Below are positions 1 through 64,000 of a stretch of 64,000 nucleotides of DNA, in pieces. The stretch lies in NCBI GenBank assembly GCA_043228905.1, contig JBHGNT010000016.1:806001-870000 (forward strand). The letters are read 5' to 3'. The translations under genes and the position numbers were made by a program. A model generated the notes under the pieces. The model did no database searches, had not been told where the DNA came from, and saw only the letters and a program-made list of their open reading frames with translations. Position 1 is the first letter of the stretch, and each line of letters begins with the position of its first letter. The stretch is from Azolla caroliniana (Eukaryota > Plantae > Polypodiophyta).

Positions 1-675
1 TCCTAACGGTGTGATCCAATCATGAAAGGAATCGAGATAGTCTCGGAGGCGAATCCACGGATTTTTAGAGCGGACTATTGAAGCATGGGGCACAAATAGT
101 CCGAGCAATCACAAGACCCCACAAGAAAGAAGAGTGCGTGGATTGCGAGGAGAAGCAACATGTGTCACACCTAGTGGCGCATGTAAATTAGTACCACCCG
201 ACAAGAAGGACAAGCGTCGGATACAAGAATTCGAGAAGATGTTGAAAGAAGAAAACATAATAGAAGAAGGAGAGTTTGTGACTCATATTATGGAAGAAGC
301 CTCATTTAACGACACCATCAGCAAAATCGAGGACGTCGTGGACTGAGCTATCTTCACGACCAACGCGTGATTTCGGTTAGCTCCAACAACATGTACGCTA
401 TCATCGATGAATAACGTCGTGGCATCTCGATGAAGGAAGTTGACATCAACACGAAATATAAAACGGTGGATAAGAAGATCAAGCAAGTTGCTGTCGTGAT
501 ATGACACGACTCAAACCCATGACCTTAGGTTATATGGGTGGAGCTCTTGACCATTATATCATCTATTGTAATACGTAGGATATTATTTTCATTTACATTG
601 TATTATAGGAAATTAATGTATATTCCAGATTTCTCTGGAACATTTTAGAAGCTTCAGGATTACTCCTGAGAACAC

Positions 676-682
676 TATAAAA
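676..682 (+). promoter_or_regulatory. TATA box of LTR promoter
   Basis: TATAAAA inside the LTR, ~30 nt upstream of the segment complementary to the PBS. Confidence 0.55.
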
Positions 683-1022
683 GAGGGCACTAGGCATTAT
701 GTTGAACCAAATTGGTTCAACGCCAGTCTTTAGCCTCATAGCCCTTTTGTACTTACTCTTCTTATAATATATAATCTATGATCATCATCATCTCTCTCTC
801 TCTCTCTTGTCCTCGCTATCTCTCTCTCTCTCTCTCTCTCCTCTTCTCTCTTCCTCTCTTGGGAGTCTTACGCAGTCCTGTCCTCTTAGTACTAATAGTA
901 CCTCCCTTCTCTAGTACTAATCCTCTCTCTGTTTAGTACTATTCCTGACAGTTTGAACCAATTTCCCCTTCTGTCTCTCTCCCTTCATACTAATCTCTTA
1001 TTCCTCTTTTCTTTTTCATCCC

Positions 1023-1550
1023 ATGGCCACAGTTAGCGCTCAGGAATATCAATTTGTTTTCTTGGAGTTTCAATGTTTGAAAGAGAAGTTCCTTGCTTTG
1101 GAACAAGAAAATCAACGGTTGCTGGGGGATATTCAACAAATCTCCTTAGAAAAGCAACAAACGCAACAACAACATGGGGAACTTGCATTACGCGTGCAAT
1201 AACTCGAAGCAACCATCGTAGCGATGCAACAACAAGGCCTCGGAACACAAGGGATTCATAAGAAACCCAAGATTGGCCTTCCCACGAAGTTCGATGGAAC
1301 ACGATTGCAGTTTAGAGGGTTCCTTAATCAGGTACGATTAGTTATTCAAATGCATCCTTCCCGATATCCTACCGATGCATCACGTGTGGGTTTAGTAGGG
1401 ACGTTGTTAAGTGGCTCAGCGTTGGCATGGTTTGCCCCACTGTTGGAAAAGGAGTCTCCATTACTCAACAACTTTGAAGAGTTTATAGGTGAGTTTAAAG
1501 CATGCTTTGGGGATACTGACAGCATAAGGACCGCAATCAACAAAATCCGG
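1023..1550 (+). pseudogene. truncated gag (Retrotrans_gag, sushi/PEG10/Tcn1-like capsid N-terminal part)
   Basis: ATG at 1023 (MATVSAQEY...), one TAA at 1200, then PKIGLPTKFDG...FRGFLNQ...SRYPTD..RVGLVGTLLSGSALAW...FEEFI.EFK..F; cut by the inverted LTR. Confidence 0.85.
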
Positions 1551-1641
1551 AGAAGGGAGGTACTATTAGTACTAAGAGGACGAGACTGCGTAAGACTCCC
1601 GAGAGAGGAAGAGAGAAGAGGAGAGAGAGAGAGATAGCGAG

Positions 1642-1644
<3 letters not shown>

Positions 1645-1706
<62 letters not shown>
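1645..1706. repeat. (GA)n microsatellite in the inverted LTR arm
   Basis: Long pure GA run; its counterpart in the left arm (791-806) is much shorter. Confidence 0.95.
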
Positions 1707-1710
<4 letters not shown>

Positions 1711-2345
1711 GATAACAGATTATATATTATAAGAAGAGTAAGTACAAAAGGGCTATGAGGCTAAAGACTGGAGTTGAACCAATTTGGTTCAACATAATGC
1801 CTAGTGCCCTCTTTTATAGTGTTCTCAGGAGTAATCCTGAAGCTTCTAGAATGTTCCAGAGAAATCTGGAATATACATTAATTTTCTATAATAAAATGTA
1901 AATGAAAATAATATCCTACGTATTACAATAGATGATATGATGGTTAAGAGCTCGACCCATATAACCTAAGGTCATGGGTTCGAGTCTTGCCATATCATGA
2001 CAGTTGCGGTTCCGCTACCGGAAGATAGCTGGCAAAAGATGAAGGAAGTCGCTAACGATCCAAGCTTAAGAGATCCGAAGAAGATAGGTCATGTTTTCAC
2101 CAAAGAGACGAAGGGGAAGCTACGAGTTGAAGAGGAGCGAATGTTTCGCGATATGCTTGAGAGACATGGGAAGGCTTTCGCATTCTTCTCACGAGAAATC
2201 GGATTTGAAACTGATACCGGTTTCGAGAGCACACCATCCGAAGCTGATCGAGCTCTTAAAGGAGAAGGTGAGTATGGGAATTCTAGAACCGTCGAATGCT
2301 CCTTATTCCAATAGGTGGTTCACGGTACCGAAGAAGAATTGATCA

Positions 2346-3596
2346 TTGCGATTCATCCAAGATCTTCAACCTGTCAACAAGGTGACAATTCGAAATGCCG
2401 GAATCGGTCCGAGCGTGGACGAATTTGCCGAAGCGTTTGCGGGCCGGTCCATCTACTCCATTGGCGATCTCTACTCCGGATATGACCAATTCCAATTGGC
2501 GATCGATAGTCGGGACATTACAACCATGATGACTCCGATCGGGCTTGTGCGGATGTGTACCTTACCCCAAGGCGCAATGAACTCGGTGGCTCATATGATG
2601 AATGCCATGAATAAAGTCTTGAAGGATTGCATCCCAGACATCACGATGCCATTCTTGGATGATATTCCGATAAAAGGATGTTCGGATGAGGAGAAAGATG
2701 AATCGAAAGATAAGGAAGGTTGTAGAAAGTTCATTGCGGATCATATGAAAGATTGCGAGAAGGTGCTTCAAAGGCTTGAAGATGCGAATTTGACATTTTC
2801 GGGAGAAAAATCCGCATTCGGGCAACCAGAGATCTTGGTGGTAGGTCACTTGTGTGGGGCATACGGCTGGAAGCCTTCGCCATACAAAGTGAACGCGATC
2901 CAAGACATGAAAGAAGAATGTGAAAACCAAACAGAGGTTAGAAGGTTCCTTGGAGCATGCACATTTTATCATATCTGGATTCCGCACTACGCTCATGTCG
3001 CCGAACTGTTATATGGACTACTAAAGAAAATAATGAAGTTCGAATGGCGAGACAAGCACACAAATGCGATGCGAAGATTGAAGAAACTGCTTCTTGAAGC
3101 TCTGGCACTAAGGAAGGCCGACTATGCTGAAGGGAAACCGATTTACGTGACCGTAGATACGAGCCCAACCAGAATCGGGTGGGTCATCAATCAAGAAGGA
3201 GAAGATGATGCGCGATATGCCGTCCGGTTCGGAGCAAAGATTCTCAGCGAATGGCAACAAAGATATGCCCAAGTCAAGCGGGAACTTTGGGGTATTGTGT
3301 CGGTAGTGAAGACGGACAAAGATTACCTAATCGGGTCGGAAGTGATAATAGAGACAGATTGTCTCCCAATTCTCGGAATGGTCTCGGAATGTGCGACCCC
3401 AGATCTTGCTATGCTAAGGTGGATCGCCTACATCAAGTCTTTAAACCCAGAGATCCGTCACATTGAAGGGAAGAAGAACGCCATGGCTAACATGTTGTCA
3501 AGGGCAAGATTTGAAAATGGAAGCGACATGGTTTCGGAAGACGAAGATGTCGCTCTCGACTTCTTCAAGATGGCTCGATTATCGGCGGAAGACTAG
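2346..3596 (+). pseudogene. gypsy pol fragment: reverse transcriptase + RNase H
   Basis: 416-aa ORF with RT LPQG / FLDD motifs and an RNase H region, flanked by in-frame stops. Confidence 0.9.
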
Positions 3597-3674
3597 GACA
3601 CGCAAACCCTCCATGCCTTCAACGAGAATGAGTACGAAGGAGAGTGGTTACTGATCGGTAGATTCCTAAGAACA

Positions 3675-4981
3675 TTGATGGCAGATGCTTCGTTGACAAA
3701 GGAGGAGGCCCTACGAATCCGGAAGAAAGCTTACCGATACTTCTTGAAGGGAGGATTCCTTTGGCGACATCCAAAAAGAAGGACAAGAATCCCACGTCGA
3801 GTGGTGGTGAAGAAAGAAGAGCAAGAGACACTAATGATCGAATTCCACGAGAGTGCTTGGGCAGGTCATAGAGGAACATGGGCGACATTCAAAAAGTTGA
3901 AGGAAAAGTGCTGGTGGCCAAGCATGTACAAAGATGTACTCCATTTCGTGTCCACATGCGAAACTTGCCAAATATATTCAAATATATGTCATTGTGATGA
4001 GTTACAGTCGACATACCCACTCACCATACACTTCAAATGGATGGTGGATCTGGTCTCAATGCCAATGGGAGTGGGACAAATGAAGTACTTAGCGCTGGCA
4101 CGGGAAGACTTGACAAATCAAGTGGAAGGATGAGCCTTGACAAATAAGACGACTTCAACCGTTTGCAAATTTCTGCTTGAAGAGGTTGTTTGCCGATACA
4201 GATGTATGGGGAAGATAGTGGCCGATCGAGGGGAGTTGGATGCGCACGAAGTGACGGAGCTCTTCGAATGACTAGACGTGAAGCTCTCCCTCAGGACTGC
4301 CTACAATCCGGAAGCGAATGGGAAGATCGAGCGAGGGCATGAACCTATCGTTAAAGTCATTGTACGGGCATGCAACGGTCGAGTCGGGAATTGGCCACGA
4401 CTATTACCCTATGCCTTGTGGGCCGACAGAACGACACATAGCTCGGTGACAGGGTATATGCCGACGGAGCTTATGTATGGACAAAAGCCGGTAATGCCCA
4501 TCGAAAGGACAATCGCCTCATGGGTAGCGATACCGTGGGAGAACGAGATGAGGTGAGAAGATTTATTAGCGGTGCGGATAAGGCAACTTGAAAGAAGACC
4601 TGAAGATCTAGAAAAAGCGGGAAAGATGATGGAGGCAGCCGAGTAAAGAACAAAGTTCGGTTCGACAACACGCATCGACTTCGTCCCAAGAAGATTGAAG
4701 AAGGAGATTGGGTTTTGGTTTACGACAACAGCCTTGACAATCAACATAGTACAACAAGAAAGTTCGCAAGAAGATGGTTCAGGCCGTATGTGGTGACAAG
4801 TGCCAACGATAATGCCACATACCACCTTGCGGAGCTAGATGGATCAAGGTTGGCCGTACCCATTGCGGGAAAAAGAGTAAAGATTTTCAAGAAAAGACAA
4901 GACGAGAATCTTGACCTCGATCACCTCGACGATGAACATAATAGGGCGGATGTAAATGAAGACATGGAGGAATATGATTGA
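3675..4981 (+). pseudogene. gypsy integrase (disrupted)
   Basis: H-x5-GH...C-x2-C zinc finger, rve core, C-terminal RWFRPYVV...YHLAELDG region; several stops. Confidence 0.85.
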
Positions 4982-5053
4982 TCACTGTAGCCAAAATCTC
5001 ACTTTCTCTCTTCTTGGCACGTATCGGAGGACGTGCAGTTTGGTGGCGGTGGA

Positions 5054-5862
5054 TGTCGTGAAGATTTTCGGCAATGGTGCGAAAATCACATAAAACGTAC
5101 AAAATCGAGTATGAATCACATAAAACAATAATAGTGAAGTATCTAAGTACAAAATGATGGAGGTCTTCAAGAGCTTTCGAATGCACTTTATTACACGAGA
5201 AACGGACAACTAGATGTCAAGATATGAGGGAATAAAGTTTGTGAAAGGAAAAGAGAAAACCGTGAGATATCCCCATAGTTCCTAATATTCGCGTACGTCC
5301 AATTTACTGGACGTACGCGAACGTTTGCAAATGTACGCGTATGATACGCGATATTCGTTTGGCTTTTTTTGACTTTTTTTTGTCTTTTTTGGGGTTTTTT
5401 TAATTTTTGATATTCATAATTCTTTGTGAATAGAAGTGACGTCTGACACACATACACACACACACTCTCTCTCTCACACGAGAACTGACAGATTTTCTCT
5501 CTACAAAATCTAGATAATATTACACACTCCCTCACACAGACAAAACCCATAGCTTCTCTCTCTCTCTCTCTCTCTAGAGTCTAGATATACACTCAATCAC
5601 TGTCTCCTCACACATGCAAAACATGGCTTCTCTCTCTAGACCACACACGCTCTCTCTCTCTCTCTCCTCCTCACACACACACACACACGCGCGCGCGCTA
5701 TGTACACCATATACACCATATGTATATATCTATGTACCACGTATGGATTTCAATCATACTTGGCGCCTTTTCACGTATGAGTATGATACGAATATTGGCG
5801 TTTGAGTATGACACGAATGGGACGTATGGCTAGAACTATGGATATCCCACATAGGCACGACA
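5054..5862 (+). repeat. 3' LTR of the gypsy element (contains a MITE)
   Basis: TGTCGTG...CACGACA termini directly after GGTGGCGGTGGA. The 5' partner lies outside the window, so this is unverified. Confidence 0.6.
5274..5840. mobile_element. non-autonomous hAT-type DNA transposon (MITE), CATAGT family
   Basis: TIRs CATAGTTC / GAACTATG; perfect 8-bp TSD GATATCCC (5266-5273, 5841-5848); no coding capacity. Confidence 0.88.
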
Positions 5863-6128
5863 AACACGACTCTCATCATATATAAGGTAGAGCAAAAGCT
5901 ATTATCTTTATGTCTATGTGTTGAGCATAGAGAGTTCAAGGTAACTTGAACTAAGAGTGGAGGTGGCCTAGCCACTCGTAAAGGTTTTGGCCAACCAAAA
6001 CGGAACTAGACGGTAACCGGGGATCGGTGATCCGGTGGTATCGGCATCGACCGACAAACCGGCGTCATTCGGCATCCGGCAACCAAATTAATAAATAAAT
6101 ATATATCACATATATATACACAAGGAGG

Positions 6129-6190
6129 GCAAGTGAGGATTCAAACCTTGCACCTCCTAGTTAAGAGTTAGTAGGCTTACCACTAAGCCA
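6129..6190 (-). repeat. tRNA-derived (SINE-like) Pol III head
   Basis: Minus strand shows an A-box TGGCTTAGTGG and a B-box-like GGTTTGAATCC at tRNA-like spacing; no complete cloverleaf. Confidence 0.4.
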
Positions 6191-7879
6191 TGACATTTAG
6201 TTGAATTTATATTTCTATCATTATACTTTTACATGGAAATTCTCATACATGAGAGCTAAAATGAGTGACATGGTTATCATGCACCACATGTAATACATGA
6301 GCGCCAAATGGCAAACATGCATTTTATGCATGTCTTGTACCCTCACATGCATCATATCATATGCATGACAACATTTATAAAAGAAGGGATGAAAAAGAAG
6401 AAGGGTTAGGTTTTTTTTGGTTATGAAATTAAGAAGAAGAGAATTCGTTATCGAATTGATCATGTAACTTGTTTCTTAATATCTAAAATCAAGAGTTCAA
6501 TCTTAATCTCTCTCAATCTAAAGTCACGCGTTCTATTCTATCTCAAGCTCTCTCTCTCTCTCTTTCAATCTAGCTTAAGTACTTTCTTGCTAAAGCTTGC
6601 GCCAACTTCAAGTCCTTCCGGTCCAGAACCCCAGCAGTTCCACCTCACGATCCGCGCGTAGTGATGGATCTTCACGACAGTGCTCTCCCTAGCGAGAAGT
6701 AGGACCGAAACAACTTCGCATCTTGGTCATCTTGGGAGTACAAGATGCACCAATACCTTGTCGGCCAAGGCTATTGGGGTTACATCAAGGGAGCACAAGA
6801 AAACCGACCCGACCTGGAAGACGCCGACTACTCAACATGGGAGCAAGCGGTGAGTCGAGTAATGTATTGCTTGGCAACATGTGTTCATGACCACATGCTC
6901 GGTTATATTCGAGAAGCCAAGATGCCGAAGGAAGCGTGGGAAAATCTATGAAAGATTTTTGCCGCCAACACGACCACGAGGAAGCTTCAACTCCGCCTAG
7001 AGTTGAACAACATCCAACAACAGGACATGTCCATCACAAGCTAGACCTTGAGGATCAAGGAGCTTTCTGACTTGCTCGGCTCAATAAGCGTCAATGTGGA
7101 TGATGAGGAGATGGTGCAAATATGCCTCGGCGGTCTTGCAGCACGGTTCGACTCGATGAGAACCGCCGTCCTAGCAAGGGAGAATCCTCCCTCTTTCTTC
7201 GATCTTCAATCTATGTTATTGGTCGAAGAGAATCATGTTCGAACAAGGAGCAACGCCTCGGAAGGCCACATGCTCTACACACATTCGAATGGAGGAAGAG
7301 GACGCGGTCGAGCAAGAGGCCGATTCGGCCAAGGACGAGGCGGCGGACGAGGTCCGACTTACGACAACAACTCCCAAAGTCGGCAACAAGACGGAAGCCA
7401 TCGAGGAACCTTCGGAAGAAGGGGGAGCTTCCATTCCGGTTTGAGTCGACAAAACTCAATTGAATGCGGTGATTGCGGAAGAATCGGCCACCATGAAGAA
7501 GAGTGCCGAAAGACGAAGTGCGAGTCGGCTTCCACAAGCCGACAACTCACCAATTACGCCACCAACTCCGACTATGAAGATCATGGCGGAGTGTTTGTAA
7601 TGGGACATAGAGCAAATCCTATGTCCTCTTCTACTTCGACTAATGCTTCCAATCCGGAAGATGTATGGTTCGTCGACTCTGGTGCTTCGAACCATATGAC
7701 GTCCCATCAAGAATGGTTCAAAGACCTTCAAGAGCCGAATCGACCCGGTTATGTCGAGACCGGAGACGACACCACTCATCCGATTCAACATGTCGGCAAT
7801 GTCCCATTCGGGAAAGAAGGTGAACAAACTTGCATAAAAAATGTCTTACATGTACCCACCATAACGAAGAATTTGGTCC

Positions 7880-8937
7880 TTAACACGCACGGACCCGGAA
7901 TGACCATGCATAGATTATCCCTATCCATTCGGTTCGTTTTAGTGACAACATTCCTACCTTTACCACCTCCTCTCGTACCGGCGGGTGCAATTACCATGTC
8001 ATCAACCGATTGAAACTCTAATATCATCTCTTCTGACCCTGTTGGAGGAGGGGACCCTATCTTATACTAGCATCCTTCTCGGCTCCCCGGTTATCTAGAG
8101 GTTCATACTTTTATTCTGTCAGGACTTGGTATCATTAGTTATATCGTCTCCACTCTCCCCAGAAAACCTGTCTTCGGTTATTCAGGCATGGTGTATGCCA
8201 TGATCAGTATTGGAGTTCCTGGATTTACTGCTCGGGCTTATTATACGTCTACTGTAGGCTCAGACGTGGATACATGTGCCTACTTCACGGCGGCCATCAT
8301 GATTATTGTCGTGCTTATTGGAATCAAGGTTCCTAGTCGGATTGCCATCATGTGGGGAGGTTCAATATAATACAAAACACTCTTGTCATTTGCAGTAGGG
8401 TCTACTTTTCCGTTTACTATAGGAGGACTTACTGGTATAGTCTCGGCTAATTTCGGGATAGACGTTGCTCTATATGATACTTATCACGTGGCTGCATATT
8501 CCTATCATGCATTTCTTACGGGAGCTGTTTCTGCTTTATTCGTAGGGTTCTACTACCGGATAGGTAAAATGCCTGGTCTTTAATACCTAGAGACTTCGGG
8601 TTAAATTTATCTTTGGATTACTTTCCTTGGAGCGAATCTGACTCTCTCTCTCACGCATCTCCCAGGTCCTTCGGGCATGCCATGTTGCATCCCTGATTAT
8701 CCAGATGCTTACGTCGGACGGAATGCCTCAAGTAGTTTCGGCCCTTATGTTCTCGTACCGGGGATCCCTCGTTCTTTTGTAGTAGTTTTCAAAACTTCGA
8801 GCAGTGGGAACAAGTGTGCTCTAAGTCCTCGGGCTGGTGAATAGAATTCAACCCCATTCGAATGGATGGTATAAAGCCCTCCAGCTTTTCATACTTTTGG
8901 AGAACTTTTAGCTATCAGGGAAACCAGTCTTAAGTAA
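7880..8937 (+). pseudogene. cox1: nuclear copy (NUMT) of mitochondrial cytochrome c oxidase subunit 1, 3' ~two thirds, unedited
   Basis: One continuous frame reads [81 protein letters not shown]; stop TAA at 8935-8937. Deviations from conserved COX1 residues are largely C/T changes. Confidence 0.95.
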
Positions 8938-10713
8938 CCGGAACCACCGAATGGAACATGCCTGATTCCTATTTTTCGCCGCTTGTAACCTAGCCCTTAG
9001 CTGTCAGTTCTGGTTACGCAAATCACTTTGGCGTTCAGCCGCGTACCATCATCGGGTCCTCCCCAATGATAACCTTGGTGCTTGACCGGCAGAGAAAAGT
9101 GGTCTGCATCCGCAAAAGACGAGTAGATCCTGCAGCGAAGAGAACTTGAACTTTTACGCATACCAGAATACCGAAACAAACTACTACAAATAGAAGGACA
9201 ATCCATTCCGTATTAGCTTTCTTGTTCGCTACTTCGTCTTCAACTGTTCCATAGAATTAGAACAGAAACGACGTCCAACTTGCTGCATGTGTTAGGCATA
9301 TTGCTAGCGTTCATTCCGGGCCAAGATCAAGCCCAGTTCTTTAGTCAATCCCTGCCATACGAGGGAGGCAGGTTGATGATCTCTTAGTAAGTTATTAGCC
9401 AAAGCTAATAACCGTAAGCGGAACAACCACTGACAAGGCGGATCATCCTACATTCCGGATACTTTCCCGGCCGGTGCAACGGCCGAAGATGCGGAAGATA
9501 AGGGCCGGGATCCTGATAGGCCAAAGCTGCTTGCTTTTCGGAAATACTTCTTATTGTAGTTACAGTTTTGTCTGGCGGCAAGGGTCAATAGCGAAAGAGC
9601 GCTTGAAGTGCCATGGCTTTCCCTTGGCTGTTGGTGAGAATACTCCCGCCCGTCATTCGCCACTGTCGGTCGTTGCGACGACTACGGAAAAAGAAAAGTC
9701 CAATAATTGATCAAAAGGCTACTAATACGAATTGAAATAGCCTCAAAATGATGCCATCGTTTCCGCTAGAGAAATCAACGATATGACCTACATAAGTTTA
9801 CCCCCAATCGACCTGCGACCTGGATGTCATAAGATATTGGCTAGCAGTGGTTTGGTTTGCAGCATCATTTATGCATTCATTGTGGCTGAAGAAGCGGTCT
9901 ACTATAAGATCCAGCAGTGAGTTGGGCTAAGCCGTGATCCCCTTTTTGCAAAATAAAATATACCCCCTTTCCCCCCAATAATTGAGATAGTCATCGTTTT
10001 TGCTTCCAACACTATGGATGGTTAGAATGTATACAGCCTGTAGCTGTTGTACTGCTCGTAGCCCTCGTTACGTTATTTTGTGCCGCTTCATCGTTGAGTC
10101 TTCTTGCCCAACCTTTTCGTTAGTAGTGTTTGCAGTAATGGGTGTAATCTCCCGCCAGGTCTCCGGTTTCACTTCCGCTGCTGTAATGACATGTGCCCAT
10201 TCTTCCGCCCGCGCAAGCAAGCAAGCAAGCAAGCAAGAAGGGGAACTCCAAAGAGGCAAAGAATTAGCAATGCCCACAGCCTCGGTAGCGTAGCAAGATC
10301 TTCCAGTGAGTGTTGAATAAGCAAAATATACGAGGCCATTGGACCTCATCAAACTCTTTTGCGACACCTTTTCGTTTGACTAAACAAATAAGCGAGACCG
10401 TGCTGCTGCTGCGTGGGACCTCAAACAGTTGCCTGATACTTCAGGCGTGTAAATAAGAAAATCCAAATAACAATTGTTACGTTTATAGCCTATAACTGGC
10501 TTGATCCGGCTTTCTTTCTTGGGCGAGGCCCGAAAGAAAAGAAAAGAAAAGAAAAGAAGCCGTTTAAAGTCTGACAGACTGTAAAAGAGTAAGTATTAGC
10601 CATGGTGATTCTATTTTGTTCTTCTTAATATATTAAAAGTTATTACTTCGGAAACGGTAGAGCCTCTAGCAAGCCGGTGGTGCAAGCGAATAAGGTGAAT
10701 GGGACCCTACTTT
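7880..10713. other. ~2.8 kb insertion of probable mitochondrial DNA (cox1 plus downstream non-coding sequence)
   Basis: The copia peptide KNVLHVPTITKNLV stops at ~7879 and resumes as SIGSIVEQGMQVRF at ~10714. A mitochondrial origin for 8938-10713 is inferred from contiguity with cox1. Confidence 0.75.
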
Positions 10714-13700
10714 TCTATCGGGAGTATTGTGGAGCAAGGGATGCAAGTTCGATTCAACCAAGGAGGTTGCTTCATCGAGAAGGAAGGCCGACTAATTGCT
10801 CTTGGTCGAAGGGAAGGCCGAATGTTTATCCTCGAAGCAAACATTGGCCATATTTGCAAAGGGCCTCAAACACAACACCGACATAGAGCTATGGCATAAA
10901 AGAATCGGCCATATCAATCTCAACAAACTCAAGGCGATGCAATCGAAAGGAGTCGTCATTGGGCTCCCGACCTTCAAAGAGAAAGAGATTGAAGGAGTAT
11001 GTGAAGCATGCCAATTCGGCAAGCAACATCGACACCCGTTCCCGAAGGAGAGGAACGTGAGCAAAGGCCTATTGGACGTAGTCCACTAAGATGTGTGGGG
11101 ACTGGCACAAACGGCTACGTTCAGAGGATGTCGGTACTATGTTACCTTCATCGATGATTTCTCTAGATACACACGGATCTTTCCCATGAGGATGAAGAGC
11201 GAAGTGTTTACACACTTCGAAAAATTCAAAAGCGAAGTCGAAAAGACAACTGGGCGTCATGTACGCTATCTTCAGTCAGACGAAGGAAAGGAATACTTCT
11301 CTGATGCGTTCATGGCATACCTTCGACAAGAAGGAATTCGGCGAGAATTCACTTGCCGACACACACCACAACAGAACGGTGTAGCCGAACGCTAGAATCG
11401 GCACATCCTCGAAGTAGCAAGGGCCATGCTAAATGAGAAGCATATGCCCAAGTCATATTGGGCAGAAGCTGCAAATACCGTCGTCTACCTCATGAACCGG
11501 TGCACAACATCCGGAGTGCACGAGGTCACCCCGCACGAGAAATACTATGGGAAGAAGCCAAATCTATCCCATGTAAGGATATTCGGCTCCATTGCATACA
11601 TGCACATTCTCGATGAGAAGCGATAGAAGCTTGACCCAAAATTAGAGAAGTGCATCCTCGTGGGGTACTCACAGGAGCAAAAGGGGTACAAGTGCTTCAA
11701 CCCCTCTACTCGGAAGACTCGTGTAAGTTGGGATGTCGTCTTTGACGAATCGACATCATGGTACAAACCCGAGCCGACTCCTCCCGAACCATCTACGAAC
11801 AACCTCGACAACACAGAAGACGATGATAAACTAAGGTCAATACTCGAAGAGAGTCCGATCTCAACTAGATTGAGCGGACCACAAGAACCTCCGAGCAACC
11901 AAAGCTCATCTCGGCCAAGACCAAAGATGGACAAAAGGAAGGCCAAAATGCCGGAATATGAGGATGATCACTTCGATGGCAACGAATCGACTCATTCACT
12001 CGATAGTGAGTTCGATGGCTTTGATGTGCCTCTTATGAGGTCCCCCGGAGTTGAGAAAGCACTCACATTGACAAATGAGAAACTCCGTCACTCCACCCAA
12101 GAGAAGAATCCGGTTAGCCGATTCGGCTACAACGACTATATGGCATACCACTATGCCTTTATGATGAAGGTGGCAGCAGTTCGAGAACCAGAGAGCTTTG
12201 CCGAAGCCGCTAAAGATCCTCGATGGGGCGAAGTGATGAACAAGGAGATGCAAGCTCTCAGCAAGAATGAGACATGGGATCTCGTCCCTCAATCACCGCA
12301 CAAGAAGGCAATCGGCTGCAGATGGATATACAAAGTGAAGTATAATGCCGACGGTTCCGTCAACCGCTACAAAGCTCGACTCATAGCAAAGGGCTACACA
12401 CAAACATAGGGCGTCGACTATGAAGAGACCTTTGCCCCGGTGGCAAAGATGACAACCGTGCGAACCATGATAGCGCTTGCAGCAGCGAAACGGTGGCACC
12501 TCCACAGATGGATGTCAAGAACGCTTTTCTTCAAGGCGAATTAGTAGAGGAGGTGTACATGGTACAACCACCCGACTTCGAATCCAACATTCATCTGAAA
12601 GCCATATGCTGACTTAAGAAACCTCTCTACGGCCTTAAGCAAGCACCACGTGCTTGGCACTCAAAGATAACACAATATCTTCATTGAATCGGCTTCCGAA
12701 AGTCAAAATCCGACAATTCTCTCTATGTAAGAAGCGATTCCGAAAGTCTGATCGTCATCATCCGATATGTGGATGATCTAGTCATTGGAGGTGAGCATCT
12801 AATCGACATCAACAAGGTCAAATCCCTCCTTTCCAACAAATTCGAGATGACGGACATGAAAGAGCTCCACTACTTCCTTGGCATCGAGGTAATTCGGACT
12901 CCAGCCAGGATTATGATCTTCCAATGGCACTACATTCTCAACTTGTTATACAAGTTCGGGATGACTGAGTGCAAGTCTGTGGCAACACCTCTCGACCGAA
13001 ACCTCAAACTAGATGCCAATTCTGGCACCATAGAGTGTGAGCCGACTCAATATCGACGACTGATCGGTAGTCTTATCTACATCACGATCACTCGACCTGA
13101 CCTGAGCTATCCGGTCGGCCTTCTTAGCCAGTTCATGCAAACGCCACGAGATATCCATTTGGATTATGCTAAGAGAGTGCTATGATACATGAGCGGAATG
13201 ATGGACTATGGCATTCTCTATAAGTCGGCCATGCCAATTCAACTCGAGGGGTACACAGATGCCGATTGGGCAGGCTACAAAGCTGACCGACGATCAACCT
13301 CTGGTTTTGTCTTCTCCCTCGGAAGTGGAGCCATCTCCTGGAGTAGCAAGAAGCAACCAACCGTCACTCTTTCGAGCACAGAGGCCGAATACAGGGGCGC
13401 GACGGTGGCTGCATGTGAAGCCATATGGCTCAAGAGGATATTAAAGGATCTGGGCGTTCCCATCAAAGATCCGATTCTCCTTTACTGCGACAACATGAGT
13501 AGTATTTATCTGGCTCAGAACCTGGTGTTCCACGCACGCACGAAGCATATTGAAGTGCACTATCACTTCATTCGAGAGCGCGTTCAGGCTGGCGATGTCG
13601 ACCTTCAACATATGTCTACGAATCTTCAGACAACCGACATCTTCACCAAAGCCCTAGGAATCGACAAGCTTCGGCAATTCCTGTTAGACCTTGGGTTGAC

Positions 13701-13824
13701 GGTCCTTGACTTGCCAAGCTTGAGGGGGAGTACGAGCCGGATGTACCGGATACCGTTCGAACTGGATACGAGCCAAAGCGGACATCAACCGAAGTAGCCG
13801 ACCAAATTTGAGCTTGAGGGGGCG

Positions 13825-14175
13825 TGTTGAGAATCAAGCTCAACCTAGTCTAGTGTGTGAACACACCCTTGAGAGTGTGCACTCAAAGGTCAAATGTCAC
13901 CACTCTTATCCACACATTAATTATATGTCATAGAATCATATTCTATGACACATAACTAATGAGCTTTCACATTCCCTGTGACCCATGAGCTTCGGTAGTT
14001 AATGAAGAGAGAGAGTGGCTATATAAAGCACTCTCCTCCTACTTTGTAATAAGTTCGGTTAATCTCCTTTGTAATATACATTGACTTGAGTATTCTATTC
14101 TTGTTTAAAATATATATCTATCTTGTGTTTCTCTCTCTCTCTCTCTCATACACACACACACACTCACTCACAACA
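13825..14175 (+). repeat. 3' LTR of the copia element
   Basis: TGTTGAGAATC after the PPT, ending ...CACAACA; related inverted copy at ~28090-28560. Confidence 0.75.
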
Positions 14176-14224
14176 CATATCTCTAGTCTATTCCGCTGTC
14201 AAGAATCACCACCGATTCTTAACA

Positions 14225-17200
14225 GAAATGAATGGCCGACAAGTAAATCGGGTGCAACTTGTCTCGGTGTCGGACTCTGGAATGGACTTGGCAATTGTCG
14301 TCGCACGTCGTTACGAAATTGTGCACGTCTCGATACATCCCCGACCACCAATACTTCTCCTTTAGTTTCTCGAAAGTGGCCCATGTGCCCCGGTGTTTGG
14401 ACCAGGGGCTCTCGTGGAACTCGGAGACGAGCCCCGATTGCTCTTCCTTCTTTGCCACCACCTGGAGTGGCGTGCCGGTCCGTCTCTTCCGGTGCTTCCA
14501 TATCTTACCATTCCATAGAAAGAACCGGTAAGCCTTCTTTCGGATCCGGCTCGCTTCGTCTTTCGTCCATGCCGCGTCCGGACCCATCGTGCTTATGAAC
14601 TTACCAATCTGGAGCCCCTCCCCATCGTAGTCATCCTAGTTGAACTTGTTTAGGGCCGTTGTGCTCCGCTTGTTCGCTGACATTCGAGTCGAGTCGAAGA
14701 AGTCCACGCCGACCTCTTCGTCTCCCGACACCATGTTGTCCTCGTTCTCGAACTGTGCTCTTGAGGGCACATCGGCCATGGTGTGGTCCTTTCCAGAGAT
14801 GTGTCGTAACTCCGGATTCAAGGACTTGTTGTACGCAATCCACCTGAGCATCGCCAGGTCCGGAGTCGCGTATCCGGAAACCATACCAAGGATCGGTAGG
14901 CAGTCTGTCTCGACTATCATCTCCGTCCCGATCAAGTAGTCTTTATCGGCCTTGACCGCCAAAATGATGCCCTAGAGTTCACGTTTAACCTGGGCGTATC
15001 CTCGTTGCCACTCGTTCAACACCTTCACATTGAACCAGATGGGGAACACTGTGTCATCCTCATCTTCTTGATTAATCACCCACCCGATTTTGATCGGACT
15101 TGTATCCACCGTTACGTAAACTGGAGTGTCTGCCTTGTATACCGCCTTCCAGAGAGCCAATGTTGATGTTAGGCTCTCCTTCAGTTTCCGGATCGCCTCT
15201 GTGTGCTCTGCGCCCCATTCGATCTTCCGACCCTTCTTCAGCAACCCGTAGAGCGGCTCGGCAAGGTGCACGTAGTGTGGGATCCAAATGTGGTAGAAGG
15301 CGCATGCTCCCAGTAATTGTCGGACTTCCGTGACCGACCTGCATTCCTCCTTCATCGTGGAGATGGCCTCTACCTTCGTCGGAGACGGTTTCCGACCATA
15401 TGGTCCGCACCATAGTATGAACCATACGTACCATACGTGCATTCTCATTCGTGTAAGAAAAACACCCTCAAAGAATGATAAATACCATACTTTTGGATTA
15501 ACTATTTATTATGAGGTAAGTAAGCCTAAAAAATGGAAAAAAAAACAAAAAAAGGGGAAAAAACAAAAAAAAACACAAGAATGTTTGAGTAACATTCGCA
15601 TTCGTTTTCCAACGTAGGAAAACGAATGTTATTCTAGATGTACGCAAATTTTACGTACTATGGTCCGCACAAGTGCTCCACTCTCCAAGATGCAGTCCAT
15701 CAAAACCTTGTTCATTGAATTCACCATATGCGCCACCGAGTTGGTCCCTCCTTGCAGTAGGGTATACATCCGAACTAGACCGAGAGGGGTTCGCATTGTC
15801 GTGATATCCCTACTCTCCACGGTTAGCTAGAACTGGTCATATTCGGAGTACAAGTCGTCAAATGAGTAGATCGACCTCCCCATGAAGGCCTCTGGAAACT
15901 TGCCAATTGTCAGCCCAATCCTTGCGTTTCGAATGGTCACCTTGTTGACCGTCTGCAGGTCTTGAACGAAGCGTAGTGTGCCGTTCTTCTTCGGCACCGT
16001 AAACCATTGATTTGAGTATGGGGTGCTCGACAGCTCGAAGATCCCCATCTCGATCTTCTGTTGGAGCAACTCCGTCAACTTCGGTATGTGAGCTCTTGGC
16101 ACCAGAATTGGCATGAGATTCCACGATACGTGCGGTACCGTGAAGATCACCATTGGCTCCACGCAGCCAATCTCCCTCGGTGAGAGTGCGAAGGCTTTCC
16201 TGTGCCTTCTGAGCATTGTCCGAAATTGGTCTTCCTCTGCCGGTAGTAGGAAGCCACCCCCACCGATCTTGAGATCCCGTAGTGTCTCGTCAGTGAACCG
16301 ATGTCCTATGCCGACCGGATCTCGTAAACTTGGGTCGGCCGCGACTCCTTTCATCCGCTCCCAGTTGTCCTCTGGCAAGGGAACCGTGATTGACCTCACC
16401 TTCCGGTACACAGTACTTTGTGCTTACTAGGGCCGTTCGATCCGACCTGACCATCCTTCCGAAGTCCGCGATGACTTCGTACATTTCGACTGAACCAACC
16501 GGAACTATCTGGTCTTCGCGCAGGTTCTCTTTGGCCAACCTCTCGATCTCCTCGAGAGTGTCTTCAAATGAGACCGCCTCCATGGCGCCACTGATCTCGT
16601 CGTCGGAGCCAATGCGCCACAGGCCTTCAAGCGTCCTTCGACCCGCTTCTTCTCTCGGTCATCGATGTCGGTTATGGTACATCCTCCATTAGCAAAGGGC
16701 CAAATTTTCCTACTTATGGTACAGGTGTGGGGTTTCCTCTGGTCATCCGGACTACCGCGGCCCCATGCCTTGATAGTCCTTTCTAAAAATCCTCTCGACC
16801 TTCACCGCCAAGAGAGTCCCGATTCCGCTCGTGGTTCGGTCGGACTGTTAAGAACTGGACGGAGTGCCGATCGTCCTGACTCTTCACCCTAACGTAGGCC
16901 GAGCCATTGTCCAACACCTTCATTTCCATTCGAGCTGCCATAATGTACGGTTCATCGAGGATGACCGGATGGGAGGATGTCTCTTGCATGAAGAAGTGAT
17001 GGTCTATCTCGACGTGCTGGACATTTGGGCACACTCCATGCAGCTTCTCCGTGGCTCGTGTAGCCGCGTGTATCTTCTACCCGTGCTTGGTGTTGATCGG
17101 CCATTTTCCCTTCTTATAAAAGTCCATGGACATTAGGTTAATTTCCGACCCATGGTCAATCAATGCCACCACCGGTTCCTTCACATTCCCGATTCGAACC

Positions 17201-19553
17201 GGGGTCTCCGTTGTCGCCCTCGCCCAATGCGGCTTCATGTAGTGGCTCTCGGTAAATGCATCTTCCACAACCACCTTGTCGAGCAATGCCGCCCTTACTT
17301 CGACCGGTTTCTCTGGTTCTAGCTTTGTTGCTAGCCATTTCCTCGTTACAAGATCGACGATGCCATCGTGGAACTCTTTCTTTGCAATTCCTAACACTTC
17401 CCACAGCGTGAGTTCCACGCGACTATCGAGTATTCACTCCTCTAGGACCTTCCATAGGTTCATCGTTTTCTCTATCTCTGCGCTTAACGGGAAGCTCGAC
17501 AACTTCTCATTTTCTTTCTCTTGTGAATCACTTCTCTTGGGTTCGCTCCAAGTGTCGTACCTCCTTGAAGGGCCTGCCCCTCCGGCCTTTCCGGCCCGCT
17601 TGTCGTCAACCAGAACCTCGTAGTTCTGGCACACGACTTCTATGAAGTCGGTATTCTCCTCAACCGGATCGCTCCATCCGGTGACTTCGTGAACCTGCCT
17701 CTCGGCACGGTCCACTTCCTCCTTCTTTAGCTTCTTTTCGTGGAAGCCCTCTAGTACTACCGACCAAAATCCGGAGTCAACCCCGGAGCTGGTGGCTTTC
17801 TTTCCGCCCAGACGGATGACGGCCAAGGCCGAGTAGTGAATGGCCTCGACATGACGGGCCACTGCCTCCTCCATTATCCTCTTCATTCCACCTTGTCCAG
17901 TGTTTACTTCGAGTGGCCTTCGCGTGTAGCCAACCATTCCAACGGTACACCACATTACTCCTAAATGCTTCGCCAAAATCGGCGTTGTCTCTTCGGGCAT
18001 GGCCAACGACATCACACCATATACACCTTTGGTCAACTGGCAGTCGTCGGTCGCACGATTGACCGCCGTCATCCCTTCGGGCTTGAGCGATCTGGAGATC
18101 GCGCACCATCTTCTTCAACTCCTCTAGAGCCGCGCCCCTAGATGGACCCGTGACCACGGTGGTCGGAACTTGGCTCGACTCAAGCCACCTTCTCGTTTCC
18201 TCCGTCCAGGTCGGCGCCAACTCAGGCCTTGTTTCCACAGTTGGACCTATTGTTGATGGCCCCACGTTTTTCTAGTTTCGCCATTTGTCGATATGGCGGC
18301 ATACTCCTTTAACCACGGCCCAGTCAACCATGAGCCCTTCGTCCGTCTCCAAGAGGGGGCCCACGTTATCGCGATAGAGCAAGTCGACCGACTTAACAAA
18401 CAACATAACCTTGCTCGTATCAAGCACGGTCCGGTCTAGTGTCGAGAGTCGTGCGAATCACAACTCGAATTCCTGAAGGAGAGTTGATGCGTTCCGGCCT
18501 TTGCCAGGGCTCTCGACCCAATCCATTAAATCTTTCTTCAATAGCCAGAGAGAATAATCAAAGCCGTACTTCTCGAGCAACCTCCCCTCGAAGTCTGCCC
18601 AATTACGACAATCCGCTTGCACTTCGAGCACCTCCACATGGATGCTCGACGTTACGACCCAAGGGAATCCAGACAACCGTCTGTCCTCTAGAATATTCCT
18701 CATCAACATCTCGGACATATAGGCCTCCAGGTAGCTTGTTGTGTCTTTCCTATTAAATCGGCCTATCTTGTCAACCATCGTTTCTATGGCCCTATCAAGG
18801 GCGCTCGTGCCCTCGCGAGCGTTAACTAGGCGGTCTAAAACAACCGCCATTGCTTCAGCGAGTTGGCTTCCTCTCATCTTCGGAGTCCTCTACTGCCTCT
18901 TTCACATCGGGTTCACCAATGATGTCGGGGGTTTCCACGGGTATGTGTTGAAACGGGCAGGACCACGGGGGTCTTAGAACAAGGAGTCAAAAGGAGTAGG
19001 AAGTGCAACTGTGACGGTAGTCCGGGTCGGTTACCGGAAGCCAGACAACGAGTGCATGTGTACGCAGAGGTAAGCTTGTCACGTAGTTCACAGGTAGAGT
19101 GGGAAACAGATACGTAGAAATAGGAATAGAGATGAAACCCCGAAATGAGGAGAGATAGATTAAGGTAAGCAGAATACAACTGGGCTTGGCCGGTAGTTGA
19201 GTCATATGCTCTTCGAAACACACCCCCTCCCACACTCTCACATAGACAGATTAAGGGGCCTCTGGTCGGGAGGTCACGGGCTTCTTGCGCGAGCAGAGGC
19301 TTCTTTCTAGAATCGTACGCAAGGTAGAGAGTGGGAGAGAGAAAGAGAGCTCGGGCCTCAAACCGACAACACTTCGTCATCCCAAAATGCCGATCCCTAA
19401 AACAGGGTCAAGCCTCCCCTTTTATAGCACAAGGGGAGACCGTTACATCATGATCGGTGTCAGAGATCCCCCTCCTTGATTTCTTTCTATGTGTGTGGGA
19501 ATTTAAAGTACCTCATTAAACCCTACTACCTAGTACTTACTAGTCCTATGATA
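14225..19553 (-). mobile_element. Ty3/gypsy retrotransposon (same lineage as the first element), 5' LTR ~18923-19553, gag-PR-RT-RH-partial IN, 3' truncated
   Basis: gag ORF 18458-18877, knuckle CIWCDVVGH, protease ALIDHGSEIN, RT WFTVPKKNGTLRFVQDLQ, RNase H VTVDTS / VETDCLP, integrase zinc finger. PBS-like TGGTGAACCC next to the LTR; peptides are clearly homologous to 1997-4133. Confidence 0.9.
15411..15662. mobile_element. hAT-type MITE, CATAGT family
   Basis: TIRs CATAGTA / TACTATG; perfect 8-bp TSD GTCCGCAC (15403-15410, 15663-15670). Confidence 0.88.
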
Positions 19554-19559
19554 TTTACA

Positions 19560-21568
19560 TTATGTTTGTACAAAATACTTGATTTGTGTGCATTGGTGCA
19601 CACACCCGTCTACGTGCACTTGGCTTCGTTTCTCTTTATGGCAAGATTCCTTCACAACACCGTATCGACAAGGCTCACAGAAATTTGTCTTTGCTTGAAG
19701 TTTCGAGATGTAGCATACCGCCATCAACTGATCGAGTCTGGCTTGGGACATATGACCAAGTCGTCCATGCCATATGTTTGGGCCGGCCTTTTCGGCGACG
19801 TTCACGGCCCCGTTTGGATTGATTGCCATCATTGGGTACAATTTGTTGTACTTGTGCCCACGTCCAATCTTTAGATTTCCACGACTGATCATCCATGTTG
19901 ACTCATCGAGAGTTGTTCGGTACCTGTCTTCAGCTAACATGCCGATGGAGACCAGACTCCTTTTCAGATCAGGTACGTGTCAAACTTGGTGCAGGGTGAT
20001 CATGTTGTCATTGGGCAATCAGATGGGAACCTCTCTGGTCCCTGCGATTTTATACTCTTGCCCGTTGCCTAGTCGGAATGTGCCGCTAACGTCGGCTGAA
20101 TAGTTCGAAAACCATTCAATATTAGGGGACACGTGGAATGTGGCACTGGAATCCAGTAACCACGTGTGTGTGCATATTGTGCACTGTAGAGGACTTCTCC
20201 GATCATTGAATCCTCTAAGGAGAGAATTTCGCCAAATCAGGTGTCAACAACGTTAATTTGTTGCCAACTTGAGCGTGGTTCGAGTTGGGTTGTCCTCGAT
20301 TCCACTTGGATCGCTGACCACTCTCTTTCCTCTTGATTAATCAGCAGTCGGAAACATTGTGGCCAACTTTTCTGCAATGTGTGCAGAATTCGCTTGATCG
20401 GCCCGTTTTCGACTTTAACCGTTGTCGGACCCCCCTCGTTCTTGATCGGTTGGTGCTCCGACCTGTTCTGTCAGCTTGTTCTCTCAATCGACTCAATTGA
20501 TCGACCGACTTAGTTGAGTGGTGGGTATCTGCCGACTCGTCAATGGTAAGTCCCATCGATTTTTGCCGAATATCCTTGGTTAGGACTTGGCCAATCGTCT
20601 CATCTAGATTTAGGATCGGTCGACTATTGGCATATGTCGTGCAGAATACCTTCCAACTCGCCGACAAGCTCGATAGGAGGGCAAGGGCTTTCACTTCTTC
20701 TTCAAAGTTGATCCCTTGGGAGGAGAGTTCTGGCAACACCCGGCTGAAGGGTTGATGTGAGAGGTAGCCGGATCAGTCTCTCTCATCTTTATGTTGAACA
20801 ATTGTTTGATCAAAATCAGTTTTAAAGATGTGGACTTTTTCTCATATATGGCTTGTAACTTCTCCCACAATGAGAATGTTGTCTTTTTTGCCATGATGAA
20901 GTAGACGTTTTCGACTAGATGCATTCGAACGGTGGAGTGCGGTTTTCTCTGTAGATCTCCACTCTTCGAATGTCATTGATGCAGATTTTTTCACTGTATC
21001 GAATGGCTTCAACTTGTCTTCTGATGATCCGCACGTCCTGCATCATCTCCTTCCATAGGGCAAAGTTTTTTCCATCGAATTTTCCGATTTCAACTTTTGT
21101 TCTGGATTTTGAAGCCATGTTCTTCTTTGAAAGTGAGATTTTATTGACTTGGTCTTTTTTCTTTCAGCTTTTTCTGCTATTTGTTGTTGCCGAGCCGCGG
21201 ATCGCTCTGATACCAGTTGAAGATCGAATATGTGCGGAAACGTATATGTGAGGATCAGTCGTATGTGCTCAGCAAACTACACAGTTGAAAGCAAGAAGGT
21301 CAACAAAGAATATACACGATCTAATTATTGTGTTTGTTCTCTCTCTCTCTCTCTCTAATACTTGATACAAGCGTGATCAAGAGGTCTCTCTTTACAATGT
21401 TAGGTTATCTCTAATATACTAAGCCCTAACTCTTTGGACGAGTTCACACTCAGATACAAAGTGGAAGGAGTCGGCCTTTTATGCCAACATCATGAGAATA
21501 TAATGTCTAGCAAAGAAATAGGATACGGTCACATAAATAGCCATAACATAATGTCATGATGTAAACAT
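19560..21568 (-). mobile_element. Ty1/copia element 5' part (LTR, tRNA-Met PBS, gag, protease, GAG-pre-integrase), truncated
   Basis: PBS TGGTATCAGAGC on the minus strand at 21204-21215; gag IGKFDGKNFALWK, ALLSSL..SW, CTHCRKVGH; WHGRLGHMS. The LTR starting at 21218 is split by the 21569-27527 insertion and resumes briefly at ~27533-27567. Confidence 0.85.
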
Positions 21569-21879
21569 TGTTGGGAATTCACTCCCTCATGATGAGAACA
21601 AGACAAGCCAGATCGGATGAGCCGAAGGAAGGAACTAGACAAGCCGAAGGATGAGAACCGGACAAGCCGAAGGAAGGAATTGGACCGGATGGATCTGGAA
21701 GATATCCGAACCGAATCTGATGGATCTGATTGGTATCTAGCCAGACACCGTAATATATGTATATGTTCCGGTGTGACTGTTTGAGGTCATATTTGTAAAT
21801 AACCCCAAAGTTATATAAGTATAAATATAACTAGGGCAATACTGTTATAGTAGTTGTTGCTATCATTGTTGTTGTTGTA

Positions 21880-21919
<40 letters not shown>

Positions 21920-23734
21920 CAAAAAGCTTTTCTATTGCAACCGTCGGTTGGCGAAGGTAGAGCTCGAGGTCATTGCCTCTGAGTTTCCCATTGTACCTTT
22001 CCTTTGTCTAGTGGTATAGTTCAGAGTCTGTGGGCTCCCATGGTTTTCCCGACTAGGGTTTTCCATGTTAATATTCCGTGTCGTCTTATTCTTGTTTTCT
22101 GTTTCTTCCATTGTGTGCTTGGATCTCGGTTGTGGCTGAGAACGATTCTTGTCAATATGGTATCAGAGCATGAAAGATCCATTCGACGCCATGTTCAAGC
22201 TCACCAACTCCAACTACCTAGTGTGGAAGTCGAAGATGAGGGACATGTTAGTGGTTAAAGATCTTTGGTTGCCGGTACAGTTTGGAGACAAAAGACCGGA
22301 CAAGATTGATTCCGCGAACTGGGAGGTGATGCATATGAAGATGATGGCATACATAAGATGCTTCATTGACATGAGCATGTACAACAACTTCAATGACGAA
22401 AGCAAGGCTCGTGTGCTCTGGGAGAAGATCAACACCATGGTGAGAGCAAGAATGTCGTGAATCGAGTATCAGTATTTAGAAAGCTGGTGAGAATAAGATA
22501 TCAAGATGGCTCCAGCATGGCGAAGCACATGAATGCCATCCAGGGGCTCATAAAATCAAACGACCTCGTTGGAAGTATCTCTAGCCGATGAGGTACTCGG
22601 TTTGTTGTTGCTCGGTTCCCTCCCGAATAGTTGGGAGACACTAGTTGTCACTTGGGCAACGCGGGGCAGGAAGGTAAACACTTATCCCTAACAAGAGTAA
22701 AGTCAAGCTTGCTAGATCAAGAAGCTCCTCGGAAGGACCAGGAATCCGGAACCGATCCAAAGGTCTTGGTTACAGAAGACAACAATAACCGGGGAAGAGG
22801 TTGGAATTGAAGTCCCTATAATGGGGAGAAGTTGGGAACGAGGTCGAAGTCAAGGGGGAGGCCCACTTGCTTTTATTGCGGCAAGCCGGGGCACTTCCAC
22901 AAGAATTGCCGACACTTCTGGAAAGCCAAAGGGAGAGCCGACGGTCCGGAACCGAAGAAGATTTCGGAAAGAAGAGGAATGTCGGGAATCGCGATAAGTG
23001 AGGAAGAACTATTGCTCATCACTGAGGGCAACGAGCTACATCTTGTCAGCGACAAAATGATGTGGGTGGTCGACTCCGGAGCGTCGTTCCATCTAACCCC
23101 GACCGGAAGTGCTTCTCATCCTATGAAACCGGAGATCACGGTTGTGTCTGGATGGGGAATGAAGGTGCATGCCGAATTGTCGGCACAGAAGACGTGTGGT
23201 TGATGACGTCAATCGGGTGCAAGTTGCTGATGAAAGATGTCCGACATGTTTCGGAGGTTCGACTAAACCTGATATCAGCTGGTCGGCTGGATGATGAAGG
23301 CTACACGGGTAGCATCCAGAACGGAGTGATGAAGTTTAGCAAAAGGAGTTTGATCGTGGCCCGAGCCCGGAAGATCAACACATTATACCTAATGCATGCC
23401 TGGATATCCTGGGAAGAGGTGAACGTGGCATCTGACACTGCCGGTGAACTGTGGCACAAGAGTTTGTGTCACATGAGCCAAAAAGGGATGCATAAACTTG
23501 CCGAGGATGACCTCATTCCGGAGGTGAAAGACGTGCAACTTGAGGGGTGCATCGACTGTTTGGCCATCAAGCAAAACCAAACCTCTTTCTGAACCCTACC
23601 ACCGTCAAGACGGAATGCCCCGTTGGAACTTTTGCATATTGATGTATGCCAGGTGGACACGAAGTCACATGCCGGATCACAGTACTTTGTGACAGTCATA
23701 AATGACCACAATTGGAAGTTGTGGGTCTCATCGC

Positions 23735-24475
23735 TGTCGTGGAGAAAACCGCCCCAGGAGGAATCAAAGGGGAAGAGGTGTGACCCAACCCCTTTCGCGC
23801 GTGTGTGTGTTTATGAATTGTACATAGCTAGGAATAGATCGGCTGATGTACATGTACTAGGTAGGGTATTAATTGTCTAAGGAATTGATGCGTATCTCTG
23901 TCTGAAAGGACAGAGAATAAAGTTGATCTGTTTTGATGTAATGGCCTCCTCGATGACCTATAAAGGGGAGGGGAGAAGAAGAAGAAAGATATCGCATTTT
24001 GGCAAGGAGGAAGTGTTGTCGGACTGGAAACCGAGCTCTCTCCTCCTCTACTGTTGCTCTACGCTACGTTTCTATGTCGGTTACCTCTGCTGCGTGTAAG
24101 CCCGTGTGCTTCCAGCAGAGGCTCCACCGTGCGTTCTCTATGTTGTCCGTGTGTGTGCGTGGAACCTCTGTTTGGGGTCTGTTGCCGGTTTGCCTATTGT
24201 AATCAAATCGTCTGTTGCGTGTAAGCCCGTGTGCTTCCAGCAGAGGCTCCACCGTGCGTTCTCTGTGTTGTCCGCATGTGTGCGTGGGACCTCCGTTTGG
24301 GGTCTGTTGCCGGTTTGCCGATTGTAATCGTTGATTGACATTGTAATCAAATCTTCTATTTTGTCTCTCTCTGTGTGTTTCTGTGAGTCGCTCTCCCTCT
24401 TCTTTCCCATGCTCCTTGGTTCAAGGCCCCCGTGGTCCCGCCTCATTTCACACGCAAGAGCATAACAACATGACA
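23735..24475. mobile_element. solo LTR (gypsy-type termini) inserted in the copia integrase
   Basis: TGTCGTG...CATGACA termini; flanks TCGC / CCGC; the host frame WVSPLKMK is restored when it is removed; TATAAA at ~23959; internal ~123-bp tandem duplication. Confidence 0.8.
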
Positions 24476-24596
24476 CCGCTGAAGATGAAGGATTAGGTAT
24501 TGACAGTCTTCAAGGCGTTCCACGTGAGGGTGGAAAGAGAAACCGATCGGAAGCTGAAAGCGGTTCGAGCTGACAACGGTGGAGGGTATTGTGGGC

Positions 24597-25351
24597 TAGG
24601 GATCGGCAACGGCTCGGCTCAAGCCTAAACCGTTTGGCTTAGACGGCTTGAAAACGGCTTAGCGGCTCGGCTCGGCTCGATTTAGGCTTGAACTTGCCTT
24701 AACTGTTTGAGCTCAGCTCAGCTCGGCTTGAACCTCGCCAAACCGGCTCAAGCCGGCTAAACCGTTTAAGCCGTTTATAAACTTTAGAGAGAGGGGGAGA
24801 GAGACAACAGACAAGGGGAAAGAGAGAGAGAGAGAGTGTGTGTGAGGGAGACTAAACAGATGATGGGAGAGAGAGTGTGTGTGAGGGAGGGACACTAAAC
24901 AGACGATGGGAAAGAGAGAGAGTGAGTGAGGGAGAACTACACAGACGAGGAGAGAGAGAGAGGGAGGGAGACAGCATATAAGGAGAGAGAGAGAGAGAGA
25001 GAGGAACTACATAGAGGGGGGGGAGAGAGAGACTACACAGAGGGGGGGGGGGGGGAGAGAGAGAGAGAGTCGAGACCACAGACGTGAGAGAGAGTGGGAG
25101 GGACAGCTTGTACAATGTATAGTATATAGTATATAGTGGATCATTTGAGAGAGAGAGGGAGGTAGGGAGAGAGAGAGAGAGGGAGGTTTCTAAACCAGTT
25201 TGGAAACCGGTTTCCAAGCCGTTTACCAAACCGGTTTAGCGTAAACCGGTTCGGCTCAGGTTTGAGATCCCGTAAACGGTTTAGGCTTAGCCGGTTTGGC
25301 CTGATCCAAGACAAACCAACTAAGCCTAAACCGAACCATTGCTGATCCCTA
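24597..25351. mobile_element. hAT-type MITE (TAGGGAT family)
   Basis: TIRs TAGGGATCGGCAA / TTGCTGATCCCTA; 8-bp TSD TTGTGGGC / CCGTGGGC; subterminal GGCTC and AAACCG repeats; GA-rich core. Confidence 0.88.
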
Positions 25352-28087
25352 CCGTGGGCAAATCGAGGAGTATTGTTGATCGAAGGGAATTTAGCTCGAA
25401 TTTACCGTGCCGAAGATGTCAGAGTTGAACGGGTTGGCCGAAAGGATGAACCAGACTATTATGGAGAGAGTTTGGAGCATGCTGGCACATGCTAAGTTGT
25501 CCAAGTCGTTTTGGGCTGAGTAGCTGATGACGACGACCTATGTGATAAATAGATCACCCTCAACACCCTTGGAAGGAGATACACCACAAAGATTATTGAC
25601 TGGTAAAGAAGTGTCTTACCGAAATCTGAAGGTGTTCAATTGTCTTGCCTATGTGCGTGTAGCAAAGGACAAGAGTGAGCAATTGACCCGAAATGCTAGC
25701 CCTGCATATTCCTTGGGTACGACGATGATGAGTTCGGCTACTGAGTGTGGGACTTGGTCAACAAGAAGGTCTTCCGAAGTCGAGAAATAGTCTTCACGGA
25801 AGACAAAACCATAGCTGACTAGGAATCAGAGTTGAAGATAGTATCCTCCGGATCGACTGACAGAGATCGGTTGGAAGATGCAAGGACCCATCCGGTCGGA
25901 AGCTGGATATTAGCCGAAGACCATAGGGAACCAGTCGGTTCCGAACAAGGAACCAAATCAACCGAAGAAGATCCGAACACCGAAACTGGACAAGACCCCG
26001 AATCGGATTCTAATGAAGAACAGATGGAAGAACCAGTGGACGAAAACCAAGGACGGAGATACCCTCTCACAGAGAGAAGAGCCCCTCGGAGATTTCCGAA
26101 TGCAGAGCATGTACTGTTGATCGACGAGGGGGAGCTAGAAAGCTTTGAAGAAGCAAAGAATGACACCCACAGCTATAAGTGGTTAAGTGTCATGTAGGAT
26201 GAGATAGATTCCTTGCATGAGAACCACGCATATGAACTAATGGAGCTACCGAAAGGAAAGAGAATGCTTCGGAACAAGTGGGTGTACAAGTTGAAACTGG
26301 GAGACACCGGAAATCCACCAATATACAAAGCCTGAATCGTGGTGAAGGGGTTTCAACAGAAGAAAGGAGTGGATTTCGACGAGATCTTTGCCCCAATAGT
26401 CAAGATGACATCCATCTGGATTGTGTTGAGCATAGCGGCGAGCATGGAACTCAAGGTTGAACAACTCGATGTTAAGACGATGTTCCTTCATGGGGACCTC
26501 AAGGAGGAAATCCACATGTAGCAACCTCCGATACCTAAAAGGCACCTTGAACATGTGCCTCTAGTTCGGCTCCGGTAAGCCCCTATTAGAAGGCTTTACG
26601 GATTCAGACATGTCGGCTGATGCAGATACCAACTGGTCCACGTCTGGATACACCATGACCTATGGAGGGGGAGTGTTATCATGATAATCAAGACTGCAAA
26701 AATTGGTGGCAATGTCAACAACAGAAGCGAATACATGGCGGTTGTGGAAGCTGACAAAGAGGTAATCTGGATGAAGGACTTCATCAGAGAGCTAGGGATT
26801 CGACGGAGGAATTCCAACTCTACTGTGATAGTCAAAGTCCAAGCACATCCAAAGGAGATACCACTAGCTCCGGGAGAAAGTAGAAGATAAAGAGTTTTCG
26901 TTGACGAAGTTCCACACGAAGGAGAACGGGTCGGACATTCTGACCAAGGTGTTGTCAGCTAAGAAGTTGGACGTGTGCCGAAAATGGATCGGATTGACAA
27001 GACATCCCATGCCGGAGTGAAGTGGGAGTTTGTTGAGAATTAGGTCCCTCCGGATGGGATCCAGATGAGAACCGGACAAGTCGGATCGGACGAGCCAAAT
27101 GAAGGAATTGGACCGGATGGATCCAGTAGTATATGTATATGTTCTGATGTGACTGTTTGAGGTCATATTTGTAAATAACCCCAAAGTTATATAAGTAGAA
27201 ATATAACTAGGGCAATAGTGTTATAGTAGTTGTTGCTATCATTGTTGTTGTTGTATAGAGAGAGACACACAGAGAGATAGAGAGAGAGGTATAGAAAGCT
27301 TTTTTGTTGTAACCGCCGGTTGGTGAAGGTAGAGCTCAAGGTTGTTGCCTTTGTATTTCCCATTGTACCTTTCCTCTGTCTAGTGGTATAGTTTGGGGTC
27401 TATGGGCTCCCGTGGTTTTTCCCGATTAGGGTTTCCCGCGTTAATATTTCGTGTCGTCTTATTCCTGTTTTTTGTTTCTTCCATTGTGTGCTTGGATCTC
27501 GGTTGTGGCTGAGAACTATTATTGTCAAACGTATCATGGGCAAACATTAATCGATATCATGATCTCACCTAAATACCCCTTTGGACATATGAGATGAGGT
27601 TCAAGATTAGGTAACTATGGTAACACAAAGGCGTTTTAAAAACCATGGGGGTGACAAATAAATGTCTTTCCCTGATCTCTATATCTATTTTTACATGGCG
27701 GCTCCCCAAGGATCAACCATGTTTGTTTGCATCATGAATAGTTTATACATGAAAAAATGCTAACAATAAATTATGTCTTTGTGCCCAACCGTGTGGTTTC
27801 GGCTCTTTAAGTCCTATTATGAGGACCCCGAAGTGCACTTAGACCTAAACTCTAAACATGTTTAATACTCATATGTATTAATAATGTTGTATGTTCTTGG
27901 TTATATTTGAACTAGAAACCTCGAGAACAATGTCATTAAACACTTGAGCTAACCAAATGGCTTGTTCATATTGAACATTTAATGTTTATGCGTATGAGAG
28001 ATATGTGAAGGCATGTACTCACATATGTTTTTTTAAAAGAAAACATGTGTTTAAATCCTTATTTCCCCCTCATTAACTAGGAAACTA

Positions 28088-28560
28088 TATTGGCACATTA
28101 CCTAACTTCAAGTCTCCTCATTACAATAAGATAACTGTAAAGAATTGTGTGTGTGTGTGTGAGAAAAGAGGAGAGCATAGGAGAGAAACACAAGATCAAT
28201 AAAATAAATGAAGTACTCAAGAAGTTGTATATTAACAAGGAGAATATCAAGTAAAAACATCTAGCATAATAAGGGAGCTTAACCAACACTTTATAAAGTA
28301 GGAGAAGGGTGCTTTATGTAAGGTCACCCTCTCTCTTCATTAACTCACTATAACGCTCACTCTCTCTCTAGAACCTTGGGGAATGCGGAAACTCATTAGT
28401 CATGGGGAATATAGAACTCATTAGTCATGTGTCATAAAGTATGATTTTGTGACACGTAGTTAATGTGTAGAGAGTAGCGGTGACTTTTGACCTTTGCGTG
28501 CTCATAGATTCTCAAAGGGTGTGTTCACATACTAGACTAGGTGGAGGTTGATTCTCAACA
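28088..28560 (-). repeat. solo/remnant copia LTR related to 13825-14175
   Basis: The reverse complement begins TGTTGAGAATCAACCTCCACCTAGTCTAGT, matching the 13825 LTR start. Left boundary approximate; no clean TSD. Confidence 0.7.
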
Positions 28561-28589
28561 ACAACTAGGAAAACATATGCCGACTATAA

Positions 28590-29580
28590 TAGGAAACCTT
28601 GTGTATTCAACCCTGGACAAAAGGTATTTCTACGTGTACCTTACAATTCTAAGATATTGTCTACAAGTAAGTGTGCTAAGTTAGCTCCACGGTTTTGTGG
28701 ACCTTTCACAATCCACAAACACATTGGTTCATCAACCTATCGTCTTGCTCTTCATGAGGGTGTCGAAATCCATCCAATTTTTCATGTAATTCGTTTAAAA
28801 TAACTTATTGGTTATGGCAACAATACAGTTACAACTGAAACTCTAGTTACTTCAGAAGATTAAGCTTCTAAACCACATGTACCGGACAAAATTCTTGATG
28901 TTAAAACAAAACGTTTGCATTCTAAAACAATCCGAGAATTTAAAATTAAATGGATGGATAAATCTATAAAGATGCTACATGGGAATGAGAAACACCATTA
29001 AAACTAACTTCCCTAACTTTTCATTGAAAGAGTGCAATGCTTTTAAGAGGGGGAGGGGAGTATGTTACGGGTATGACCATAAATTATCCCGTGGTAAGTT
29101 TGTACTGCAATATTCTATACATGTGGATAAAGTGTGAGGGTTAAACGAGAGTGTAAAGAAGGGAGGTTTACTTTTAATCTTAGGAATTGAGACAACCCAT
29201 AAGGGCCAAGTGTGAACTTAACCCGGGGGGCCTTAGGTCTTGCTATAAATATGAGGCCTAGCCACCCTCATTACGGACATCATTCAACTACGTCGAGACT
29301 CTAATCTTGTGATGATCGAACTCATGTAGCAAGCGCGCCAGTACAAGGTATGACTCGATGTCAAGGCGGTGGTATGGGAAGCCAATCGGGGCTCGAGTTT
29401 GTCTCGATCCATTCGTTCGGGGGAGGTCGAGTGGATCGCCACCCTTCTTTCTCTCTCCTTTCTTATCTATCTATTTATTATTTCCTTGTCATGTGCTTAT
29501 ATTAGGATTAAGCTCTAACAATTAAGGTGATATGAGAACATAAGGGTCAAACCCACATGAGGCATACCGCATCATGATAT
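28590..29580 (+). mobile_element. chromovirus remnant: integrase C-terminus and chromodomain, PPT and LTR (from 29063)
   Basis: KLAPRFCGPF, YRLAL, IHPIFHV, KILDVK...FKIKW...DATWE peptides across frameshifts; PPT AAGAGGGGGAGGGGAG then TGTTACG. Right end approximate. Confidence 0.75.
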
Positions 29581-30569
29581 TGAGAATTTCCGGATAATAG
29601 AGGAGTATGAAGGCAATCCCCCCCCCCCCCCCCCCCCCCCCCCGCCCCTTGACAAGCAAGCAAATAAATTATATTATGGTTGTCGTGGGGGGTGAAATAT
29701 AACATATGAGACAAAAAATAAAACATTTGGATGGGCATGAGAAAGTGAATTCCATTGTAGAAGAACATTACTTAATGAATGTTGCAATTGCCTTGTTTAA
29801 TGAAAACACACACACACATACTGATGATGATACTGTGATATGTACATACATACAAACTGCATATGTACTACATATGTCATATATTACATATGTACATGAT
29901 GTACATATTACAGTCTACGTTCATACATACTGATACAATTTTACAAACAAGGGTTTGAAGAATGAGGCAGCCGGGTCTTTAGGGTCTCCCCCCCGCCCCA
30001 CTTATACATACATTATACATACACTCACCACACATCGTCAGTTCCTGTTCTTCTTTTTCTCCGGTCTCCTCTCCGACCAGGTTCGAGTTTTGATATTTAC
30101 GCCCGTCCTTCCCAATTTGTTGGACTTCTCTTCCGTCTTGTTCCAATCGATAGTGGTTCTAATCGTGCCTGCTCTGAGTATTGGAATTTTTCGGATTCTT
30201 TTGATCATTCATTCCCTCCCAATCCCGATGGAAGGAATTGTGGTAAGATTTTTACATTGGTGGAACTGAAAACACGAAGTGATCTAGCAGACGTTCACAA
30301 GGAAGAGGAGAGATCTCTAAGCCCAGTGGCATCGGGAGAAAAAAATAGGTTAATTTGTATTGTTTGTGGTACTTTCTCTGACACGTTTCAGCCTGAATTA
30401 CAAGGGAAGGGATTGTGTCAAAGCTTTGATTTCACGAAGAACCGAATAATCACCAGCAGAGAAGGTAAAGCTAGGGTATACAAACCTCTTCACCAAAGCA
30501 AAAAGATATGAATAATCAAGATTAGTTTGAACTTTTGTTATCTTTCTTGCTTAATGTAATCATTGGGCT

Positions 30570-33500
30570 ATGGCGGAAGCCAATGGAGGAGGAGGTGCCC
30601 GAGCTACTGCAATAAGTGTTGTTCAAGCTTTAGGGAGAGGGTTTGATGTAACTTCAGACATTCGATTACTGTATTGCAAAGGTTCAGCGGGAACACGATT
30701 GCTAAAGATTGATGAAGATAATTCTAGAGATCTCAATTTTCCAGATGGCTTGTCTATTCCAAATGTTTCTTCAGATTTTATGGTTAAATCTGAGATGCCT
30801 AAACAATATTCACTGGGCGTTTTAGATTTCGATCAGGTATGCTACATCTTGTTTAAACAAACTGCTAACTTTTCCTGCTAGAAACGATCTCTTGTTTGTA
30901 TTATGTATGTTCTTTTTACATGTGAGAACTTGCTGTCTAAATACAGTGATATAGCTACAGTTAACCCGGGTTTGAGAACCAATAGCCATCTTATAGATCC
31001 TGGGAAACTAAACGATTTTATTTTTATATAGGTACAAAGTATATATTTCATACGCTACCTAAGATAGATTTCAAGCACATTAAGATGTTATCAACCCAAA
31101 AAAGAGAATTGAGAGTGATGTAGAATGTGTAGTGCAGCAATGCAGGGAGAGCAACAAATTCAATGCTTTGAAGCTTACAAGGTTGACAGAAGGATCTTCC
31201 CACTAGTGAGATCACATATCTTTGGATCATATTGGACTCTTCATTTGTGTGTCATTAGTGCTACCTGGAACTTGGGAAACCATTAACCAAGTCGAATATC
31301 AAAAGAGAATATCTTCTTATCTCAATCCACCCAGATTGCTCCCCTAGATATCATCGCCGCATTGAACTTGTGAAGGTGAAATGGAGAAATCCCAAAACGG
31401 AACTTCCAAATTGGACTAGAAGTTTTGGTAATCAGGTTGAAAGTATAGTTCATACAAAAAGCACACTGACATTAAATAAATAGAATGAAGCTGCAACTGT
31501 GACGAACTAATACTTTTAAAAGAAATGATGAACTTATGCAAAATGTGCATTAACCCAGATTCATGGAAGGTGGATAAATTTCATGTGGGCTGCTGGGCTG
31601 CATAGGACAGAATAAGAGGACAGGTTAAGATGTTTGAAGCCCATATTACTTAGACAGCTAATAACGAGGCATAGAGCTCAATCATTAAAAAACACAACTA
31701 CTGAAAAACAAATCCCGATTAGCTGAATAATAAAATGTGACGAATTGTTATAAATAAAATCCTTTGCAATTGGACCATGGAGATTATAAGAATGTAGCTG
31801 ACTGATGAAATTCTAACATTATGGTCTTATAAACTTGTTTAGCTGGCTGAGGTTCAAACAGTTTAATTACAGAGAGCAGTGGGGTATCTGTCCTCCTAAT
31901 AACATGGGAACAGGGATGGAGTTGAGCATGGTTGAAGTATTTGGAGTGATAATTGTCTGGAACTGCATCAAGATAATATAAAGAAAACTGGAATCCTTAC
32001 TATATGATTAGGCTCATTAGAAATGCCATGAACTAAGAAAGTGGATGTTAGAGACAGCATTTTTTATGCACAAACCATTGAATTTCATAAATTACTAATG
32101 CGTGTTAACATTACATTGGAAATAGAAACAGGTGTTTTTCTAATTGCCTTCTAACACTCAAGCATGGGATAGTTTATATGCATTTGTATATGTTGAAATG
32201 TGATCCTAGAACAGGAATAACTGTTATTTAGTAGTCACGTCTTAGAAACCTTGATTTCCTTATGGCTTAAGAAGTCTGTCTCAGTTTCCAGTGGTCTAGG
32301 AAACAGTGCTAAAAAAACTTAGTCTTGCCTGCAAGTTAAAAATATACCTTTGTTTGAAGCTTAATAATCTCATATGATTCTGATTTTGGTTTATGGAAGT
32401 GGCTTCTTTTCTTTACTGGTATTTTTCTAACAGATGTCCGAGTTATTCAATAGAAAATCTGGCCTCCCAGGAAAGATTCCATTAGGAAAGTTCAATGCTA
32501 TGTTTAGCTTCTCAGGTTCATGGCAAGTAGATTCCTTACAAACAAAGACTCTTGCTGTTGATGGCTGGATCATTCCTTTGTATAGTGTGTATATAAAGCC
32601 ACCTTTTATCATGTGTGAGGAAGTAAAGAATGCTGTGCCTACCACATGGGATCCAACAGCTTTAGCAAAGTGAGCACAGTTAAGATTCTTTATATGTATA
32701 CTTAATTAACCAATAGCCCATTTGATAGAGTAATCTTGTGTCCATTGCAGATTTATAGAAAAATACGGCACTCATGTAATTGTAAATGTGGAAGTGGGTG
32801 GTAAGGATGCCATATATGTCAAACAACACCAATCATCTACGTTGACTAAGGCAGAAATGGAGACACATGTGAACAAACTATTTGAAGCCAGGTTCCAAAG
32901 CAATCCAAACACTAGAATGAATTCAGAAGACAGGGTATGCAAACATTTTGGCATGATGTTTTCTAAATTATATGAAGTGTTGGTACTTCTATGGAGCTTG
33001 CGCAAAATTGTGAGATATTCTTTCTTAATTACTTAAGCAGTTTAAAGAACAGAGGAATCAGCCATTGCAGAGTGATGGACTATCATCTCATACAGGAAAA
33101 GAAGTAAACATCTTAACAAAATATTCCCTATAGTATTGGTGAGATTGGATTTCTCAAAGCCATTATTTTGCTTGGTTTTGCAGGATATCACGGTCATTTA
33201 TAGGAGACGAGGTGGTAATGATCTAATTCAAGACCATGCTGAATGGAAGAAAACTGTCAAATCCAATCCGGATGTTATATCCATGACATTTCTATCCATT
33301 GATATGTTGCTTGAGAGTGTACCTGCCCAAGAAAATCTAGGTCGTGCAATTGAGGCTTATCTCACTTGTGAGTGCTTCACCTCAAAATTATGCATAGTTC
33401 CATGTAAAAAATGGTAATCAGTGGCCAAGAAAATCTAGGTTGTGCAATTGAGGTTTATCTCACTTGTGAGTGTTTCACCTCAAAATTATGCCAGTATAGT

Positions 33501-35327
33501 TCCATGTGAAAAATGGTAATCAGATCAGTTAACATTAAGGATAATGTCGAACCATCCATATATTTCACACTAATGGGGCGTTAGTATAGTACTCTTTCCA
33601 CATGGACAATCTAGGTCTTGCAATTGAGGATTATCTCACTTGTGGGCTCCTTCAATTAAAAATTATGCATAATTCCAATATACCACATTTAGATTTAAAC
33701 ATGTAAAAAAAGATAATCAACTCAGTTAACATTAAGGATGATGTTTGACCACTCATAAATTCACACTGATGTTAGTGTTAACATATTACTCTTTCCACAT
33801 GGAATTTATACATTTTTCTATATTGAAACTTAAATATGTTCTAAGTATAGTCTTTAAGTAAAATAACTTTTTCGTGCAGATAAGCCTCCCTTAGAAGAAT
33901 TGCAGTATTTCTTCGAGTTCAGAGTTCCAAGGTCCTGGGCACCAGTTGTAAATCAAGTTGGTTCCACAAGGAAGGATCCAGTATGTCCATCATTGCAATT
34001 CAGCCTTATGGGGCCCAAGCTATTCATCAGTATTGAGCAGGTTGCATACATATGTCCATAAATTCACACTGCATGAAACATCTGCACTATACTACAGGAA
34101 ATTTTCTAAAATACCCGAAGTACTCCCCATATTTCCAAAATTCCAAAAGGTTTCTCTCAAATACCTTGTAGAGAGATTTCAGAGAGATAGATATACTTTC
34201 TTTCTGAATTTCGGAGAAGGAATACACATCCCACACAGATGCTCTCTTGAGAAAGAAAGTTGTACTAATTTCCTTTGAAGACCAAACTAGACCAATGGGA
34301 GAAAATAGATACGCCTAGTCGTCATTACCTTCCATTTTGGGGTGCCAAATGATACAAAAGGACCTAAATGTGCTGGCTAATCAAAACTGTCCTAAAACAT
34401 GAGTATAACATTTTTGAATTCATAGGAAACATGTGATTTTTCCTTTGATTGACAGAATTGTTTGCTGATTTCTACACGCATATAACCTGCCCATTTCCTT
34501 CTCTTCTTTGACTTTGGAATTATGGAGAGACAGAGAGATAGAACATATCCTGGGGATAGATGGAAACACTAGCGGGTATACATATTTTGGGATTTGGGAA
34601 TTCCATGAAGAAGAGGGGGGCATTTTGGTAAAATCTTTTACTTCCAAGTACATAAAGAAAGAGAAAACTGATTAATGCTGTATATGTTCAGGTATCGGTT
34701 GGTAGAAAACCTGTTACAGGGCTTCGTCTATGCCTCGAGGGGGCCAAGCTAAATCGGCTAGCTATCCATGTGCAACACCTGTCAGTTCTTCCTAAGATAC
34801 TACAACCACATTGGGATCCATATGTTCCTATAGGAGCTCCTAAATGGCATGGCCCTGAAGAACAAGATAGCAGATGGTTTGAACCAGTATTATGGAAGAA
34901 TTTTGCACATGTCAGCACCGCACCCGTGGAATATAGTGAAACATGGTTCGGAGAGGCATCTGGAGCTTATATTGTTACTGGAGCACAACTTGGTGTGTGG
35001 GATTTTGGACTCAAAAGTGTGTTATATTTGAAGCTTCTTTATTCTAAGGTTCCAGGTTGTACCATAAGGAGATCAGTATGGGATCATACGCCTGAGCCTT
35101 TGAGAGAGCAAATGCCTAAGTCAAGTAAAGCAATGTCTCTTACTAATCCCACTAATCTCACACAAGCAACACAACCTACACAAAAACTATCAAAGTTCAT
35201 TGACACTACAGAGCTAACGCGAGGGTCAGAACACCTCCCCGGCCATTGGCTAGTTTCAGGTGCAAAGCTTTGTCTGGAAAAGAACAACATATTTTTACGT
35301 GTGAAGTATTCTCTCCTAAATTATTAG
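30570..35327 (+). CDS. CAD1: MACPF-domain protein, CAD1/NSL1 family; exons 30570-30836, 32434-32669, 32751-32934, 33184-33367, 33880-34040, 34692-35327 (555 aa)
   Basis: GT-AG junctions with consistent phases. Motifs ALGRGFDVTSDIRLLYCKG, FIEKYGTH, RRGG, PDVISM, KPPLEELQYFFEF, VGRKPVTGLRL, WFEPV.WKNF.HVSTAP, and a C-terminal RVKYSLLNY as recalled for Arabidopsis CAD1. Confidence 0.92.
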
Positions 35328-38300
35328 TTCTATATTTCTAATTTAGATAGTCTCTTTTGTCTATTCTCCTGTATATTAGAAAAAAAATTTTACATTTTCG
35401 AGCTTCTCTTAGTGAGAAGAGAACGATTTTATATGGTGAAAATCTCTTCAATGTACCTAAGACACGTGATTGAGTTGGATTTTTTTTATGCAATGGGTAT
35501 CTCTATTTGAAAATCATTTTGTTCAAGCTGCATCGTGATCAACTTATGGAGATGTCGGAATTAAAGCAGTGTTTTAGCACATAATTTGATCAATATAATT
35601 TTGTGAGAGTATCTCCGATCTACTAACTACTCTTGCATGGCCAAGGATACATTTTGAAAATATCATTTTCATTTGCCAGTTCTTGTGGAGAAATGTGGCA
35701 TGATATCGATAACTTCAAAGGTGTAAAACGGTGGTTCATCTGATATTGTCATAAAATTTTACTCTGGCATATATATGGTATGGTAAGCTAGGCCGGTTCC
35801 TTATAGGCAGTGGTCTGGTCTGATGCATATGAACTATTGAGAGATTTGAATGCACCCTCCTTTGATCTTAATGAATCACAACTTGCAAATTGAAGAAATT
35901 ATATTTACAACCAAATTGGGAACACAACTTGCAGTCTATCAAATATTACATATGCTGCTTCATGGGCTCAAATCACAGCATTATGTTACATTATTTAAAG
36001 GTGTATAGTCAATATTTAGCCATGTTCTTTGACCCTCCTAAAGTCTCCTTTCGTAAATAAAATACTCTTTAAGTTTTCCACATTTTAAATGCCACAAAAC
36101 ATGATAGAAATAGATCTATTTGATGGGTTCACATGCTTATAAACAATAACAATAATCCCATTGTAAGGGCCTGTTCATGCATTTTGGCAAGTCACTCTTG
36201 ATGCAAATGCTAAAATGTGATGGAATTTATCTTCTCTTTCCAAAAATGACATCTTCGTTTGAGTAAGGTTTCCATGTAGCAAGAACGTTCTGGGATTTGC
36301 ATGAGTCATGTCAACCCATATGATGAAAGCATCTCTTTCTTAAGGCATTTTGGTGTTTTAAAGATATTTTGGCTCTGTGAGTACCTCCTCTTGAGTACTA
36401 TGTTAATGTGTTGTTTCTAAAAATATTTTGGTTTTGTTAATATCTAAGAACGTAATAATCAAATTATCTCTTAGAACATGATAAAGTAATGAATATATAC
36501 TCCGTTGGATACTCAACTTTTGAGGATGTTCTCGTTTTGCATGTAAACCTTGCTTATTTTCTTGGTGTTACCTTGTACTTTAGTTTATGGCACCTAATAG
36601 ACATCCTCCAATGATATGAAATATCTCTTACATATATTATATAAATAATCTTCGAGATAACACCTTTACTCAAGACTTAAGACACACACACACACACACA
36701 CATCTAACATATCACCGGATCAATTTAGCATGCTGAAAAACTATATACCTCTCTCAAACTTTATGTAGATGGATGCAAACTAGACACAATCTTCTCTAGC
36801 TATGTAGGAAATGTTACATTGATTGATGTAATATATGCTATGATATTTGATGTAGATATCATTGTGCCATGGAATCACAAGTCCAAAACTGTAGAGTTTG
36901 GTAAATTTTGTGGAGTTCTTATTGATGGAATTTGAGAGCCTACATTCATTGGAACGGAGCACAACGATCAATGTTAACTTGGCTCTCCCAAATATCACCA
37001 TCCACATATGTGCAAAATAAAATAAATACATAAGGGATGCATTTGAGCTTAGCTAAGGAGAGGACTTTAGAAAGAGCTATAAAAGGTCGAGGAGATGTTG
37101 AAGATCATAACCACGGAGATGAATGAGAGACCAACTCAAGAGAAATTTATGGGAAGCATTAGTTGAGATTCATGAAGCACAAATTTGGGATGGGGCAACA
37201 TTAGTAAACGTCATGCCGTCTTTTCACTTGGGTTTTCGCCATTTCTCAAGAGTAAGCAATAAGATGTGTACCAAACTCTCCGGTGGTTTCGTAGTGTCAC
37301 GTTGGCGCCATAAGAGACGTGATATATACGAGCGTCTTCATCTTCGTTGCACGAGTACACTTTCTCCCGGAGACAAAAAGAAAAGAAAAGAAACAAAGGC
37401 CTACGACTCATACAAATACATGCATACTCTAACTAGTAAATACATATACGTATACGTATACAATATGTATGCATAGATACATTGGAAATTTGGAGGAGGA
37501 GAAGGCTTCACGCGCAAAATATAGAAGGCTTTGGATTGTAGATATGTACATATGTATGTATGTATTGAGAGGGAGGTCCGGCAATTGAGGCCGGAATAGT
37601 AGCAATGACTTTTCTTCTGCCAGACTGTGCCCAGCTGTGCCCCCAAATTTAGAGGTGTTGAGAAAATCGTTCCTCTCGCTCTCTGCTAACTATGGAACAC
37701 GACTCTAATCGGCCTGTCTCTAATCCTCAAACTTCGTCTCCGCTCACGGATCCACCTCCCCGAAGCAAGCTCGGTAAGCTCTCTTCCCTTCCTTCTCCCA
37801 GGCTCCAAACACAGACTTTTCAGATTAGGTTTTTCTTCTTTCAAGTGGGTAAACTGACTTTTCTCGACTAGTGTGTGACAGTTTTTCCTTCTTTATCTGG
37901 TAAAATGGCCTCCTCGATTATGGTATTCGTGCCAGTTTTCCCATTTCTTCCCTCTTTATTGAACTTCCATGGTAGGAAGACTACTACTGTTCAAATTAGG
38001 GGTTTAAATGCTGATTTTCTAGGGTTCCGTCGTGATTTTCCCTTAAATCCTTGAATGTAGCAAAACCACAAACTGCTTCGATTATTGTTTCCATTGTGAG
38101 TTTCGCGAAGATGAGAGAAATGATTGTTTGGATTAAGTTCTGTACATTGAGTTTCTGTCCAAATTAGGAATTCTATTCGAAGATTGGGTTTTCATTTTGA
38201 GTTCGTCGTTCTTATTTCAATGTAGAAAAATGAATGTTCGGATTATTGTGAATTCTCGTTTTAATATTCTTTCAAGGAAGCAAAAATATTGTTCATATTG

Positions 38301-38603
38301 TGAGATTCCTCTCACATTTTAAATTCTGAAAACGAGTATTCACGTTAGGGTACTCATTTCTTCGTTAATGAGGGGACATTTCAAAGGTCAGAATGTTCAA
38401 GTTAAGAATCTCGATCGTGAATTTTCCTTTTTTTCCATCAAAATAGAAAAATGACTGTGTTCAGATATTAGGGTTTGAATGGCTATTTTCCCTTCTTTCA
38501 AGGTCGATAAATTACTGTTTGATGGGGGATTCTATTTTGAGTTCTCATCGTAGGAAAATAATGTTTGGATTAGGGGGTCCATCTGTGTTTTCCTTTCTTC
38601 TAC

Positions 38604-38747
38604 CAATTTAGGAAAATGAACATTGGAGTAGTGTTTCTATGTGAACATTGGTGACTTTTCTATGTGAACATACGCAATTTAGGAAAATGAACATTGGAGT
38701 AGTGTTTCTATGTGAACATAGGTGACTTTTCTATGTGAACATACGCA
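38604..38747. repeat. ~72-bp tandem duplication
   Basis: CAATTTAGGAAAATGAACATTGG...GTGAACATACG occurs twice in a row. Confidence 0.85.
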
Positions 38748-39608
38748 AAATGGCTATTTAGATTAGGGTTTCTATTCAAGGCTGATTAAAACAGAGGAAG
38801 TAGAAGTAACTCTTGCTGTAGTCTTTTCTGAGAAGTGAATGCTTGATCTGTGTGATCTACATCATGGTTGATGAGTTTTCTATATGAAGCTCTTTGCACT
38901 GGAGAAAGTAGATTTAGCATCAGTCAAAGTTCTAGAAATTTAAAGCCATGTGTAAAAATTGATGGTAAGCTTGTCCTATTTGTTCTGGTTTTAATTGTGT
39001 CTCAAAATGAAGGAGAATGTAATATGTTCGCATATCAAGGAGAAATAGTTACTGTTTATGTTGGTGTATAAAGTTTCCAGTAGCTTTTCTGCATTTAACC
39101 ATTTGTATTCTTTCATGCCCTTATACAGGTTTTGCTTTTACAAACATAAACATGAGCAATCTGTATTAAACCTTTTCCTGTAAACATCACATATTGGAAA
39201 GATATAGAAAGCTATATCTCTTTGTGTTAAGGTTTTTTTTTCTGAACAGTTTCAAAAAGGCAGATATAAAGTTTTTTCCACTTAAATAAGCAGAATCCAC
39301 TCGTGTTAAGATATTTTCGTCAATTTAGGGTTGTTTTATTACAATTTTAAGATTAAACCCTTTCCTTCTACGACCCTGACTTTCCTAATAATGGACTTAT
39401 ACTTGCTCAGGACTTGCATTCTCGTTGCAGTTTGATGTTTTGCTTTGATTAATCAATGTTAATGTAATTATAAAACTCAAACCACAAACAACATAAGAGT
39501 TTATGCTTTTGCAGGTTATAGGATACATATCACACTCCAACCTCTTAGCCATTCAGGTGAAGTTAAGTTAGATTTTCATGTGTTGTGGGACTATGCACAA
39601 ATCAGGTG

Positions 39609-40673
39609 ATGCTCAAAGTCAGCTCTATAACAGATGCTCTCGGAGTGGCAACATTAGTGCTCATAGTTGCCCTTTGCCTTTTCAGCATTTTTTGCATCGG
39701 CTATGTTCTCTATTTCAGGTTCCAAATCAGACGAGGCCGAATGCTCGCACTAGAAGATTTCAATGCTGTATGGGTTGTTCGAATAATTCTAATCATATCA
39801 GCAATGTTATGGAGCTTGGTTGAACTCATGCAATTACCTATCTTGAGAAGTAAAGTACCTCTTCTAGGACTTCCGCAACAGGAAGCCTTCTGTGATATGC
39901 ATACAGTTTTGTCCTTTGGTGTAATGGAGCCATGTTTCTTTCTCACTGCACTCTTTCTTGTGCAAGGATCAGTTCGAGATGCTCCTTTCACACCCCTCAA
40001 AAAATGGAATAAGAGGACCATAAGTCTCATACTTCTTTTTATTTTCCCTCTTCTGTGTTTTCAGCTCTCTCTTGTCATAATCACCTCCAAGATGTCCTCC
40101 CAAGACGGAAAGGTATTTGGTTTGCCAATCTATTTCACAAGATCTTACATCAGACGCTCGGATAAAGTGTTTTGCACTTTTCCTCTTTTGAGCACTTTGC
40201 TGCTGGGTTTATTCAGTTTGGTATATAATTTCTGCTTTCTATGGTGGGGATATCGAATGTTGGCTTTAGTTATAAATAAAAGACTGCAGATGAGGGTTCG
40301 TGGCCTTGTTCTATCATTGGCACTCCTTTTGCCCTTACAAATTCTGTTCTTGGGGCTATCAGTGCTTTCAATTCCGGGAAATTTACTGTTTGACTTGATG
40401 TCTTTATTGAGCTTTCTCACTCCTCTTACATGCATGGTAATAGGAGAGGTAATGCTCGTTGCTCAACCCATTACAGATGCTATGGCTGTAAGGTGGGTCT
40501 TCAACTCTCTTTCAAATCAGGCTTCATTTGATCCCTTTACAATGCCCATCTTTGTATGTGGGAATGAAGAAGATGGTTCTCCATGTCCATTGATGAAAGA
40601 AAGCTTGGAAAGTGACCCATTTGATAAGATTTCGAGTCCTCACCACGGATCTGTGTCAATGGTGAGATTTTGA
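39609..40673 (+). CDS. plant multi-pass (about 7-TM) membrane protein of unknown function, single coding exon (354 aa)
   Basis: Long ORF with ~7 hydrophobic segments; first ATG at 39609. Probable 5' UTR intron(s), with donor GTAAGC ~37773 and acceptor TTTGCAG ~39514. Confidence 0.8.
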   Translation: MLKVSSITDALGVATLVLIVALCLFSIFCIGYVLYFRFQIRRGRMLALEDFNAVWVVRIILIISAMLWSLVELMQLPILRSKVPLLGLPQQEAFCDMHTVLSFGVMEPCFFLTALFLVQGSVRDAPFTPLKKWNKRTISLILLFIFPLLCFQLSLVIITSKMSSQDGKVFGLPIYFTRSYIRRSDKVFCTFPLLSTLLLGLFSLVYNFCFLWWGYRMLALVINKRLQMRVRGLVLSLALLLPLQILFLGLSVLSIPGNLLFDLMSLLSFLTPLTCMVIGEVMLVAQPITDAMAVRWVFNSLSNQASFDPFTMPIFVCGNEEDGSPCPLMKESLESDPFDKISSPHHGSVSMVRF

Positions 40674-41928
40674 TATTTGAGCATCTCCCATGGCTCAGTT
40701 TAAGAGTTCCATTGCATTTGGTTCTTGGACAGGGCTTTAAAGAAATATATTATAGAGTAAAGAATCAAGAAGCTATTCTTTGTGAAACCAGTTTTATTCT
40801 CAAGAAAAGCATTTGCTCTAGCTGATTGTACATTATTTAGAGGAAATAGTTAATTGAAAAAGGCAAAATACATTTACTAAACATTTTCAATACCCCTGGC
40901 TTTACATTTTTTACGGGTACTGTGCATTCATGTTCGTTGAATCTAATAATAAGTAAATTTGTAATTTGTTTATGTTAAGAGGTTACTCTGATATCTCAAA
41001 ACATGACTTACAGATTAATAACTTGTTGCTGATTATGAAGTTTCTGCATATGGGTAATGGGTTTTATTTATTTATGGGAATGTAGTTGATACCATGTCTA
41101 GATCTACATTTGTTACAAAGATTATATTACAGAATCTAGTCTTATATAGAAAATAAACACCAGAAGAGTGGTGATGAATGTTAGGGAAACGCATAAGGAC
41201 ATCTAACTGATTAATCCTGATAGAGTTAATGTTTTAAATCAAGGAATACCATGTTTGTCACAATCTTTGTATAGTGTCTCTTGGTGAAACATGCTCTCAC
41301 GATGCTTTTGGGTTGCGCATAAGCTTTCAATGAAAAGGTGTAAGTGTTGCCTGTTTATTGGACTTTGACCATTCCACCATGTGTTCTTCTATTGCTCATT
41401 TTAGTTACTTTTGTCAAGGTGAAGATTGAGCAAGAATGCAGTAATGTTGCTTTATCTCTCATGGATTGCTATGAAATGATGTCTAAGAAATAACTGTGTT
41501 GATTCAAATGTCTAACAAATGTCTAAGATTAGTATATCTTTGATGTGATTTAAAAATATTTTTTGATGATGATTCAAAATCGTATTCCGAAAAGATATAT
41601 TTTTAAGCTCATATTGATAAAGGTTTAAGTTGGAAATTAAAAAGATGTCAATAGCAAAACAAAAAAAGATCGACAAAGGTAATGATGATACATATTAGAG
41701 GTGTAAAGTTGAAATATGTATTCAACTTCAAGATCTTTGGGCGTTTGTCAAGGAAGGTAAATGGCTTTATGTACGACAAAGTTAAGTCTAAAAAAGTTGC
41801 AAGAATGTTGAGATTATGGAATTACCTACCTTAACCAAAGGTATGGTTTAAAAATAATTACGATGCTAAGGTTATTTTTCCAATATGTTAGTTGTATCTA
41901 TGATTCCACACATTGAAAGTGCACAATG

Positions 41929-42058
41929 TGAACATATATTTGCGATATATTGTCACATGCCAAAGCCAAAACTAGATTGAATTGGAGAAGTACATGAACA
42001 TATATTTGCGATATATTGTCACATCCCAAAGCCAAAACTAGATTGAATTGGAGAAGTG
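41929..42058. repeat. ~66-bp tandem duplication
   Basis: TGAACATATATTTGCGATATATTGTCACAT...GGAGAAGT occurs twice. Confidence 0.85.
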
Positions 42059-42596
42059 AGTTCGAAGAAAAAGAAAATAAGATGAAAATGAATTTGTATT
42101 ATAATTTATAAATGAGAGACACAAGATTTTACAAGCGTACTTGAAGGCTAGCATTGAACTAGATTTTCTTTAAATATCTCCATTATATTGTGCTCCATCA
42201 TGAAATGCATGGTGACCACTTGGTCAATAGGCAAGACTACTAGTTGTTAATGATGCATGGCTTAGAAGGTTTAAGATTTAATTATGTCAATATTGATCAA
42301 ATATTATTAAAGATTATCCTAAGCTTAGTAACTTTAAGATAGAGGTCATGAATTCAAGTCTCCTAAAACTTGTTAGCTCTTGTGATGTGATGACATAAGG
42401 TTGCACAAATGTTTATCACACTTTTTTTCTTCTTCAAATATTTCCTTCATTAGTATTAAGAAAAAATGTCGGAAGGCTACAAAATGCACAATTAGAAAAT
42501 GTTATGTACAAAAGAGATGGTCAGGGCAAGGACCAAAGGCGATGGTATTTCTAGATCGGTCCTTGAGAGGAGATTGTGAACAGAGGCAGCTTCCTC

Positions 42597-44867
42597 TATT
42601 AGAAACAACAAAACAGTTTTAGAGCAACTACTTTTCGTTGTCACATTAACTCTACACCACATCTAGGAACTGTATTTTTCAAACTGTAGAAGACAAGCAA
42701 GCTGATGCCATTCGAAAACTCACAACTGCAGTAGAAATGTGGTCCAAACTAAAACAAATGTTTGAACCACAAGATGGTACTACTAGAATCCATACTCTTG
42801 CTACCCTATTTCACATGTGTGTTTTGCAGGTAGAAGAAGATGTTCTTACCTTCTTGGATACCTAGGAGACATATCTCGAAGAAATGAAATCTCAGAAGAA
42901 ATGAAGATTGGGCTCTTATTGAGTAAACTTCCAAAATCTTGGAATACTTTCATCACTATGAATAGCTAGGGTAACTCCTTATTTGATCTTATTACAAAAG
43001 TTCGTCATGAAAATCTACGACGACAACTTAAATATTCTACTTCATCAATAGCAATGACTGTTGCAGTCAACAAACCACAAAAATTGTCATATAACAATCA
43101 CGACAAGCCTAGATCTGACAATTACAAATACACTGAAGTCTCTAATTCAAGAAAGGGAAATGAATCACAGAGAACTTCATCAAAACTGCCTGGTGGAGGC
43201 TTCAAACTAGTCTGCAGATATTGCAAGAGAGAAGGGCACAACGAGAGGGTATGTCGATTCAAGCAATTTGCTGAAAATAAGAAACCACCACAAGCCAACA
43301 ATGTCATTTTAGAGGATAAATTTGATGATAAAGCAAAATGCTATTCAGAATCAGGAGGTGATTATGACGACACGCTAGAAGAAGGAAACATTATTCAAGC
43401 AAACCATGTCATTGCAAAAGGATTGAAAACAGATTATGGCACATGGTACCTGGATACTTGTGCCACACACCATCTCACATACCGAAGAGACTGGCTAGAA
43501 GATTATCAAGTTCTCTCCAATCAGTTGCATGTGATTTTTGGTGATAAAGGAAAGAAATCTGTAATTGGTAAAGGTACAATTAAAATCAAACTTTCAAAAG
43601 ATCACCAAATTATTGTTCATATGTGTATTATGTGTCTGGACAAGCTACAATAGATGGACTTACAATTCAGTTTTGCAGAGATACAACAATTCTACAATTT
43701 CAAGATGGTAACTCATCCATTCAAATGGTAAAGAACAACATTTGTATCCAGTCCATAATCAATTAGCATATGCATTAGTTGCACCTGTGCAAACAAAGAA
43801 ACAATCAGTGCACTCAACTACATATTTATGGCATTGTCGTTTTGGTCACATGAATATTTCAGCACTTCAATAGTGTCAACAACTAAAATGAATGAAAGGA
43901 TTACCATAAATAGGCTTCAAAGCTATTTCTATATGTGAAAGATGCTTGTTCGGAAAGATGTCCCATCAGCCATTTGCCAAAAGCAAGACTGTTACAAAAT
44001 TCCTACTTCAACCTTTTCATACAGACTTGTGTGGGCCATTTCTTGTATTGTCTATCTCCAGAGCAAGGTATTTCATTACATTTATTGATAATACTACCAA
44101 ATTCACAGTAATCAGCTTCTTAAAACAGAAAAGTGAGGCATTTCCAGCATTATGTAAATACAAACAACATGTAGAAAATCAAACATCAAGAACAATTAAA
44201 AAGGTGAGAAGCGATAATGGTGGAGAATATGTATCCCAAGAATGGGAGGTTTTTTTTGACAAAAATAGAATAATTCATCAAAAAACAGTACCCTACACTC
44301 CACAGCAGAATGGCATTGCTGAAAGAAAGAACATAACATTGTTAAATGATGCTCGTAGTCTGCTGAAAACGGGACAAATGAAACAACAGTTCTGGGAAGA
44401 TGCAATCTACACAGCCTGCTATCTGCAAAATAGGACTCCTCACACTGCATTACAAGGCAAAATTACAAGTGTCTGCTATCAAGCATTGGACTTGTTGCCA
44501 ACATGTTGGCCTCAAATGTGGTGCTAGAGTTACGGGAGGGTGTTAGAAACAACAAAACAGTTTCAGAGCAACTACTTTTAGTTGCCACATTAACTCAACA
44601 CCACATCTAGATTAGTTACTATTATTAACTATTACTGTTTTCTTTTTATTAGTAACTGTATTTTTCAAACACATCCAACGTTCCCTCCACTTCCTCTATT
44701 ATATAAAGAGGAAACTAGGAACGTTAGAGTGTGGTGTTAGTATGCTCTAGCTGTTGTAGCAATTAACCCTTGTAGTTGTATTCCAACATGTAATCCCATC
44801 TTATTATCTATTATATAGCAGTTGCAATTCTCTTCTTTTCTGTTCATGTATCTCTCATTTCCTTACA
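42597..44867 (+). mobile_element. internally deleted Ty1/copia element (partial 5' LTR, gag-PR-IN, no RT/RNase H, 3' LTR 44541-44867)
   Basis: The LTR start is repeated at 42597 and 44541; perfect TSD TCCTC (42592-42596, 44868-44872). Motifs CRYCKREGH, WYLDTCATHH, HTDLCGP, RSDNGGEY, TPQQNGIAERKN; PPT GGGAGGG. Confidence 0.9.
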
Positions 44868-45051
44868 TCCTCCATAACTGCAGTAATTTTTTCCTTTTTT
44901 AAAGAACAACCTCCGAGGAGCCTTGCATATTGTCATGTTGCCCACGCACTACTGCCAATAAGCTCTCCCATAGTTCCACCAATATATCTAAGAGAAGAGG
45001 AGTTATGGAATCATATCATCTTTTACAACGATACTTCCATAAGATGCATAA

Positions 45052-45585
45052 TGTAACCGTTGATATTGTTTTCCATATGTGGGTTGCACGCACTTGCTTG
45101 TGAGGTTGCTAAAAGGGGGAGACATAAATTAGATGTAATTAGAGACATGAACTAATGTAAGCATAAAATAAGGATAAAAGATAGATCTAGATAGAAAGGA
45201 GAGAGAGAAAGAAGGGTGTTGATCCACCCAACCACCCCTGAGCGAAGGGATCGAGACGGACTCGAGCCTCGATCGACATCCCATACCACCGTCGTGGCGT
45301 CAAGTTGTACCTGGTGCTGGCGCGCTCGCTACAAGAGTTGACCCACCACAAGATAGAGTCTCGACATAGTCAACAAGATGATGAAATGAGGGTAGTTAGG
45401 CCTCTTATTTATAGCGATACCCAAGGCCCCCATGCAAGTTCACACTTGGCCTAATGGGTTGTCTCAATCCCGAGGATTAAAAGTAATCCTCCCCTTCTTT
45501 ACACTCTCGTTTAACCCTCGCACTTATCCACGTGTATAGAATACTATGGTAAATTCTCACAACGGGATATTATATTATCATAGCC
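45052..45585 (-). repeat. solo LTR of the same family as the LTR at 29063
   Basis: The reverse complement shares long blocks with 29070-29460 (e.g. GAGGGTTAAACGAGAGTGTAAAGAAGGG, TTGAGACAACCCAT, GGCCAAGTGTGAACTT). Boundaries approximate. Confidence 0.75.
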
Positions 45586-47899
45586 TCTAGAGCATCATCT
45601 ACCTCATACAACAAGAGATTAGAATGGAGAACCCCCCATACTGTTGATCCCCAGGAAAAGAGGCAACATGCATTAATTGTCAAAAATAAAGAAAGAACTT
45701 TATTCCATACCTGATGGCCTAATGGGTTAGTGAGCAGGACCATAGAACATTCCTGGTAGTTTCCTGCGTGTCATTGCAATAACAACATTGTCTGAGAATG
45801 GTTGTCACATCTCCTTTCAATGATTGATCACTGGTAGTGTTGCATGTAGTAAATGCCATCTAGAGAGAATATATTTGATTGGTCCCCTGAAAGACCAAAT
45901 CCAATGCTTTTGAGTTGCAATGTTGGAGTATTCTTAGACATGACCAAGGTTCTACCAAATTTCACAGTGTATTGAAAGAATTGAACTTTTTGCAATGGAG
46001 CCATCATGGGATTGGTCCAAAACCATCCCCCTGGGTCCCACACCAGCCTACCAACTAGTTGTCATGCATATAACCAGAGCATATGCCACAAATGAGCTAT
46101 TGAAGGTTGTGGATCCAGTAGCCATTTCTTACCAAATTTGGCCATCACCCTAAATGGAACAACGAGCACATTTTGTAATGAATTATCAGAGAGTATATAA
46201 GGCTGCAATTTATTGTCTTGTTGAATATGAAAATAGAAAATTATTTTCCAAACAAATTGGGAAGGTTGTAGGTTTGAACTTGAAAATTTCATGATAGTTA
46301 CTTTTCTTTTCCATTAGGTTCGAACTTGAACTTGTTCACATATCCCGAGAGTTGTGGCCTTCTTTTCATTTTCTATTTCCTTTTTGAGATCTTTACCCTT
46401 CTTTTTGGACCGAAACTTACCTCCCTCCTCTTTCTTCTTTTCTTTTTCCTCTTTCTCTTGCTTCTTCGATCTCCTCTTTATTTAATGTTTTCATTTCCTT
46501 CTTCCTTTCTATCATCTCCCCCTTTGAACTCACCTTCAATGTCATTGCCTACTCACTCGCCATTGCCCCAAGAGTAGACATGTCTCATTCCAACATCACT
46601 ACCAATGACCATAGTTCCATCATTGTCAGCTCAACATACCCAGTTATGCCTACAACTACAATGGCCATCACCTCTCCCTCCTCCATTCGTAAATACAACC
46701 ATGATTTGTGGAATATAAAAGCGAAGGACGGATCAAGATGCATGAAACCACATATAGCACAAATAATCATAGACGCGATGTCCTCATGATTTTTTTATCC
46801 ACAATGTTAAATACTACAAAGTTAAATTAAGTTTAGATCGACCAAAAATTTATTTTGCAAAGAATAAGACTCAAACTCTACGCGTCATGAGGTGATGCAC
46901 TTACTAGTAAGATAATCCACTTTTACGTAAAATAAAGATGGAAATGTAGGTTTATTAGCTAAATATTGATTAACTGTAGTTTTTTCTACACAAATAGGAA
47001 GCTTACATGGGATATGCATGTAACTTCTTTTCACACAAATAGAAAAGGCATGAGTAAGCTTAATAAAGTAATATAAATAAACAAGAGACAAGACTACTAG
47101 GAAAAAGGGAACTATGACGTATTGGAAGGGGAGGAAATATTTTGAGTTGGATTACTGTTTTACAATCTGATCAACTCAAATAATTCTCTTTTAAAACTAT
47201 CGCGTTACCCATATCATATAATCGTTAATTGAGTCTACTCTAACCTAATATTGTTAACATAATCTTGATCTCTATTTATCTTGGATAACTATGTCTTAAT
47301 TAACTTCTTAATTCTACTAATACTAATCAAATATCTTAACTAACGTATAAACCACTCTTTTTTTGTTCTATCATCTTACAAACTCTGCCCCACGATAATA
47401 TTCCAAACATCTCCCGATTCAGAAACCTGGTGGTTAGTTGGCCAAGCATAAATCTGAAGATCTTAACCACAAGAACAACAAGTGAGCGGAAAACAAAGCA
47501 TGATTTGTGAGTAGTTGAGGAAAGAGGAAATTGTGAAAAGGTATAAATCCCATGATTGATGAGAAGATGGTGCAATTATGAGGCACAAGATGAAGAAGTT
47601 ATTTAAGCATGAACATATATGTGGCCAACAAAAGTGCAACATATCTTCCATGTCAAGTGTAGTTCCAACTTCCACTCATGTTGTGTTGTAAGGGTGAGCC
47701 AACTCCAAACTAACTAACTCAAAGAAAACACCATGTGCTCAATAAGAGAATCAAGTGCCTAGTTTCTCACTCACATACATACCCCAACAAAACGTGGATG
47801 CTCCCAACATAACATGCACATGCTCTACAAGAGTGTCTACAAAATGTGTGCTTGTTCTAGGAAAGGCCTTGTATCTCCCTCCTCACCTATGCATTCTAA

Positions 47900-48086
47900 C
47901 AATTTCATGAAAAGACTTAAAGATGTCCAAATTCATTATCAATATATTCATGAAAAGGTGATTGAAGACTTGAATGTCTTATCTATCTACACCAAAATTG
48001 AAGCACTTCCCAAACAAAGGTTCTTCAAATCGAGGAAAAAGCCAAGGACTTCATCCTATAAATATGTGCTTGAGTGTGGATTTTGA
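47900..48086 (+). mobile_element. highly decayed copia RNase H 3' remnant
   Basis: KRLKDVQIHYQYIHEKV resembles the copia RTKHIEVHYHFIRE motif. Confidence 0.4.
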
Positions 48087-51000
48087 ATAATATTTACAAG
48101 GACATACTTAAAACCTGGGTTTTAGAGAAAACATGGTTCTCATAGGTCATTGACTCATTTGTTATAGCTCTAAGATATAAAATGCTCTTTGTAGTTAGAT
48201 AAATATAGCTCCAAAAGAGAGTATGTACATAAGGGACAAATAGCATAAACATGGGCCATGCATGTAAATGACTTTAAAAAGTATATAAAGTCCTCTTATG
48301 TCACATTGAAAATGACAATATCATTAGAGGAAATATCTTGATTAAAATTGTGTGTGGTAATAGATAGGAATTTATTGCTCATTCGTTAACTACAAGTCAT
48401 GTTGTGTGTAAGACTTGGTCATCAACAATTTTCAAAGTCCCAAATAGTTTTGGGATACATCACATCTGCTCTAAATTAGAAAAGCGAAATTCATGAAAGT
48501 GGACACAAACTAAACATTTATGCAAAATGTCGAATCAATACTTAATAGAATTGAAACACACACACACACACATAGATAGATATATATAACCTTGAACAAA
48601 CTGTTTTAATCTTGCAATAGGAAATTCATGCCCAAACAGGTTGGACTAAGTAAGCAAACCCAAATTTTACCATTCTCAAGTTTTGGCGCATGATTGCAAA
48701 GTTAGATCAACCCTACTAATGGTTCCTACATTTCATTCAACCTAAGCATATAGATTCAATAGTAATGGTTGAGAACTTCCCATATATCATATATCTGATC
48801 TTAACTATGGATTAGTTAGTTGATGAGGGTATTTGAGGTTAGAGTCAAGGAGAAGCAACATGTTGGGATTTGAGAAAGAGATCAATTAAGGTTGAAGAAC
48901 GGAGTTTGTTAAGCATTCATTAATATACAACACTTTCTACTTGACATATTTGCATATTTCTCATTTTGGCTCTTTTAAGTCCTTTATGTAATTGTCACTT
49001 TATTTCATCCCAAACTTTTGTTTTCACTTTTTCTTGCGAAGAACTTGTCCTCAAACCGAGAAGGGCAGTTGAAGTCTCATCAAATGAAGTTTATGTCACC
49101 GCCTTAGAGGTTCACAAACTTCAAAAACGATGCAAGCAAGTTTGAGAGTATTTATCATATTATATTTCTCAAGTGCTAGTGCCAAGAAACATACATTTTC
49201 CATGGAATGATGTCACAACACATTTTTTCAATGCCATGAGAGTGACGTCTTTCCATTTCTTTTTTGGCATTTTCTAAGACTCGACTTATATTTAGGTTTT
49301 TCGTAAATGACACTTTTACCTTTGTAGCTTCTTTTGATTTTGTTAGTTTCATGAGATTTATTATCCTTGGTATTACTATTACACTGTCTTTTTTATCTTT
49401 TACTCTAGAGGTAGACAATCGTTATATTGTATCTTTTAATGATTGGATTCTATTGAGTAGTAATGAAATTTACACCATATCTTGATTCAAATAATAACAC
49501 TATACAAAATATTTACTTATATCTCAATGCCTATAAATTTCTTACTTATTCACCATATACACGATAGATTGAGTTCTTACAACTGTAATAAATTCTCACT
49601 ATGGTAAGATCATCCATTGAGTATTACACTTTGTCTACGGCCATCTTGCTCTTATCGGAATTGTTAATGATAACATCCATTTAAAGGGCATATCATATTC
49701 CACTCATTGACATGTGTGTGTGTGTGTGTGTGGTTGATGAGCAAAGAAAAAATCATGTATGCATATTTTTTTGTGGAAGTGTCATACAAAAAAGTTAATT
49801 GAACTTTATACAAGTTGTACATATCACAATTTTCTTGTCATTCCCCACCAATAACTCATGAATCCAAATTTGGGAGCAAAAGTTATGCCCAAAATGTTCC
49901 AAGCTATACAAAGGATTTGTGATGTGTGCAAGGCACAGGTGTATCTTGTATCCTATCATTATCCCCTTTACCAAAGCTCACATATGTCCAGACTCACGTT
50001 AATTGTGCTAGCAGAAGTTTAAAATATTAGCACGTCATGACAGAAAAATCTAGAGGATAGATACATTGATAGAAGGTGTTTAGAGAGAGAGATTGTAGGA
50101 CATATTGCAAAAGTCAAATCTATTTAATACGAGCTTTCACTATGGCACGCACTAGTGTGGGGCAACGTTCCAACCAGTCCAACTTAATTATTTATCCAAT
50201 TTGGAACATAACAAAGAAGATCTAATACATGTGAGAGGTATCAAATTACTCGAAGCTCACAAGCAAATAGCAAACAACTTCTATATAAAATACGATAAAG
50301 CGATGAATGCGTTTTTCCTTTTCATAATGTGAACGTTGTTCATCATTCAAAACTAGAATTAGGCCAAGTAAGGACAAATGCTCCTTGGCCAAATCACAAT
50401 AGCCATTGAACTAAGCAACTCAATGCAAAGGGTATTATGATAACTAAGAGTAAGCAAATGGATGATAGAGAGATCGAACCATTGATGCCATACTAAGTGA
50501 CACGCCAGGGTGTCGACCACACATACATACATACATAACATACATCACGTACATACATACCTTATAAGTTGTTATAACATACATCACATACATGCATAAG
50601 ATACATAACATACATCACATACATGCAACTTTTTCTTCCAAACGAGAGAGAGGTTTTTAAAATACAGTTCTTGTCAATGGAAAGGGAAACGGATAACAAG
50701 TTTGTTGTTGGAGATGGAGGAGACAACAGTCAATGTCTGAATCAACTTTTTTTGGGCGAAAAAGATGCACCCTAATCACATGTCTCACACCATCACCAAG
50801 AAGAAGAAGAAGAAGAAGGAAGGAAGGAAGGAAAGAAAGAAAGAACAGAGCATCCCAAAACAGAGCATTTGGTCTTGTGTCACTGCAGCTAGAATGCATG
50901 ACATAGCAGAGAACAATATTATAGGTAAACTACCCTTACCCCGCCCCCGCTTCCCTCACTTCTTTCTTCATCATGGGTCTCTATATATTTTTACATTCTT

Positions 51001-51206
51001 TTCTAGGTTATGTTGCCTTGGAGCGTTCAAATTTCCATCATCGTTTCAGATCTTCCTGCAGATTTGATGGAGCCACGTTTTTGGATCAGTTGCTCAAGAC
51101 ACAAGAGTCTCATAAGGTCCTCGTATCATTACTTAGATAGAAGAATCTGATTCGTTCTTTTTCTACATTGTCTTCGTTTTTCTTTGACGTCTTTTCCACC
51201 ATCGCC

Positions 51207-53250
51207 ATGGGCTGCACACCCTCAAAGGGTGTAGTCTCTAGCCCAAGAAGTAGAAGAACATGGAATGCCTTAATTTCCAGTGGCCTTTCAGTGCAAGTGG
51301 ACAAGAATACTAAATCAGCAACAGATTCCGATTATATAGCTGCAATCTTGTCTTCCGATTATAATAGATCTGTCAAGAAGCCCATTTCACCAGCCAAAGG
51401 TAATCTTCCCCTACGATCTTTGATAAAGTTTTATGGTAAGACGGATTTATGTGTGTGCTTGTGCTTATGCATGTGCATATGTATAACAAGACTTGTTTGT
51501 ATGCAATTCCACGAAGACTGATATAGAGAATCAAATGCATAATATATGCATGTGGTAACAAGGACTTATTTGTATGCAAATTCCATGGAGACCAATATAA
51601 AGCATCAAATCCATGTTTGTATGCAAATTCCATGGAGACCATAAGTCAACATAGAATATACACGGATAAATGTTTGTTATTTTGAAACAACTTCATTGTT
51701 TGCAATTCCAAGGAGAACAAAATATAAAGCATCGATGAAGTGTGGTTGTGTGTGTGTGCATGCGTGGGCGCACACGCATGAAACATGTATGTATGTATAT
51801 ATGTGTGGAGAAAGAACTTTCCTGTAAGTAACGTTTGTTGGAGAACAACATAAAAGATTAAAGACATAAGAGTGTATATGTATAAAAATCTGTTATATAT
51901 TTTGCAGTAATAATGAGTTTTTTTATATGTGATTTCATTGTGATATATAAAGGAATCAAAGAAACCCCAAGACATACCAAATCAAAATCTGTGCTCAATG
52001 GTGGGGATTCAGACAACGATGCTACTGAGGATGTAGCCATATCCATTGAAAAGGAGGAAAAGATTACACAATTTGAAACCATTAACACGTGGGAGCTTAT
52101 GGAGGGGCTTGATGATGATGAAGAAGAGGACGAGAATCTCTCTCTGAATCCAAGAAATGATCCTCTCCAACGGGCACTTTCCTTCAAATATATATTCTCT
52201 CGTGGAAACTATGAAGATAACAAGAACTTGGGCTTGACCTCATTTAGTCCATTCAGTGCTCCTTCAAGCCCTGAGTTCTCAGCCGCGGTGAGCCTTAAAG
52301 ACTGGCTTCCGTCCAACAACCATTCATCAAAGCATGTAGAAGAGCTTATGGGCACCTTACAGTCATCTATTCTTGAGGCTTGCCAACATATGCAAGTGAA
52401 TCCAGAACAACAAAGCCAATTGAAACATGCTGATGATGAACCAATTCAATCTATAGAAAATCTTATCACACAAGATGATTTATTCGATAAAATAGAAGTC
52501 ATGAAAGACAACTCCAAGGTACCTTTGTTTGATCCAGAATTGCTAGAATCTTTTGAGAGAGCTATGTTACAACTATCGAAGGAGGAGTGGAATGCGGTGA
52601 GAAGCATTGAAGAGAGCCCCAGTAACTTTGCTCATTTTGTGAATTCTCTCAAGAGAAGCTGCTCTAATTCTTTGTATCCACTAAAAATTGCCAACATGGA
52701 CGACTCTGCATTAGCTAGCACTCATAGAGATCATAGCAATGCAACGTACACAAACCATTCTGATACCATCTCAAAGATTAGTAATCATAGGACTGCAAAT
52801 CAAACTTCCATTCATGATGATAGAAATCGAAAGATGATTTCATTGGGAAATATATTGACCGTTAATAGACAAAATAGTTGGCAACCCAAGAAAGCCACCA
52901 CCATAAATTCCAAAGCAAATGATGGTAAATGCTTCAATGTGGTGTTCTACTCTACTACCTTACAACCTGTCACCAAAAGTTTCAAGGATTGCAATCAAGT
53001 GCGAGAGATTCTGATATCCATAATAGGTGCTACCTTTGATGAAAGGAACATCTCAAATCATCAGCAACATTTAGAAGAACTTAAGTACGCTTTGAACATC
53101 TCAGTTGCAGTCGTCCCAACTATATATGTGAAGGGAAAATATATTGTTGGGATAGATAGTATTCTTCAGTTGTACGAGAAGGGTGTGTTGGGACCAATGT
53201 TGAAAAAAGCCCTACAAGCAGAACCAGAAACCAGTGTGCCATTAATTTGA
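51207..53250 (+). CDS. plant glutaredoxin-like-domain protein (GRX-like / GRXCR-type family); exons 51207-51399 and 51953-53250 (alternative in-frame acceptor 51908)
   Basis: N-terminal MGCTPSK lipidation-type start. Family motifs ETINTWELMEGLD, PLFDPELL, VVFYSTTL...F.DC..VR.IL...DER.IS...EEL...VP..YVKG.YI.G. Phase-1 GT-AG intron. Confidence 0.85.
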
Positions 53251-54330
53251 AGAGAACAAGAATATTTTTGTTTCTTGTCTTTGTGCCATTGGAATAGTTG
53301 CTCATGCACATAATTGTATACTAGTGGTATACTTTGTGTAGATGCCTTGTAGATCTTTAAAGGATATGATCCTTTGAAGCTGTAATTTTAAGATGTACAA
53401 TAACAAATGCTGGGGAGCAGTTAGTTCCCTGGAATGTTATCATCAATCACTACACATTCTCTCCAATGATGCATGCGTGATTTGTAACGTTGTATAGTGT
53501 CATCCTTCATTTTCAAACTACCTGATGAAATTTCGGACACATTACCGCTCATGATGTAGCATTCATGGTATCATGATCCTGTTATAAAATCTGATTATGT
53601 CCAGAATAGCTGTGTCCCAAAACCTTGTTACAAGTTTACCTAGAGGATTCCATTGCAATTTAAGGGGACAATGAATGAAAAGTGTGTGTATACACAATAC
53701 TCGTACAACATTCCTAATTATAATGGCCACCAATTAATGGAAATTTGTTAGCTTTGCTCCTTTTATCATTGCGTATATTATCTACAATCTTAGTATTTCA
53801 TATAAATTGATGCGTTATCATCTCTTTTCTTCCTCCACTAGTTGCACTTATATATAAGGGGGTCTAAAATCTTCACAAGCCCTTGTATGTGTCATAACTT
53901 ATGAAATTATTGTTGGCAAGATTAACATGTCTCTTTTCTTCCTCTACTTGTAGCACTTACATACGTTAGTATCAAACTTTAACAAGTCATTGTACCTGTA
54001 ATAATTAATGAAATTATTGTCGGAAAGATTTGTCTCAACAATCTTTCTTCTTTAATATATTTATTGGAGGCTATGCAAAAGTGTATCAGGCCCATAACAT
54101 ACAACATTACTTCATTAGCATGATTGTGACGTCATCCTGTCAAGCCCATTTTAGTACTACAATTTATATGTGACAATTAAGTGTATATTGAATAAAAAAT
54201 AGTGGAACATTTTTGTTAGTCTTTTCAATGTGAAAATGCTCCATTATTAGAGAAAAACTTTTCTGATGGGAAAATAATAGTGGGTGCCTGTATCATGTCC
54301 ACACAATATTTAACTTGAGCTCTTTTTGTT

Positions 54331-57300
54331 TTAGTGTTCTAGCAAAGACATGTTAGATTTTGCGGATCTTTCCAGAATGTCAAGGTAATCCATCACCAAT
54401 GGATCTGTCCATGGTGCTCCAAAAGGTGCATCACTACCTGCAACCCATCCAAGGTGACCACCAGCAGGAGTCACAACAAGGAAACAATGGCGGTTTTCCT
54501 GCAAACAAGTTTGGGAATGATCAGACAATATCTCAAGTATAACAACATAAGTATGGTATACACATACACATGTATAACGATATTGTGGACATGTGTATAT
54601 GCTTCATATACATCATCAATATACACTATATTCCAAAAAGATGTGTAAATGATCAAGCAAACCATAATTTCAGCACGTGGTATTCCGCGAGAAGGTGCAA
54701 TCGGATCGTCTTCAGCCTGGTTTCAGCAAAACAAATGTGGATTTACTAATTAATAAAGTTTCCTGGTGATTTGACAATGAACTACAGACAGCTCCATGCA
54801 AAGACATGATATCACCTGAATACAAAGAAGGGGGACCTTCACATCCTTAATAGAGCGTGAACTGCTTGCATATTCGTAGTACTCATCCACCGATTTATAT
54901 CCGAATGACACTATACAAACAAACATATGTCCATTAGAAATTAAAACTACAGCAAAAAATGATAACTTCAGTAATAAACTGCAGGTTTGTATTTCATATT
55001 GCTAAAAAGGGGAGGGCATACAGTAAACTAAAAAGTCAAAGAAAAGAGAGAAAACACGAATGCACATCATGCTTGCCTCGGGTAAGGCCATCATCAAAAT
55101 CACGAACTGTTCTTGCAGCAGCTACCTTTGGGATGTTGTACTCACCTCCAATGTTTTCAAAGAGAGCTGCATGTCTATAGCCCAAAAGACATCCAAACAA
55201 CAATAGATGAGCAGAAGCACCAAATCTCTCTCTACATTGAAATGCGTTTAGAATTTTAATTTTCAGGAGCACTCGTTTCTTAAAATTTGACATCAAGGTT
55301 GGAATCATATGATAATCACAAAACCTTACTTCTTGAAGATCTTCCGTAGAGACCCTGCAAGAGCTGAATCATAAACATTATTGAATCCCTTGTGAAAGTC
55401 TTCATCAGCTATGGTCAGATTGAATGGATTGCAAAGAGACACTGCTCCAGTTAGTGGACAACTGACTCCCTCCTGCACAGAGGAAAATGTTAGGATCATA
55501 CAGTAATAGCTAGGTAGTACCACCTGTCTCCAAGCAATAATATAAGCTAATAGCAATTTATACTCATAGACACCCATTTTATTCTATTCAAGATTAACAG
55601 CCAAACTACCTTAACCTCTACACTATTAACACTACAAGAATATTCTGCCTTTCATCTATTCTCCACAAAAACCTGAGGAATAGAAATATTTACGCATGAT
55701 TGCATCCAACAAAGAAAGTTTTTCATTCAGTGGTAAAAGTGTTTTTTCAATAAGAACTGTACAAGGAATTAGAAACTAGATAAAAATGTCTCATTTCGAT
55801 AAGAACTGTACAGGGACTATGCAACAAGACTAAGGAATTACACCATGCAAATCAATATTTTACATTAAATGGAAACGTCCATCTCTCTCACTAAAGAAAT
55901 GTACCCAAATCACGCCATAGACTATACGAAACCTCAGCACTTGCCTGACCAAGGTATCTGACCAGAATATTGCCACCCAGTGACCATCCAGCTGCATATA
56001 GACGGGAGTTTGGTAACAGTTCTCCCACATGCTTAACAACTTGACGAAGATCTTCTGTGAATGATGCTGAATAGAACTGCAGAGTGTGGCATTCATCAAC
56101 AGTTAAAATATTCTGAGGAATACTTTCCACTATGATCACATAGTAATTCGTTGATGTAGTAGATTCTTGACTTTAATGTTTGACAAAGGGTAAGAAAGGA
56201 CAAGAAATGTGTCGTTTACTAACCTGCGGAGATGTCACTGGACTTTGTGCACAACCACGACTATTGAAGACTACTGCATTCCAACCACGCTTTTGAGCTC
56301 TAGTCAACATGTGCCGAACATAGGTATCACCACTTCCTCCCGTGAGACCTGGCTGCAAATGATTATTTATTTTCTGTTATGATCTCTCTCTGTAATTCAT
56401 ATTATTTTCTGTTCTACCAATGCCAATTAGGAGACTTTGGCATTTTGTGGCACAGCAAGAAATTTAAGGATTGATTTCATTATATGTATATGAAAAGTCT
56501 TCTATCTAAAATTTTATATAAACATTTGATATTTTTCCTCATAGACAAAAATAGAAACTAGATAGGCCACCGTGTACTTAATTCAACTATTGCTGATCGT
56601 GATTATTCCATGGTCATACCACCCATAAACCTGTTGCAAAATAGCAGTTCCTATAGGTGAATAACATTCAACACAATTGCTTCAAGCATGAGAGACTTGT
56701 TGCATTGGTTGTGACTAGTATTCAATTCTAGCACTAGAAATGCATTCTAGCGTCCCTTTATGTCTTCTGTAGAAGATTCTCCTCTTCGTGATAAGGTTTC
56801 TCTTGACAAACCAAACCACAACATGTATGAGTAATAAAATAATAAACATGTATGAGTAAAATGTATGAGTAATAATAATATGAGTAAAATATGCATAAGG
56901 AGAGTAATGCATTGGATTCCTGGCTACCTTTTATCAACTTACCCAAAATGAAATTTTCATTAGAGCATTTTTTAATGCAGACAATCGACCTCAAAGAAAA
57001 TGTTCAAATATTTATTTCTGGAGCCCTACCAAAAGTATCAAGACAGGATTTCCATCTTTCACACTAACTAATGTTGTATCACAGTCAGATCCCCCAACAG
57101 GCCAATCCAATGCAACAGTTCCATTGTCATGCATCCTCAAGCATTCTCTTCGAAACACAATGTTTGGAAGAGACCGAAAGAAAGCCGCAAATATTGTCTC
57201 TTGATGCCTATTTACAATCATAGGATGACTCTTATAATCCTGCTTGAGCACGGGTAAAGCATCCAGCAAAACCTTTCCTAAACCTGTTGGATTGGTGATG

Positions 57301-57861
57301 ATTTCAAGGGATCCTGATGACCTGTGTCCAAAACGGGAAATCCATAGAATTCTTCATTATAATTGCACGACCACATATTAAGTCTTATATCTGAAGCTTA
57401 TTCTAGGTTTTGAAGCTCCTTTCAATTTCGCCAAGATTCATTCTACGTTATCAAATTTCATTCTATTCGTTCAATCTGCATTTTAGATTTTTGGGCTTCA
57501 TTCCGTGCTTGCAAGCTTCAACCTAGGTTTCGAGCATCATTTTCAGGGTCTTCCAACGTCACTCTATGCTATCAACAATCAGTTTAGATTTCTCAAGCTT
57601 CAATCTAGCATTTCAAGTTCGATGTTAGGTTTTCGTTGCGCTGCCACACGCATACATATACATACATACATACATACATACATACCTGTACGTCTGTACA
57701 GAAGAAGGTCCTGCTCCCATGGCTGAAGAGCGAGGAGATGCACACAATGAAAGCTTCAGCAAGGAAAAAGAATGTGGGGCTGAAGAGCGAGGAGGTGCAC
57801 ACAATGAAGACTTCAGCAAAGCAAGAGAATGTGGGTAGGAAGGGGGAGGGGACATCTGCAT
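54331..57861 (-). CDS. alpha/beta-fold hydrolase (ABHD1/3, YheT, EMB8-like); exons 57861-57686, 57321-57030, 56352-56224, 56076-55945, 55472-55330, 55174-55077, 54910-54816, 54716-54663, 54498-54331
   Basis: Motifs NRHQETIFAAFFR, VALDW, PGLTGGS, FNSRGC, nucleophile GWSLG, CNPF, AEDDPI (acid), GGHLGW (His). All nine listed coding exons join with consistent phases. Start codon uncertain (57861, 57855 or 57720). Confidence 0.92.
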
Positions 57862-58035
57862 CTCCAAACAAGAAGAAGAAGAAGAGGATGAAGCATTTCC
57901 ACGCACACACACACACACACATATGTACATATTAAAACACTAGAGAGATAGAGATATATATACATACATATACATATACATATACATATGACTAGTAAAT
58001 TAAGATATATGTATGGAGTAATAGAGTGGTGAGAA

Positions 58036-58092
58036 ACTAGGAATTCGAACCCAAGACCTAATGCAATAACAACTTGCCACTAGGCCAAGCTA
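58036..58092 (-). repeat. tRNA-derived (SINE-like) Pol III head
   Basis: Minus strand shows TGGCCTAGTGG (A box) and GGTTCGAATT (B box). Confidence 0.35.
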
Positions 58093-59180
58093 ATTATAGC
58101 AAAAATTTGACCGCATAGTCAAAACCCAAAAAATGTATGTGGGGTCTCAGTGGACATTCATTCACTACAAGAGTGGGGACACAAGATGCGGCTATTGTTG
58201 GGTGATGAAGCATAGGCTCTTCCTATGTCGATTCTCATCATGTGATACAAGCAACACCTAGAGGGGGTGGATTCATCCACTTCTAAATGTCGATATTTAT
58301 TAAAAGGCCTTGGATCTTCGTCTTCACTTGGGTTACTCGAAACTATTCATATACATTACAATCAACCCTCTCTTTCGTCTATAAGACTCAAGCATGATGA
58401 AGACTTAGGCGAAAGAGATAGGCATGCCTATATCTCAACCTATTTGGTTTAATAATGTCTCTACATTCCTTCTACGCGGTTACCAATGCCCCATCTAGAT
58501 ATTGTTGATTGTCTTGGCCCACCTTACCTCTCTCAAGTTGAAACAACAACTAAGCAATGCTCGAGGAATGTAGAAACGTAGGCTTGAATGACATATATGT
58601 GGTGTGGACATATATTAAACACACTAAATCTTATATGGTTACACATACCCACAAAATAAAATCATACGAACACTCACAAACATGCATACTCACATAACTA
58701 CATTAACGTGCATACTATTTTACAATTCTATAATAAAAACGATAGTTTATACACATCATCCTATATATTTCTTATTTGCACTTCTGCAACTAGCCAACTA
58801 AATACATAGGCGTTATACCCACATACAATTGTATATACTAGAAGAATGCAAGAAGCTAGTGGATATTCATACTAATATTTTCGAAGGTTGTTCATGTGCA
58901 TCCTACATTCCCCACAAGGGGAAATTACAATTGCATTAGCACATTTCAAGCGAAATATTATCCAATTTGTTGCCCTACATCAAGAACATTATTTTCCCTA
59001 GCTTGGGTCCTTACTAGTTCCCCTCAATTTTCAAACACATGCTTGTAATTTCAAGACACACTAAATATATATATTGTCCAATATTTCATTGAAGGGGAGG
59101 GTATAACACATAGGAGAACAACGATTAAAGGCATCATGGTGACAATTACTTAATGAAGTATCCCACACAAAAAATCTCGT

Positions 59181-59490
59181 TGTCGCGGAAATCCGCGGCT
59201 TGCGGGTCAGCTCGGGCGGGACCACTGGGGTCTCGGACCGGAGAGGATGTTGATGGGTAACTAGGCTTTGTCGGTGTTGATTACCTCGACTAGGGCCCCG
59301 GCCTAGTCATCGTCTCTTTATGGTGATTGCTTGTTGGCTTCGTTTGGTTTGGCTAGCCGACTCCCCTTCGTCCTTTCGGGCCGGTTGAACCGGATCGCCT
59401 CTTGATCATTCAGATGGGGCCCCGCGGCCCTGACCTACTCTTTGCAACTATATTGGCCTCCCTTTCGACTACCATGACGCTAGATAAGAC

Positions 59491-59525
<35 letters not shown>

Positions 59526-62500
59526 TACACAGAAACCGACAAGAGAGAAAGCATGACAAACATCCGACACAAAAGTGATGCGTTATGAACAACTAAAAGT
59601 ATATACCTAAAACAACTGATTACACCCCTTGACTTCGAGTCAAACCAAAACGAACTGGATACAATGAGTATCTATAGGCAAGTCTCCAGCCCGGGAACTC
59701 TCAGGCTCATAGGTGTGAGTGGAGGCCTTGCACTGTAGTCTACGAAGAAAACAAAAACCTTACGAGCATTCGAGCTCAAGAAACCCTTAACGAATAGAGA
59801 ACCTATCCACCTAACCCTAACCCTAAACTCCCCAAGAATGGACTAAACCCTAACAGAGAAACCAAAACCCGAAACCGAAAACAAACGGAACCCTTGTGTT
59901 GGTTGCTACTGGTCTGGCCCGTTGGTCCTAGGGCCGACCATGCCCTTGTTTGGGAGCTCGTCTCCTTTGTCGTCTTTGTTCCTTCATTTCGAGCATGCCA
60001 AACTTTTCCACCCAATCCACCATATCTGCCACACGTCATCGAACCATCGTCATCATCCAGCCCACCATATCTGGTGCTCGTGCCTTCATCCCCGACCAAC
60101 TGTCGCAAGCTTATCAAACGATGTTGTCGTCCCGACTGTTCTTCCTGGGTATAACCCTCTGTCCTCCGATTGTACTTCCGACCACGTACCATGGGCTCAA
60201 CTGCTTCCGTCAAGCACAACCCTTCGTGCGTCTTGTAGGCGCCTCCTTTGCCCGGACCATCTCGTCGATCCAGGCACTTTGGCATGTCGTCCTTCCTCGT
60301 TCCGCGCTTGCCTCCTGAAAGCTCCACCCGTACGTCGACGAACACCTCCTTCAAATATGTGAGTGTCCCTAAGCACTTAGGTGACCACATTACACGCATC
60401 TCGTCTCGCCCTTCCTCGTGGTTTTCTCTTACGGTAGAGTACACTACCATCCTGACATTCGTGTCAGTGTTCTCTACTTTGGTGTCCTCCGTAACCTCCG
60501 ATATTGTCGCCTTGTCCTAAGGAACACCTCTCCAATCCGGTTGGCCTGTTTGGCCCCCATCATCCACCGTAACGCTCCGTTCGACACCTTCGGCACCGTC
60601 GCCTGTTACGACCTTTGACTCCTCGTCGCCACCCTCTGTCTCTCTGATCTTACGTTGATCCGCAACCGCCGAAGTCTCGACATCATGTGTGGAGTATTCT
60701 TCTCATCCTCGGTCCTTCTCTCTGTGGTCATCATGCCTGCTTGGCATTCTCATCGTGCTCACCAGTTTCGACAAGGTGTCGAGGTTTGTCCCCTTCGCAC
60801 TTCGACTGGGTCGGCTTCGCCTCTATCCCGATTGGTCTCGGCAGATCAGCTTCCGTCTTGGTCAGCTTTCGTTTGGATCTTCTTTCGGCCGAACAGTTTT
60901 AATCGAGTCGGTCTTCTTCTGGATCGGGTTCGACCTATTGGTCTCGGCCGAGTCATGTGTTGGTTCGGTCGGGTCCAGATGATCGACTATCTTTTAGGTC
61001 AGTTCCACTCAAGTTGAGAAACCAACCAGAGCATTGTCCTTCTGGGTCAGATTGCCGGTTGAATCCTTTTTCGATCAGATTGGGTCCCGACTCTTCCTTT
61101 CTTGCCGCCTGATGCCTCTTCATCGACCTCTATCGCGGCTTCAACCTTGGCCCCCTCGTAGACCACCTCCTTCCCTTCGTGTTCATTGGCCTCGAACCAT
61201 GCCTCCTTGCCGCCACCTCCCATCTCTCCAGTCTCACATTGGCACACGGGTACAACTGCCGAAGTCTTCGGAATCGGTGTGGAGGGATCCCTTCATCTGT
61301 TGTCATCCACCTCATTGTCTTCGTTGTCATCTCGATCCTTCACTTTCCCGTCCCCACCTTCCATCTCTCTAATCTCAGGTTGGCACTCGGGCACAATTGC
61401 CGAAGTCTCTAGAATCGGTGTGGGGAAAACCTTGACACCATCGCTCATCGACGACTTGTCCATAGCCACCTCCACTCAAATGTCATTGTCAGTGGCTATC
61501 TCCTCTTCTCCGTCCCCGATCCTGCAAGCTTCAATTATGCTTGCATCTACTCTACTTGATGTTCCAACCAATCGTGTCCCAAAACATCCATCGTCTTCAG
61601 AAGTGGCCTCTGTCACTCCACTGTTCCCGGCCTTATCCTTGGCCGTCTTTTCTCTGTAAAACGAGAGGGTGGCTTGCTCCGCACCCTCTCCCGTGGTACT
61701 ATCGTACCCTGCTTCGAGCTCCGTATAGGCCCCGACCTTCGTGCCCAGGGAGATGACTTCCTCCCCGTCCTCCAGTCCTCTCGAGTCTGACTGTCTATCG
61801 AACCTTCCCTCATCATATCGACCTTCTTCCTCAAGATCTGAATGCTTCCCTGATCAAGGCCTTGACGTTGAGCACCGCCAAACCATCCCATAGTGCGCCC
61901 TCTTGCTATTGTGATGGCACGCCGTCGCGTGTCACCCTCCTTTGACCACTCATGGGCCGTGTCCTGGCTAGAGAGGGTCCCGTCTGCTTCTTGTCAAGCC
62001 GCAAGCATACCCTCTCGACTTTTGTCCAGTGCTCAATGAAACCATTTGCATCGTCGTCATCTTCAAGCTCGAGTCTGATGACCATCCATTCCTTCCGGTC
62101 GATCAACTTTACGAACAACGGGACTTTATCCAGTCTCTGTTCCCGCTCCGAAAGTTGAACAAAACGTCGCTTGAACTCTAAGAACGCTTCCATTGCACCT
62201 TGATGGGTCTTCACCGATGTCACCCATTGATCGAACTCACACTGATCTTGTCCCTTAGGCCTCTCGAAGTCGTACATGCCTCCAATAGCGACTTTTCGAA
62301 GGCCTCCCACGAACTATGAGCTTCTCAGAGCTCCTTTATCTCCCCATGCATTCGTACGGCTACCACACGACAACAGAAATACTCTAGCCTCATTGCTTCA
62401 TCGTCATCTCAGCATTGTAGGCATCCAAAAAGAATGGGACTCAATCTCTGTTGAAATGGCCAACTCAATCGACCACACTCTTGACAGCTCGCCGCGTTGC

Positions 62501-63529
62501 GTCTCGTTTCCTCTCTACCTATCCGAAGTCCATCACTATCCTTGCCATCATCTCCGCAAAGCCTTTATCTTCCATCCTCGTCCTCCCGTTTCGCGTCGGG
62601 TTCACCAAAAGAGATGTTACGAAAATCCGTGGCTTGCGGGTCGACTCAGGTGAGACCACTAGGGTCTCGAACCGGAGAGGATGTTGATGGGTAACTAGGC
62701 TTCGTCGATATTGATTACCCCAACTAGGGCTTCGGCCTAGTCGTCGTCTCTCCGTGGTGGATGCTTGTCAGCTTCGTCTGGTTTGGATGGCCAACTCCCC
62801 TTCATTCTTCCAGGTTGGTCAAACCGGATCGCCTCCTGATCATTCAAATGGGGCTCCATGGTCATGACCTACGCTTTGCAACTATATTGGCCTCCCTTTC
62901 GACTACCGCGACACCAGATAAGAAATCGAGAGAGAGAGAGAGAGACACACACACACACACACACTTATACAAAGAAATCGGCAAGGGAGAAAGCATGACA
63001 AACATCTAACACAGAAAGTGATGCATTATGCACAACTAAAAGTACATACCTAAAACAGTTGCTTACACCCCAGACTTCGAGCCAAACCAAAAAGAATTGG
63101 ATACAATGAGTATCTACAAGCAAGCCTCCAATCGGGGAGCTCTCGGGCTCGCAACTACGAGTGGAGGCCTTGCACATTAGTCTACGAAGAAAATAGAAAC
63201 CTTACGAGCATTTGAGCTCAAGAAACTCTCGACGAATAGAGAACCTATCCACCAAACCCTAACTCTAAACACCCCAAGAACGAACTAGATACAACGAGTA
63301 TCTACATGCAAGCCTCTAGTCGAGGAGCTCTCAGACTCACAATTGCGAGTGGAGGCCTTTGCACAATAGTCTACAAAGAAAACAAAAACCTTACAAGCAT
63401 TCGAACTCAAGAAACCCTTGACAAATAGAGAACCTTTCCACCAAACCCTAACCCTAAACTCCCTAAGAAGGGATTACACCCTAATAGAAAAACCAAAACC
63501 CAAAACTGAAAAAAACCTGATCCCTATGA
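59181..63529 (-). mobile_element. non-autonomous gypsy-type LTR element (LTRs ~59181-59895 and ~62614-63529; gag remnant only)
   Basis: Long direct repeats; PBS-like TGGTGAACCCGA on the minus strand at ~62596-62607, as in the 18.9 kb element; gag-like peptide in 61906-62310; no RT or IN motifs seen; possible degenerate TSD CTCGT / TTCGT. Confidence 0.85.
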
Positions 63530-63534
63530 TTCGT

Positions 63535-64000
63535 GAGAAAGATCGACTAGGAAATACACAACAATGTGGAAAGACAAAAAAAACAGCAAATGCATAGTAC
63601 ACAATGATTTACGTGGAAAATCCTAAACAGGGGAAAAAACCACGGGAACAGAGATATTCCACTATACAATAGAAATACAAGAGGGGACGAAAATACAACA
63701 CTCTCTAAACATAGTGTATCAGACACGCAGGGCTCTTGGCATCTAAGCTAACTCAGTTATGGCGCCTCTCTCTCTCTCTCCCTCTCTATGCACAACCCTT
63801 CACCAGGTTCTGCAACATTGTGCTACTACACTGCAGAAACTCTATTCTGCTACAATTTACTCTGCAACTGCACACTCTCTCTGTTTGCCTAGTGTATTTA
63901 TACTTATACATTGTATGGGCTATTTACAAATGTAACCACTGCTACTGTCATTCCAATTATTCTATTAAATAACAATAATAGTTTAATCAGTCGATTGCCC
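63535..64000 (-). repeat. copia-type LTR fragment
   Basis: The reverse complement contains CCCGTGGTTTTTTCCCCTGTTTAGGATTTTCCACGT, resembling the U5 region of the LTRs at ~22037 and ~27408. Confidence 0.5.

What the first reader, a model, noticed from the sequence alone, without database searches (positions are those of the whole stretch)
487..2007. Retroelement with inverted LTRs but an integrase-style 5-bp TSD
Seen: a full LTR (492-950), PBS and half of gag are followed by a reverse-complement copy of the same LTR (1550-2002 mirrors 492-911). Both ends are therefore the U3 end. The unit still has TG..CA termini and a perfect GTTGC duplication, and removing it restores the host gypsy frame (KQVA|VPLP). 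Known: LTR retrotransposons have direct LTRs, and DIRS elements have inverted ones but use a tyrosine recombinase and normally leave no TSD. Inference: a two-U3-ended fold-back cDNA was integrated by a DDE integrase. It is either a one-off aberrant reverse-transcription or autointegration product, or a non-autonomous family of LTR-derived TIR-like elements. It also has two convergent LTR promoters, and read-through would give a ~400-bp hairpin, a possible siRNA source silencing the parent family.
Basis: partly seen in the sequence, partly recalled or inferred. Interest (0 to 1): 0.82.

Follow-up and report, generated by a model that had tools for sequence, protein, structure and literature searches.

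The report
Retrotransposon misfire with two left ends
This 1.5-kb insertion is half a copy of a common plant retrotransposon with the element's left end at both termini and a clean 5-base target duplication, likely a one-off copying error that the element's own integrase likely still inserted, leaving a copy predicted to be dead rather than a new mobile family.

Summary
The structure is real. A full LTR (492-950), primer site and half of gag are joined at 1550 to an inverted, U5-truncated copy of the same LTR (1550-2002), with GTTGC on both sides. Contigs from 4 of 4 public runs carry the empty host site lacking exactly 1516 bp, which proves the duplication. Both termini are U3. The parent is a high-copy Ty3/gypsy family whose primer site pairs with its own LTR transcript, as in self-priming Tf1/Tcn1 elements. 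The junction shares 0-1 nt and lacks the LTR's U5 terminus, so it is not a plain autointegration joint. The LTR break sits at the base of a 9-bp U5 hairpin (about 2-7% by chance, post hoc). Best reading: two unfinished plus-strand cDNAs were joined end to end, and integrase inserted the product by two U3 ends about 2-5 My ago (recalled rates). With no PPT and no direct 3' R it is predicted not to replicate; nothing supports a family, and siRNA output is untested. The scan noted similar two-left-end inserts in other genomes (unchecked notes). Verdict: a genuine, likely dead, aberrant cDNA fossil of moderate interest.

The parts
487..491 (.). Left target-site duplication GTTGC
   Evidence: empty-site contigs skip 1516 bp in 4 of 4 runs
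492..950 (+). Arm 1: complete LTR, TG...CA (U3 about 492-708; R/U5 709-950, boundary inferred)
   Evidence: high-copy family in 4 of 4 runs
676..682 (+). TATA-like box TATAAAA (mirror copy at 1812-1818 on the minus strand)
   Evidence: sequence; promoter role inferred
701..721 (+). 21-nt palindrome at the inferred U3/R border; 709-720 is the predicted self-primer
912..941 (.). Perfect 9-bp U5 hairpin (12-nt loop); its base is the point where arm 2 breaks off
   Evidence: both stem arms also visible in loose ends of intact copies
953..964 (+). Primer-binding site complementary to 709-720 (self-priming type, 12 bp)
   Evidence: PMC6317226 and PMC4600332 passages
1023..1550 (+). 5' 46% of a Ty3 gag, with a premature stop at 1200-1202
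   Evidence: Pfam Ty3_capsid and DUF4939; 93% to P0007 residues 1-177
1549..1551 (.). gag / inverted-LTR junction, 0-1 nt shared, no LTR terminus
   Evidence: both normal continuations appear as loose ends at 1547-1550
1550..2002 (-). Arm 2: inverted LTR copy (U3-R-part of U5, equal to 492-911), ending in CA
   Evidence: U3 identity from loose ends at 2002
2003..2007 (.). Right target-site duplication GTTGC
1..486 (+). Host Ty3/gypsy element, part left of the insertion (degenerate)
2008..4981 (+). Host Ty3/gypsy pol (RT, RNase H, integrase zinc finger; degenerate), right of the insertion
   Evidence: Pfam RVT_1, RT_RNaseH, Integrase_H2C2

Best explanation
The insert is half a Ty3/gypsy retrotransposon with a U3 end at both termini and a true 5-bp duplication, likely made once when two unfinished plus-strand cDNAs were joined end to end inside the particle and then likely inserted by the family's integrase, leaving a copy predicted to be dead. 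Shown: the anatomy, the duplication, the U3 identity of both ends, the 0-1 nt junction and the self-complementary primer site. Inferred steps: (1) one plus strand (U3-R-U5-PBS-gag) stopped at about 1550; (2) a second plus-strand strong-stop DNA stopped at 911, just before the U5 hairpin in its template; (3) RT joined the two 3' ends on one shared base, perhaps with a non-templated base, and extended both, giving a duplex with two blunt U3 ends; (4) integrase used two identical U3 ends and made the 5-bp stagger; (5) the arms then drifted apart (K2P 0.044). The product lacks a PPT and a direct 3' R, so it would not be copied again. I put this exact route at about 0.5, and the wider claim (an aberrant two-U3 cDNA inserted by integrase in a single event) at about 0.75.
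For: True duplication of the length typical of plant LTR elements: and 93.4% of 13,566 elements have 5-bp TSDs (PMC6317226 passages). Both outer ends are exact U3 termini. The arms come from one sub-lineage: they agree at 4 sites (557, 559, 731, 902 and mirrors) where 78-99.9% of laid depth in the four runs has another letter (40 of 162 difference rows shown). The junction has 0-1 nt in common and no LTR terminus. The LTR break is at the base of one of only 3 perfect stems of 9 bp or more in the LTR; 26-29 of 433 positions lie just before a comparable hairpin. Ty3 makes and displaces repeated plus-strand strong-stop DNAs (PMC5371799 passages). RTs including Tf1 RT clamp 2-nt 3' overlaps in vitro and stop at structures (PMC3035444 passages), and Tf1 RT adds non-templated bases to most cDNA ends (PMC11042837 passages). 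Aberrant template-switch products are known to integrate with TSDs (PMC1950507 passages).
Against: One locus only, and the steps inside the particle leave no unique trace. The hairpin coincidence is post hoc, and in the wider 870-965 fold 933-941 pairs with 886-894 instead, leaving 911 in a loop. HIV-1 RT did not clamp a 1-nt overhang, and Tf1 RT clamped DNA well only with Mn2+. The arms may not have been identical at insertion: arm 1 alone departs from the family at 540 and 600, another copy's LTR start matches arm 2 at 18 of 21 residues and arm 1 at 15 of 21, site 549 varies within the family, and 4 of 16 differences lie in the terminal 22 nt (p about 0.01 for that window, 0.28-0.44 for any window). 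The runs laid hold at most 42% of the words, so they are relatives and allele frequencies may not apply to this genome. Use of two U3 ends by integrase is recalled from in-vitro work; the two papers I tried were not held.
Confidence: 0.5

Rival explanations
1. A normal element inserted first. A later break removed the 3' part, and repair copied about 420 nt of an LTR in inverted orientation, primed on the short terminal inverted repeat (TGACA) next to the right duplication.
For: Both LTR ends share the terminal TGACA, so the swap would leave the duplication intact. A blunt 0-1 nt joint fits end joining. Templated filler at plant breaks is recalled.
Against: It needs a roughly 4-5 kb loss that stops within 5 nt of the LTR end. 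It does not predict a break at the U5 hairpin base.
Confidence: 0.15
2. One integrase complex captured the U3 ends of two separate cDNA molecules, inserted both with a 5-bp stagger, and host end joining fused their trimmed inner ends.
For: It explains the duplication, the two U3 ends and the 0-1 nt joint. It allows the arms to differ from the start.
Against: Both molecules must be short or lose several kb. The arms share four minority alleles, so they would still need to come from one sub-lineage. Two-donor integration in vivo is recalled and not checked.
Confidence: 0.13
3. Single-end autointegration: the U5 end attacked the opposite strand of its own gag, the strand starting at the PPT supplied the second U3 end, the filled-in product integrated, and a later deletion removed at least 39 nt of U5.
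For: Inversion-type autointegration products are abundant in plant particles (PMC7197481 passages). The strand geometry gives exactly this arrangement (inference).
Against: The junction lacks the CA terminus and 912-950, so a second event is needed. The published products are circles that do not integrate.
Confidence: 0.1
4. A member of a mobile non-autonomous family of LTR-derived elements with inverted termini.
For: TG...CA inverted termini with a duplication. Unchecked notes report many mirror-ended copies in other genomes, mostly read there as independent events.
Against: No PPT and no direct 3' R, so minus-strand transfer has no acceptor and the transcript cannot rebuild U3 ends (inference). 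Retroelement integrases are not known to excise chromosomal copies (recalled). The arms are 4.4% apart and gag has a stop.
Confidence: 0.04
5. Two independent insertions in opposite orientation at the same 5-bp site, followed by a deletion across their inner ends.
For: Inverted LTR tandems formed by double insertion are described in Drosophila (PMC5932611 passages).
Against: Flanks of this family's U3 end are mixed (agreement 0.41-0.44), and plant LTR TSDs are mostly unspecific. The arms share minority alleles.
Confidence: 0.04
6. Assembly artefact from a fold-back read or a collapsed repeat.
For: No read or contig spanning the junction was seen, and no genome or long reads were available.
Against: The arms differ at 16 of 372 sites and in microsatellite length. 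The host continues in register on both sides, and the duplication matches independent empty-site contigs to the base.
Confidence: 0.02

Closest known systems
Tcn1-clade / Tf1-Sushi self-priming Ty3/gypsy elements (parent family; PMC6317226 and PMC4600332, passages read)
   Same: TG...CA LTR, 5-bp TSD, Ty3 gag with fungal relatives at 57-61% identity, primer site complementary to the predicted RNA 5' end
   Different: This copy has inverted LTRs, two U3 ends, half a gag, and no pol or PPT
Template-switch complex LTR insertions in Triticeae, rice and maize (Sabot and Schulman 2007, PMC1950507, abstract and passages read)
   Same: An abnormal reverse-transcription product inserted as one unit with a TSD and similar outer LTRs
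   Different: Those have three LTRs and two full cores, and the passages read contain no inverted form; here the arms are inverted, U3-U3, and the unit is truncated
Inversion-type autointegration products (Arabidopsis SISYPHUS, Ty1; PMC7197481, passages read)
   Same: An LTR joined to internal sequence in opposite orientation inside the particle
   Different: Those are circles joined at an LTR terminus; here the joint is 39 nt inside U5 and the product is chromosomal
Mu killer of maize (PMC3440606, abstract read)
   Same: An inverted partial duplication with two copies of one terminus of a transposon; read-through would give a hairpin RNA
   Different: Mu killer derives from a DNA transposon and its silencing is shown; here the parent is a retrotransposon, the stem is 0.2-0.4 kb and no RNA evidence exists
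DIRS1-type tyrosine-recombinase retroelements (recalled)
   Same: Inverted terminal repeats on a retroelement
   Different: No tyrosine recombinase or internal complementary region seen; a 5-bp TSD is present; gag is Ty3 type

Membership tests
Ty3/gypsy LTR retrotransposon (intact or non-autonomous) | Two direct LTRs | tested here: not met
   Arms are inverted
Ty3/gypsy LTR retrotransposon (intact or non-autonomous) | TG...CA termini and a 4-6 bp TSD | tested here: met
Ty3/gypsy LTR retrotransposon (intact or non-autonomous) | PBS after the 5' LTR and PPT before the 3' LTR | tested here: not met
   PBS present at 953-964; no PPT in the unit. The parent family has one
Ty3/gypsy LTR retrotransposon (intact or non-autonomous) | Ty3-type gag | tested here: met
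   Pfam Ty3_capsid above cut-off; 93% to P0007
Tcn1 clade (parent family) | Self-priming PBS | tested here: met
   12-bp pairing of 709-720 with 953-964, fold z -3.4; the RNA start itself is inferred from the TATA box
Tcn1 clade (parent family) | RT-RH-INT phylogeny and chromodomain | not testable with these tools
   pol is absent from this copy and no intact DNA copy could be fetched
Autointegration product | Inner junction at an LTR CA terminus | tested here: not met
   Junction at 911, 39 nt short of the U5 end
DIRS / tyrosine-recombinase elements | Tyrosine recombinase and no TSD | tested here: not met
   TSD present; the unit's only long frame is Ty3 gag
Non-autonomous TIR-like (MITE-like) family | Several loci with the same internal junction and different TSDs | tested here: inconclusive
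   No genome held; contig and protein searches gave no second copy but are weak
Mu-killer-like hairpin silencer | Inverted duplication able to form a long RNA stem | tested here: met
   195 long-range pairs predicted for 709-1785; longest perfect runs 76 and 55 bp
Mu-killer-like hairpin silencer | Hairpin transcript, siRNA and trans-silencing | not testable with these tools
   No RNA holder listed

The most novel reading that the evidence does not exclude
Reverse transcriptase of this self-priming family repeatedly stalls at the U5 hairpin and joins plus strands head to head, so the genome holds many independent two-U3 inserts with breaks clustered at 911. They would be a chromosomal fossil record of reverse-transcription pause sites, in-vivo proof that integrase accepts two U3 ends, and a standing source of Mu-killer-like hairpin loci against an LTR family.
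Probability: 0.15. Interest if true: 0.7.

Novelty: new variant of a known kind. Interest (0 to 1): 0.4.

Why it matters
If right, it is a natural case of an LTR integrase inserting a cDNA by two identical U3 ends, and the junction marks where reverse transcription stopped. That makes a testable prediction: other such inserts of the family should break at U5 hairpin bases. Inverted-LTR units are missed by tools that look for direct LTRs, so the class may be under-counted; unchecked notes of this scan list similar inserts in several other genomes. As a single, likely dead locus in a nest of old retrotransposons, its effect on the plant is probably small.

Tried and rejected
Genome-wide junction search: impossible, no genome held. 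Exact junction pattern in metagenome contigs: 0 hits, but this is void, because a parent-LTR 20-mer found only one chance bacterial contig, L001. LTR pattern and gag in viral contigs, and gag in genome contigs: nothing. Laying four runs (3 samples) on 1440-1604: none of the 32 pieces shown, of about 1,632, crosses the junction, and no joint is listed; the runs are relatives, tables are cut and a gap proves nothing, so this is not counted as evidence. No strand-change joint among 15 of 32 joint rows shown. No RNA holder listed. Junction read-through peptide: absent from 205 of 205 fetched gag relatives, and none hit an inverted LTR frame; weak, as these come from short contigs. Other inverted pairs in the window (29069-29505/45152-45585; 13825-14128/28215-28560) are 74-80% alike and gave no TG...CA plus duplication; the only other hit of that scan (34371/43335, 20 of 30 matches) was not pursued. 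The 701-721 palindrome could drive a fold-back at the primer site, but that predicts a PBS/709 junction and not the one seen. Clustering of arm differences is not significant overall. Literature: no paper describing a two-U3-ended LTR insertion with a TSD turned up in the listings (open-licence PMC and bioRxiv only; most subscription and older virology papers are not searched, and no supplements were read). PMC2857682 passages and PMC6894440 passages added nothing on this point; PMC1317513 and PMC190232 were not held.

Full report
Observation. The sequence shows GTTGC at 487-491 and 2003-2007 around a 1511-bp unit that starts TGTC and ends GACA. The unit is a full LTR (492-950), a primer site, a leader, gag from 1023, and from 1550 the reverse complement of 492-911. 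Outside a microsatellite that is 33 nt longer in arm 2, the arms differ at 16 of 372 sites, 11 transitions and 5 transversions, K2P 0.044 +/- 0.011. Gag matches the first 177 of 383 residues of an intact relative at 93%, scores above the Pfam cut-off for Ty3_capsid, and has a premature stop at 1200-1202.

The duplication is real. No genome is held, so I laid contigs of public runs on 200-2400. Both the inserted family and the host element are abundant in 4 of 4 runs. Contigs joining 485 to 2002, skipping 1516 bp (the unit plus one GTTGC), occur in 4 of 4 runs from 3 studies. A second, related Ty3 element in the window reads KVRSITVPLP without a break at the same place. In X1 and X10, 71 and 68 contigs leave the alignment exactly at 2002 with mixed flanks whose majority is the reverse complement of a purine tract, so this end is U3 (24 of 941 loose-end rows shown). 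These runs hold at most 42% of the stretch's words: they are related plants, not shown to be the source, and depth is not copy number. An assembly artefact is very unlikely, though no read spans the inner junction.

The parent family. Positions 953-964 pair perfectly with 709-720, which lies 33 nt after a TATA-like box. The predicted RNA folds with this 12-bp helix closing a U5 stem, better than 100 of 100 shuffles. This is the self-priming layout of Tf1 and Tj1 (PMC4600332, passages) and of the plant Tcn1 clade, found in moss and club-moss (PMC6317226, passages). Gag has named fungal relatives at 57-61% identity, which fits. Clade membership cannot be tested without pol. The host is a plant, likely seed-free; this is inferred from run labels and the clade's range.

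The junction. In intact copies gag runs on normally from about 1550, and the LTR runs on into U5; the two meet in the window with at most one shared base. Of 90 matches to this gag position among the proteins fetched up to, 88 continue normally, and the 2 others do not read into an LTR. The joint has no CA terminus and lacks 912-950, so it is not a plain integrase joint. The LTR break lies at the base of a perfect 9-bp stem, 912-941, one of 3 such stems in the LTR. Depending on the threshold, 26 or 29 of 433 positions lie just before a comparable hairpin, so chance is about 2-7%, judged after the fact. Against this, the wider 870-965 fold prefers another pairing that puts 911 in a loop.

One template or two. 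The arms agree at four sites (557, 559, 731, 902) where 78-99.9% of laid depth carries another letter, so they belong to one sub-lineage (40 of 162 rows shown). If they were identical at insertion, the age is 1.7-4.6 My at recalled rates of 1.3e-8 to 4.8e-9 per site per year. But arm 1 looks the more divergent: it alone departs from the family at 540 and 600, and another copy's LTR start matches arm 2 at 18 of 21 residues against 15 of 21. Site 549 varies within the family. Four of 16 differences fall in the terminal 22 nt (p about 0.01 there, 0.28-0.44 for any window). Two sister templates therefore remain possible, and the age is an upper estimate.

Mechanism. The most economical route joins two unfinished plus strands by their 3' ends: one stopped in gag, one stopped before the U5 hairpin. 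RT extends each on the other and leaves two blunt U3 ends, which integrase inserts. Repeated, displaced plus-strand strong-stop DNA is described for Ty3 (PMC5371799, passages). Clamping of 2-nt overlaps was shown in vitro for several RTs including Tf1, though not for a 1-nt overhang with HIV-1 RT, and Tf1 clamped DNA well only with Mn2+ (PMC3035444, passages). Tf1 RT adds non-templated bases to most cDNA ends (PMC11042837, passages), which could supply a second base without leaving a trace. All of these steps are inferred. Integrase use of two U3 ends is recalled; two papers tried were not held. Rivals: post-insertion inverted repair (0.15), two-molecule integration with host joining (0.13), single-end autointegration plus deletion (0.10), a family (0.04), double insertion (0.04; PMC5932611, passages), artefact (0.02).

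Family and silencing. The unit has no PPT and its second R is inverted, so the first strand transfer has no acceptor and U3 cannot be rebuilt; it is predicted to be dead on arrival. Searches for a second copy were negative but weak or void and are not used as evidence. RNA from 709 to 1785 is predicted to form 195 long-range pairs; the full stem of about 400 bp needs read-through from the host. This resembles Mu killer in layout (PMC3440606, abstract), but no RNA data were available.

Comparison and verdict. The closest published cases are template-switch complexes inserted with TSDs (PMC1950507, abstract and passages) and inversion-type autointegration circles (PMC7197481, passages). Seven searches of the open library listed no description of a two-U3-ended insertion with a TSD (listings only, older virology largely unsearched, no supplements seen). 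The scan's own unchecked notes describe similar inserts in 6 of the 8 entries shown from other genomes and one hybrid case in this genome; I did not test those loci, and a sequence look-up for this element found nothing. The finding is a real, likely one-off aberrant cDNA: a new variant of a known kind, interest 0.4.

Noticed in passing
proteins P0182 and P0212: Two database gag fragments of a related family break about ten codons before this one and read straight into the start of this LTR family in the same orientation: a nested same-family insertion or a direct-repeat deletion derivative.
   Followed up: partly
window 701-721: The predicted self-primer is one arm of a 21-nt palindrome, so U3 ends in a near-copy of the primer site. 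This could favour fold-back errors at the priming site or form a hairpin at the RNA's 3' end.
   Followed up: partly
window 897-950 (joints 949 to 897 and 950 to 899): Contigs in X2, X3 and X10 go back about 53 nt at the LTR end, suggesting copies with a tandem duplication of the U5 end among the TAGTACTA repeats.
   Followed up: no
window 14301-16516, minus strand: A second degenerate Ty3/gypsy element related to the host (67-70% DNA identity over pol).
   Followed up: partly
window 21750-27528: Copia element with direct LTRs 89% alike (21750-22155 and 27126-27528), interrupted by GA-rich repeats near 24000-25200.
   Followed up: no
window 59186-63525: Direct repeats of about 660-900 nt, 84% alike and 3.4 kb apart, with no Pfam match in the two internal frames scanned; possibly a non-coding LTR element.
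   Followed up: no
window 29069-29505 and 45152-45585; 13825-14128 and 28215-28560: Two further pairs of LTR-like copies in opposite orientation (74-80% alike), apparently separate insertions without a shared duplication.
   Followed up: partly
window 51886-53250 and 39567-40673: Two long single-frame host genes: a 454-aa frame with a C-terminal glutaredoxin domain (two 91% relatives) and a 368-aa hydrophobic, membrane-like protein without a Pfam match.
   Followed up: partly
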